Assembly: GCA_026387475.1 (NCBI GenBank)
Contig: JAPLLN010000038.1
Span: forward strand, 1 to 46,462
Direction of reading: 5' to 3'
Length of the DNA: 46,462 nt
Source: Candidatus Omnitrophota bacterium
GTDB lineage: Bacteria; Omnitrophota; Gorgyraeia; Gygaellales; Profunditerraquicolaceae
A model generated the notes under the pieces. That model was not told where the DNA came from, made no database searches, and saw nothing but the letters and a program-made list of their open reading frames with translations. Both the position numbers and the translations under genes were made by a program. Every line of letters begins with the position of its first letter. The stretch's first letter is position 1. Below are positions 1 to 46,462 of this stretch, piece after piece.

Positions 1-561
1 TAAACAGACTGTATCCAGCTTTTGCTTTCTATTCTCCACTACCCATGACTGAAAATCTTTCAGTGTCAGAAGGTCTGGAAAACCATACAAAATATTAATA
101 TTTTTTATTTTCAGGTATTTAGTACTTGCATGCTCTAAAGAAACTATTTGAGCATCTTTTAGTGTAATTTCGAAATCAGTTTTTTTATCGCGACCGCGCA
201 ATATTAGCCATTTAGTAAACTGTCTAACTGACAAAACTTCATTATTATAAGAAGCCCCCAATAAACTACAATAGATTCTATCTTTCAATAACTTTGTATT
301 ATTCACCCAGGGCCATATCGGATTTTCTAATAGATACACCTCGTCTCCATATGACCGAACAAAAATTGGGTTACCATTTCTAAGATTACCTATCCAACCA
401 GCGACAATACATCCAAATATAGCCCATGAGAGTTCAGTCGGCCACTTAAATATTATTAATGAGGCTAATATTAAGGATGCTGTCCATACTTCCCTTAATC
501 TTAAGCTCAACTCCAGGTCTTTACTTAAAAAATCAAAAAATCGATTTATGGTATCCGACAT
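1..561 (-). CDS. Hypothetical membrane protein, AT-rich, partial (3' end runs off the window)
   Basis: Not in the ORF track. Manual translation from ATG at 561 gives 187 codons with no stop (MSDTINRFFDFLSKDLELSLRLREVWTASLILASLIIFKWPTELSWAIFGCIVAGWIG...), with two N-terminal hydrophobic segments. Starts 10 nt after the upstream stop. Confidence 0.7.
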   Translation of the reverse strand, partial: MSDTINRFFDFLSKDLELSLRLREVWTASLILASLIIFKWPTELSWAIFGCIVAGWIGNLRNGNPIFVRSYGDEVYLLENPIWPWVNNTKLLKDRIYCSLLGASYNNEVLSVRQFTKWLILRGRDKKTDFEITLKDAQIVSLEHASTKYLKIKNINILYGFPDLLTLKDFQSWVVENRKQKLDTVCL

Positions 562-571
562 AGAATAATTC

Positions 572-1489
572 TTAGTAATACGAGATGAGCATCTTTTCCA
601 GATTGCCGCCTAAGATTCCTTCTTTAACCTCTTCCGAAAGCTCGAGATTCTGCACTGCCTGTATTGAACTTACTACATCTTTTTTCGCCGGCCAGTCGCT
701 ACCCCATAAAATATGCTTAGGACCTAACAACTCAAGTGCTGCAAGAAAATTAGTTTTAGACTTATCACCGCTAGTATCCACATAAATATTTTTTAAATAA
801 TCCGTAGGGCTGCTTTTCAAATCTTTGACGAAATTCATCCCACGCAGCATCTGGTATGTGGCGTCAAAGCGATGCGTCAAAAACGGGATGACCCCGCCAA
901 AATAAGCAAAGACGAATTTAGTTTTAGAATAATCGCGCAGGATATCCGCCATTAAGAGCTTGCCGATACAAATAGTCGTATCGAAGACGTACTCGATTAC
1001 CGGAGTCAACAAGGGATCCTGCACCCGCTCAAAACCTATTGGGTTTACTATCTGGGAGTGCACGAAAATAGGGATATTTCTACGCTCTGCCTCTCTATAT
1101 ATAGGTAAGAAAGCCGCATCATCCAAGTATTTGCCGCTATAACTGGAGGCGAGGGAAATCGCCTTAAAGCCCAACTCATCAAGCGCCCTTTTCAGCTCAT
1201 TCAGCATATTTTCAGGCTCATCGACCGGCAAAACCGCGGCCCCGATAAATCTTTTAGGATAGCGCTTAATGATCTTAGAGACGTTGTCGTTATAAATCCG
1301 GGCGACTTCTTTAAGGCTCCCTAATTTCAGATGCGCATCTGAGGTAGGATACGTTAAAACCGCCTTGCTGATCCCCGCTTCATCCATAATCCTGGCCTGG
1401 GCTTCGATATCCCCCCAACCCTTATGGAAAAAGTGGGCGTTGCTTATGATCTCATCCGGGAGCCAGTGGCTGTGGCTGTCGATTATCAT
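572..1489 (-). CDS. Amidohydrolase_2 family protein (ACMSD / aromatic-acid decarboxylase-like)
   Basis: IDSHSH (HxH), IFVHS, YVDTS and LWGSDWP motifs; 305 aa. Confidence 0.85.
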   Translation of the reverse strand: MIIDSHSHWLPDEIISNAHFFHKGWGDIEAQARIMDEAGISKAVLTYPTSDAHLKLGSLKEVARIYNDNVSKIIKRYPKRFIGAAVLPVDEPENMLNELKRALDELGFKAISLASSYSGKYLDDAAFLPIYREAERRNIPIFVHSQIVNPIGFERVQDPLLTPVIEYVFDTTICIGKLLMADILRDYSKTKFVFAYFGGVIPFLTHRFDATYQMLRGMNFVKDLKSSPTDYLKNIYVDTSGDKSKTNFLAALELLGPKHILWGSDWPAKKDVVSSIQAVQNLELSEEVKEGILGGNLEKMLISYY

Positions 1490-1881
1490 TTATGCTCCGC
1501 GCTCTTTAAAATTCGCTCGGTCATCTCTCTTTCATAGAGCGCTTTTATTTTCTCCAGCGCCTTATTGCCCAATTCCTTCTGTATCACCTTTTCAATAGCC
1601 TGCAACTTCATGGCCAGAAAGGTATATTCCGGCCTTATTTGTTTGCCGTCGTATTTTAAGGCAAACCCGTCCAGCTCTTTTTCCAGCATATAGGCCTCAA
1701 AACCGGCGAGCAGTTTCTCTGTTCCCTTAGCCTTATTCTGCTTTTTAAGTTCTTTCAAAATAACTTTATCCACCTCTACCTGGGTGAACTTGCGCTCTAT
1801 CTTATCCAAGGCCTCCTTGGTGGTTTTATAGAACCAGACCAAATAACGCCTTTTAAGATTTTTAATATCCTGATTGTGCAT
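1486..1881 (-). CDS. Hypothetical helical protein in the PKS operon
   Basis: 131 aa; stop overlaps the next start by 4 nt and start lies 1 nt after the upstream stop; no motif recognised. Confidence 0.75.
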   Translation of the reverse strand: MHNQDIKNLKRRYLVWFYKTTKEALDKIERKFTQVEVDKVILKELKKQNKAKGTEKLLAGFEAYMLEKELDGFALKYDGKQIRPEYTFLAMKLQAIEKVIQKELGNKALEKIKALYEREMTERILKSAEHK

Positions 1882-1882
1882 T

Positions 1883-2653
1883 TTATTTCCCCGGATGCTG
1901 CTGCTTAAACGGTATGACGGGCGCTACCCACGGCGTCTGCTGGTTGATAATAGCTATTTCCAGCGGGCAGACATTAGCCGGAACAGTAAGCGCAAACTTT
2001 AGCGCATTTTCAATCGCTTCAGTAGACATTAAACGTGAAGTATCCTCGGTGACATTCTTCAGTTTTCCCGTAAGGTCAGTATCGGTGACGCCGGGGAGCA
2101 GCGAAGTAACCTTGATGCCGTAATCGCGTATCTCCCAGAAAAGCCCCTTAAGAAAAGCGCGCAACCCTACTTTTAACGAGCTATAAACTATAAAGGTGCG
2201 CGGGAGCGGATCGCAAAGCGTAGAGCCGGAAACCATATTGATGATGGCGCCGGACTTCTGCTTGATCATATCATTGATCACCAGGCGGATCAGGCGCACA
2301 TATCCCAGATAATTTGTATGCGCTAATTTCTCGAAATCCTCTATCGGCTGCTTCTCGAAAGGATACTGGCTTGAGATCCCGGCATTATTGATCAGGATAT
2401 CGATACGGCCGTATTTTTCCTTGGTCTTATTGACTAGATTCTCAAGGTCTTCTAACTTGGTCACGTCGCACTCTACCGGGAGGACTTCGACTTTATATTT
2501 CTTGGCGATTTCATCCGCGGTTTCTTTTAAAGGCTCGATCTGGCGCGCGGCAATAGCCAGGTTTATCCCTAAGCTTGCTGCGGTAGAAGCCAGGGCTTTA
2601 CCTATTCCGCGGCTTGCTCCGGTGACAATGGCAACCCTTCCTTTTAAATCCAT
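1883..2653 (-). CDS. SDR family oxidoreductase (putative polyketide ketoreductase)
   Basis: TGASRGIG, NNAG and YSSLK (YxxxK) motifs. Confidence 0.9.
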   Translation of the reverse strand: MDLKGRVAIVTGASRGIGKALASTAASLGINLAIAARQIEPLKETADEIAKKYKVEVLPVECDVTKLEDLENLVNKTKEKYGRIDILINNAGISSQYPFEKQPIEDFEKLAHTNYLGYVRLIRLVINDMIKQKSGAIINMVSGSTLCDPLPRTFIVYSSLKVGLRAFLKGLFWEIRDYGIKVTSLLPGVTDTDLTGKLKNVTEDTSRLMSTEAIENALKFALTVPANVCPLEIAIINQQTPWVAPVIPFKQQHPGK

Positions 2654-2668
2654 GGCATTATTCCTTTC

Positions 2669-3112
2669 TTATTTATTCGCTGCTTTCTCGATAGAATCTT
2701 TAAATATCTTTAAATTATCCTTGGAGTGCTTATTGATAAAACCCTCAACCTGTTCGTCATTAAACTTTGCTTTTTCGTCCATCTCAAAATGCTGGATCCA
2801 AACCAACTCCACCCCTTCCGGCTTAGGAGTATATAACCAGACGATTTTCATGTACTTAAAGGGAAATTTCGGCTCCTGTCTTTCAGCATAAGCGAAATAT
2901 TTGTCTTTAAAGAGCAGGCGCCAGGAGACCCAGGACTTGCCTTCATCATCTGTAAGGCGAAAGGTGATTTTATTATCTTTTTTCTCCACTACTTCCGCCT
3001 TCTGATATTCTCCGCCGAATAATTCCGTCCAGCGCGGGATATCATTAGAAATATCGAATACCTTATCGTAAGGCGCGTTAATAATAATCGAGTTGCAAGT
3101 ATGCCCGGCCAT
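2669..3112 (-). CDS. Monodomain polyketide aromatase/cyclase (SRPBCC; TcmN / WhiE-ORFVI type)
   Basis: MAGHTxNSI, NDIxxWxELF, FRLT, WVSWR, PFKYMKIVWLY and WIQHFEM closely follow WhiE ORFVI / TcmN as recalled. Confidence 0.9.
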   Translation of the reverse strand: MAGHTCNSIIINAPYDKVFDISNDIPRWTELFGGEYQKAEVVEKKDNKITFRLTDDEGKSWVSWRLLFKDKYFAYAERQEPKFPFKYMKIVWLYTPKPEGVELVWIQHFEMDEKAKFNDEQVEGFINKHSKDNLKIFKDSIEKAANK

Positions 3113-3114
3113 AA

Positions 3115-3441
3115 TTATTTCTCCTTTCCCATCAGACTCAATAAAATCGCTAAATTCGAATCCTTATCTGCGCTCAATGAATGGGGCGCCCCTGCCGGCA
3201 TAAAGATAAATACGCCCGGGCTCATCCGGATCTTCTTACCCCCTAAAACAAAAATCCCTTTGCCTTTTAAGACCGTTACTGCCGCTTCGCGGGTCGAAGT
3301 ATGCTCGGAAATATCGGTCCCCTTGGCCAGGCACATCAAGGTATAATTTGAGGTCTCGGTCTTAACCAATACCTTGCTGAAAATCCCTTCCTTGGGAAAC
3401 TCCATTAATCTTTTCAAATCTTTAAGTTCGGATTTAATCAT
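3115..3441 (-). CDS. Cupin domain protein (possible TcmJ-like cyclase)
   Basis: HTS..E...VLKGKG and PAGAPH cupin motifs; lies between two cyclase genes. Confidence 0.8.
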   Translation of the reverse strand: MIKSELKDLKRLMEFPKEGIFSKVLVKTETSNYTLMCLAKGTDISEHTSTREAAVTVLKGKGIFVLGGKKIRMSPGVFIFMPAGAPHSLSADKDSNLAILLSLMGKEK

Positions 3442-3443
3442 TA

Positions 3444-4241
3444 TTATAAGATTGCGACTACGCGCGACCAGGCAGCTCCGGTGCGTTTGATCTTGACCGG
3501 AAAACAGATGACCTTAAAACCAAAATCCGGCAAATTCTCCAAGTTCGCGAGGCGCTCAATGTGAATAAACTCACGCTTCCTGCCGTAAAAATGAGCCGGG
3601 TATAAATATTTGATGTCTTTTTTCTCTAAGAATTCCTTAAGCATAAAACGGTACGGCCGGTCTATCCCCATCGTATCCGTGCCGAATATCTTTACACCCC
3701 GATTCAAAAGGTAATCTATGGCCAGTGGGTCTATACCGGGATAATCCGTAAAATATTTAGGGGAGCCGTGCAATTTATCCGCGCCGGTCTGGATCAAGAC
3801 TATATCGTTAGGCTTAAGGGCGTACTTGATCTTTTTTAGAGCCTCTTCTATATCCTGCGGCCCGATAGTTTCCGCAGGTTTCTTGTGGGTCATATCCAGT
3901 TTTACGCCGTCGTTATAACACCAATCCAGCGGGATCTCTTCCGCGGTCTTGGAAGGCCGGTTTTCTGACTTTGAGCCGTAATGAAAAGAGTAATCCAGGT
4001 GCGTTCCCACATGGACCGGGGCATGCACTATCTCCAAAGAAAGGAATTCTTCGTCCGGAAGGTCTTCCTTTTTAAGGATGCGCGCCCCTAACGCGTATTT
4101 TATTTTGCCGAGCAAAGTTTTACCCATGATCACGCGGTTGAATTTCTCCACCCCGGCTTTATGGGAGATGCGCTCGATATCGACCTTATGCACCTCAAAA
4201 GCCTTCTCGTCGATGGGAAGGCTTATATCGATTATCTTCAT
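3444..4241 (-). CDS. Metal-dependent cyclase family protein (kynurenine formamidase fold; DpsY/OxyN-type ring cyclase)
   Basis: HVGTHLDYSFH (HxGTHxDxxxH), GTDTMGID, IERLANL motifs. Confidence 0.88.
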   Translation of the reverse strand: MKIIDISLPIDEKAFEVHKVDIERISHKAGVEKFNRVIMGKTLLGKIKYALGARILKKEDLPDEEFLSLEIVHAPVHVGTHLDYSFHYGSKSENRPSKTAEEIPLDWCYNDGVKLDMTHKKPAETIGPQDIEEALKKIKYALKPNDIVLIQTGADKLHGSPKYFTDYPGIDPLAIDYLLNRGVKIFGTDTMGIDRPYRFMLKEFLEKKDIKYLYPAHFYGRKREFIHIERLANLENLPDFGFKVICFPVKIKRTGAAWSRVVAIL

Positions 4242-4468
4242 TGGCCTATTTTAGACTGAACTACTTTAGCGATATCGCTGATAGTGGAAAACTTAGTGAT
4301 ATCCTTAGGGTTTAACTTAATATTAAACTCCTTGCTTAAGGCAATCACAGTCTCCACCATCTCCGTCGAATCCACGCCTATGGAATCCTGCAAAGACACG
4401 TCGTCTTTAAGCTCTTCCGGCTTGACTCTTAATAATTTTACTAAAACCTCTTTGATCTTATTTTTCAT
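4238..4468 (-). CDS. Acyl carrier protein
   Basis: 76 aa with GVDSTEMV phosphopantetheine attachment motif. Confidence 0.92.
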   Translation of the reverse strand: MKNKIKEVLVKLLRVKPEELKDDVSLQDSIGVDSTEMVETVIALSKEFNIKLNPKDITKFSTISDIAKVVQSKIGQ

Positions 4469-5928
4469 ATTTGCACCTCACCCTTAGTCGCAGCTGCCTC
4501 CCATTTGTTGATACCATCCATGACATCCTTAAAGCAAAGTTTAGCCAACGGATCGAAATCGCTCTCCATGATCCGGTTTATGCGCCCGGGCTTAGAGAAG
4601 AATTCGCGCATGCACCATGAACCCAGGCGGCCTAAGTCTTCAGTGCTCAAATGATCCGTAGGGATAACCGGATGCAGAAAATCCCAGGTGCTGAAATCCA
4701 CTTTTTTAGGATCGACCCACCCTTTCTTTAAAGCGATCCTCCACATCGGCGAATTCGGCGCGGGAGTTACATAACCGACCCAAAGAATATCCGGATCGAC
4801 CTCGTCGGTAAACTCAAAACGCTGCTTGATGATCTCCTCAGTGTCATAATCAAAACCCATCATGATATCCGCGACAATTGCGATATCGTTTTTTCGCAGG
4901 ATCTCGATGGTCTTTTTGATCTGATCCAGAGTGATGCCTTTGGCGATCTTCTTAAGTTCCGATTGCGTAGTGACCTCGATCCCGAAGACGCCCATAAAAA
5001 GACCGTTCTCTTTCATAAGCGGTAAAATCGATTCGCAGTTGACCCAGTCGATGGCGCGGCCTAAAGAAACCCACTTGATCGGATTATTAGACGCCTTTTT
5101 GAGCTCGCAGAATTTCTGCACCCTCTTGGGGTCGACATTAAAATTATCATCCTGAATAACTACGACCTTTACCCCGTATTTTCTATGCAGGAGATTCAAC
5201 TCCTCCATAACCCTTTCCGGAGATTTTGCGCGCCATTTCAAGAAATCCGAAGGCGAGCGCGGGTCAAACTGGTCCCACTCATAACAAAAAGTACAGGCCG
5301 AAGGGCAGCCGCGGGAAGTAACCATATCCACGAACGGCTTCCAGTAAGTATGGCCCACGTATTTATCCATAGGAAACAGATCATACGCCGGAAGCGGGAG
5401 TTTATCTAAATCCATCATCAGCGGCTTATGCGGCCCCATGATGATCTCGCCGTTGACGCGCGAAGTCACGCCACCTACATCTTTAAGAGGCTTATTCTTA
5501 TCTATTGCCTCGATCAGGTCGCCGAAAGACTCTTCTTCTCCCATGACCACAAAATCCACGGCCGGGTTTTCTTCCAAAGTATGCACAGGCATCGCGGAAT
5601 ACCATAAACCCCCGAAGATGATCTTGGTCTTGGGCAGGGCAACCTTGATTTTAACCGCCGCGTCCTTAAAATGCCTTAGAACTCCGTAACCACCGTATCC
5701 GTGCAACTGTTCGCCCATGACCACAACGTCCGGATTGATAGCCTTGACCTTTTCAACTAGAGCGTCCATCGGGATCTGGTCGGCTTTTCCGTCGATAACC
5801 GCGACATCAGCATAGCCCCTGGTTTCTCTGACGTAAGCCGCCCAATGGGCATAGAGCTGATTAGGCGACCTGTGAATTCCATGGGTAGCCCATGCGCCGA
5901 CTTTCGGCATAACAAATAAAATCTTCAT
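4465..5928 (-). CDS. Cobalamin-dependent (class B) radical SAM enzyme
   Basis: N-terminal B12-binding domain (KIIFGG, VVMGEEE) followed by SRGCPSACTFC (CxxxCxxC), DDNF and FGIE. Confidence 0.92.
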   Translation of the reverse strand: MKILFVMPKVGAWATHGIHRSPNQLYAHWAAYVRETRGYADVAVIDGKADQIPMDALVEKVKAINPDVVVMGEQLHGYGGYGVLRHFKDAAVKIKVALPKTKIIFGGLWYSAMPVHTLEENPAVDFVVMGEEESFGDLIEAIDKNKPLKDVGGVTSRVNGEIIMGPHKPLMMDLDKLPLPAYDLFPMDKYVGHTYWKPFVDMVTSRGCPSACTFCYEWDQFDPRSPSDFLKWRAKSPERVMEELNLLHRKYGVKVVVIQDDNFNVDPKRVQKFCELKKASNNPIKWVSLGRAIDWVNCESILPLMKENGLFMGVFGIEVTTQSELKKIAKGITLDQIKKTIEILRKNDIAIVADIMMGFDYDTEEIIKQRFEFTDEVDPDILWVGYVTPAPNSPMWRIALKKGWVDPKKVDFSTWDFLHPVIPTDHLSTEDLGRLGSWCMREFFSKPGRINRIMESDFDPLAKLCFKDVMDGINKWEAAATKGEVQI

Positions 5929-5940
5929 CGTTCTTCTCCT

Positions 5941-7173
5941 TTAGGGTTTCTCTACGACCAGAGCGGAATTTATTCCGCCGCGGCCGCGCGAGATGATCAA
6001 TGCCTTCTCTATTCTTTTTTCTTTGGCTTCCTTACCTATATTATAATTCAAAGACTTATCCGCCGGCTCATCCAGATTGACGGTCGGAGGAATAAGGCTG
6101 TGCTCCATGGCTAAGACCGTTGTGATCATATCCACGGCGCCTGACGCGCCCAGAAGATTTCCGAACATGGACTTGGGGCAGCTGACCGGGATATCCTTAG
6201 CCCTTGCGCCGAAAACACTTTTTATGGCGGCGATCTCCGAGTTATCCCAGATATCCACGGCTAAACCGTCTAAACTTATGTAATCTATTTTATCCGCGCT
6301 CACACCAGCGTCATTCAACGCCATATTAATGGCGCGCGCTAATTCTTTACCGTCGGAAGCAGGCTTGATCCTGTCTACCGCGTCGCAGCTGGTCCCGTAA
6401 CCCGAGATCAAAGCCTGGATGACCGCTTTGCGCGACTTTGCCCGCTCAACGTTCTCCATGACCACGATCCCCGAGCCTTCTCCGATGACAAATCCGTCGC
6501 GTTTCTTATCAAAGGGACGGTATGCTTCAGACGGATGCGCGTTATTTTTTGAAAGCGCGCCGTAAGTATTACAGCACAACAATGCGTAAGGAGTAACCGG
6601 GGCTTCCATGCCGCCGGCAAGGATCATATTTAATTTACTTTTGGATAAAACCTTGCGCGCATACCCTAAGGCCATAAGAGAGCTCGCCCGGTCAGCCACT
6701 ACAGTCTTACTAAAACCTTTAATGCCGTAATAGATGGAGACCTGGCCCTGGGGCGCTGCCGGAAACCACGCCGAGGCCATATAAGGAGAGACCCCTTCGC
6801 GTCCCTCGATGTAAAGGTCGCGTAATTCCGTCTCGGCATAAAGCCATCCGCCGATGGCATTACCTAGAAATATCCCCACGAGATTAGGGTCTTCGTTCTT
6901 TATATCGATGCCCGCGTCCTGAAGCGCCATTTCAGATGCGATCAGGGCCATATGCGAGAAGGCGTCGATCTTTTTTAAGAGCCTCTCCGAGACGTGGGTG
7001 TATTTTTCCAGGTCGTCGATCTGTCCGGCGATATGCGACGGATACTTTGAGGCGTCAAAACGCGTGATCTCTTTGACAAACGACCTTCCGGATTTAATAT
7101 TTGCCCAGAACTGGCGCTTGCCTATTCCGGAGGGAGCGACTATGCCTGTACCCGTGATCGCGATTTTTTCCAT
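5941..7173 (-). CDS. Type II PKS chain-length factor (KS-beta)
   Basis: KS fold without the catalytic Cys (VVADRASSLMAL vs CLF VAEQAGGLDAL); VSPYMASAWFPAAPQGQVSI matches the CLF signature; abuts KS-alpha with a 1-nt overlap. Confidence 0.9.
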   Translation of the reverse strand: MEKIAITGTGIVAPSGIGKRQFWANIKSGRSFVKEITRFDASKYPSHIAGQIDDLEKYTHVSERLLKKIDAFSHMALIASEMALQDAGIDIKNEDPNLVGIFLGNAIGGWLYAETELRDLYIEGREGVSPYMASAWFPAAPQGQVSIYYGIKGFSKTVVADRASSLMALGYARKVLSKSKLNMILAGGMEAPVTPYALLCCNTYGALSKNNAHPSEAYRPFDKKRDGFVIGEGSGIVVMENVERAKSRKAVIQALISGYGTSCDAVDRIKPASDGKELARAINMALNDAGVSADKIDYISLDGLAVDIWDNSEIAAIKSVFGARAKDIPVSCPKSMFGNLLGASGAVDMITTVLAMEHSLIPPTVNLDEPADKSLNYNIGKEAKEKRIEKALIISRGRGGINSALVVEKP

Positions 7174-8435
7174 TAGCCACCAAACCTTTTCAAAATTAAA
7201 GCGGAGTGAATCCCCGAAAACCCACTTGAGGTTTTAAGAATAATATTTACTTTTTTTGCGATCGCCTGATTGGGTATGTAGTAGAGATCACACTGCGGAT
7301 CCTTCTCCTCCTGATTTATCGTAGGAGGAAGGATATTCTTCTCAAAGATCATGGCGCAGATGGTAAACTCTACGGCGTTTGCCGCTGCCAACGGATGCCC
7401 GATCATAGATTTAAGCGAGCTGATGGGCAACTTATAAGCATAGTCTCCGAAGATCGCCTTGTAGGCATTGGTCTCAAAGATATCATTCATGCGTGTAGAC
7501 GATCCATGGGCATTGATGTAATCTATTTCCGCGGGTTTAATATTCGCATCTTTTAAACCCAAAGTTATGCAATTCTTCATCGCGTCCCCGTCGCCGGGGA
7601 GATCAGTCATATGAAAGGCGTTGCAGCTGGTCCCGAAACCCATGACCTCGCAATAAATGTGGGCATTGCGCTTGAGGGCGTGATTCAACTCCTCCAAAAC
7701 CAGAAGCCCGGCGCCCTCGGAGAGGACAAAACCGTCGCGTTTGTTATCAAATGGCCGGGACGCCTTTTCCGGCTCATCGTTACGCACTGACAAAACATTT
7801 ACTACGTCGAAAGCGCCGAAGGTGATCGGCGTAATGGGCGCTTCTGCCGCGCCACAGATCATAATATCCTGCTCACCGTCCTGTATGGTCTCCAGCCCAA
7901 AACCCATAGAGTCGGTTCCGGCGGTACATCCCGTAGAAAGGGTATTGCAGATACCTTTAAATCCGTATTTAGAACTAAGTTCGATGGAAGGCGTATTGAA
8001 CATCGCCGCATCATACAAATCAGGCCTGACCAAAGAGGGATCGATCGGCTTTTTGCCGTCGTCGGTGACCAGGGCGAATTCCTCTTCCATATATTTTGTC
8101 CCGCAGATAGCATTTGCGAGGCAGACTCCGATACGCTCCGGGTCTTCTTTAGCGAAATCGATGCCGCTGTCCTTTATCGCCATATTCCCCGCCACGACTC
8201 CGAACTGCACGTATCTATCCATGCGCATCGCTTCTGCGTGCGTAAGTCCTAACTTAAAAGGATCGAAATCGCGCACCTCTGCGGCGATCTTGGTATTAAA
8301 GACCGAAACGTCGAATCCGTCGACCCGCTTGATCCCGGATACGCCTCCGGACATCCCCTTCCAGGCATTATCTTTGCCGATTCCGTTCGGGGAAACCACC
8401 CCTATACCCGTAATAACAACTCTGCGCTTAGGCAT
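7173..8435 (-). CDS. Type II PKS ketosynthase alpha
   Basis: LSTGCTAGTDS (KS-alpha STGCTSG type, not FabF TACA), NAHGSST, KSMIGH, SGFSG. Confidence 0.92.
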   Translation of the reverse strand: MPKRRVVITGIGVVSPNGIGKDNAWKGMSGGVSGIKRVDGFDVSVFNTKIAAEVRDFDPFKLGLTHAEAMRMDRYVQFGVVAGNMAIKDSGIDFAKEDPERIGVCLANAICGTKYMEEEFALVTDDGKKPIDPSLVRPDLYDAAMFNTPSIELSSKYGFKGICNTLSTGCTAGTDSMGFGLETIQDGEQDIMICGAAEAPITPITFGAFDVVNVLSVRNDEPEKASRPFDNKRDGFVLSEGAGLLVLEELNHALKRNAHIYCEVMGFGTSCNAFHMTDLPGDGDAMKNCITLGLKDANIKPAEIDYINAHGSSTRMNDIFETNAYKAIFGDYAYKLPISSLKSMIGHPLAAANAVEFTICAMIFEKNILPPTINQEEKDPQCDLYYIPNQAIAKKVNIILKTSSGFSGIHSALILKRFGG

Positions 8436-8438
8436 GAA

Positions 8439-9044
8439 TTATCTTTTCTCCTCTTCCTTTGCTCTGCTTACCTTAAATACAATGTGCCCCCCGTCCGGAC
8501 AAGTCACCGTATCCAGGGTATCAGGGTTCTTCATAAAGAAAAACTTGGCGCCGAAATTTAAAGCAAATAAAGCCGGAAAGGCGCAGTGAAAAGCCGCGCC
8601 GCAAAAACCCGGAATGCATTTCAAGCCCGTTGTCTCCCATTTATCGCCGACTTTATAGCCAAAAACACATTTGCCGTCAGACTTAAATACTTCAATGACC
8701 ATATTTTTCGGTTTAGGCCCCTTCCAATTCAAGTCCTTAGCCGCGAATTCCGGCTTACCCTCTTTATCGAGGATCTCGGCCTTAAATTCAAGCTTGCCTC
8801 CGTCGGGACAGGTAACTAATAAGGAACGCTGGTTATCCCGGAAAGGGAATTTTGCTCCGAAACTAAGCGCGTAAATTACCGGGAATAACGCATGCGCCAA
8901 GCCTAAGCAGAAAAACTTCGGCGGATGAGTAAAATCTTCCAAAATAAGTTCATCCCCGATCTTATAACCATGATAACAATGCCCCTCCACCTTATTTACC
9001 GTAAGCTTTAATTTAGGAAAAGGGGAATCGATCTTTTCGCTCAT
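8439..9044 (-). CDS. Tandem-duplicated TIGR04076-like Cys-rich protein
   Basis: Two internal repeats of G.C..GYK.GD...FC..A....FP...AL.FGAKF...VTCPDGG. Confidence 0.8.
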   Translation of the reverse strand: MSEKIDSPFPKLKLTVNKVEGHCYHGYKIGDELILEDFTHPPKFFCLGLAHALFPVIYALSFGAKFPFRDNQRSLLVTCPDGGKLEFKAEILDKEGKPEFAAKDLNWKGPKPKNMVIEVFKSDGKCVFGYKVGDKWETTGLKCIPGFCGAAFHCAFPALFALNFGAKFFFMKNPDTLDTVTCPDGGHIVFKVSRAKEEEKR

Positions 9045-9045
9045 C

Positions 9046-10053
9046 TTAGTCGTATAGTCCTTTAGTAAAATTCAAAAGTTCATCTTTGGTAAAAAACTGT
9101 CCGGTCTCTTCAACCGCGTGCACCAATTCCACTAATTTAGTATTCAAGGGGGCCTTCTGCCCGGTTTTCCTAGCCAGGGCGACAAATGCGCCGTTAATAA
9201 AATCGACCTCCGAGCGCTTGCCTCTTTTGATGCTCTGCAGGATAGATCCGTACAGCGGGTCTTTGCTTAATTTAAGCATTATGCCGGAGAATATCCCCGC
9301 TGCCTGCGCCGGGGGGATACAGATCATTTTAGTGATATTTTCCAACGGGAAACCCGGAAGGGAGACTAAATTTATCCCCGACTTGCAGATAATATCAAAA
9401 CCTTCCTTCCAGATACCGATGCTGATACGGCTTACATCCAGGTCGCCGAACGCCTCCTGCATGCTCAAGCCCAATATCGCGGGGATACAGTTGTTGGCGT
9501 TGACAAAAACTTTCATATATTTCATCCCCATGATGTCATCGCTGATCGTCGTCGGGAAGGCCTTATCCAGGACAAGGCTTACATCGATCAATTTCTGGTC
9601 CGTTCCTTTTTCAAAAGGCCTGCCGATGATCCAGCCGCCTTCGAAATTATGCACGATCAGGCCCGGCTCAATATAGGTCGAACCAAACATCACGATACTT
9701 GAGATTATTCTGTCTTTAGGGATGTATTTTGCCGTTATTTCGTCGGCAGCCACACCATTCTGCGTAGTCAGGACTATCGAGTCTTTTAAAAAAGCGGCGT
9801 TATCTTTCAGCGCGCACTCGATATCCTGGGTCTTGACCGCGAGTATTGCCAGGTCCGGCTTAGAGACCACCTGGCTGTGCGCCGTAACCGACACCTTATG
9901 CTCCCGGCGCGCTCCGGAGACCTTGATACCGGATGAATTTATGGCATCGACCGCATCTTTCCGGCCGACCAGGTAGACATCTTCACCTTTTTCTTTTAAG
10001 TAAGCCGCGACTAAGCCCCCGATCGCTCCGGAGCCGATGACTACTATCTTCAT
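9046..10053 (-). CDS. panE: Ketopantoate reductase family protein (PanE/ApbA)
   Basis: IGSGAIGG, AVKT, TQNG, KVFVN, SILQS, RSEVDFING motifs. Confidence 0.85.
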   Translation of the reverse strand: MKIVVIGSGAIGGLVAAYLKEKGEDVYLVGRKDAVDAINSSGIKVSGARREHKVSVTAHSQVVSKPDLAILAVKTQDIECALKDNAAFLKDSIVLTTQNGVAADEITAKYIPKDRIISSIVMFGSTYIEPGLIVHNFEGGWIIGRPFEKGTDQKLIDVSLVLDKAFPTTISDDIMGMKYMKVFVNANNCIPAILGLSMQEAFGDLDVSRISIGIWKEGFDIICKSGINLVSLPGFPLENITKMICIPPAQAAGIFSGIMLKLSKDPLYGSILQSIKRGKRSEVDFINGAFVALARKTGQKAPLNTKLVELVHAVEETGQFFTKDELLNFTKGLYD

Positions 10054-10316
10054 TTGCAGTTTTTGGGGAAACCGTATTTTTTGTAATCGAACCCAGCCTG
10101 CTCCAACAGCCGGACCATCATGCTGTAAAACGGGGAGGGGACATCGGAGAAGAAAGCGCCGACCACATCCTGCTCTTCAACCGCTTCTGCGCTCCGGGAT
10201 CTGGCAAGTTCTTCGGCCTTTTTGGTCACCGCTACTTCGGTTATCCGGCGGTGAAAAACCGGGATCTTGACTATCATCAGCTTTAATTTTTCTTGAGTCT
10301 TGGCATCCCAATTCAT
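10050..10316 (-). CDS. Small DUF2621 / PCP_red-like helical protein, first gene of the PKS operon
   Basis: W......L......IP.F.R......KAEE.A pattern; AGAGGG-like RBS upstream. Confidence 0.65.
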   Translation of the reverse strand: MNWDAKTQEKLKLMIVKIPVFHRRITEVAVTKKAEELARSRSAEAVEEQDVVGAFFSDVPSPFYSMMVRLLEQAGFDYKKYGFPKNCK

Positions 10317-10362
10317 GCGTTAACCCTCTATGATAATTAAGGTTACTTCCCTCTTCCGGAAT

Positions 10363-10380
10363 ATAGTAAAATTTTACTAT
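10363..10380. promoter_or_regulatory. Perfect 18-bp palindrome, putative operator
   Basis: ATAGTAAAA|TTTTACTAT, just downstream of the -10 box of the PKS operon promoter. Confidence 0.7.
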
Positions 10381-10393
10381 TCCAATTTTATTA

Positions 10394-10421
10394 ATTATAC
10401 CTCCTAGAACGGGCTTGTCAA
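10394..10421 (-). promoter_or_regulatory. Sigma70 promoter of the PKS operon
   Basis: TTGACA (10421-10416), 16-nt spacer, TATAAT (10399-10394); both hexamers are perfect. Confidence 0.8.
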
Positions 10422-10438
10422 GTAAAAATCTTATAAGT

Positions 10439-10951
10439 TTACAGGGCTTTGATGAGACGGGAGAGAAACTGGTATTCTGCCTCCAGCATCTGGAGGTTGT
10501 GTTCAAGGATGAGGGTATGCGGAGAAGACTTCTTTTTCAGGGAAACTATCATCTGGTTAAGCTCGCGGGAGAGGCCTTTGAGGATGACCATCCTGCCGCG
10601 CATGCGGCGCTGCGCTATTTCAGGGTCGATCTTATCTAAAAAATATAAACTTAGGTCCAGGCTGAATTGAGGCCGCTTAAAATTCAAAAAGCTCTTGCTT
10701 AAGAGTTCGTCAAAGCGGAGTTTTCCTTTTGGGGTGAGGCAGTAGACGTGGCGTTCGGGCCTGCGCGTCGGTTTCAAAGCGCGCTTTGCGACCAGCCCCC
10801 TCTTCTCCAGTATGTTCAGGGGATAATATATGGATTTCAGGTCTACTCCGGCGAAGATAGAGAGGATCTTTTTGATCTCTTGTTTTATTTCGTAGCCGTG
10901 TTTAGGGCTCTGGCGCAAAAGCCCTAATAATAAAAGCTCCTGCTCGATCAC
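10439..10951 (-). CDS. PadR family transcriptional regulator
   Basis: LLGLL...PKHGYEI, SIYYPL..LE..GLV, YCLTPKG wHTH with C-terminal helical extension; GTG start overlaps the accA stop. Confidence 0.9.
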   Translation of the reverse strand: MIEQELLLLGLLRQSPKHGYEIKQEIKKILSIFAGVDLKSIYYPLNILEKRGLVAKRALKPTRRPERHVYCLTPKGKLRFDELLSKSFLNFKRPQFSLDLSLYFLDKIDPEIAQRRMRGRMVILKGLSRELNQMIVSLKKKSSPHTLILEHNLQMLEAEYQFLSRLIKAL

Positions 10952-11898
10952 TCTGCCACCACCCCCATCTTGCGGAATTTTTTATAGCGCTCTTTTAATA
11001 GATCCTGCGGGCTTAGTTGTTTCAACTCGCTTAAATTTCTTAACAGGGTTTCTTTTATATTAGCGGCGGTCTTGGCGGGATCGCGGTGCGCTCCACCCAG
11101 AGGCTCGTGGACGACCTCATCGATGATCCCCATCTTTAACAGGCCTTCGGCGGTAAGCTTTAATACCTCGGCTGCTTCCGGCGCTTTCGCTCCGTTCTTC
11201 CAGAGTATCGCAGCACACCCCTCGGGAGAAATAACCGAATAATAAGCATTCTCTAAAACGCAGACCCTGTCGGCTATCCCTACTCCCAGCGCCCCTCCGG
11301 AACCGCCTTCGCCGATGACTACCGCGACGATCGGCACGCCAATACGGGTCATCTCCCTTAGGTTAAGGGCGATCGCCTGGGACTGCCCCCTCTCTTCGGC
11401 TCCGATCCCCGGATACGCTCCGGGGGTATCGATAAAGACCACTATCGGCAGGTTACTCTCCTGGGCCAACTGCATCACCCTTAAAGCCTTACGGTACCCT
11501 TCAGGGTGGGCGCAGCCAAAGTTCCTCTTCAGGTTCTCCTTGGTATCCCTGCCTTTTTGGTGGCCGATCACTGCGATCTTCTGATTATCCAGTTTAGCCA
11601 GGCCGCAGATCATCGCTTTATCGTCGGAGAAGAGCCGGTCACCGTGCAATTCAATAAAATCGGTCATGAGCATCCCGATATAATCTAATGTATACGGCCT
11701 AAGCGGATGGCGCGCCAGCTGGACCTTTTGCCAGGCGCTAAGGCTGCTGTAAGTATCTTTCTTTAAATGTTCAAGCTTCTCCTCCAGCCTTTTGACTTCG
11801 GAAGAAAGATCGATCTTCTTATCGGAGATAAAATTCTTCAATTCCGAGATCTTCTTTTCTAATTCAACGATAGGTTTTTCAAAATCTAGTCCGGCCAT
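10948..11898 (-). CDS. accA: Acetyl-CoA carboxylase carboxyltransferase alpha subunit
   Basis: LDFEKPI, ARHPLRP, IDTPGAYPG, GEGGSGGALG, YSVISPEGCAAILW. Confidence 0.97.
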   Translation of the reverse strand: MAGLDFEKPIVELEKKISELKNFISDKKIDLSSEVKRLEEKLEHLKKDTYSSLSAWQKVQLARHPLRPYTLDYIGMLMTDFIELHGDRLFSDDKAMICGLAKLDNQKIAVIGHQKGRDTKENLKRNFGCAHPEGYRKALRVMQLAQESNLPIVVFIDTPGAYPGIGAEERGQSQAIALNLREMTRIGVPIVAVVIGEGGSGGALGVGIADRVCVLENAYYSVISPEGCAAILWKNGAKAPEAAEVLKLTAEGLLKMGIIDEVVHEPLGGAHRDPAKTAANIKETLLRNLSELKQLSPQDLLKERYKKFRKMGVVAE

Positions 11899-11901
11899 AG
11901 T

Positions 11902-12717
11902 TTAATCGACTATCGTGACTTCCGTCCCGGTAGGGACAATGGTATATAATTCTTCTACGTCGGAGTTCCCCAGCCTTACGCAACCGGCGGTTACCTGTTT
12001 TCCCAGGTTTTGCGGCTCGGTGGTCCCGTGTATCCCGTAACCGGCAAGGTCAAATCCCATCCAGCGCGTGCCCAGCACATTATCCGTGCTCCCCGCGGGG
12101 ATCACCGCCCCGGCTTTAAACCAGGTCGGGTTGACCAGTTTATTGGTTATTTTATAAGTCCCCACCGGAGTGGAATTATTCTTTCCGGTTGAGACGATGT
12201 AGACCTTGATCACTTCCTCGTCGGATTTAAGGGTGAGCGTATTCTGGGATTTATCGACGAGTATGCTAAACGGCGCGTTCCAGACTTTGATCTTTCTTCC
12301 CGGCATGATCTTAGAATCCGTCAGGTTATTGCTCTTAGCAATCAACTCCGGGGTGGTTTTGAATTCCCGCGCGATTTTTGTAAGGGTATCCCCGGGTTTT
12401 ATTTCATAGGCAACGCTCTTAGGGGTAACCGCGGGAGAAAAAAGCAGTTTTATATTCAACTCTTCGACTTTTCTCTGCCAGTTAAGCGCGTCATTTGAAT
12501 TGGTGAATTCGTTAAGCAGTTTTACATAAGCGTCTCTTGACCCCAGCAGGTCTCCCTTGTTCTGCAGATCCCTGGCCTGATTCAACATCCCGGACAAAGA
12601 AACGCCGCTTTTACCTTTGGTCAAAGGGCAAAGCCCCCTCCCGCATTTTAAGAATACGAATAGCCCTAATAAAACAGCTGCGCAAACAGCGACGATGATC
12701 AAGATTTTCTTGTTCAA
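11902..12717 (-). CDS. L,D-transpeptidase with LysM domain and N-terminal anchor
   Basis: YEIKPGDTLTKIA (LysM); YGIHGT...TAGCVRL (YkuD catalytic motif). Confidence 0.92.
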   Translation of the reverse strand: MNKKILIIVAVCAAVLLGLFVFLKCGRGLCPLTKGKSGVSLSGMLNQARDLQNKGDLLGSRDAYVKLLNEFTNSNDALNWQRKVEELNIKLLFSPAVTPKSVAYEIKPGDTLTKIAREFKTTPELIAKSNNLTDSKIMPGRKIKVWNAPFSILVDKSQNTLTLKSDEEVIKVYIVSTGKNNSTPVGTYKITNKLVNPTWFKAGAVIPAGSTDNVLGTRWMGFDLAGYGIHGTTEPQNLGKQVTAGCVRLGNSDVEELYTIVPTGTEVTIVD

Positions 12718-12733
12718 GTATATCCTCCTTATC

Positions 12734-13180
12734 CTAATAAGCTACTACGGCGATGATTATTCCCAGTATTAAACCGACGATTACTTCGATAGGGGTGTGT
12801 CCCACAAGCTCGCGCAGGCGCATCTCCTGGATCTTACCCTGCCAATAAATGTCTTCCATTACCTTATTTAATATGCGCGCTTGTTTCCCGGCGGAGCGGC
12901 GCACTCCCTGGGCGTCAAACATTACTACGATGGCAAAAGCCGCGGCGAGGGCAAAGTAGGCGCTGGAGAAACCCTGTTCAATGCCGACGGCAGTAGCCAG
13001 GCACGAGGCGCCGGCTGCGTGCGATGAGGGCATCCCTCCGGAACCGATAAACCAGCGGAAATCGAACCTCTTATGCTGGATGACCCCGATGACCAGCTTG
13101 ATGGTCTGGGTAATGAACCACGCGGATATCGTGGTCATCAATATTTTGTTGCGGGCTATCGCTACGAATACTTCCTTCAT
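12734..13180 (-). CDS. Divergent PAP2 family protein (DUF212)
   Basis: SGGMPSSHAA, VMFDAQGVRR..GKQA..LN, ELVGHTP. Confidence 0.93.
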   Translation of the reverse strand: MKEVFVAIARNKILMTTISAWFITQTIKLVIGVIQHKRFDFRWFIGSGGMPSSHAAGASCLATAVGIEQGFSSAYFALAAAFAIVVMFDAQGVRRSAGKQARILNKVMEDIYWQGKIQEMRLRELVGHTPIEVIVGLILGIIIAVVAY

Positions 13181-13788
13181 TATTCCTTTGCGGCTGGGGC
13201 AGGGGTTACTTCGATTTTTACTTTAGCGGGGGTCGTGGCAAGTCCGTCTTTTATTACAAAACCCTGATTCCCTTCCAGGGTCTTTTCGCTCTGCGATTTC
13301 TGTATCATATCCACGCCGACCTTGCGCGCCTGCTTTCTTAATTCCCTTATCGCTTTCTTGAGCTCGGCTGCGGAAGACAGCTTTATCTTAAGGGTCTCAT
13401 TCTCCTGCTCTAATTTAGTCTTCTGTTCGGCAAGCGCCGCGTTTTCTGCTTTTAAAAGCGATGCCTGCGAGCTGATCTGGTCAAGGGTCTTCTGGATAAC
13501 GGCAAAATCCATAAAAAGCTTGGAGAGGCGTTTTCTGCCGGCCTTTAAATTCTCTTTAAGCTCATTCTTATCATGGGCCAGCTTGACCCCGAGCGCTTTT
13601 TCTTTCTCCAATTCCTGGGTAAGCCTCTGCTTTTCGCTCTCCAAAAGGACGATCTGCTCTTTTTTCTGGGACAACTCGCTTAAAAGCGCGTATTTCTCCT
13701 TAAGGGCGATCACATACCTGTAAACGCTGAATACGGTGATGCTTATCAGGATGACGATGACGATATTCTTTATCTTGGGCTTATTCAT
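13180..13788 (-). CDS. Membrane-anchored coiled-coil hypothetical protein
   Basis: N-terminal hydrophobic helix, long heptad region, C-terminal GNQGFVIKDG. Confidence 0.75.
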   Translation of the reverse strand: MNKPKIKNIVIVILISITVFSVYRYVIALKEKYALLSELSQKKEQIVLLESEKQRLTQELEKEKALGVKLAHDKNELKENLKAGRKRLSKLFMDFAVIQKTLDQISSQASLLKAENAALAEQKTKLEQENETLKIKLSSAAELKKAIRELRKQARKVGVDMIQKSQSEKTLEGNQGFVIKDGLATTPAKVKIEVTPAPAAKE

Positions 13789-13796
13789 AGTTAAAT

Positions 13797-13824
13797 ATTA
13801 TATAGCCTGGCGGTCAAATTGCAA
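13797..13824 (-). promoter_or_regulatory. Putative sigma70 promoter giving a near-leaderless transcript
   Basis: TTGCAA-N16-TATAAT ending 8 nt before the ATG at 13788; no SD visible. Confidence 0.5.
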
Positions 13825-13887
13825 GTTTTTTTATGGTTAGATTTAGCCCGGTCTTTCGTCTATTGTTAATGAAGGGAGGATTTTTAC

Positions 13888-15414
13888 ATGCTGGCAAAAG
13901 TATTTACCTTTGGTTTGTTAGGAATAGAGGCGTATCCCGTTGAAATTGAAGTGGATGTCGCAAGGGGGCTCCCGGCGGTGACCATAGTCGGGATGGCGGA
14001 TACCGCCATACGCGAGAGCAAAGAGCGAGTCAAGGCGGCGATCAAGAATTCGGGGTTTGACTGGCCGGCGGAGCGCATTACCATAAGCCTCGCCCCATCG
14101 GATATCCGCAAAGAGGGCGCGTCTTTTGACCTGGCCATTGCCCTGGGGGTCTTGGCCGCTTCGGAGCAAATAGACAACCTTGGACTTAAAGATTATTTTG
14201 TCCTGGGAGAGCTCTCCTTGGACGGCCTGGTAAGGCCGGTGCGGGGATTATTATCCGTAGGGTTAGCCGCGGCTAAGGCCAAGATCAACAAGATCCTCGC
14301 GCCGGCGGCCAATGCTAATGAAGCAGCGGTAGTATCGGGGATAAAAGTATTCGGGGTCAAGTCGCTTAAGCAGGCGATAGACGCGATTTACGGCGGTAAT
14401 TTACTGAAACCGCTCAAACTTGACTTTGCGACCGCATTTACCCGGAGTTTAAATTACGCGCTGGATTTCGCGGAAGTAAAAGGGCAATATCAGGCCAAGC
14501 GGGCGCTGGAAGTGGCGGTCGCCGGAGGGCATAATATTGCGATGATCGGGCCTCCGGGAGGCGGAAAGACGATGCTGGCGAAAAGAATACCCACGATCAT
14601 GCCGGACTTGACATTGGAAGAAGCGCTGGAGATAACAAAAATACATTCGGCTAGCGGGTCTTTGGCTTACAAGACAAGCGTGGTGGGGACCCGACCCTTC
14701 CGCTCCCCGCACCACAGCATCTCTGATGTCGCCCTGGTCGGAGGTGGCTCGATACCGCAGCCGGGAGAGATCAGCTTAGCTCACGGAGGAGTTTTGTTTT
14801 TAGATGAGCTTCCTGAATTCAGGCGTGACTGCCTGGAAGCGTTGCGCCAGCCGCTGGAAGACGGGACCATTCATATTTCGCGCGCCGCGCGCTCATTGAT
14901 ATTTCCCGCGTCTTTTATGTTGGTGGCAGCGATGAACCCCTGCCCGTGCGGATATTTTAGCGATCCTAAAAGGGCGTGCCGGTGCAATCCGAATAAGATC
15001 GCGAATTATTTAGGAAAGATCTCGGGGCCCCTCTTGGACAGGATCGATATCCACATTGAAATACCGTCGATAAAATATAAGGAATTGACTGACACGAAGG
15101 ACGCAGAGGCATCGTTTGCTATCAAGGCGCGGGTGGAAAAAGCGAGGGCTTTACAGCGGGAAAGATTCAAATCAGAAAGAATATTTTACAACGCCCAAAT
15201 GCCTTCTAAAACAGTAAGGAATTATTGCGCGCTTAATGAGGAGGGGAAGGAACTTTTGAAATTGGCTATGACGGAATTAGGTTTATCTGCCCGGGCTTAT
15301 GACAAGATACTGAAAGTTTCGCGCACCATCGCTGACCTGGCGCAATCAGAGCTCATCCGTCCGGAGCATATCTCGGAAGCGATACAGTACCGTTCGCTTG
15401 ACAGAACGTGGTAA
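13888..15414 (+). CDS. comM: ComM/YifB Mg-chelatase-like AAA+ ATPase
   Basis: [41 protein letters not shown]; GGAGG RBS. Confidence 0.95.
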
Positions 15415-15417
15415 GGC

Positions 15418-16365
15418 CTATTTCGTCAATACTTCGATGCTGGCGGTGGTACTCGCGGTCTGGGCCTTAGCGTCCGTTACCGTAAGCGTTACGGTGAAAA
15501 TCCGCGAGCCGTAAGTAGCGCTCAAATAAGTATTGACCGGCTTGGCGAGCCTCGAAGTATCTCCGTCGCCAAAATCCCATTCATAGGAAACTATTCTACC
15601 GTTAGCGGAATGCGACTGCGTTGCGTAGAACTGGACCTTTAAAGGAGAGAATCCCTTCATCGGCCGGGCGACGATCACCGGGACCGGCGCCGACAATATT
15701 ACCGGAGGCTTAGTCTCCGGCGGCGGCGGTGTTTCTATTTTCTCGGCAACCGGCTCTACCGGCGGTTGCGCGGGCTTTGCCCCCTCTGCAGGAACAGCTT
15801 CGGGCGCGGCCGTCGGGACAACTTTGACTTCTGGTTGCGGGACAGCCTTGACTTCCGGCGGCGGGACAGCCTTAACTTCGGGCTTCTGCTCTTCGATAAG
15901 CAGGTCCTTCTCTACATAAATATTCAACTCTTCGCGCAAGGCCTTGATGCGGGCCTTTTCTTTCTCAAAATCCTCGTCTTCATTTTTATTGACTTCGGCT
16001 CGGTATTTAGGGTCTCTTTCGTACTTGCGGTCATTGGCCATCACAAAAGGCATGCGGAATATGCCTCCGACCACCTTGACGATAGTGACCGGCGGATTCC
16101 ATAAATATTCTTTAAGGCGGCTCTCGATGATGCCCATATTCATATAATACGATTCCACGGTCTTCCTGCGGCGCTTAAACCTCTCTTTAGCCACATCCAG
16201 GTCCGGAACGGCGTTATTCTTTCCCACGGTATATTCGGGTATCTGATAACCGCTCCTGGTCACAACGTAGCCTTTATCGTAAGGGGCTTTACCCTGTTGG
16301 AACTTATAGGTCACGCAACCGGATAACAAAAATGAAAACAATAATAAAGCAATGGCCTTTTTCAT
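15418..16365 (-). CDS. Lipoprotein with Pro-rich linker and C-terminal PKD domain
   Basis: Lipobox LLSGC; SYEWDFGDG and VTLTVTD PKD motifs. Confidence 0.85.
   Translation of the reverse strand: MKKAIALLLFSFLLSGCVTYKFQQGKAPYDKGYVVTRSGYQIPEYTVGKNNAVPDLDVAKERFKRRRKTVESYYMNMGIIESRLKEYLWNPPVTIVKVVGGIFRMPFVMANDRKYERDPKYRAEVNKNEDEDFEKEKARIKALREELNIYVEKDLLIEEQKPEVKAVPPPEVKAVPQPEVKVVPTAAPEAVPAEGAKPAQPPVEPVAEKIETPPPPETKPPVILSAPVPVIVARPMKGFSPLKVQFYATQSHSANGRIVSYEWDFGDGDTSRLAKPVNTYLSATYGSRIFTVTLTVTDAKAQTASTTASIEVLTK
15814..15885. repeat. Three imperfect 24-nt in-frame tandem repeats (PEVKAVP-type)
   Basis: cgggacaactttgacttctggttg / cgggacagccttgacttccggcgg / cgggacagccttaacttcgggctt. Confidence 0.85.
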
Positions 16366-16370
16366 AGATA

Positions 16371-16931
16371 CTACTCCTTTTTCATTAACGAGAGCGCTTC
16401 CGAACGGGTCTTCTGGTTTTCTTTAAATATTCCTCTTACCGCGGAAGTCACGGTCAGGACTCCGGGTTTTTTCACCCCGCGCATGGACATGCACATATGT
16501 TCCGCTTCGATGACCACCATTACCCCCAGGGGCCTGAGCTTGCGCATAATGATCTCGGCGATCTGGGTAGTGAGCCGCTCCTGCACCTGCGGCCTGCGGG
16601 ATAATATATCGACGACGCGGGCGAGTTTGCTTAAACCCGTCACGCGGCCTCTTTTAGGGATGTAGGCGATGTGCGCCCTGCCGGCAAAAGGCAGAAGGTG
16701 GTGTTCGCATACGCTGTACAGAGGGATGCCCTTAAGCAGGATGATCTCATGATGCTTCTGGTCTAAGATTACCTCCAGCTCTTTCTCCGGGTCCTGCTCT
16801 ATCCCGGAGAATATCTCTTCGTACATCTCCGCCACGCGCGAAGGAGTATCCAATAGATCCTTCTTTTTAGGATCCTCTCCTATGGCCACCAATATATCGT
16901 GTATCGCCCTTTCGATCTTTTTCTTATCCAT
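16371..16931 (-). CDS. folE: GTP cyclohydrolase I
   Basis: [31 protein letters not shown]. Confidence 0.97.
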
Positions 16932-16932
16932 T

Positions 16933-18315
16933 TTATTTTCCTATGCAAAACTCGCTGAATATCTTGTCCAATAAATCCTCGGAGAACCTTTTGCCTAAGA
17001 TGCTGTCGATAAGCACCAGCGCATCCTTAACATCCTGGGCAATGAACTCCGGAGGTGTTTTATTATCTAATGAATTACGCGCTTCTGCAATAAGAATCTG
17101 CGCCTCTTTTATAGCGCTTATGTGCCTTAAGTTTGAGACCATGGCCGCCTCGCCGGAAGAGACCTCTCCTTTATAGACCAGATCTGCGATACCATCTTCT
17201 AAAATACCGATATTTTTTGTTTTTTTGGCGGAGACCTCGATCACGCGAGGAAAGATCTGGGAGAGCTTCTCTTTTTTTATCTTCTGGCGCAGGTCCATCT
17301 TGTTGATTACGGCGATAACCGGTTTCTTCGGCAGCTTTTTAATCAAATTAAGGTCTGCCTTATCCAGGGCCCTGCTCCCGTCAAAAATAACGAGGATCAG
17401 GTCGGCAAACCCGATATGTTTCCGGGAGCGCTCGACCGCCTTTTTCTCGACGAGCCCGCGCGGCTCAAGAATACCGGCAGTGTCCATAATCCTCACCGGT
17501 ATCCCTTTGATGTCAATTATCTCTTCGATGGTGTCGCGGGTGGTTCCGGCAACCGGAGTGACTATGGAGCGCTCGCATTTTAAGAGCGCGTTCAATAGAG
17601 AAGATTTACCCACGTTCGGTTTCCCGCATATGACCGCGCGCACCCCTTCCCGGTATATCCGTCCGCGCGCCGAGCCGGCAATGATCTTTTTGAATTCTTC
17701 CTCTGCCTCTTTCAGTTTAGCGTTGTATTCTTGTAGATCTATCTTATTTATCCCCTCCTCCGGGAAATCTATGTTTGCCTCCAGCAACATCAAAATATCC
17801 AAAAGCATCTCTCTTGCCTTGTTCAGCTCCTTAGAGAGCCCGCCCTTAAGCTGCTCTACTCCGAGCTTCAAGGCAGCATCGGTTTTCGCCCGGATAATAT
17901 CCAAGACCGCTTCTGCCTGGGCAAGGTCGATTCGTCCGTTTAAAAAAGCGCGTTTGGTAAATTCCCCGGGCTCGGCGAGGCGGCAGCCGCAAGCTAAAAC
18001 TAAATCTAAAATTGCCCGTAAAGGAATAATACCCCCGTGACAATTAATTTCTACGATGTCTTCCTTGGTAAAAGAACGGGGGGCGCGCATGACAGTAAGA
18101 ATAACCTCGTCGATCATCTTATCCCCGTCGGAGATCCAGCCGTAATGCGTAGTGAAAGTCTTAAAGCCGGAGGGCTTTGAACCGTCTTTCGAACAAAAGA
18201 TCTTATCCGCGACTTTTAAAGCATCTTTACCGCTAAGGCGCACAATACCGATCCCGCCTACCCCCGCAGGAGTAGAGATCGCCGTAATGGTATCGGAATT
18301 ATCGTGTTTTAACAT
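16933..18315 (-). CDS. mnmE: tRNA modification GTPase MnmE
   Basis: [39 protein letters not shown]-terminal FCIGK. Confidence 0.97.
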
Positions 18316-19586
18316 CTGGCTTCTCCGACTACGAATAACGAACCGGTGACAAGAATAAGGTCGCCTTTGTTGCTTAACTTCCTAGCTAATGCCATAGCCT
18401 GCCTGACAGAATTAGTTTTATAAATATCGTCTCTTGTAAAATAAGCTGCCATTTTATTTACCGGGGCTGCCCGCGGAGTGTCAGCGCGGGTTAAAACTAC
18501 CTTATCGGCTAAAACCTTTAATTCCCCGCAGATCCCTTTTATATCCTTATCGCCGGATACACCTAAGACCAATATTAATTTTTTATATTTAAAATTGTCT
18601 TTTACCGCTTGTTTTAATACTTTGGCAGAAGCGGCGTTCTGCGCGCCGTCTAAAACGGTTAAAGGATCTTTAGATATAATTTCGCATCTTCCCGGCCACC
18701 GGGTTTTAGTTAATCCCCTGCTTATCGCCGCAGAGCTGATCCCGGCTCCCTCTTTATTTAAAACTTCAATCACTTCTGAACTAACCGCGGCGTTCATCTT
18801 TTGATGCTCGCCGATAAGGCTTAAGCTGACTTTGCTAACCCCGGGAGGGATCTTGTTTACCTGATAAAAGCGGCTCTTTTTTTCTCTACAGCGCTTGCGG
18901 ATAACATCCAGCGCTTCTTTTTTCTGGGGGGCGCAGATAAGCGGCACCCCCGGCTTGATTATCCCGGCCTTCTCTCCCGCGATTTTTCCCAGGGTCTTGC
19001 CTAATTTCTGCGTATGTTCGTAGCTTATCGGTGTGATCACCGAGGCCAGCGGAGTGGCCACATTAGTCGCATCCAGCCTCCCGCCTAAACCCGTTTCCAA
19101 AACAGCAAGGCCTACTCTTTTATCTTTAAAATACTGAAAGGCTAAAGCTGTGCAGACTTCAAAATATGTAAGCGGCCCGTATCGGGAGATTTTGTTGTAT
19201 TTTTTTATCGCCGGCCTTAGCCGGCTGACCAGATCCGCCAGATCTTTGCGGGAGATCATCCCCTCGAAGTCGGTTGTCGGTTGTCGGTTGTCGGTTGTCG
19301 GTTTAAGTATGCGTATACGTTCTCTAAAATCAACCAGGTGCGGAGAGGTATACAGCCCGACTTTGTGGCCCGCCTCCCTTAATATATAGGTAAGGAAAGC
19401 GCAGGTAGAGCCTTTGCCTTTGGAACCGGCCACATGGATGGATTTAAGGTTATCCTGGGGATTACCGACAAGAGCCAAAAATTCTCTGACCCGCTCTAAA
19501 TTAAACGAGTCTTGATACCGGTAGGTTGATAATTCTTCATAGTTGATAAAGCTTTCCAGATATCGGAGCGCTTCTTGATAAGTCAT
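18309..19586 (-). CDS. folC: Dihydrofolate / folylpolyglutamate synthase
   Basis: HVAGSKGKGS, YTSPHL, ETGLGGRLDATN, WPGRCE, TGSLFVVG. Confidence 0.95.
   Translation of the reverse strand: MTYQEALRYLESFINYEELSTYRYQDSFNLERVREFLALVGNPQDNLKSIHVAGSKGKGSTCAFLTYILREAGHKVGLYTSPHLVDFRERIRILKPTTDNRQPTTDFEGMISRKDLADLVSRLRPAIKKYNKISRYGPLTYFEVCTALAFQYFKDKRVGLAVLETGLGGRLDATNVATPLASVITPISYEHTQKLGKTLGKIAGEKAGIIKPGVPLICAPQKKEALDVIRKRCREKKSRFYQVNKIPPGVSKVSLSLIGEHQKMNAAVSSEVIEVLNKEGAGISSAAISRGLTKTRWPGRCEIISKDPLTVLDGAQNAASAKVLKQAVKDNFKYKKLILVLGVSGDKDIKGICGELKVLADKVVLTRADTPRAAPVNKMAAYFTRDDIYKTNSVRQAMALARKLSNKGDLILVTGSLFVVGEARC
19269..19303. repeat. Perfect heptamer tandem repeat (GTCGGTT)x5 inside folC
   Basis: Five exact copies counted; encodes KPTTDNRQPTTD on the minus strand. 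Confidence 0.95.
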
Positions 19587-19589
19587 GCA

Positions 19590-21149
19590 TCAATGGCGGA
19601 AATGCCTCATCCCGGTAAAGACCATGGCGATCTTATGCTTATCCGCCATTTTAATTATCGCCTCATCCGCGATAGAGCCGCCCGGCTGGATGATCGCCTT
19701 GATCTTATATTTAGCGGCTAATTGTATGGCGTCTTCTTTAGGGAAGAACGCATCCGACGCCAGGACCGCGCCGGGAGTAGCCTTTCCCGCTTTCTTGGTT
19801 GAGATAAATACGGAATCAACGCGAGACATTTGTCCCGCGCCGATGCCGACGGTCTTAGTCCCCTTGGTCAAGATAATGGCATTGGATTTTACATGCTTGG
19901 CTACTTTCCAGCCAAAGAGCAGGCTCTCCATCTCTTTCTGGGTAGGTTTCTTTTTAGTGACGACTTTCAGATTATTCATATCCAGGGTCGCCGAGTCCTT
20001 ATCCTGGAGGAGAAGGCCTCCGCTTACCCGTTTAAAATCCGTTTCTTTTATCGGCTGTAAATCATTTAACTCGAGGAGCCTTAGGTTTTTCTTATCTTTA
20101 AAAAGCTCCAAGGCGTCTTTATCAAAGCCCGGAGCAATAATACACTCTAAGAATCCGCTCTTAGCCACGACCTTGCCGGTCTTTAAGTCCATCTTGCGGT
20201 TTAATGCCACGATACCGCCGAACGCAGAAAGCTTATCGCACTTCCAGGCCTCCACGAATGCCTTATCTAGAGATTTATCTTCGGCAACACCGCACGGGTT
20301 ATTGTGCTTTACGATCACCGCCGCGGGATTCGAGAATTCCTTGATTAATTCCAAAGTGGCATTTAAATCCAGAATATTATTAAAAGATAATTCTTTTCCT
20401 TGGAGCTGTTTCAGGTTTACCACCCCTTCATTTCTTCCTTTTTCTTTGTAAAATGCGGCTTTCTGGTGGGGATTCTCGCCGTAACGTAACTTCTGGATCT
20501 TTTCAAAACTCAACGTCAGGTCTTTGGGAAAAGCAGAACCGCTATCTGTCTTGCCTTTGAAATAATTGTTAAGGTAAGAGAATATCGCCGCGTCATATTG
20601 CGAAGTCCTGCCATAAACCTCTATACCCAGGTCGCGCAATAATTCCTTAGGGAGGCTCCCTTTATTCTTCTTAAGTTCCGCGATCACCATTTCGTAGCGC
20701 GCAGGATTGCAGATAACCGCCACTGACTGATGGTTCTTAGCCGCGGAGCGCAGCATCGAAGGCCCGCCGATATCTATATTTTCGATCACTTCCTCGATTG
20801 AAACGCCCGGTTTCTGGGTGGTCTTTTCAAACGGGTACAGATTAACGACTACCATATCGATTAAGCCGATGCCGTTTCTTTTTATCGTCTCCATGTGCTC
20901 GGGGTTCTCTCTTAAAGCCAGGAGCCCGCCGTGGATCTTAGGGTGCAGGGTCTTGACCCTGCCGTCGAGCATTTCGGGAAAACCCGTATACGCCCCGACC
21001 TCGATGACTTCAACCCCGGCCTCGCGCAGCATCTTGGCTGTGCCGCCGGTAGAGAGAATCTCTACGTCAAACTTCTTTAATTCTTTGGCTAGATCCAGAA
21101 CACCGGTCTTATCGGAAACACTGATCAACGCGCGCTTAATCTTAACCAT
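19590..21149 (-). CDS. purH: Bifunctional AICAR transformylase / IMP cyclohydrolase
   Basis: RALISVSDK, GRVKTLHP, LRYGENPHQ, KHNNPCG, SDAFFP, RHFRH. Confidence 0.98.
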   Translation of the reverse strand: MVKIKRALISVSDKTGVLDLAKELKKFDVEILSTGGTAKMLREAGVEVIEVGAYTGFPEMLDGRVKTLHPKIHGGLLALRENPEHMETIKRNGIGLIDMVVVNLYPFEKTTQKPGVSIEEVIENIDIGGPSMLRSAAKNHQSVAVICNPARYEMVIAELKKNKGSLPKELLRDLGIEVYGRTSQYDAAIFSYLNNYFKGKTDSGSAFPKDLTLSFEKIQKLRYGENPHQKAAFYKEKGRNEGVVNLKQLQGKELSFNNILDLNATLELIKEFSNPAAVIVKHNNPCGVAEDKSLDKAFVEAWKCDKLSAFGGIVALNRKMDLKTGKVVAKSGFLECIIAPGFDKDALELFKDKKNLRLLELNDLQPIKETDFKRVSGGLLLQDKDSATLDMNNLKVVTKKKPTQKEMESLLFGWKVAKHVKSNAIILTKGTKTVGIGAGQMSRVDSVFISTKKAGKATPGAVLASDAFFPKEDAIQLAAKYKIKAIIQPGGSIADEAIIKMADKHKIAMVFTGMRHFRH

Positions 21150-21171
21150 TTCCTCTCCTTTTAATATTGAA

Positions 21172-21873
21172 TTATTTGTTAAAGCGGAAGTTAACGAGGT
21201 CCGTATCCTGCATCACATATTCTTTCTGCTCTAATCGTAATTTTCCCGCCTGCTTGGCCCGCGACTCTCCGCCGCAAGACATAAAATCCGCGAAACTTAT
21301 TATCTCGGCGCGGATAAAACCCTGCTGGATATCGGAATGTATTGTCCCGGCTGCTTCCCAGGCAGTAGTCCCTTTTCTAATCAGCCAGGCGCGGGTCTCT
21401 TTCTCTCCGGTGGTAAAGAAACTGATATAATTGCTCTCTTTTAAACATCTCGCCAAGAGCCCGTTGATATCTTCTAAATCCTGGGGAACGGCCACCGTGA
21501 CCGGCCGCAGCGTATAAAGCCCGAAGGCGGCAATGATCTTTTTCTGCGCCTCGTCCAGCGCCACCGTTGAGACGAATTCTTCCTTTTCCAGTGCGGCCTT
21601 AAATTTGTTCAATATTACTTTCTCCGCTTCGTCGCTGGCGCGCGAGAGGCGGGTCTCCACAAACTCCAGGTCATTGAGGATCAGGTCCATGCGGGAGTCT
21701 TTGCCTACGATTATTCCGTCGGAATCCAAAGCCTCTTTTTCGCCTACTACTTCTACCTGCACATAAGTCTTCTTCTTGGCCTTAGTGATGCTGTCGACTT
21801 CGTCAAGCCGGGGATCTTTGATATTGTGTTTGCCCGGGTTAATTCCCGGGATGGAATGAACGCTTATCTTCAT
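21172..21873 (-). CDS. YchF-derived protein (DUF933/TGS domain) lacking the P-loop
   Basis: FFTTGEKETRAW, AAGTIHSD, GFIRAE, GKLRLE, FRFN retained; no GxxxxGKS/T or DxxG in the G-domain position; 233 aa. Confidence 0.85.
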   Translation of the reverse strand: MKISVHSIPGINPGKHNIKDPRLDEVDSITKAKKKTYVQVEVVGEKEALDSDGIIVGKDSRMDLILNDLEFVETRLSRASDEAEKVILNKFKAALEKEEFVSTVALDEAQKKIIAAFGLYTLRPVTVAVPQDLEDINGLLARCLKESNYISFFTTGEKETRAWLIRKGTTAWEAAGTIHSDIQQGFIRAEIISFADFMSCGGESRAKQAGKLRLEQKEYVMQDTDLVNFRFNK

Positions 21874-21881
21874 AGATATAA

Positions 21882-23837
21882 TTAGGCTTCTTCCTGTTTT
21901 TTGGTTGCTTGGTATTTTACGATGATCGGCTGGGCGATCTTATGCGGAACCTCTTCGTAATGCGAGAAACGCATAATATACATCCCCCTGCCTCCGGTTA
22001 TGGAGCGCAGGTCATTGGCATATTTAAACATTTCGGACAAAGGAATCTGGGCCTTGACTACCTGGGACCTTCCCTTGACATCCATTCCCATTACCCTTCC
22101 GCGCCGGGAATTGATATCCCCGGAAATAGCCCCGAGGAATTCTTCGGGGATGCTTATTTCAACATCCATTATAGGCTCAAGCAGGACCGGCCCGGCCTCA
22201 TTGACCGCTTTTCTTAAGGCCATAGCCCCGGCGATCTGAAAGGCCATATCCGATGAATCCACGTCGTGGTACGAGCCGTCGAAGAGTGTAACGCGTATAT
22301 CTTCGATAGGATAACCCGCGACCGCGCCTTCAAGAGCAGCCTGACGCACGCCTTTTTCAGCCGAGGGGATAAAGTTCCTGGGGATAGCCCCCCCGAATAC
22401 CTTATCTACGAACTCCACGCCTTTGCCTCTCTCCAGCGGCTGGACCTCGATCCAGACATCGCCGTATTGGCCGCGGCCACCTGACTGGCGCTTGAATTTT
22501 CCCTGCACCTTGGTGCTCTTAGTAATAGTTTCTTTATAAGAAACTTTGGGCGTGCCTAATTCCACCTGCACGTTAAACCGTTTCTTAAGGCGCCCCACCA
22601 TGACCGCAAGATGCTGATCACCCATTCCGGAAATAATCAGTTCTTTGGTCTGCGGGTCATGCGTGAATTTAAAAGTCGGGTCTTCCGCGCAGAGCTTATG
22701 CAGGGCATCGGATATCTTTTCTTCGTCTTCGCGGGTCTTTGGTTTTACCGAAGCCGAGATCGAGGCCTCGGGGAAAACTACCGCCGGAAATAAAAACTGC
22801 TCCTTATCCTGCGAGACCGAATCCGACATCCCTGTCTCTTTAAGTTTGGCGATGGCGATGATATCACCGCACCCGGCGGAATCTATCTGCCTCTGCTCTT
22901 TACCCTGCAGTATAAAGATCGAACCTATCCTCTCCTTGATCTTCTTGCTGACGTTGTAAAATCCGGTATTGGGAGCCAGCTGCCCGGAGAAGACCCTTAA
23001 CAATGTGAGCTGTCCGACGTAAGGGTCGGATATATTCTTAAAGACAAACGCCGAAAACGGGGCGCTGTCGCTAAACACCACTTCTTTTGCGCTCTCCGGC
23101 TTTAACCCGTCTTTTGCCTCTATCGCAGGGCGCATACCCGGATCAGGCAGATACTGCACGATATCTTCGATCAGGTCCTGAATGCCTTTATCCGCCGCGG
23201 CCGAGCCCGTTACAATGGGAAAGAGCTTGCGTTTGACTACCGCCTGCGCCAGGCCGCTCTTTATCTCTTCCTGCGACAACTTCATCACTTCCAGGTATTT
23301 CTCCAGCAGTTTATCGTCGCTTTCGGCGATAGCCTCCATCAGGTCCGGGTCTTCAAGTGAATCGATTATCAAACAGCTCTTGGAAAAATTCGATTTTAAC
23401 CCTGCGACCACCTTATTCACGTCAACGTCGGGCTTATCTATTTTATTGATAAAGATGATCGCCGGCAGATTCATCTCCTCCGCCATGGCCCAGGCGCGCT
23501 CCGTCCCCACTTCTATCCCGGCGGAGGCGTCGACGACGATCACCGCGCTGTCGACTGCACGCGACGCAGAGATCATCTCCGCGCAGAAATCCGCGTAACC
23601 CGGGGTATCGATAAACTGCAGGCGCGCGCCTTTATATTCGCAAAAGAGCAGGCTTAAATTTATGGAGTTTTTTCTTTCGATCTCGTCGAAGCTGTAGTCG
23701 CTGACGGTAGTCCCGTCTTCCACCCTTCCTTTTCTGGTGGTGGCTTTACAGAAATAAAGCAGGCTTTCGGCAAGGGTTGTTTTTCCTGAGTGGGCATGGC
23801 CTAAGAGGATAAAATTTCTTTTAAACTTGGCGTCCAT
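21882..23837 (-). CDS. Elongation factor G-like paralogue (EF-G2 type)
   Basis: GHAHSGKTT, DTPGY, NKID, RQSGGRGQYG, DGSYHDVDSS. Start moved to ATG at 23837, which has an AAGGAG RBS. Confidence 0.92.
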   Translation of the reverse strand: MDAKFKRNFILLGHAHSGKTTLAESLLYFCKATTRKGRVEDGTTVSDYSFDEIERKNSINLSLLFCEYKGARLQFIDTPGYADFCAEMISASRAVDSAVIVVDASAGIEVGTERAWAMAEEMNLPAIIFINKIDKPDVDVNKVVAGLKSNFSKSCLIIDSLEDPDLMEAIAESDDKLLEKYLEVMKLSQEEIKSGLAQAVVKRKLFPIVTGSAAADKGIQDLIEDIVQYLPDPGMRPAIEAKDGLKPESAKEVVFSDSAPFSAFVFKNISDPYVGQLTLLRVFSGQLAPNTGFYNVSKKIKERIGSIFILQGKEQRQIDSAGCGDIIAIAKLKETGMSDSVSQDKEQFLFPAVVFPEASISASVKPKTREDEEKISDALHKLCAEDPTFKFTHDPQTKELIISGMGDQHLAVMVGRLKKRFNVQVELGTPKVSYKETITKSTKVQGKFKRQSGGRGQYGDVWIEVQPLERGKGVEFVDKVFGGAIPRNFIPSAEKGVRQAALEGAVAGYPIEDIRVTLFDGSYHDVDSSDMAFQIAGAMALRKAVNEAGPVLLEPIMDVEISIPEEFLGAISGDINSRRGRVMGMDVKGRSQVVKAQIPLSEMFKYANDLRSITGGRGMYIMRFSHYEEVPHKIAQPIIVKYQATKKQEEA

Positions 23838-23880
23838 TGCAGGCACTCCTTGTTAACAAAGTATTCTGGCGGGAGAAAAT

Positions 23881-23909
23881 ATTATATAATGCCGGCGTTT
23901 GAGGGTCAA
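23881..23909 (-). promoter_or_regulatory. Sigma70 promoter for the EF-G2/purH/folC run
   Basis: TTGACC-N17-TATAAT. Confidence 0.7.
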
Positions 23910-23927
23910 GGCTAAATTAGGCGGGGA

Positions 23928-25112
23928 TTATTCCAGGTAAGTGTAAATTTTACCTTTGTAGTTACGCAGGACGTATTTTCCTTTCGCCTGCGAAAGGATA
24001 TAATTCGGGCCGACGGGGATCTTCCCGCCGCCTCCGGGCCCGTCTATTACGTAAGTGGGCACGGCGTATCCTGAAGTGTGTCCTCGCAATTTTTCAATGA
24101 TGTTAATACCAACGGCAACGGGGGTGCGGAAATGCTGGGTCCCGCGCACAGGGTCACATTGATATATGTAATACGGCCTGACCCGGATCTGAAGAAGCTC
24201 ATGCACCAGTTTCTTCATGATATACGGCCGGTCATTGATGCCTTTTAATAACACGGTCTGGCTCCCTAAAGGAATGCCGGCTTCCGAAAGCATATCGCAG
24301 GCGAGTTTGCAGCGCTTAGTGATCTCTTTGGGATGATTAAAATGTATGCTCATCCAGACAGGAGAATATTTCTTAAGCATGTTCGCCAAACCCTCGGTTA
24401 TCCTCTGGGGAAGCGTAACCGGGACGCGCGTGCCTATCCTTAAGAATTCTACGTGGGATATTTCGCGTATCCTGCTGACAAGGATCTCCAAAACATCGTC
24501 TTCCAGGGTCAGCGGGTCTCCTGCGGAGATCAGGACGTCCCTGACCTTTCTGTTCGCTTTGATATATTCGATAGCGGCGTCGAATTTTGACGCCGAGTTG
24601 TCTTCTTTTTCGTGTTCCCCAACCAGCCTTCTCCTGGTGCAATGGCGGCAATACATGGCGCAATGATCGGTTGCAAGCAAGAGTACCCTGTCCGGATAAC
24701 GGTGCACCAGATGGGGCGCCGGTGAATCGCGGTCCTCGGCGCAAGGGTCGACCATTTCATGCGGGGCGACTATTGATTCGGCAGCGACGGGGACTGCCTG
24801 CCTTCTGATCGGACACGCGGGGTCTTCCGGGTCGATAAGAGTGGCCCAATAAGGAGTGATCGCCAGAGAGAGCCTCCCTTTGGCTTTATCGAGGCCCTTT
24901 TCTTCTTCGGGGGTCAATTTTATTATTTGAGATAACTCATCCTTGGAGCGTATTCTGTGTTTTAACTGCCAATGCCAGTCTTCCCAGTCCAGAGGATTGA
25001 CGTCTTTGTAAAGCGATATCTGCTGATAATCGCGCTGCCTCCTCGATGAACGCGCGGGCGCTGCTATTTCGGCTTGTGTCTTCTGATTTTCGGTTAAAGT
25101 AGGGTTACTCAA
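23928..25112 (-). CDS. kamA: KamA family radical SAM aminomutase (lysine 2,3-aminomutase-like)
   Basis: HRYPDRVLL, CAMYCRHC, HFNHP, QTVLLKGIND, PYYIYQCD, GGGGKIP (PLP lysine). Confidence 0.93.
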   Translation of the reverse strand: MSNPTLTENQKTQAEIAAPARSSRRQRDYQQISLYKDVNPLDWEDWHWQLKHRIRSKDELSQIIKLTPEEEKGLDKAKGRLSLAITPYWATLIDPEDPACPIRRQAVPVAAESIVAPHEMVDPCAEDRDSPAPHLVHRYPDRVLLLATDHCAMYCRHCTRRRLVGEHEKEDNSASKFDAAIEYIKANRKVRDVLISAGDPLTLEDDVLEILVSRIREISHVEFLRIGTRVPVTLPQRITEGLANMLKKYSPVWMSIHFNHPKEITKRCKLACDMLSEAGIPLGSQTVLLKGINDRPYIMKKLVHELLQIRVRPYYIYQCDPVRGTQHFRTPVAVGINIIEKLRGHTSGYAVPTYVIDGPGGGGKIPVGPNYILSQAKGKYVLRNYKGKIYTYLE

Positions 25113-26110
25113 TTCAACCTCTCCCTTTCGTGAGCGCTCAACAATATCGCTTCAATAAGGTCTTCGTAATTCATCCCCGCGGCATATGCCATAAGCGGGA
25201 AATTAGATTCCTTGGGGTCTAACCCCGGAAGGGGGTTTATCTCCAAAACGTAAGGCACATTAAATTTATCCAGCCGTATATCGGTGCGCGATATATCAAG
25301 ACAGCCTACGGCGCGATGCGTTTTAAGCGCTACCTCTTTTACCCGCGCCTCGGTTGCCTTATCTAAACGCGCCGGGCAATGAAAAGTCGGGACCAACCCC
25401 AGCTCGCGGTTACCCTGAAACTCTTTCATCCTCCAGGAATAAAAATATTCGCCGCTGTCTTTGCAATTTGAGAAATCTATCTCAAGCACCGGGAGGATCT
25501 CGACCTTGCCGTTTTCCAGAATACCGACGGTAAGCTCCCTGCCTTCGATAAACTCTTCTACCAGCGCCTCCTGGCGGTATAAATCAATAATCTCCCGGAC
25601 CTTAGTATAAAGCTCTTCCTTATTCCGTACCACGTTCGATTTATTTATTCCCTTAGCCGAACCCTCGCAATTAGGCTTTACGATCAGGGGAAATTTTAAT
25701 TCCGCGCTGAGTTCTTCGTCGCCTTTTGAAAAAAGCTGAAAATCAGGAGTAGGGATATTTTCCGCCTTCAATATTTTCTTAGTAGTGGTCTTATTCATGG
25801 CCAACGCCAGCGAAAAGGCCTTTGAACCGGTGTAGGGGATATCCAGATAATCGAGTATGGCCGGCATCTGCGACTCGCGGAACTTGCCACGCTCGCCCTC
25901 CGCGATATTAAAAACCATATCCACCTGGCTCTTACGGAAAAACGAGACCAGGTCAGGGCGTCCCATATCTACCGCCTCCACGACATGCCCGCGCTTTTCT
26001 AACGCCCCCATTATCGCGTTAATGGTCTGCTCGGAATCGCACTCCGAGAAATAATCCGCCGGCTTATTCTCGTCCTTCTTTTTTAAATTATAGGTCAGGG
26101 CTACTTTCAT
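25109..26110 (-). CDS. D-Ala-D-Ala ligase-like ATP-grasp enzyme (copy 2)
   Basis: FNIAEG, RESQMP, PLIVKP..EGSAKG, EEFIEGRE, RTDIR, LEINPLPG. Confidence 0.9.
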   Translation of the reverse strand: MKVALTYNLKKKDENKPADYFSECDSEQTINAIMGALEKRGHVVEAVDMGRPDLVSFFRKSQVDMVFNIAEGERGKFRESQMPAILDYLDIPYTGSKAFSLALAMNKTTTKKILKAENIPTPDFQLFSKGDEELSAELKFPLIVKPNCEGSAKGINKSNVVRNKEELYTKVREIIDLYRQEALVEEFIEGRELTVGILENGKVEILPVLEIDFSNCKDSGEYFYSWRMKEFQGNRELGLVPTFHCPARLDKATEARVKEVALKTHRAVGCLDISRTDIRLDKFNVPYVLEINPLPGLDPKESNFPLMAYAAGMNYEDLIEAILLSAHERERLN

Positions 26111-27099
26111 TTTATGTTGTATCTTTTTAAAGCGCTGTTAAGTATCTTGCCGATCATCTGTTCATAGGTGATCCCCTGCACTTTGGCAATAAGCATAAAG
26201 ACATCTTCGGTCGACAGAGACGGGAGCGGATTGATCTCTAACACAAAAGGATTACCCGCTTTATCGACGCGGAAGTCCACTCTTCCGAAGTCAAGCGAGT
26301 CTACCGCTTTATAGACCATTAAAGCGTAATCCTGCATCTGCTTAGTCAGTTTCGCGCTTATCGGCGCGGGGCAGACATATTCCAATCTATCGGAGGTGAT
26401 GCGCGCGAAGGTATAGAATTTTTCGTCCAGGTCGAGGCTACCGTCTATCTTTACCTGCACCACGGGTAAAACCTGCGCAGGGTCATTCCCGACGATAGCT
26501 ACCGTAAATTCCTGTCCGGTAATGAACTCTTCGATCAGGGCCGGCTGTTTATAAGTTTTAGTGATCAGGTCAACCTGACGCTCCAGCTCTTTGCTATTAG
26601 CAACGCGGGAGTTATCGCTTAGGCCTTTAGATGAACCTTCAAAACGCGGCTTGACGATCATCGGGAATTTCAAATGATCCAGATCGGCGAGCTTTGCGCT
26701 GGAGTCGACTTCCATGAATTTCGGCGTAGGTATTCCCTCGGCGATAAATACCTTCTTGGCCATGACCTTGTCCAGGGTAAGTCCCAGGGTAAGGGCATCG
26801 GAGCCCACAAAAGGAATGCCGGCCATCTCTAAAAGAATAGGGACCTGCGATTCGCGGTTCCTGCCTAAGGTGTGGCCTTCGGAGATATTAAAGACGATGT
26901 CTACTTTAAGCGAATTCAACCTCTCCAGCAGATTCGAGGCATTCCCGATACGCTCCACGACAAAACCGTTAGCCTCGATAGCATTCGCGATCACGTCTAT
27001 CGTGGAGATATGGTCGAATTCGGCGTTGGCGTCCGGCGGGTCTCCCGGCTTAAACTGGTAATCTGTCTTTAAATCGTAAGTTAATCCTACTTTTTTCAT
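26107..27099 (-). CDS. D-Ala-D-Ala ligase-like ATP-grasp enzyme (copy 1)
   Basis: FNISEG, RESQVP, IVKP..EGSSKG, EEFITGQE, RVDFR, LEINPLPS. Confidence 0.9.
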   Translation of the reverse strand: MKKVGLTYDLKTDYQFKPGDPPDANAEFDHISTIDVIANAIEANGFVVERIGNASNLLERLNSLKVDIVFNISEGHTLGRNRESQVPILLEMAGIPFVGSDALTLGLTLDKVMAKKVFIAEGIPTPKFMEVDSSAKLADLDHLKFPMIVKPRFEGSSKGLSDNSRVANSKELERQVDLITKTYKQPALIEEFITGQEFTVAIVGNDPAQVLPVVQVKIDGSLDLDEKFYTFARITSDRLEYVCPAPISAKLTKQMQDYALMVYKAVDSLDFGRVDFRVDKAGNPFVLEINPLPSLSTEDVFMLIAKVQGITYEQMIGKILNSALKRYNIK

Positions 27100-27164
27100 A
27101 GATTATAAATAAAAAAGGGCTCTTGCTGCCTTAAGAGAGCCCTGCGGATATCCTTATTTTCCAA
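27096..27164 (-). CDS. Putative 22-aa leader uORF (MENKDIRRALLRQQEPFFIYNL)
   Basis: TTG start 13 nt after GGAGG; spans the terminator; TGA overlaps the ATG of the ATP-grasp gene (ATGA). Confidence 0.3.
   Translation of the reverse strand: MENKDIRRALLRQQEPFFIYNL
27111..27143 (-). terminator. Intrinsic terminator / attenuator hairpin
   Basis: AGGGCTCT-N12-AGAGCCCT followed by a T-run, ending about 11 nt before the start codon at 27099. Confidence 0.75.
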
Positions 27165-27191
27165 TTTATTCTAAACGCCTCCGGAAATTTC

Positions 27192-27246
27192 GCACAAAAT
27201 ATTGTAATTACGATAATATTTTTCCACAATATATAGATATTGTCAA
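27192..27246 (-). promoter_or_regulatory. Tandem NrdR-box-like sites overlapping a promoter (TTGACA at 27246-27241)
   Basis: gcaCAAAATATTGtaa (27192-27207) and ccaCAATATATAGata (27224-27239), 32 bp apart; consensus acaCwAtATaTwGtgt. The -10 element is weak. Confidence 0.6.
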
Positions 27247-27306
27247 GGTTTTTTTGAAATTTCGGGTACCATCCGGGAGTGATTTTATCGACGGGAAACG
27301 CCTGGA

Positions 27307-28044
27307 TTACGAAGAAGTTTCTATTTTTCCCCAGCTGACCAGATTATTTTTTAAAATTATCGCGATACCTTTGACTTCTTTGACCCCGCGGGCGAAATCC
27401 AGCGCCCTTTGCAGGTCAGGCTTGGAGTTGATCCGGTTAGACGCGCATACCGCAACACCCAGGGCCAGGCCCGTATTTTTGGCAAGCACTACAACATTAT
27501 CGGCGCAGCCAAAGGCGATATCCTGCGAATGGGTTGCGGTCTGTATTGCCAAGCCCAGAGGGGTGTCTTTAGGTTTTAAAATCAGCCTTAATTTGCTCCA
27601 GATCTTGGAGCGGCCGGTGTAGAAATTTATCGCCAGCGATTTTCTGGATTTGATAAAGATGCTCGAGCCGTTCTGGACGACCACATCTTTAAACCCGTCC
27701 TTGAGTAACCCCCTGCCTAGGGACTCGGCGATAGCGCCGGCGAGGGTAGCCATCGGCCCGGAATTTATAGCCAGGGCATAAGAAGCCATTTCTTTGACGA
27801 TGAGCGGCGCGTCTTTCATAACCTCTACCGGTTTGAGGCTGATAAGGAACATACGGTCCCTCTCGATGTAGTTTTCGATATCCATACGCAATAGCCGGAT
27901 CTTTTCTTCGATGTGGCGCTTATCCGCCTTTTTATTAGTAAAGACCTGCAGCTCCGATTCCTTGGCGATGATCTGCGTAACGTATAGATCGTCCCTGCCT
28001 AACCAGTCGCGGGGAAACCTTCTGTGCATTCTTGCGTTTTTCAT
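27307..28044 (-). CDS. UPF0280 / ApbE-like protein with degenerate motifs
   Basis: FLISLKP, GPMATLAGAIAE, FGCADNVVV. Start moved to ATG at 28044, 1 nt after the hypE stop. Confidence 0.75.
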   Translation of the reverse strand: MKNARMHRRFPRDWLGRDDLYVTQIIAKESELQVFTNKKADKRHIEEKIRLLRMDIENYIERDRMFLISLKPVEVMKDAPLIVKEMASYALAINSGPMATLAGAIAESLGRGLLKDGFKDVVVQNGSSIFIKSRKSLAINFYTGRSKIWSKLRLILKPKDTPLGLAIQTATHSQDIAFGCADNVVVLAKNTGLALGVAVCASNRINSKPDLQRALDFARGVKEVKGIAIILKNNLVSWGKIETSS

Positions 28045-28045
28045 T

Positions 28046-29047
28046 TTAACATATCCTCGGTAGCGGGTCGCTTGCGAGCATATCAACTAAACGCTCTGTC
28101 CCGAATATAGTCTTTAATATCACTCTCCCTTTACGGCCGGAGGTTATTTCTCCGACGCTACGGCTCCCTTTTCCCAACGGATGCCTTCTTAGCGCCGCAA
28201 GAATATTTTTTGCCTCCTTAACTTCAACAACAATCACTGCGCGGCCTTCACAAGCAACATACAAAGGGTCGATGCCCAGCAATTCTCCGGCCGCCCTTAC
28301 CTTTTGCGAAACCGGTATGCTTTTTTCATCAATACTTATCCCCAGGCCGGAAGCCTCGGCTATCTCGTTTAAAGTCGTAGCCAGCCCTCCGCGCGTAGGA
28401 TCACGCATAAATCTTATCCCGGATGCCCTGGTAAGTATCGGCGTAAGCATATTGCTCAAAGGCGCGCAGTCGCTGGTGATACCTAACCCCAGATCCAGGT
28501 CATTTCTTTTTGTCAGGACCGCTAAACCGTGGCGGCCGATATCCCCGGTCAGGATTATTTTATCTCCGGGCTTTATTTTCTTTATTGAGAGCCTTTCTTT
28601 TGCAATTATCCTGCCTATCCCCGAGGTATTGATAAATATCGCGTCCGCAGCCCCTCTCTCTACTACCTTCAGGTCTCCGGTTACGACTTTGACCCCGCAA
28701 GACTTAGCCGCTCCCGCAATAGAATCGACAATCTTGTTAAGGGTCTTTATTTCCAAACCCTCCTCGATAATCAGGCCTAAAGAGAGATACTCGGGCCGGG
28801 CGCCCATCATCGCCAGATCATTGACTGTCCCGAACACGGATAGCTTGCCGATATCGCCGCCAGGGAAAAATATCGGGTTTACCACAAACGAATCCGTGGT
28901 AAAGGCGAGCTTCTCTTTGTAATCTATAAATGCGCCGTCCCCCAGTTCCTTAAGAATAGGATTGTTTAATTTCTTAAGAAGGGTGTCTCTGATGAGGCTG
29001 TGCATCAGCCTCCCCCCGCTCCCGTGGCCTAAGATAATTTTTTCCAT
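28046..29047 (-). CDS. hypE: Hydrogenase maturation protein HypE
   Basis: HGSGG, TTDSFVV.P.FFPGGDIG, RDPTRGG, C-terminal LPRIC. Confidence 0.97.
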   Translation of the reverse strand: MEKIILGHGSGGRLMHSLIRDTLLKKLNNPILKELGDGAFIDYKEKLAFTTDSFVVNPIFFPGGDIGKLSVFGTVNDLAMMGARPEYLSLGLIIEEGLEIKTLNKIVDSIAGAAKSCGVKVVTGDLKVVERGAADAIFINTSGIGRIIAKERLSIKKIKPGDKIILTGDIGRHGLAVLTKRNDLDLGLGITSDCAPLSNMLTPILTRASGIRFMRDPTRGGLATTLNEIAEASGLGISIDEKSIPVSQKVRAAGELLGIDPLYVACEGRAVIVVEVKEAKNILAALRRHPLGKGSRSVGEITSGRKGRVILKTIFGTERLVDMLASDPLPRIC

Positions 29048-29049
29048 AT

Positions 29050-29676
29050 TTAATTTATATTGAAACCGGCTAGGTCAGCCTTTAGAGCAATGGCAGAACT
29101 AAATACGAAACCGTTCAAGCCCAATTTCCTGGCGCCTTCGATCAAGTCCGCCCTGTCGTCGGTGTAAAAGGTCTCCGCAGGCTGCGTCCCCAGGACTTCC
29201 AGCGCCTTAGAATAAATACGTGCGTCGGGCTTTCTTAATTTTAATTCGCATGAAGCCAGGATATCGTGAAATGCGTCCAGTATCGGGAATGTCTTTTTGA
29301 TATATTCCAGGTGAAGAAAATTAATATTGGAGAGGAGTACTACCCGGTAATTATTTTTAAGCGAGCGCGCAATATTATAGGCCGCGAGGTTCTTTTCGCT
29401 AAAAAAGAATATCTCGTTCCAGATCGGGACAAATTCCTCGAAATTAAGTTTTAAATCCAGCTTTTCTTTGACGATCTTAAAGAAATCTTCGGGAGAGATC
29501 TTGCCTTCTTCAAAAAGCCCCGTGGCGGTAGAATCGAAAAAAAGATCATAGATATCCTCGCCTGACATATCCGTAAATTTAGCTATTTTCGCGGCGGCAA
29601 TGCGATGGTCAAAATCGAGGATGACGTCCCCCAGATCGAAGATTATCCCCTTGATCTTATGATTATCCGGCATCAA
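29050..29676 (-). CDS. HAD family phosphatase (YihX-like)
   Basis: FDLGDVI, LLSN, RKPD, YTDD. Confidence 0.9.
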   Translation of the reverse strand: MMPDNHKIKGIIFDLGDVILDFDHRIAAAKIAKFTDMSGEDIYDLFFDSTATGLFEEGKISPEDFFKIVKEKLDLKLNFEEFVPIWNEIFFFSEKNLAAYNIARSLKNNYRVVLLSNINFLHLEYIKKTFPILDAFHDILASCELKLRKPDARIYSKALEVLGTQPAETFYTDDRADLIEGARKLGLNGFVFSSAIALKADLAGFNIN

Positions 29677-30644
29677 TTTCCCTTTTCCTTGGATTTACGG
29701 AAGAGATCCAAAAACCTGTCTTCATATTCTTTATAAGCGTTCCATTTATCCAGTTCGACTTTGAGTTCGCCTGCGCGCGTAAGGTCATCCTGGGCTGCAA
29801 GAAACAACTGCTCGATCTTTTCTTTGACGGACGCGGGCAATTTAGTCAACTGGGATAGCGCTTTTTTTATCTTTTCCACTTCGTCTTCGCCTATCGGGCC
29901 CTGCCCGGGCCCGGTACCCGGCCTTAAATAATCCAGCAGTTTATTTATTTCATTCTCCATATTTTGGGCCTGCTCGATAAGGCTGACAGGGTCGATCTTT
30001 ATATCCAGGATCTTTCCCAGAGCGCTAACTACCGCGGCCGAGGCCTTGGGATTTTCTATTTGAATTGTGTAAAGCGGGATCTCGCCCAGGAGGCAAAATC
30101 CTTTTAGCCCTTCCCGCTTGGCAACCCCTAAAAATAATCCGTTCATCCCGCTTATAGCGCCTTCCTTCAATTTACGCAGGCCTAATTTTTCTAAGGCCGC
30201 GCAGAGGTCTTGAGAAGTAGCGGCAAACCAGGCCGAGGACTCCTGCGTATGGTCTATCGGCTGCGGCATGGAAGCAAAACTGATGACCATCTCGGCGTGA
30301 AAACTCTTAGCCATCTGGATTATTCTTTGCGAATAAGTCTCGGCCTTGGAAAGGTCGGGCTGGGCGTTGCTGATAAAGATTATCAGGTCGTTCTTCCCCG
30401 ACTTATTCTTCCAGAAATAAAATTTGCTCTCCGGGAGTTTCGGGATATCCATGATCCCATCCTTGATGACGCTCCCGGTAAGATAAAAGAAATCCTCCGC
30501 GGCAATGCCGGCAAATTCGTTTGCGCCTAATTTTTCCACCAGAAAACCGGCTGCCTTAAAAGCCACTTCGCCCATCCCGGGCCAGGCCACGACAAAGAAC
30601 GGCTTTTTAAGCCGCGGCCTTTTTAAGAATTTAATCCCTTCCAT
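29673..30644 (-). CDS. PAC2 family protein
   Basis: WPGMGEVA, AQP, ISGMNGLFLG, CLLGEIP, NPKAS motifs. Confidence 0.8.
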   Translation of the reverse strand: MEGIKFLKRPRLKKPFFVVAWPGMGEVAFKAAGFLVEKLGANEFAGIAAEDFFYLTGSVIKDGIMDIPKLPESKFYFWKNKSGKNDLIIFISNAQPDLSKAETYSQRIIQMAKSFHAEMVISFASMPQPIDHTQESSAWFAATSQDLCAALEKLGLRKLKEGAISGMNGLFLGVAKREGLKGFCLLGEIPLYTIQIENPKASAAVVSALGKILDIKIDPVSLIEQAQNMENEINKLLDYLRPGTGPGQGPIGEDEVEKIKKALSQLTKLPASVKEKIEQLFLAAQDDLTRAGELKVELDKWNAYKEYEDRFLDLFRKSKEKGN

Positions 30645-31750
30645 AAAAATTCCTCCAATACCTGTGCACCTTTATAAAGATTACTTATTTTGGCAAATTC
30701 ATCGCTGGTATGCGCGCACCCGGATGAACCAAATCCGAATGAGACCGCCGGAATTCCTTTATGCTGAAAGAAAGTTATTACCGTAGCGCCCTCCGAACCT
30801 TTAATTCGGCTTTCAATGCACTGGGTAAGCATTGCCTTTTTTAAGGCCTTCACCAGGGCATGTGTCTGAGCGATATTATAAGGCACCTGGATATCGTTTA
30901 CCTCTATTTTAAATTTATTTGTATGCCTCTTGATGACTTTTTTCAGGTTTTCCAGGATCTTTGCTGCCTTCTGCCCGGGGAGGAACCTGAAATCCAGCTC
31001 AAATTCGCACCAGTCTGCCACGACATTTACTTTATCCCCTCCCCGTATAGTTCCGACATTGATCGTAGGTGGCCGAAGATATTTATTTTTCGGATACGCG
31101 AGCTTTTGCTCTTTCAATTCCTTAATGATATTTACCGCCGCATCGATTGCGTTCTCCCCGCGCCACGGATAAGCCCCGTGCGAGCGCTTCCCCTGGATCT
31201 TCGCCTTGAGATGGATCATCCCCTTCTGGGTGACGATAATGTCAAACTCGTCGGAATCTAGAACAAGCGCGTAATCCGGCTTTATGGCTCCGCTCTTTAG
31301 AAGCGGGATCAGGCCCAGATTCGAACCGCACTCCTCGTCGGCAGTTGCGGCAAAGATCAGGTCCTGCTGCGGAGTCTTTTTATCTTCTACTAGGCTGTTT
31401 AACGCCTCCATCGCGCAGGCGAGGTTTATTTTGCAGTCGGTTGCGCCCAACCCGTAAATCTTATTTCCTTCTATCTTGCCCGCGAAAGGGTCATGTTTCC
31501 AGCTATTACCCGCGCAGACCGTATCTAAATGCGGTGTAAATAAAAGCGAGCCCCGGCCGCCTCTGCCTTTTAGAAAAGCCAAGACATTGCTGCGGCCTTT
31601 TTTAAATTCCACTATCCTTGTCCTAAGGCCGAGCCCGGCAAGATATCCGCGGACAAAATTACCGATCTTCTTCTCGTCTCCCGGAGGATTCTCGGAATTA
31701 ATGCGGATGAGTTTTTGCGTAAGCCCGATCAACCTTTTTTTATTTATCAT
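30623..31750 (-). CDS. M20 family metallohydrolase (ArgE/DapE-like)
   Basis: HLDTV, GATDCK, ADEE, GENAI, GGDKVNVV, AHTSDE. Confidence 0.9.
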   Translation of the reverse strand: MINKKRLIGLTQKLIRINSENPPGDEKKIGNFVRGYLAGLGLRTRIVEFKKGRSNVLAFLKGRGGRGSLLFTPHLDTVCAGNSWKHDPFAGKIEGNKIYGLGATDCKINLACAMEALNSLVEDKKTPQQDLIFAATADEECGSNLGLIPLLKSGAIKPDYALVLDSDEFDIIVTQKGMIHLKAKIQGKRSHGAYPWRGENAIDAAVNIIKELKEQKLAYPKNKYLRPPTINVGTIRGGDKVNVVADWCEFELDFRFLPGQKAAKILENLKKVIKRHTNKFKIEVNDIQVPYNIAQTHALVKALKKAMLTQCIESRIKGSEGATVITFFQHKGIPAVSFGFGSSGCAHTSDEFAKISNLYKGAQVLEEFLWKGLNS

Positions 31751-31770
31751 GGAGATTCCCGCGGGTTTGT

Positions 31771-32460
31771 TTAGAAAGCGTAATTCAGGCCGAAGGCGAG
31801 AGCGGAACTGTCAAAAAACGAACCCTCGAGATTAAGCCAGATCTTTTTATTCAGGGGGACATCAATGCCTACGATAAGCCCTACGCTCTTACCTAAATCC
31901 GACATGACCCTTTTGCGGTCGCCGTTTACCTTGTGTATATAATCCACCCTTGACCAGCGCGTCCCGATATAGGGGGTAGCGAAATCAAATTTATATGAAG
32001 CAAGTAGCGAGGCCTGCCAGTCATCAAGTATGGCCTGATTCTTTACCCCTGCCGACTCCCTGCTTGCGGGATGCACGCTGATATGCTGAAAACCGAATAC
32101 GGATTTTATCCTGTTTTTGTCCAGCAGCCTTACGCGAAAACCATACCCTCCCGCGAAACCCGTATTATAGCGCATCTCTCCGGAATTCTCGGGATGCTGT
32201 TTTATGTCTCCGGCGCCTCCCTTTAGATCGATAGAGAGCCAGTCGAAAACGCCGTATGATACCGTGACAAAATCCTGCAGACTCCGTAATTTTCCGTTAT
32301 CGTCTTTCAGGTCGCGTTTATAAATACTGTAATTCTGGAGCCCGGCAAAAAACTTATTTTTTTCAGGCATCTTAGTGCCGTAACAGGGAGCGGCCTCTGC
32401 AAAATCAAAGATTAAAAACCCTGAAATCAAAAATAAGATTAAAAATTTGAGATTTTTCAT
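31771..32460 (-). CDS. Secreted outer-membrane beta-barrel-like protein
   Basis: Signal peptide from ATG at 32460 (ATGA overlap with the upstream stop), alternating beta-strand pattern, C-terminal GLNYAF. Confidence 0.7.
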   Translation of the reverse strand: MKNLKFLILFLISGFLIFDFAEAAPCYGTKMPEKNKFFAGLQNYSIYKRDLKDDNGKLRSLQDFVTVSYGVFDWLSIDLKGGAGDIKQHPENSGEMRYNTGFAGGYGFRVRLLDKNRIKSVFGFQHISVHPASRESAGVKNQAILDDWQASLLASYKFDFATPYIGTRWSRVDYIHKVNGDRKRVMSDLGKSVGLIVGIDVPLNKKIWLNLEGSFFDSSALAFGLNYAF

Positions 32461-33089
32461 TTTAACGGACAGACCTGACATTTCGGATTGTTCTTCCGGC
32501 AATAGTCCTTACCCAGCTTGACCAGGAGGGCGTGATACTCGTTGAATAATTTTACACTATTTTTAAGGTTTTTTCTAAACAAATTTTGTATTTCCGCGTA
32601 TTCCGCATCGGGCCTGACAAGCCCGTGGCGCGAGAGTATCCTCCTGGTATAAGCATCGACCACAAAGGCCGGCTTGTTTAAGGCATACAAAAGGATGGAG
32701 TCCGCGGTCTCCGGGCCTACCCCGTGCACCTTGAGAAGCTGCAGGCGCAAGTCCGGGGTTTTTTCGGCTGACAGGCGCGCGATACTTCCGCGATATCCTT
32801 GGCAGAAAAATTTGAGAAACTCTTTTAACCTTTTGGCCTTAATATTGTAATAACCCGCCGGCCGGATCAGTCCGGCCAGGCGTTTATTCTTCATCTTTAA
32901 AAGCCGGCGCGGGTTCAAGGCCTTATTCTTTTTCAGGTTAGCGATGGCCTTTTCCACGTTAACCCAGCTGGTATTCTGGGTAAGTATAGCGCCCACCATC
33001 ACTTCGAATGCCGAAGATGCCGGCCACCAACCCTGCGCTCCGAAGGCAGCGTTTAGTTTAGCGTATATCGCGGTAAGCCTCTTCTTCAA
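32457..33089 (-). CDS. Endonuclease III-related HhH-GPD protein
   Basis: GAILTQNTSW, PAGYYNIKA, GVGPETAD, VVDAY, EYHALLV, C-terminal Cys cluster. Confidence 0.92.
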   Translation of the reverse strand: MKKRLTAIYAKLNAAFGAQGWWPASSAFEVMVGAILTQNTSWVNVEKAIANLKKNKALNPRRLLKMKNKRLAGLIRPAGYYNIKAKRLKEFLKFFCQGYRGSIARLSAEKTPDLRLQLLKVHGVGPETADSILLYALNKPAFVVDAYTRRILSRHGLVRPDAEYAEIQNLFRKNLKNSVKLFNEYHALLVKLGKDYCRKNNPKCQVCPLK

Positions 33090-35056
33090 TCTTTTAATTC
33101 CAAAGGATTATAACCGAAGAAAGCAAAAATAGTGTAGGTCGTCCCGGCAAGCGAACCGGTGGACTTGCCTTTAGGGGTCATCCAGCCGTGCCCGGTATCG
33201 ATATATTCCTCGGTGGCATACGGCAGGCAATTACCCCCCTGCCCCGACGGTGAAGGGCTGGAGATGATCATATGCTCAAGGCCGGAGAGGTATTCATCGG
33301 CCTTACGGGAATACAATAATGACTTTTCTTTCTCGCCTCTGGCGGCATGATAATCTGACATAAGCTTAAAACTCATCACCATCTGCGCGGTCCACTCCGA
33401 AGAAACGACCCCTCCCCGCGCCAGATTGCGCTGCGCCGCAAAATCAAAACCCTTTATCCTGACCGGGCCCATCCCCGGCCGGTCATAGACGACGCTAACG
33501 GCGCAGTTCTGCTCGGCAAACTCGATTATATTATCCGGGTCCATCCCGATCTCTTTCAGCTTAGCAGCGCCCAACGCGGCTATCGACCAGGCGTAAGTAT
33601 CGGTAGCTATCGTAGAATCGCCCTTTCCTCTTTTAACCGGGAGCCCTGTTTTATCATACGTGTGCTGCTTGAGCCAATCCAATATCCTGTCGCGCGCCCG
33701 GGCATAGGCCTCTTTGCGGGTGACCTGATACAGCATATTAAAATAGGCGTAAGCGTCTAAATTGTGTTCCGTAGAATACCATTCCACGTCATAACCTCCG
33801 CGCAGTCCGCCGTCTTTATCCTGCAGGGCAATGATATTCTGCGCCAGGTCCTCTGCCAGGCCCAGATATTCGTTAGTGCGTGCCTTGTTCATATACTGCA
33901 TCAAGGCTATGCCGAGCCAGATGTTCGGCCCGATATGCGCGGTATATTCCGCGCTCGTTCCGTCGGTGACATAGTAGGCGTTTAAAAATAATCCCCGTTG
34001 GCGGGTAGCGTGGTCAGCGTAGTAATCCAGTATTTTTTTGGCGCGATCCAGGTCTCCGAAATAAGTAAACGCCTGCGCGACCAGCGATTGGTCGTAAGTA
34101 AAGGCCCAGCCCGAGACATCCCCGTCTCCTTCAAAACTCATCACCAGCCCGGTGCGCGGGTTCTGGTGGACTTTAAGCCAGTCGTATAATTTCTGGAAAT
34201 TGACTTTTTCTAAGGTGGTCTTTTCTTTGGTCAAGGCTATCGCCTCCTCGCTGATCGTTTTTTCCCTGCTCTTTAATGATTCTAATTTACCCAAGAGCTC
34301 GGTCTTCTCGTTATTTAACCGCGTAACCAGGGTATCCAGCTCCGCGATCTTCTTAGTCTCCTTGCTCTTACGCAACTTTTCCGTCTCTCTGCCCTCTAAT
34401 CTTTCTTTTTCGGATAAAGCGGACTTCTCTTCCTGGGTCATACGTATGCGTTCGGCCAAAGTCTTTATTTTTAAAGAGAGCCCTTCTCTCTCGACGCTGA
34501 TCTGGGAAAGTCTTTCTCGGGCAATGCCGGCATCCCGGGAGACCCGCACCAGATTTTCCACCAATGCGCGGTTACCTTCCTCTAATTTCATATTAAAGTA
34601 CAGGCCTAAAGCCAGAGATATGCCGAGAAGGATTATTGCGCCCAACGCAACAGGGATAAAAAGCTTCTTCGTCCAAGCATAACGCATGATCTGCCTGTTC
34701 TGTTCGATATCGATCTGTTCGTATTTAAGCCCGATGCGGTATTTATTGGGTTCTCCCGTTACTTCGCGCACCCAGGCTACCGCTCCCCGCGCCCTCACCG
34801 GCCTTTTGGCAAAAGGCATCTCTATTTCAAGCGCGATACGGGCCTTCTCGCCCTTAAGCAACCCGGCTTGTTCGGGAGAAAAATTATTGACCGACAGGCA
34901 GATCCCGCCCCGGCCTATGTCGCAGGTAAAACCCTGCAGCCAGTTGGTAAAAAATGTTTTACCGTCGTGGCTCTCCAGCCTGAACTGCACCGGAAAGACC
35001 GTATCCAGACGGAGATATTCCCTGCGCTCCTGTCCGGATTCTCCCTGCGTAGGCAT
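33086..35056 (-). CDS. PilZ - TM - coiled coil - six-hairpin glycosidase-like fusion protein
   Basis: RREYLR and DIGRGG PilZ motifs; one TM helix; heptad stalk; aromatic/acidic helical domain (FTYDQ, GPNIW, STEHNLD, SEWTAQ). Confidence 0.7.
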   Translation of the reverse strand: MPTQGESGQERREYLRLDTVFPVQFRLESHDGKTFFTNWLQGFTCDIGRGGICLSVNNFSPEQAGLLKGEKARIALEIEMPFAKRPVRARGAVAWVREVTGEPNKYRIGLKYEQIDIEQNRQIMRYAWTKKLFIPVALGAIILLGISLALGLYFNMKLEEGNRALVENLVRVSRDAGIARERLSQISVEREGLSLKIKTLAERIRMTQEEKSALSEKERLEGRETEKLRKSKETKKIAELDTLVTRLNNEKTELLGKLESLKSREKTISEEAIALTKEKTTLEKVNFQKLYDWLKVHQNPRTGLVMSFEGDGDVSGWAFTYDQSLVAQAFTYFGDLDRAKKILDYYADHATRQRGLFLNAYYVTDGTSAEYTAHIGPNIWLGIALMQYMNKARTNEYLGLAEDLAQNIIALQDKDGGLRGGYDVEWYSTEHNLDAYAYFNMLYQVTRKEAYARARDRILDWLKQHTYDKTGLPVKRGKGDSTIATDTYAWSIAALGAAKLKEIGMDPDNIIEFAEQNCAVSVVYDRPGMGPVRIKGFDFAAQRNLARGGVVSSEWTAQMVMSFKLMSDYHAARGEKEKSLLYSRKADEYLSGLEHMIISSPSPSGQGGNCLPYATEEYIDTGHGWMTPKGKSTGSLAGTTYTIFAFFGYNPLELKD

Positions 35057-37455
35057 TATTCTTTCTCCAGGACTATTCTTTGTTTGGCGCCCTTGGCTAT
35101 GCGCTCAAAGAACCGCTTAAATTCCGCGTATTCCGACTTTAGGATTGTATGCTTCTTGGTTTCGCTGCGCTGCTTGAATTCTATTCTATTACCGTGATAC
35201 CCGTAATCCAAGGAAAATTTGATCCAGGGGCTTTCTTCGCTGAAGCTCGGAGGAAGATATTTGACCTTCAGGCCCGGAGGTAAATCGATATATAAATCCG
35301 TATCCTTACTCTCCAAAATATTCAGGTCAATGTCGTAGATGCGCTTATCGGTAGCTACCAGCGAGGTATCCACGGAGGCCAGCTGGGGCAAAATATTTAA
35401 GTTCCCGGCGATAGTCGCGTACTCCGGCCCGATAAAATCATAACTTAATACCACCGGCTTGTTCAAATCATCAAGGTTTTCGATATTGTATTTTATAAGC
35501 CTACCACCGATGGAGAATTCCTGGACCTTCTCCTTTATCGTCTGAGCGATCAATTCCGGCTGGGTATAAGTAAGCCAGTAACGCTGCGCCTGGTCGTACA
35601 TTCCCGAAGAATAGATATCTTTGTGCGCCGATATTGTCCCGTCATCGTTCATCTTTAGCTCTAAGACCTGCCGGATAAGATTGTGCCGTGGCGGATACAG
35701 CGGGGTTTCCATCATCTTGTATCCTTCATCCTGAAAAACCAGGACCGTCCTCTCCTGATCATCGGCAGGGAGGTCATCAAAAGAACAGGTTGACGCGGTG
35801 GGGTCCATAAATACTATCCGGCTGTCTAAAGATACGGCGGCTATGCAGTGATTAAACTGGACCGTAGGAAAATCCTCGCTTAAATTATAATCTTCCTTGG
35901 TCGGGATCAATACCGGCCAGGCAAACAGGCCGGCCTCTCTTAACATCGTCACTAAAAGCACTGCCTGATCCTTGCAGTCTCCGTATTTGTTTTTAAATAT
36001 ATCGGAGGCCGCGTGCGGCTCATACCCCGCGTCTCCATACTCTACCGCCACATAACGGATATTCTTCGCGCAGTAATTATAAATGGCTGCTGCTTTGGCC
36101 TTTTCATCAGCCGCTCCCGCGGTAAGCTCTTTTACTTTCGCGCTGATGGCAGAGTCGGCTTTTATTTTATCCCGGCTTAAATCCTGCCACCAGCGGTAGA
36201 CTTCCTGCCAGTCGTTAAAAGTAGACATGAGGACAGTGGGATTTACAAGGACACCCGGAGGCATGCTCGACTCGGGGGTTATCTGCGGAATATTTTTAAA
36301 TACCCAGGTGTAAACGCGGAACTCGGCATCATCCTGGATCTTAGGTTTAAGTTCGGCTCCGAAAGTATTGTAGTCTTCATTGATTATTTTTAAGTGGGGC
36401 GGGGTATTCTTAGGAAAACGCACGCTAAATTTGGCTGAAATCACCGGCTCGGTAGTCTGCAGCGGATAATTTACTACGAAATCTTTTTTATTGATAAGCT
36501 GGTTATTAGTCACCTTGACCTTATACTCGATGATCGCACCTTCCGCTACTTCCGGGAATGAGATAATGAACGCGCGCGCGTTGCTATAAAGAGGAAAGTC
36601 CGTATAACGGGATACGTCCCGGATATGCCGGCCGCCGACCTGGGTGACTTTACCGTCCGGGCTTATGGTGCGCGCGCTCTCCAGTTCGACCTTTTCGTAA
36701 GTAGAATCGTAACCGACCTGCGTTTCGGCAAACTCGTCCTTACCCCGCTCGTTTAAGATCTTGATCAAGTAATGCATATAAGAAATCTGGATGCCTTCCT
36801 TGCTTACTTCGATACCTTCATCCGCCGATAAAATGACCGCTCCGGCCTCGGGGAAATCCTCTTGCGCAGGCGCGGAGGATAATAGGCGCGCGACCTTAAC
36901 GTCGATCTCCTTGGTAGGGCCTGACCCGGCCTGTTTTTCGATCTGATTAATGCGCTCTCCCGCCAGTTTTATAAATTCGGGGTCAGAGCGCACCTGCGCA
37001 TAAGACTTAAGCGCCTGGTCAAAAAGATTGAGCTTTTCGCTCGTCAATGCCCGGTAATAACGGCATTCGTCGTCCCCGCACTCCAAGTTATTAAATGCCA
37101 TGAGGGCGTCGGTAAAATTACCAAGATGATAATAAGAGATAGCCCGAAGTTTTTTAGCTTCTTTCAAACCGGTTTTATTCAGGGTTTCAAGCGCCTCAGC
37201 GAATTTTCCGTGGTTGTAATAGAGGCTCCCTAATTCAAAATTGAGCCGGTCTAAGTCTTTTTGCCCTTTGATCAAGTTTTCATATTCGGTTCTCGCGCGT
37301 TCAAAATACTCCGCGGATTGCCGGGTATATTCTTTAGCCTTGCCTGAATCGACGCTCTGGGCGCAACCGACAGCCGCGATAAGAAATAAAAATACAGCGG
37401 GGAAAAATATAAAACGGATGGTATTGTTCTTAACCGCGGTATCTATAATACGCAT
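35056..37455 (-). CDS. TPR + DUF3857 + transglutaminase-like domain protein
   Basis: Signal/lipobox-like AVGC, TPR-like helices, IRYVAVE, GDCKDQA (Cys), FNHCI (His), MDPT (Asp). Confidence 0.88.
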   Translation of the reverse strand: MRIIDTAVKNNTIRFIFFPAVFLFLIAAVGCAQSVDSGKAKEYTRQSAEYFERARTEYENLIKGQKDLDRLNFELGSLYYNHGKFAEALETLNKTGLKEAKKLRAISYYHLGNFTDALMAFNNLECGDDECRYYRALTSEKLNLFDQALKSYAQVRSDPEFIKLAGERINQIEKQAGSGPTKEIDVKVARLLSSAPAQEDFPEAGAVILSADEGIEVSKEGIQISYMHYLIKILNERGKDEFAETQVGYDSTYEKVELESARTISPDGKVTQVGGRHIRDVSRYTDFPLYSNARAFIISFPEVAEGAIIEYKVKVTNNQLINKKDFVVNYPLQTTEPVISAKFSVRFPKNTPPHLKIINEDYNTFGAELKPKIQDDAEFRVYTWVFKNIPQITPESSMPPGVLVNPTVLMSTFNDWQEVYRWWQDLSRDKIKADSAISAKVKELTAGAADEKAKAAAIYNYCAKNIRYVAVEYGDAGYEPHAASDIFKNKYGDCKDQAVLLVTMLREAGLFAWPVLIPTKEDYNLSEDFPTVQFNHCIAAVSLDSRIVFMDPTASTCSFDDLPADDQERTVLVFQDEGYKMMETPLYPPRHNLIRQVLELKMNDDGTISAHKDIYSSGMYDQAQRYWLTYTQPELIAQTIKEKVQEFSIGGRLIKYNIENLDDLNKPVVLSYDFIGPEYATIAGNLNILPQLASVDTSLVATDKRIYDIDLNILESKDTDLYIDLPPGLKVKYLPPSFSEESPWIKFSLDYGYHGNRIEFKQRSETKKHTILKSEYAEFKRFFERIAKGAKQRIVLEKE

Positions 37456-38518
37456 TACAAGCTCCCTCCATTGAAACCATACACGGGCCTAAGGGCTTAT
37501 CCGGCGCGCAGGCTTTGGCAAAAAGCGGGCATTCTTTAGGGGTGACCAATCCCTTTAAAACATCGGCGCATTTACATCTGGTCTCCGGCTCCTTGCCGCT
37601 TGCCGGTTTGATGGAAAATACCTTTTCGCTGTCAAATTCACTAAATGCCTCTTTTATCTTAAGCCCGCTTCCGGAAATTTTACCCATCCCCCGCCAGTAC
37701 GCTCCCGCCGGAGTGAATACGCGCGAGATTATCTTGCGCGCTTCAGGATTGCCTTTTGGCCTGACTACCCGGGAATACTGATTATCCACCTTAGGCTTAT
37801 TAAGTCTCATCTGTTTTAAAAGCATAAGTATCCCTTCCAGAATATCCAGAGGTTCAAATCCCGCGACGCAGCAAGGTACACCGAAATCCCGGGGGATGAA
37901 TTCATAGGGCCTTGTCCCTATGATACTGGATACGTGGCCCGGGCAGAGGAATCCGGAGAGCCTTAACCTTTCGTCATTCAAGAGATGCTTCATTACCGGA
38001 GGCATTAGCTTAAGAGAGACGAAAAATGAGACATTTTTCATCTTCTCCTTCTTCGCCTGAATAATACTTAGAGCAATGGTGGGGGCAGTGGTTTCGAAAC
38101 CAACACCGAGAAAGACCGTTTTTTTACCGGGATTAAGGCGCGCGATTTTTAATGTGTCCAGGGGAGAATACGCGATGCGGATTTGCCTACCCCTGGCCTT
38201 TTCTTTCTCCAGGCTGGAATTAGTACCCGGAACGCGCAACATATCCCCGAAAGTGACGATTATGACATCGTCCCTGCGGGAGAGCCTGATCGCGGCGTCG
38301 ATATAATTCTGGTGGCTGACGCAGACCGGGCAACCCGGCCCGGGGATAAAATGCAGGTTTTCCGGCAAGAGGTCTTTGAGCCCGAAGCGGCAGAAATTCA
38401 TGGTGTGCGTTCCGCAGACCTCCATAATGGTCAGATCTTTGCGCGGCATAAGCTGGCGGATCCGCTGGGCTGCCGCGGCGATCAGTTTCTTGTCCCGGAA
38501 TTCGTCAATGTATTTCAT
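37430..38518 (-). CDS. hypD: Hydrogenase maturation protein HypD
   Basis: MEVCGTHT, GPGCPVC, GFETT, PGHVS, GPCMVS.EGAC. Confidence 0.98.
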   Translation of the reverse strand: MKYIDEFRDKKLIAAAAQRIRQLMPRKDLTIMEVCGTHTMNFCRFGLKDLLPENLHFIPGPGCPVCVSHQNYIDAAIRLSRRDDVIIVTFGDMLRVPGTNSSLEKEKARGRQIRIAYSPLDTLKIARLNPGKKTVFLGVGFETTAPTIALSIIQAKKEKMKNVSFFVSLKLMPPVMKHLLNDERLRLSGFLCPGHVSSIIGTRPYEFIPRDFGVPCCVAGFEPLDILEGILMLLKQMRLNKPKVDNQYSRVVRPKGNPEARKIISRVFTPAGAYWRGMGKISGSGLKIKEAFSEFDSEKVFSIKPASGKEPETRCKCADVLKGLVTPKECPLFAKACAPDKPLGPCMVSMEGACNAYYRYRG

Positions 38519-38714
38519 TAATGATCCTTAATGTCTCTCTCGCCTTTTTAGGGTCGAGCACCTCGATAGCAAAACCCGCGTGCACCAGGACAAAATCATT
38601 TATTTTTATATGCGGGAGCATCTGGATATTAATGGTGCGCGTCAACCTTCCGCTCTCGACTTCGGCAAAGTTTTCTTTGATCTTTTTTACCCTCATGGGT
38701 ATTGCTAAACACAT
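38505..38714 (-). CDS. hypC: HypC/HybG chaperone
   Basis: MCLAIP N-terminus; VLVHAGFAI. Confidence 0.97.
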   Translation of the reverse strand: MCLAIPMRVKKIKENFAEVESGRLTRTINIQMLPHIKINDFVLVHAGFAIEVLDPKKARETLRIINEIH

Positions 38715-38723
38715 AATTTTCTC

Positions 38724-39803
38724 CTAAGACCCCGCGATCACTGCCTGTCCCAATGAAATTCCGGAATCATTAGCGCTTAAATCCTTGTGCAAAAATATCG
38801 TAAATCCTTCTTTATATAATAGCCCCAAGCAGAAGCGAAGTAAAAGGCTATTTTGGAATACCCCTCCGGATAAAGCTACTTTATTGATCCCCGTATCGCG
38901 GCGCAGAGCTAAACTCATTTTTAAAATCATCCAAGCCACGCTCAAGTGAAAACGATAAGAAATTTCTCCCTTAGGCCTCTTGGCTTTTAAATCCCCCGCT
39001 ATGCCCTTAAAAATTCCGGCAGGGTCGATGATGTATCCTGTTTTGTCTTTCAATATCTTGAATTTATAGGCCTGAACTTCGGTTTTGGGACGAAGAGCTA
39101 TTTTCTCTAACGCTATGGCTAATTCTGCCTCAAACTTTGCCTCTAATTTGGCGAGTATCAGGCTTGCGGCCGCGTCAAAGAGCCTCCCCATACTGCTGGC
39201 CAAAGGCGAATTTATGCCTTTATCGCGGATCTTTCTTAGAAGGGCCCATTTTTTCTTATCTATCCCCGGGAGTTTGCCGTCGAGCCAGAATGCGGCTAAA
39301 CGCCACGGCTCTAAGATCGCCCGCTCCCCTCCCAAAAGCGGGATCTCTTTAAGATGCCCCGCTCTTTTGAAGGATTTGTAGCCGCAGATCAGGAATTCCG
39401 CGCCCCAAATATGGTTATCCGTTCCCAGGCCGGTACCGTCAAAAGCTACCCCGATTACTTTTTGATCTTTTAATCCGTTTTCCGCCATACAACTGGCGAT
39501 ATGCGCGTAGTGGTGTTGTATAGGTATCAGGCGATAGGTGTTGGGCGTTAGGTTTAATGCAAATTTAGTAGACTGGTATTCGGGATGGAGATCGTAAGCG
39601 ATAACTCTGGGTTTTTTCCTTAAAAAATATTTTGCGTCTTTTTCAAAAGCAGCCAAATCCCGCGGATCCGTTAAATCCGGATGCACGCGGCTGACATAAG
39701 CTGTCTTTCCGCCGGCAAAACAGACGGTATTTTTAGTTTGCGTCCCGAACGCCAACACCGTTTTCTTTATTTTAAAAGGGAGTTGTATCTTTTTATAAAC
39801 CAT
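38724..39803 (-). CDS. hypF: Truncated HypF (Kae1-like carbamoyltransferase domain only)
   Basis: KNTVC, DLHPEY, QHHYAH, FDGTGLG, WGAE, SSMGRLFD, LSGGVFQN, NDSGISLGQ; 359 aa. Confidence 0.9.
   Translation of the reverse strand: MVYKKIQLPFKIKKTVLAFGTQTKNTVCFAGGKTAYVSRVHPDLTDPRDLAAFEKDAKYFLRKKPRVIAYDLHPEYQSTKFALNLTPNTYRLIPIQHHYAHIASCMAENGLKDQKVIGVAFDGTGLGTDNHIWGAEFLICGYKSFKRAGHLKEIPLLGGERAILEPWRLAAFWLDGKLPGIDKKKWALLRKIRDKGINSPLASSMGRLFDAAASLILAKLEAKFEAELAIALEKIALRPKTEVQAYKFKILKDKTGYIIDPAGIFKGIAGDLKAKRPKGEISYRFHLSVAWMILKMSLALRRDTGINKVALSGGVFQNSLLLRFCLGLLYKEGFTIFLHKDLSANDSGISLGQAVIAGS
39521..39555. repeat. Degenerate heptamer repeat inside hypF
   Basis: taggtat caggcga taggtgt tgggcgt taggttt. 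Confidence 0.55.
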
Positions 39804-40522
39804 TTGGTCAATTTGCCCGCTTTACCCCTACCGGTTTTTATATTATTTATTGAAACCAGGGGCATTACGCCCATCAAAGAATTAGTCAAGAACGCTTCAT
39901 CGCCATTCTCCAGGTCTTTTAGCGTAAGCTTGGCCTCAAAAGTCTCAATCCCCTCTTTTGTCGCCATATCAATGACCGCTCTTTTGGTTATTCCGTCCAG
40001 ACAGCCGCATTCAACTGCCGGCGTAAACAACTCTCCGCCTTTAACCATGAATATATTGCTGCGCGAACCTTCCGCAACGTAACCTCGGGAATTTAAAATT
40101 ATAGCCTCGTCAAAACCTCCGGCCTTAGCTTTTGAATAACTCCGCTCATACAAAGAGCGCTCGATAACCTTGACCCGGGCTAAGTATGAGTTTTCATCCT
40201 GGCGCCAGGGAGTAGTTTGAGCCCTGAATCCTTTACGGTATTTTGACAAAGAATACGGCGTGTATTTTTTTATGAGAACCGCGTAGCCGCTAATACCCCC
40301 CTCCAGCCAGACAGAAAGCCGGATATATTTATCACCCAGCGCGGAATTCCCCGCTTCCGCCTTAATTTCTTTTTTTAATTTATCTACGGATACGGGAAGC
40401 CTTATCTTTAGCGCCGCACAACCAATTTTGAGCCTCTCTAAATGCGCGTTAAGGCGGACTATTTTGCCGTTAAGGCTGCGCATACTCTCAAACACTCCAA
40501 AGGTCGACGGGTAGTTTTTCAT
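39767..40522 (-). CDS. pabC: Aminotransferase class IV (probable aminodeoxychorismate lyase)
   Basis: GVFESMR, HLERL, EGSRSNIF, LDGIT, FLTNS; coupled to pabB. Confidence 0.8.
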   Translation of the reverse strand: MKNYPSTFGVFESMRSLNGKIVRLNAHLERLKIGCAALKIRLPVSVDKLKKEIKAEAGNSALGDKYIRLSVWLEGGISGYAVLIKKYTPYSLSKYRKGFRAQTTPWRQDENSYLARVKVIERSLYERSYSKAKAGGFDEAIILNSRGYVAEGSRSNIFMVKGGELFTPAVECGCLDGITKRAVIDMATKEGIETFEAKLTLKDLENGDEAFLTNSLMGVMPLVSINNIKTGRGKAGKLTKWFIKRYNSLLK

Positions 40523-41880
40523 TTAGTTAGAAGCGTACGCATTATTCCTTCTGCCTTGACCAGGGTCTCGTCATACTCTTCTTCGGGGTTAGAATCGGCG
40601 ACTATCCCGCCCCCGACCCCGAAATAGATATTATTTTTGCTCTTTAAAATGGTGCGGATGAGGATATTAAAATCCATATCCCCGGAAAAACTAAGATAAC
40701 CCAGCGCTCCGGTATAGATCCCCCGGCGGGACGGCTCTAATTCTTCGATTATCTCCATCGCCCTTATCTTGGGGCATCCGGTGATGGAACCTCCCGGAGA
40801 GCAGGCGCGCAACAAGTCAATGCGGTCCTTTCCTTTATAAAGCCTTCCGTAAATATTCGCCGTAGTCTGAAAAACAGTATTATATTCTTCCAGCTCCCTA
40901 AGCGATTCAACTTTGACCGAGTCGTAATTACAGACCCGGCCCAGGTCATTACGCTCAAGGTCTACGATCATCATCAGCTCTGCTTTATCTTTGGGGCTGG
41001 CTAAAAGCTCATTCTTTAACCTGCTGTCTTCCGCCTCGTCGGACGAACGGGGCCGCGTCCCTTTCATCGGCCGGGTGATCACAATATCTTTGCGTAATGA
41101 TAAGAATCTCTCCGGAGAAGAGCTGATGATCTGGAACGGGCCGGGATCAAAATACGCGCCGAAATAAACCGGTGAATGCATACGCAGCTGCTCGTAAATT
41201 TCGGGTGCGCCCAGGTTCGTACGGGCAGAAAAACGCTGCGAAAGATTTACCTGATATATATCACCGTTTTTAATATAATCTTTGGCTCTCTTTACCGCGG
41301 CAATATATCCGGCTTTGCTGAAGTTAGATCGTGGCTGTGTGGTTTTAATTGCCTTTCCGGTATGGTCTTCCGGGGCATTCTCAAAAATAAGTTTTTCCAG
41401 CTTTGTGATATTCTCCCTGGCTAGCGCTTCCTGCAGGCTCGATCTTTTCTCGGGAAAACCTAGCGCGAATATCCCAAAAATCTTCTTAAAATGGTCGATG
41501 ATGATCACGGTATTATAAAAGGCAAAAAACAGATCCGGGATCTTTAAATCGTCTTTGATGCGCCTCTTAAGTTTCTTCTCAAACAGGAATCCCGCATCAT
41601 AGCTCATATATCCGACAGCCCCGCCCAAAAACGGAGGAGAATTCTTAGGAGCTTCGATCTTATATTTCTCCAGCTCCTCCCGCAACGCGCCCAATCTATC
41701 CCGGTTCTTGGCAGAGACCGTCTTAAAAGGGTTGATCCCAAGAAAAGAATACCTGCCCAGGGTTTGATTTTGCGCGAGGCTTGAGTCTAAGAAAAAACAG
41801 TTCCTCCCGCCTTTTAAAGCCCGGAAAATTTCCAGAGAGCTCTTGTCTAATTTATACGACTTCCAGGTGTAATATGCCAT
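40519..41880 (-). CDS. pabB: Aminodeoxychorismate synthase component I
   Basis: GDIYQVNLSQ, SSPERF, RPMKGTRPR, MIVDLERNDL, PGGSITGCPK, NILIRT. Confidence 0.92.
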   Translation of the reverse strand: MAYYTWKSYKLDKSSLEIFRALKGGRNCFFLDSSLAQNQTLGRYSFLGINPFKTVSAKNRDRLGALREELEKYKIEAPKNSPPFLGGAVGYMSYDAGFLFEKKLKRRIKDDLKIPDLFFAFYNTVIIIDHFKKIFGIFALGFPEKRSSLQEALARENITKLEKLIFENAPEDHTGKAIKTTQPRSNFSKAGYIAAVKRAKDYIKNGDIYQVNLSQRFSARTNLGAPEIYEQLRMHSPVYFGAYFDPGPFQIISSSPERFLSLRKDIVITRPMKGTRPRSSDEAEDSRLKNELLASPKDKAELMMIVDLERNDLGRVCNYDSVKVESLRELEEYNTVFQTTANIYGRLYKGKDRIDLLRACSPGGSITGCPKIRAMEIIEELEPSRRGIYTGALGYLSFSGDMDFNILIRTILKSKNNIYFGVGGGIVADSNPEEEYDETLVKAEGIMRTLLTK

Positions 41881-42673
41881 CGACTCTAAATGTGCGCTCT
41901 TCCTTTTTCAGGCAGCAGTACCCGACCAGATAACTGCGGCCGTTCTCCTGTTTTATTTCTTTAGGCATTACTTCTCTTTCGGTTACTGCTGCTCCCGAGA
42001 CCGAAAGGTATTTTATTTTGATATGCACCCCCAGGCCTATCGCCTCCTGGATCTCGGAGAGCCTCTGGCTATTAAGATTATCCAGGAAATACGGCTCGAT
42101 ACTGAAGAGCCGGGAAAAGCTGGCAAAATCGAGAATACCTTTGCGCTCCATAATTTCTTTAAGGCGCTCAAAGACTTCCAGGGTCATCTCCACGTCGGAA
42201 AAAGCCCTGTGTTCCTGCTTTAACCGTATCCCCAGTTTATCCGCCACAAACCAGAGCGCGTAGCGCTCCTGGCCGGGGAGCATTCGCCGGGCCATTTTGA
42301 GGATATCCACGACTACGATATCTTTAAGCCCGTCTTTACCCATGACCTTCAGCTCATTATTCAAAAACTCCAGGTCAAAACCGGCATTGTACGAACACAG
42401 GCAGCTCCCTTTGATGAACTCGAGGAATCTTGGCATAACCTCGGGCATACGCGGGGCGCCTTTTAACATGGCCTCCGAAATTTTGTTTACTGCGAATGCC
42501 GCCTCGGAGATTTTTCTATCCGGATTGATCAAAGACTCAAAGGTAGCAAGCTTGTCTTTGCCCTTGAAACGGATAGCGGCGATCTCGACTATCCTATCCC
42601 CTCCTGACGGGTCCAGCCCAGTAGTCTCGGTATCGAATATAGTGATCTCTACTTCGTTAAGGTCTTTGTTCAT
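41852..42673 (-). CDS. DEDDh 3'-5' exonuclease fused to a C-terminal WYL domain
   Basis: FDTETTG, NAGFD, HRAFSD; then IKY.....REVMP.......YLVGYC..KKEERTFRVDGI. Confidence 0.88.
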   Translation of the reverse strand: MNKDLNEVEITIFDTETTGLDPSGGDRIVEIAAIRFKGKDKLATFESLINPDRKISEAAFAVNKISEAMLKGAPRMPEVMPRFLEFIKGSCLCSYNAGFDLEFLNNELKVMGKDGLKDIVVVDILKMARRMLPGQERYALWFVADKLGIRLKQEHRAFSDVEMTLEVFERLKEIMERKGILDFASFSRLFSIEPYFLDNLNSQRLSEIQEAIGLGVHIKIKYLSVSGAAVTEREVMPKEIKQENGRSYLVGYCCLKKEERTFRVDGILHLEVV

Positions 42674-43559
42674 TTTTTGCGATGTACGCCGGGATGAGCT
42701 TCACCGGTTTGTACGCTAACTTTACTTTTTTCAGGTTCTCAAGCCCCGAATCATCCATCACATTGATATATTTGTATCCTTTAAGTTCTGCGCAATTGCG
42801 GGAAAAGATGAATTGCGCCAAACCTTTAACGGAGAGATCAGTCACTTCATACAAAATACAAAAGGCGTCTTTGTTTAACTCATAGCCGAAGGTAAAGCCG
42901 CATATTTTTTTATTGATCCTGACTACCCCGCCCTTTAAATTCAAGGCGCGGTAATTTGCCAGGGCTGTTTGCAGAGCGATCCGGCTATCTTCCATCATCC
43001 CCTGATAGATATGTCCGGGATTTCCTGTTTTACGCATACCCATCCATGAATCATAAAGGTCCAAGCACCCCTGTTTATCTTTGGCTAAAAGCGTAGAAAA
43101 CTCAAATTCATAGTGGTTGAGAAAATAATTCCTCGCCCAGCGCTGCGACTTTAATTTATTCCCGCTTAAGTCTACCAAATCTTTGCGCAGGCACAGGTAA
43201 TCCTGCGACTTAAGCGGACACTTAAATCCGAGCTTGCGATAAGACGCGATCTCCTTGTCTTCTATGTTCTCGATGCGCGTAACTTCCGGATTTTTATTCA
43301 GGCCGGCAGCGATATCGTAAGAATTCAAAACAGCTTCCGGGCTGAACTTTTTCCCCAGCGGCGGCAGATATAAAAATGTCCCGAAGTTGTCCTTAAAAAA
43401 TATACAGAGATTCCCGTCGATAACAACCCAGGAGATATCAAAGAGGGCTTTCCAGATAAAAATATCGGCAAAAGAATAAACCGCCAGCTCATGGGGGGAG
43501 TATTTCAGGTATTGATTGAATCTGGCTTTGTCTTTAAGCGAGATGCTTTTAAGCTTCAT
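42657..43559 (-). CDS. DUF2156 (aminoacyl-tRNA-dependent transferase-like GNAT) protein
   Basis: YSFADIFIW, DYL....L..L.G.K....R...N.F, GFTFG, INVMDDSGLENLKKVKLAYKP. Confidence 0.85.
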   Translation of the reverse strand: MKLKSISLKDKARFNQYLKYSPHELAVYSFADIFIWKALFDISWVVIDGNLCIFFKDNFGTFLYLPPLGKKFSPEAVLNSYDIAAGLNKNPEVTRIENIEDKEIASYRKLGFKCPLKSQDYLCLRKDLVDLSGNKLKSQRWARNYFLNHYEFEFSTLLAKDKQGCLDLYDSWMGMRKTGNPGHIYQGMMEDSRIALQTALANYRALNLKGGVVRINKKICGFTFGYELNKDAFCILYEVTDLSVKGLAQFIFSRNCAELKGYKYINVMDDSGLENLKKVKLAYKPVKLIPAYIAKNEQRP

Positions 43560-44052
43560 CAGGCGGATTAAGTTCGATCACATCCAGGACGTCTTCATAC
43601 GCAGCAAGCAGATGGGGATTTTCCTTAAGTAATTCCACCTGGGCAGGGGCATTGAGAAAATCGCTCAAATATTCCACATAATCCTTAAATTCTTGGGAAT
43701 TAAGTTTTTCTTTGGCGTAAGGACAATTCAAATCTATGGTCAGATAGACCCTCTTTTGGCGCAAAGATAATAAGAACGGATAAAGCTGGCACTCAAAAGG
43801 GCGGAAACCATAGACCAGACACTTATTGGTTGGGGCATCGAGGAACGCGCAAAGATAACCCTCTCCTTGCTGATTAGGCACGGGGACAATTTTCTTATCC
43901 AAAGAGAGAGTCGCCGGAGGGATTTTATGGTCCAAAAGAACCTGGATGTCTTCGTCCATCAGACAGGGGCTCCAAACAGAATCCTGCACTCTGAATCTGC
44001 AGCAACCCTGGCACTTAAGACAGGCTTCTTGCGGGACAAATTGCCGGATCAT
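43549..44052 (-). CDS. YkgJ family CxxCxxCC Fe-S/Zn protein
   Basis: CLKCQGCC, CAFL, CLVY..RP..CQLYPF, CP. Confidence 0.88.
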   Translation of the reverse strand: MIRQFVPQEACLKCQGCCRFRVQDSVWSPCLMDEDIQVLLDHKIPPATLSLDKKIVPVPNQQGEGYLCAFLDAPTNKCLVYGFRPFECQLYPFLLSLRQKRVYLTIDLNCPYAKEKLNSQEFKDYVEYLSDFLNAPAQVELLKENPHLLAAYEDVLDVIELNPPDEA

Positions 44053-44369
44053 TTCACAACGCTTCCTAATTTCTTGGGTTTCTCGGGAGAAACAATCACA
44101 ATCCCCTCTTCATCAGAAGCAGCCAAAATCATCCCCTGGCTCTCCACCCCGCGCAAAACTGCCGGGTCCAGATTATCCACCAGGACCACAAGTTTGCCGA
44201 CCAGGTCTTCCTTAAGATAATTAGCCTTTATCCCCGCGACTACCTGCTTGGTCTTGTCTCCTACATCCAGGGTTATCACATAAAGCCGGTCAGCGTTGGG
44301 ATGATCGTTAACTTCTTTGATTTGAGCGACTTTTAACTCTAATTTCCTGAAATCTTCGATTGTAGCCAT
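44049..44369 (-). CDS. Stand-alone tRNA-binding OB-fold (MetRS C-terminal / Trbp111-like)
   Basis: F.KLELKVA.I, HPNADRLY, VVAGI, NL.P....GVESQGMILAA; GGGAGG RBS. Confidence 0.92.
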   Translation of the reverse strand: MATIEDFRKLELKVAQIKEVNDHPNADRLYVITLDVGDKTKQVVAGIKANYLKEDLVGKLVVLVDNLDPAVLRGVESQGMILAASDEEGIVIVSPEKPKKLGSVVK

Positions 44370-44395
44370 TATAAACCTCCCCTATTGATATCCTT

Positions 44396-44424
44396 ATGAT
44401 ACCACGCCCCAGCCTCAAAAACAA
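44396..44424 (-). promoter_or_regulatory. Putative extended -10 promoter for the long downstream operon
   Basis: TTGTTT-N17-TATCAT with TGn before the -10. Confidence 0.45.
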
Positions 44425-44433
44425 GGCGAAAAG

Positions 44434-44465
44434 AAAGAGCCGCAAAAGTTAATTTGCGGCTCTTT
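44434..44465 (-). terminator. Intrinsic terminator after the tRNAs
   Basis: 13-bp inverted repeat AAAGAGCCGCAAA / TTTGCGGCTCTTT with a T-rich tail on the minus strand. Confidence 0.85.
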
Positions 44466-44470
44466 AAGAA

Positions 44471-44546
44471 CGGGGTCGACGAGATTTGAACTCGCGGTCT
44501 TCGCCGTGACAGGGCGACGTGTTAGACCAGGCTACACCACGACCCC
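44471..44546 (-). tRNA. tRNA-Asp(GTC), CCA not encoded
   Basis: Acceptor GGGGTCG/CGACCCC; anticodon arm TCGCC-CTGTCAC-GGCGA; T-loop TTCAAAT. Confidence 0.96.
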
Positions 44547-44566
44547 AAAGCTAAGGGTGTTTAATT

Positions 44567-46240
44567 CTAAACTAAAAAGGCCCTATTTGCAACTAAATTC
44601 TCTGGTAAAAGCTGGTGGGCGGTAGAGGATTCGGACCCCTGACCTTCTCTGTGTAAGAGAGACGTTCTAACCAGCTGAACTAACCGCCCGATTATCCCTA
44701 TTTTACAGCGGTTTATTTTAGCGCAATCCCTTAATTTCTCGCGCAATGCCTTCAACTCTTTACCCAGTTCATATCTTTCCAAGGCCAGCGCATACATCTC
44801 CGGGTCTTTTTGTTTTAGATTATTAAGCCTCATTTCTTCGGGAGTTTCCGGCCCCCTAAGGAGATATTTCGCCCGGAGGTCCTTAATCTTTTCCGCTTCC
44901 CAGGCTTTCTCCTTATCCGCGGGCGGTTTGTTTATCAACCCGACGTAGGACTTTAATTCCCTCGCCTTTTTCAGGGCTTTGATTTTTTCTTCTACGGGGC
45001 GCAACTCAAGCATCTTCTCCCGTATTTTCGGGGCATATTCAGAGCAGGCGGAAAGTTTTTCTAAATTCAACCTGGAATTAAAAGGCACGGGGTATTGGTA
45101 GAATTGCCTGGCCACGGCAATATTTTCTATGTTAAAACCCAGAGGCCTACCCGACGCTATTTTCTTACGCGCGGAGCGGATTGCCGCCTGCGCGCCTGCC
45201 GGAAGGACGTTTCTCCACCAATCCAGGCGCTCGCCGTAACACCAGGCGTATTCGTCCGTGCTCTTCAGGGCGTAATAAACATTATGCTCAAGCCAACGCA
45301 GCCTCTCCCGCGGGGTCAGAAAATAACTTAAGTAATCTCCCTCGGGCCTGCGCAAGTTTAAGGAGTGGTCCATATAAATGGCTGTCCCTACCTGGACTTG
45401 AGAAGAATACTTCTCCCGGTTGATCGGATCGATAAAAACCAGGGCATCTTCTTTAATAAACTGCCGGGCATCAGAGAATGCCTTGGAGTCAGTGTAATAA
45501 TAAGCGAATTCGTTTCCGTCGATAATGCGCGCGCCCGGGCCTAGAGCATCCAGCATGCCGTTAAGAAAAGCCGGGAGCAGGGCATAGTCATCATTTATCA
45601 GCCGCTTTAACCGGAGCTCCTGGTCAGGCTCCTTGGCTATATTCTTAAGCCAGCTGATCTGAAAAAATGTGAGCAGCCGCAATTCCGGCAATTCTTTTTG
45701 CAGGGCGTTAATAAACTCCATGCCGCGTTTACGCACCTGCGCCTCTACGTCGGAGAACGACCTGTTGCGGTACTCTTCCGAATAAGTCCAGGGGTTATTT
45801 CCGTATGGCTCGGGGTCAAAACAGATCCCCACGCAATGCCCGATCCTCGCGGCCCTTGCCACGAGGCGCAGGTTTGCCGTTATCGTGCGCCACCCCACAT
45901 CGTCAAACCAATTCATCCCCCACCTGTCAGTAGACTGAAGGCAGATAAAATTATCCGTAAACTTCCTCCATTTGATTGCGGCCAGCGCGTCCATTTGCGG
46001 TTTTAATTCAGATTCATTCCAGCGGCGCAATTCAAAAGCGTGGTTAAGCCCGCGCAACCGGAAGATGATCCCGTCAAAAGGCCTCTTCTCCATACTTCTG
46101 ATATTCTTCTCGATAAAATCAGGATACGGAACATCCGAAGAGCCATACTCAATAAGTTTTTTAGGATGTTCCTCCTGCGCCTTAACGCAAGCGGGAATAG
46201 TAATAAACCAAATAGCTAAAAGTAACGGGATAGCGCGCAT
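44567..46240 (-). CDS. Secreted hypothetical protein (possible glycoside hydrolase-like barrel plus helical tail); 3' end reads through tRNA-Val
   Basis: Signal peptide; PFDGI, WFDD, FDPEPY, IDGNE.AYYY, YAWCYGE motifs; charged helical C-terminal region. Confidence 0.7.
   Translation of the reverse strand: MRAIPLLLAIWFITIPACVKAQEEHPKKLIEYGSSDVPYPDFIEKNIRSMEKRPFDGIIFRLRGLNHAFELRRWNESELKPQMDALAAIKWRKFTDNFICLQSTDRWGMNWFDDVGWRTITANLRLVARAARIGHCVGICFDPEPYGNNPWTYSEEYRNRSFSDVEAQVRKRGMEFINALQKELPELRLLTFFQISWLKNIAKEPDQELRLKRLINDDYALLPAFLNGMLDALGPGARIIDGNEFAYYYTDSKAFSDARQFIKEDALVFIDPINREKYSSQVQVGTAIYMDHSLNLRRPEGDYLSYFLTPRERLRWLEHNVYYALKSTDEYAWCYGERLDWWRNVLPAGAQAAIRSARKKIASGRPLGFNIENIAVARQFYQYPVPFNSRLNLEKLSACSEYAPKIREKMLELRPVEEKIKALKKARELKSYVGLINKPPADKEKAWEAEKIKDLRAKYLLRGPETPEEMRLNNLKQKDPEMYALALERYELGKELKALREKLRDCAKINRCKIGIIGRLVQLVRTSLLHREGQGSESSTAHQLLPENLVANRAFLV
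44613..44689 (-). tRNA. tRNA-Val(TAC), CCA encoded, variant T-loop
   Basis: Acceptor GGGCGGT/ACCGCCC-ACCA; anticodon arm TCTCT-CTTACAC-AGAGA; T-loop TCCGAAT. Confidence 0.92.
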
Positions 46241-46242
46241 TT

Positions 46243-46462
46243 TTAGGAGAGTTGGCTGATAAATTCTTGGCTGGTTTTCAGGGGATCTGCCGCTTCTAAT
46301 ATCGGCCTGCCGATGACCAGATAATTACTCCCTGCCGCAACAGCTTCCTGGACCGTCGCTGTGCGCTTCTGGTCGTCTACGGAAACTTTTCCCGGCCGGA
46401 TACCGGGGGTGACAATAACAAAATCTTTTTTGATCTCTTTTCTCAAAAGGGCGGCCTCTCTC
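46243..46462 (-). CDS. pyrF: Orotidine 5'-phosphate decarboxylase, C-terminal part (5' end outside the window)
   Basis: VTPGIRP, DDQKR, YLVIGRPI. Confidence 0.95.
   Translation of the reverse strand, partial: REAALLRKEIKKDFVIVTPGIRPGKVSVDDQKRTATVQEAVAAGSNYLVIGRPILEAADPLKTSQEFISQLS

Follow-up and report, generated by a model that had tools for sequence, protein, structure and literature searches.

[quoted passage not shown] According to the dendrubin paper, the den cluster lacks methyltransferase as well as oxidase/oxygenase genes, and a catalogue from 2023 counts Ca. Omnitrophica among the phyla with KS-CLF pairs, many of the non-actinobacterial "CLF" matches being classed there as type II FAS by NaPDoS2. 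The new elements in the present analysis are the phylum-wide spread of orthologs, a syntenic gene core, an MFS transporter in related loci, and a promoter with a palindrome ahead of the operon.

The operon is located in a stretch of 46,462 nucleotides (the window) belonging to a 1.26-Mb Omnitrophota MAG that is 81.8% complete. Thirteen minus-strand ORFs span positions 10316 to 572 (Table 1); all of them are intact and tightly coupled, with neighbour gaps of -4, 1, 3, -1, 12, -4, -4, 2, 2, 15, 1 and -4 bp in order. The ORF list, the gaps and the family searches bear out the 13 genes named in an earlier sequence-only reading, with a weak match for the DUF2621-like protein. A 14th ORF (1-561), which runs off the window, has a counterpart in none of the 48 complete related loci and is placed outside the cluster on this comparison. 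On the other side, the adjacent AccA gene, found next to the cluster in 19/48 loci, is counted as a neighbour and at most as a candidate pathway member, its product malonyl-CoA being the presumed extender unit.

Table 1. Operon genes and upstream features in the window, in order of transcription.
Feature	Coordinates	Strand	Remarks
AccA (acetyl-CoA carboxylase carboxyltransferase alpha)	10948..11898	-	Overlaps PadR ORF by 4 bp
PadR-family regulator	10439..10951	-	52 bits; same strand, directly upstream of operon
Sigma-70-type promoter TTGACA-16 nt-TATAAT	10394..10421	-	12/12 consensus; in 122-bp gap between PadR gene and first cluster gene
18-bp perfect palindrome ATAGTAAAATTTTACTAT, candidate operator	10363..10380	.	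Between -10 box and start codon
1: DUF2621-like / PCP_red-like small protein, 88 aa	10050..10316	-	23 and 17 bits, each below own cut-off (DUF2621 cut-off 27.7)
2: PanE/ApbA-family NAD(P)H oxidoreductase, 335 aa	9046..10053	-	113 + 60 bits; TIGR00745 175.6 bits, cut-off 141
3: tandem TIGR04076 protein, 201 aa	8439..9044	-	Two stretches, 95 bits, cut-off 33
4: KS-alpha, ketoacyl synthase, 420 aa	7173..8435	-	Cys-His-His triad
5: chain-length factor (CLF), ketoacyl-synthase fold, 410 aa	5941..7173	-	1-bp overlap with KS-alpha gene
6: B12-binding + Radical_SAM enzyme, 487 aa	4465..5928	-	CPSACTFC at residue 208
7: acyl carrier protein (ACP; PP-binding), 76 aa	4238..4468	-	GVDS serine motif; 48/48 loci
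8: PF04199 metal-dependent cyclase, 265 aa	3444..4241	-	Motif HVGTHLD..FH
9: small Cupin_2 protein, 108 aa, accessory	3115..3441	-	In only 8/48 complete loci
10: single-domain SRPBCC aromatase/cyclase, WhiE/TcmN type, 147 aa	2669..3112	-	Polyketide_cyc2; 48/48 loci
11: SDR oxidoreductase, 256 aa	1883..2653	-	46/48 loci
12: Lys/Glu-rich protein, 131 aa	1486..1881	-	No family match; 33/48 loci
13: Amidohydro_2 protein, 305 aa	572..1489	-	Probable non-oxidative decarboxylase

The setting agrees with that earlier reading in several respects. Homologs carry the names Candidatus Omnitrophica/Omnitrophota, as expected for a non-actinobacterial host, and the genome looks anaerobic from its gene content, since it encodes the acetyl-CoA synthase CdhC, while COX1 and cytochrome bd were not found in the 81.8% recovered. 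The operon neighbours are housekeeping genes, and no mobility genes were seen around them. The 13 ORFs give no match to oxygenase, transporter, acyltransferase or PPTase families at E <= 0.01, so that the reported lack of oxygenase, exporter, MAT and PPTase holds for the window ORFs; it does not extend to the genome, which carries a PPTase on contig C95 and two malonyl-transferase-type genes on contigs C40 and C65. Nor is the missing oxygenase without precedent, given the oxygenase-free den cluster in an anaerobe. The lack of an exporter, in turn, is shared by only a minority of relatives: an MFS transporter lies inside the cluster in 40/51 related loci and is lacking in 11/51.

The KS pair is supported as a genuine aromatic type II PKS, as had been proposed, by the KS-alpha/CLF phylogeny and by the WhiE/TcmN-type aromatase. 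KS-alpha displays the STGCTAG cysteine, HGSS and GHPLAA, and the Cys-His-His triad is kept in all 10 Omnitrophota KS-alphas examined; in the CLF of the window Arg takes the place of the active-site Cys (ADRASS), and both His are gone, with Arg or Lys at this position and neither His in 10/10 Omnitrophota CLFs. In the main tree (IQ-TREE, 46 rows), the Omnitrophota KS-alphas (100/99) fall within a 100/96 clade with those of Streptomyces, Bacillus and Azospirillum, and the Omnitrophota CLFs (98/98) within a 100/100 clade that also holds three Streptomyces "ketosynthase chain-length factor" proteins and, for the type II PKS loci of Bacillus and Azospirillum, their second KS. E. coli FabF, the FabF-like gene of the genome itself and its KS genes on contigs C12 and C16 lie outside both clades, and a quick tree of 75 rows agrees. 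KS-alpha is also 45-48% identical to KS genes in plasmid-borne loci annotated as type II PKS. Its best PDB matches are the actinorhodin KS (373.7 bits) and AntD (369.9 bits), FabF reaching at most 349, a margin of only about 25 bits, whereas the CLF scores higher on FabF structures (291.7 bits) than on the actinorhodin CLF (252.3 bits). It is therefore the trees, together with the accessory genes, that carry the aromatic assignment.

Alternatively, the KS/CLF pair might produce a chain that is not aromatic, such as a lipid, polyene or small cyclised acid, like the aryl-polyene, ladderane-associated and cispentacin-type heterodimers, with the "cyclases" having some other job. With the FabF model the two proteins score 458.9 and 380.3 bits, high but short of its cut-off of 493.75, and with cispentacin AmcF they reach a moderate 160 and 152 bits (cut-off 325); the NaPDoS2 classification mentioned above, and a KS/CLF-like heterodimer reported from a ladderane producer in a 2026 preprint, point in the same direction. 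However, both proteins sit inside the aromatic clades, away from the KS + FabA-like loci of the genome (C12, C16) and from FabF, a grouping with which the sequence-only reading had named as fatal to its proposal. In addition, a family search of the operon ORFs revealed no dehydratase or enoyl reductase, the ladderane-type B12 model yields no more than 69.5 bits (cut-off 360), and the sole PDB matches of the SRPBCC protein at E <= 1e-20 are WhiE-type polyketide cyclases (3tl1, 3tvr, 2kf2; E about 1e-26) and TcmN (about 1e-22). A non-aromatic product is thus, in our view, very unlikely.

The PF04199 metal cyclase has counterparts in further type II PKS loci outside the actinobacteria: it is 47% identical to a "cyclase family protein" of a Bacillus bombysepticus type II PKS locus and shares 37-42% identity with ORFs from myxobacterial, Desulfobacter and gammaproteobacterial loci. 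In the PDB, the Amidohydro_2 protein comes closest to ACMSD, 5-carboxyvanillate decarboxylase and gamma-resorcylate decarboxylase (E 1e-26 to 1e-17), which makes it a probable non-oxidative decarboxylase. E. coli FabG and three ketoreductases from Streptomyces clusters are about equally close to the SDR (28-31% identity), and this comparison assigns it neither to the C-9 ketoreductase type nor to another polyketide ketoreductase type. The B12-radical SAM enzyme is present in 44/48 loci, between CLF and ACP in 33 of these and elsewhere in 11. Its nearest curated model is BchE (204.6 bits, cut-off 481), followed by HpnJ at 158.6 bits; its chemistry is a guess, as it scores below the BchE cut-off and no close solved relative was found in the PDB. 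Each half of the TIGR04076 protein (46/48 loci) aligns with an invariant Cys, a His and a C-P-D-G motif, and its model (pLDDT 79) has no PDB fold match at E <= 0.001; it is probably a metal or redox module. PanE and TIGR04076 are fused in two loci (ORFs of 548 and 546 aa). No precedent for the PanE, TIGR04076 and DUF2621-like proteins was found in characterised type II PKS clusters. The search likewise gave no gene-for-gene match to a characterised cluster, an outcome that the sequence-only reading had named as refuting its proposal. The three genes sit ahead of the KS, in some loci beside an AMP-ligase, a position that could mean starter-unit supply and not tailoring. The cupin might in principle act as a dioxygenase.

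On these sequence grounds, we judge it quite likely that the operon gives an anaerobic Omnitrophota bacterium a functional pathway to an aromatic type II polyketide independent of oxygen, passed on for the most part by vertical descent in the window's class and provided with a dedicated repressor site. In this model, the cell's own AcpS-type PPTase and FabD-type transferase would prime the ACP and load malonate, KS-alpha/CLF would build an unreduced poly-beta-ketone, and the aromatase and metal cyclase would fold it into a polyphenol. The Amidohydro_2 enzyme would strip a terminal carboxylate without oxygen, reductions would fall to the SDR and to the PanE-TIGR04076 pair, and the cobalamin radical SAM enzyme may add a C-methyl group or perform another oxygen-free radical step. 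An MFS pump would export the product in most relatives, its gene having been lost from this window. Candidate roles for such a product are an antibiotic, a pigment, or a protectant against oxygen or redox stress.

The distribution of the cluster fits the retention that had been proposed. With orthologs called at E <= 1e-150 among 401 genomes of the phylum (340 of high quality), KS-alpha is present in 121/401 and in 117/340 high-quality genomes, always as a single copy with 62-88% identity, and the cluster occurs in 49/60 genomes of the window's family. The suggested synteny comparison across related MAGs reveals a core of about 11 genes throughout the 48 complete loci; KS, CLF, ACP, cyclase and aromatase are found in 48/48, and the DUF2621-like gene in 41/48.

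Inheritance is not purely vertical, as both trees place one genome of a different class within the window's class. This nesting, together with related full clusters in MAGs labelled Dehalococcoidales, Thermodesulfobacteriota and Syntrophaceae, is compatible with an ordinary horizontally acquired secondary-metabolite island; a decaying relic without present function here would in turn fit the absence of the usual MFS exporter (a 15-bp gap in this window) and the decayed, truncated cluster of one relative. Nevertheless, the intact and tightly coupled ORFs, the operon GC of 0.42-0.50, in line with the 0.46-0.53 elsewhere in the window, the housekeeping neighbours and the prevalence in the family all argue against both variants, as do flanks shared by two families (PadR, AccA and YkuD in the window's own and in another) and a perfectly kept promoter and operator candidate. 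Moreover, the taxon labels of these MAG records are unreliable: among two Planctomycetales-labelled loci, one protein is identical to that of a genome placed in the window's phylum. We therefore give island or relic only a slim chance.

The cluster might also supply a membrane quinone, or another primary redox cofactor, with its aromatic head group in lineages without the futalosine route, as core metabolism and not a secreted product. Among the 401 genomes, the 121 with the cluster and the 117 with MqnA/MqnD do not overlap at all; in the window's genome MqnA/D and MenB were not found, three NuoH-family genes are present and a MenA-like prenyltransferase adjoins a polyprenyl synthase, and the conservation of the cluster resembles that of a housekeeping trait. 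We hold this to be highly improbable, since the cluster is also present in 26 of the 31 genomes with full-score MenB and thus coexists with ordinary menaquinone synthesis, a MenA-like homolog (E <= 1e-30) occurs in only 29/121 cluster genomes and in 36 cluster-free ones, the in-cluster exporter of 40/51 loci points to export, and the Mqn exclusivity tracks family boundaries and may thus reflect phylogeny alone. Of the roles put forward by the sequence-only reading (pigment, redox mediator or cofactor), the last is weakened by the same MenB and MenA counts (26/121 and 29/121).

Transcription would start from the consensus promoter upstream of the operon and would probably be gated by a PadR-type repressor acting on the palindrome. 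Among 15 promoter-like sites in positions 1-12800, a total not above that of shuffled sequences (mean 18.6), this one is the only 12/12 match. The palindrome consists of 9 + 9 nt that are 100% complementary, with no spacer and TAGT/ACTA half-sites 8 nt apart, and it is single-copy across the 1.26-Mb genome at <=2 mismatches. It is letter-exact in 45/91 non-duplicate related loci and has <=1 mismatch in 53/91, although identity among the neighbouring proteins has dropped to 40-80%. The PadR protein, found somewhere in the locus in 24/48 complete loci, is the candidate binder. Among loci with first-gene coordinates, the palindrome precedes the first cluster gene by about 8-155 bp, bar one or two sites; at one locus its distance ahead of the DUF2621-like gene is about 1.8 kb.

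The thirteen ORFs of the operon follow one another on the minus strand with neighbour spacings of -4 to +15 bp, and their assignment to families with Pfam and NCBIfam profiles returned the gene list that the sequence-only reading had given. None of the 13 ORFs matched an oxygenase, transporter, acyltransferase or PPTase family (Pfam, E <= 0.01); outside the operon, the window genome encodes one AcpS-type PPTase and two transferases of FabD type. The end of the operon is placed at 572 because the edge ORF, which runs off the window, has no counterpart in any of the 48 complete related loci, that is, those spanning PanE to Amidohydro_2. The housekeeping setting described earlier for the operon was likewise confirmed, with no mobility gene seen in the window and with MnmE, PurH and EF-G among the neighbours.

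Features of the operon, its surroundings and the other loci discussed, with their occurrence among the 48 complete related loci
Feature	Position and strand	Description and basis	Complete loci
Operon	10316-572 (-)	13 ORFs	
Gene 1	(-)	small DUF2621-like protein; weak, 23 bits	41/48
Gene 2	(-)	PanE/ApbA reductase; Pfam/NCBIfam	
Gene 3	(-)	tandem TIGR04076 protein; Pfam/NCBIfam	46/48
Gene 4	(-)	ketosynthase (KS-alpha); Pfam/NCBIfam	48/48
Gene 5	(-)	second ketosynthase-fold protein (CLF); Pfam/NCBIfam	48/48
Gene 6	(-)	B12-binding radical SAM enzyme; Pfam/NCBIfam	44/48
Gene 7	(-)	ACP; PP-binding, 46.4 bits; GVDS motif with phosphopantetheine serine	48/48
Gene 8	(-)	OxyN-type PF04199 (metal) cyclase; 102 bits	48/48
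Gene 9	(-)	small cupin; Pfam/NCBIfam	8/48
Gene 10	(-)	aromatase: single-domain SRPBCC polyketide cyclase, 147 aa; PF10604, PF03364	48/48
Gene 11	(-)	SDR; Pfam/NCBIfam	46/48
Gene 12	(-)	131-aa protein; no family	33/48
Gene 13	(-)	Amidohydro_2 protein; Pfam/NCBIfam	
MFS transporter		in related loci	37/48
PNP_UDP_1 phosphorylase-family gene		in related loci	29/48
CBM_11-like protein		in related loci	21/48
AMP-ligase		in related loci	6/48
Edge ORF	1-561	runs off the window	0/48
Palindrome	10363-10380	ATAGTAAAATTTTACTAT, 18 bp	
Promoter	10421-10394 (-)	sigma-70 consensus	
PadR regulator gene	10439-10951 (-)	upstream, same strand	
accA	10948-11898 (-)	upstream, same strand	19/48 (adjoining)
accA stop/PadR GTG start	10948-10951	4-bp overlap	
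YkuD/LysM transpeptidase gene	(-)	upstream, same strand	
DUF212 gene	(-)	upstream, same strand	
Other window genes		MnmE, Mur-ligase-family protein, PurH, EF-G, lysine aminomutase-like radical SAM protein, chorismate-binding enzyme	
Decayed cluster, L006	G143:C1:425400-445300		
PanE-TIGR04076 fusion, L009	5978-7624	548 aa	
PanE-TIGR04076 fusion, L014	12358-13998	546 aa	
B12 radical SAM genes, L004	15063-16535 and 2062-3549	variant lineage	
B12 radical SAM gene, L005	4172-5644	variant lineage	
B12 radical SAM gene, L013	4444-5925	variant lineage	
Prenyltransferase locus, contig C97	L101: 3111-6185		
KS-pair locus, contig C12	L103: 3379-6463		
KS-pair locus, contig C16	L104: 8323-14913		

The two ketosynthase genes overlap by 1 bp: KS-alpha keeps the Cys-His-His triad (STGCTAG, AHGSS, GHPLAA), as do all ten Omnitrophota KS-alphas aligned, and the CLF has Arg at the Cys site and has lost both His. 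The ten aligned Omnitrophota CLFs carry Arg or Lys at this site and all have lost both His; three Streptomyces CLFs carry Gln there; the ADRASS motif of the window CLF is also present in the second KS of the Bacillus and Azospirillum loci. When compared with solved structures, KS-alpha scores 373.7 bits on the actinorhodin KS, 369.9 on Photorhabdus AntD (second-best) and at most 349 on FabF, and the CLF scores 291.7 bits on FabF against 252.3 on the actinorhodin CLF. Since the CLF alone scores higher on FabF, these pairwise scores are not decisive for PKS identity.

Trees were built with reference sequences from three Streptomyces plasmid clusters (annotated 'ketosynthase chain-length factor', aromatase/cyclase and TcmI cyclase), the type II PKS loci of Bacillus bombysepticus and Azospirillum brasilense, E. 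coli FabF, the window genome's own five other KS-family genes and unnamed representatives from a 1.84-billion-protein library. In the careful tree (46 rows; support as ultrafast bootstrap/SH-aLRT), the Omnitrophota CLFs (98/98) join the Streptomyces CLFs and the second KS of Bacillus and Azospirillum in one clade (100/100), and the Omnitrophota KS-alphas (100/99) join those of the same three genera in another (100/96). FabF and the other KS genes of the window genome fall outside both clades, and a quick tree of 75 rows agrees; both trees are free of named aryl-polyene, ladderane or cispentacin sequences. The pair also stands apart in the trees from the genome's own FabF-like gene, which adjoins a FabD-type gene on contig C40, and its scores on the FabF equivalog model (458.9 and 380.3 bits) lie under the cut-off of 493.75. 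Two outcomes had been named beforehand as speaking against an aromatic type II PKS: a grouping of the pair with FabF or other KS kinds, of which the trees give no sign for FabF or for the kinds present in the genome, and a gene-for-gene match to a characterised cluster, of which none was found. The aromatic reading is upheld because of the KS/CLF trees, the SRPBCC matches to WhiE/TcmN and the relatives of the PF04199 cyclase.

The PDB matches of gene 10 at E <= 1e-20 are only WhiE-type polyketide cyclases (3tl1, 3tvr, 2kf2) and TcmN, with E values of 1e-26 to 1e-22. It consists of one SRPBCC domain rather than the duplicated, two-domain form of TcmN aromatase, and is only 22% identical to a 310-aa SRPBCC protein of Azospirillum. 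With the cyclase of the Bacillus locus the PF04199 cyclase shares 47% identity, and with ORFs of myxobacterial (Pyxidicoccus fallax included), Desulfobacter and gammaproteobacterial loci (L021, L022, L024-L026) 37-42%. Homology identifies a minimal PKS and a metal cyclase, together with an aromatase for the first ring, of a type that acts on unreduced chains. That the product of the KS pair is non-aromatic, a reading for which the scores of both proteins on the FabF model could be cited, is very unlikely in view of the trees and of the WhiE/TcmN matches of the SRPBCC protein. Judged from its sequence, the operon is a real, well-conserved oxygenase-free aromatic type II PKS.

Outside actinomycetes, the association of KS-alpha, CLF and ACP with an OxyN-type PF04199 cyclase is shared by the den (dendrubins, Dendrosporobacter quercicolus), ant (AQ-256, Photorhabdus) and pcy (pyxidicyclines, Pyxidicoccus fallax) clusters, from which the window operon differs in that its aromatase is a single domain of WhiE/TcmN type. 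Clostrubin, a further product of this kind, helps anaerobes to tolerate oxygen. Like the window operon, the den cluster has no oxygenase gene; the available text of its description reports no oxidase/oxygenase or methyltransferase gene in this cluster of a strict anaerobe, proposes a terminal decarboxylation, and lists clostrubin, wexrubicin, dendrubins, AQ-256 and pyxidicyclines as type II PKS products known outside actinomycetes and in strict anaerobes (PMC7693217). The Streptomyces WhiE spore-pigment and tetracenomycin (Tcm) clusters have, like gene 10, a single-domain aromatase/cyclase. They differ from the window operon in their TcmI-type cyclase and FAD hydroxylase, neither of which was found in its 13 ORFs (Pfam, E <= 0.01), in KS-alpha (~45% identity) and in their host, that of the window being an anaerobe whose genome measures about 1.3-1.5 Mb. 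The small cupin beside the aromatase presumably recalls TcmJ, a cupin of the Tcm cluster.

The nearest non-Omnitrophota representative in the protein library, P0125 (55%), is 64% identical to a Pyxidicoccus fallax locus. The nearest other relatives, with 49-54% KS identity, come from Vitiosangium, Pyxidicoccus, Desulfobacter, Pseudoalteromonas luteoviolacea and four MAGs (one of Polyangia, two of Gammaproteobacteria, one of Enterobacterales); they have in common with the window cluster only KS and CLF, to which some add ACP, the metal cyclase and a weakly matching SDR. In the outgroup loci from myxobacteria, Gammaproteobacteria and Desulfobacter (L021-L027, L035, L053, L096), homologs of PanE, TIGR04076, the B12-radical SAM enzyme and Amidohydro_2 were not found within 10 kb. 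The operon joins a WhiE/TcmN-type aromatase and an OxyN-type cyclase to PanE, tandem TIGR04076, a BchE-like B12 radical SAM enzyme and Amidohydro_2, and no precedent for this accessory set was found. In the literature, a 2023 catalogue of KS-CLF pairs (Microb Genom) places Candidatus Omnitrophica among 14 phyla with curated pairs and reports a clade, for the most part non-actinobacterial, close to the FabF root; its available text does not analyse the accessory genes, spread, regulation or product of the Omnitrophica clusters, although its supplementary tables may list records (PMC10132072). No published analysis of Omnitrophota type II PKS was found beyond that phylum list, nor were cluster composition, phylum-wide spread, a conserved operator or a product found in print, supplementary tables again being a place where such records may be listed. 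A Genome Biology 2026 paper on KS evolution makes no mention of phyla or of terms in anaerob- or candidat-, and 'polyketide' occurs zero times in the available text of the main Omnitrophota genomic survey (PMC10066038). For the question of how aromatic polyketides can be tailored in the absence of oxygen, the operon provides a small set of 11-13 genes with no oxygenase among them, and it gives a testable pathway context to three conserved, functionally uncharacterised proteins (tandem TIGR04076, DUF2621-like and 131-aa).

KS-alpha orthologs, defined by E <= 1e-150, occur one per genome and with 62-88% identity in 121 of the 401 sampled genomes of the phylum (117/340 of those of high quality, 49/60 in the window's family), and all the genomes that bear them save one (G002) belong to the window's class. 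More than 120 proteins are 84-99% identical to KS-alpha, all given source names of the form 'Candidatus Omnitrophica/Omnitrophota bacterium'. Loci were gathered from sampled genomes (14) and named records (80), with three duplicates removed, and the comparison of synteny across related MAGs, suggested along with the sequence-only reading, shows the core gene set kept in the 48 that span PanE to Amidohydro_2. The position of the B12 enzyme gene varies: of the 44 loci that contain it, 33 have it between CLF and ACP and the remaining 11 at other places. As to export, the earlier statement that the operon has no exporter holds for the window, where a 15-bp gap occupies the MFS position and no MFS gene was found elsewhere in the assembly (tblastn), but this is the minority state: an MFS gene (PF07690) lies between aromatase and SDR in 40 of the 51 loci showing both.

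The full cluster type was also recovered from MAGs labelled Dehalococcoidales (L030, L031, L061, L093), Thermodesulfobacteriota (L034, L086) and Syntrophaceae (L039), with a KS identity of 64-70%, the labels being taken as given. Although these records could be invoked for a horizontally acquired island or a relic, either reading is highly improbable for a cluster held in single copy through most of the window's family, with PadR, AccA and YkuD flanking it both in that family (L001) and in another (L011, family f32). Records labelled 'uncultured Planctomycetales/Planctomycetia bacterium' (L069, L095, L060) match genomes placed in the window's phylum (L001, L011, L012), two proteins of L069 being 100% identical to those of L001, so that NCBI MAG labels are an unsafe guide to the host range of the cluster. 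In a variant lineage (L004, L005, L013), the cluster opens with a B12 radical SAM gene only 50-53% identical to that of the window, accompanied there by the DUF2621-like gene and by an additional gene for a 156-aa protein without family assignment; in L004 another gene of the B12 radical SAM type follows downstream.

A sigma-70 promoter matching the consensus at 12 of 12 positions (TTGACA, 16 nt, TATAAT) lies in the gap after PadR; in total, promoter-like sites are no more numerous in this region than in shuffles, and this site is the only perfect one. The perfect palindrome, with half-sites 8 nt apart, is located 13 bases downstream of the -10 box, and the window genome contains no second copy when up to 2 mismatches are allowed. 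Of 91 loci, 45 carry it letter for letter and 53 with no more than one mismatch, mostly directly ahead of the cluster's first gene, also where the AMP-ligase comes first (L008, L009), with few exceptions such as L078 (~1.8 kb from the DUF2621-like gene); L011 and L095 have it with 2 mismatches. It is absent from the ten outgroup loci, from the Dehalococcoidales-, Thermodesulfobacteriota- and Syntrophaceae-labelled loci, from the lineage with the extra 156-aa gene (L003-L005, L013) and from short contigs. Since this non-coding 18-mer remains exact while neighbouring proteins fall to 40-80% identity, it is best read as a candidate protein-binding operator; an RNA element would be a poor fit for a zero-loop A/T hairpin. 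The adjacent PadR would be the obvious candidate binder, and the palindrome may resemble the PadR operator consensus, ATGT-N8-ACAT. A pathway of ~10 kb, in single copy in about 30% of the sampled species and with this invariant putative operator, likely matters to Omnitrophota biology.

The overlap of the accA stop with the PadR start implies that the genes for the carboxyltransferase subunit, which forms malonyl-CoA, and for the candidate regulator of the cluster may be co-transcribed. One locus (L006) holds a decayed cluster, in which the series DUF2621-like, PanE, TIGR04076 and KS-alpha (intact) breaks off in a 93-aa CLF fragment, and ACP, cyclases, SDR and Amidohydro_2 were not found within 10 kb; the exact palindrome is still there.

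Omnitrophota are widespread, ultra-small and mostly uncultured, with genomes often of 1-2 Mb. The window assembly (1.26 Mb, 118 contigs) encodes an acetyl-CoA synthase (CdhC), and neither heme-copper oxidase nor cytochrome bd was found in it, with the caveat of its incompleteness (81.8% complete). This gene content fits the acetogen-like anaerobic classes reported for the phylum in the available text of the genomic survey (PMC10066038). The window DNA is present in freshwater and lake metagenomes of three studies, and no RNA dataset is listed with it. Comparison of three metatranscriptome contig sets and one DNA run with the window yielded no more than 0, 4 and 2 short pieces (20-47 nt, 90-95% alike); these pieces, each continuing into unlike sequence, are conserved fragments of other organisms and uninformative on expression.

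In the proposed pathway, the ACP would be primed and loaded by the genome's own AcpS and FabD, and reductions would be carried out by the SDR and by PanE/TIGR04076; the assignment of the SDR as a C-9 ketoreductase type was dropped as undecidable. The terminal carboxylate would be taken off by the Amidohydro_2 enzyme, whose best matches among solved structures are ACMSD, 5-carboxyvanillate decarboxylase and gamma-resorcylate decarboxylase; a like loss has been proposed for the dendrubin and pyxidicycline pathways in the text available (PMC7693217). The product might leave through the MFS protein in loci having one. The PNP_UDP_1 gene, often adjoining, may serve to remove the 5'-deoxyadenosine that the radical SAM reaction releases; it scores best on models of uridine and purine nucleoside phosphorylases and of MTA nucleosidase, in each case under the cut-off.

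The B12 enzyme, which retains the CxxxCxxC motif, would contribute a radical step, either methylation or an oxygen-free oxidation as in BchE. Cobalamin radical SAM enzymes are mostly methyltransferases, methylation being their commonest chemistry. Among curated models, gene 6 scores best on BchE, the cobalamin radical SAM anaerobic Mg-protoporphyrin monomethylester cyclase (204.6 bits, far under the equivalog cut-off of 481.35), with which it aligns over nearly the full length (residues 3-432 to model positions 2-416 of 497); HpnJ (158.6 bits) comes next and methyltransferase models lower still. No tetrapyrrole genes lie near gene 6. BchE is given as an example of oxygen-free oxidation by this class in the available part of a paper (PMC13598231).

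The sole hint that PanE and TIGR04076 may work together is their fusion into single ORFs in two loci of family f30 (L009, L014); in two other f30 genomes they are unfused. A complex prediction for the two proteins scored zero, which is evidence neither for nor against. The model of the tandem TIGR04076 protein (pLDDT 79) had no PDB match at E <= 0.001 among 107 at E <= 10 (Foldseek), an Atlas search with this protein returned Omnitrophota TIGR04076 clusters only, and the printed account, as far as available, offers a mere guess at a redox or iron-cluster function. A far-reaching reading would be that much of one Omnitrophota class makes a new structural class of aromatic polyketide wholly without oxygen, that the BchE-like enzyme does the oxidative or ring-forming step of flavin/ABM oxygenases, that PanE and tandem TIGR04076 form an undescribed redox tailoring module, and that the exported product is central to dealing with hosts, competitors or oxygen at redox boundaries; it is improbable that all of this holds jointly.

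The type II PKS (121 genomes), futalosine MqnA/D (117, with no overlap) and classical MenB (31) partition the 401 genomes along family lines, a pattern that may reflect phylogeny only. The suggestion that the cluster makes a quinone head group, which would suit this zero overlap and a window genome where MqnA/D and MenB were not found, yet NuoH-family genes and a MenA-like prenyltransferase beside a polyprenyl synthase were, is very unlikely and was set aside, because full-score MenB coexists with the cluster in 26 of its 31 genomes and the link to the MenA-like enzyme (29 cluster genomes, 36 without the cluster) is loose.

That prenyltransferase, a MenA-like UbiA protein on contig C97 (best model 117.5 bits, under cut-off), neighbours the polyprenyl synthase, a pyridine-nucleotide-disulfide oxidoreductase, DoxX and a CbiMQO cobalt transporter, and its homologs (E <= 1e-30) occur in 65 of 401 genomes, none with MqnA/D. 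Two further loci, on contigs C12 and C16, each pair a Cys-keeping KS with a Cys-less KS-fold protein (SSAFCAG, STGMCSS) and each contain a FabA-like dehydratase and an amine-oxidase/phytoene-desaturase-like flavoprotein, the C16 locus adding an SDR and a third, divergent KS; in the trees their KS genes group apart from FabF and from the aromatic clades, and they could be lipid or polyene-type systems.
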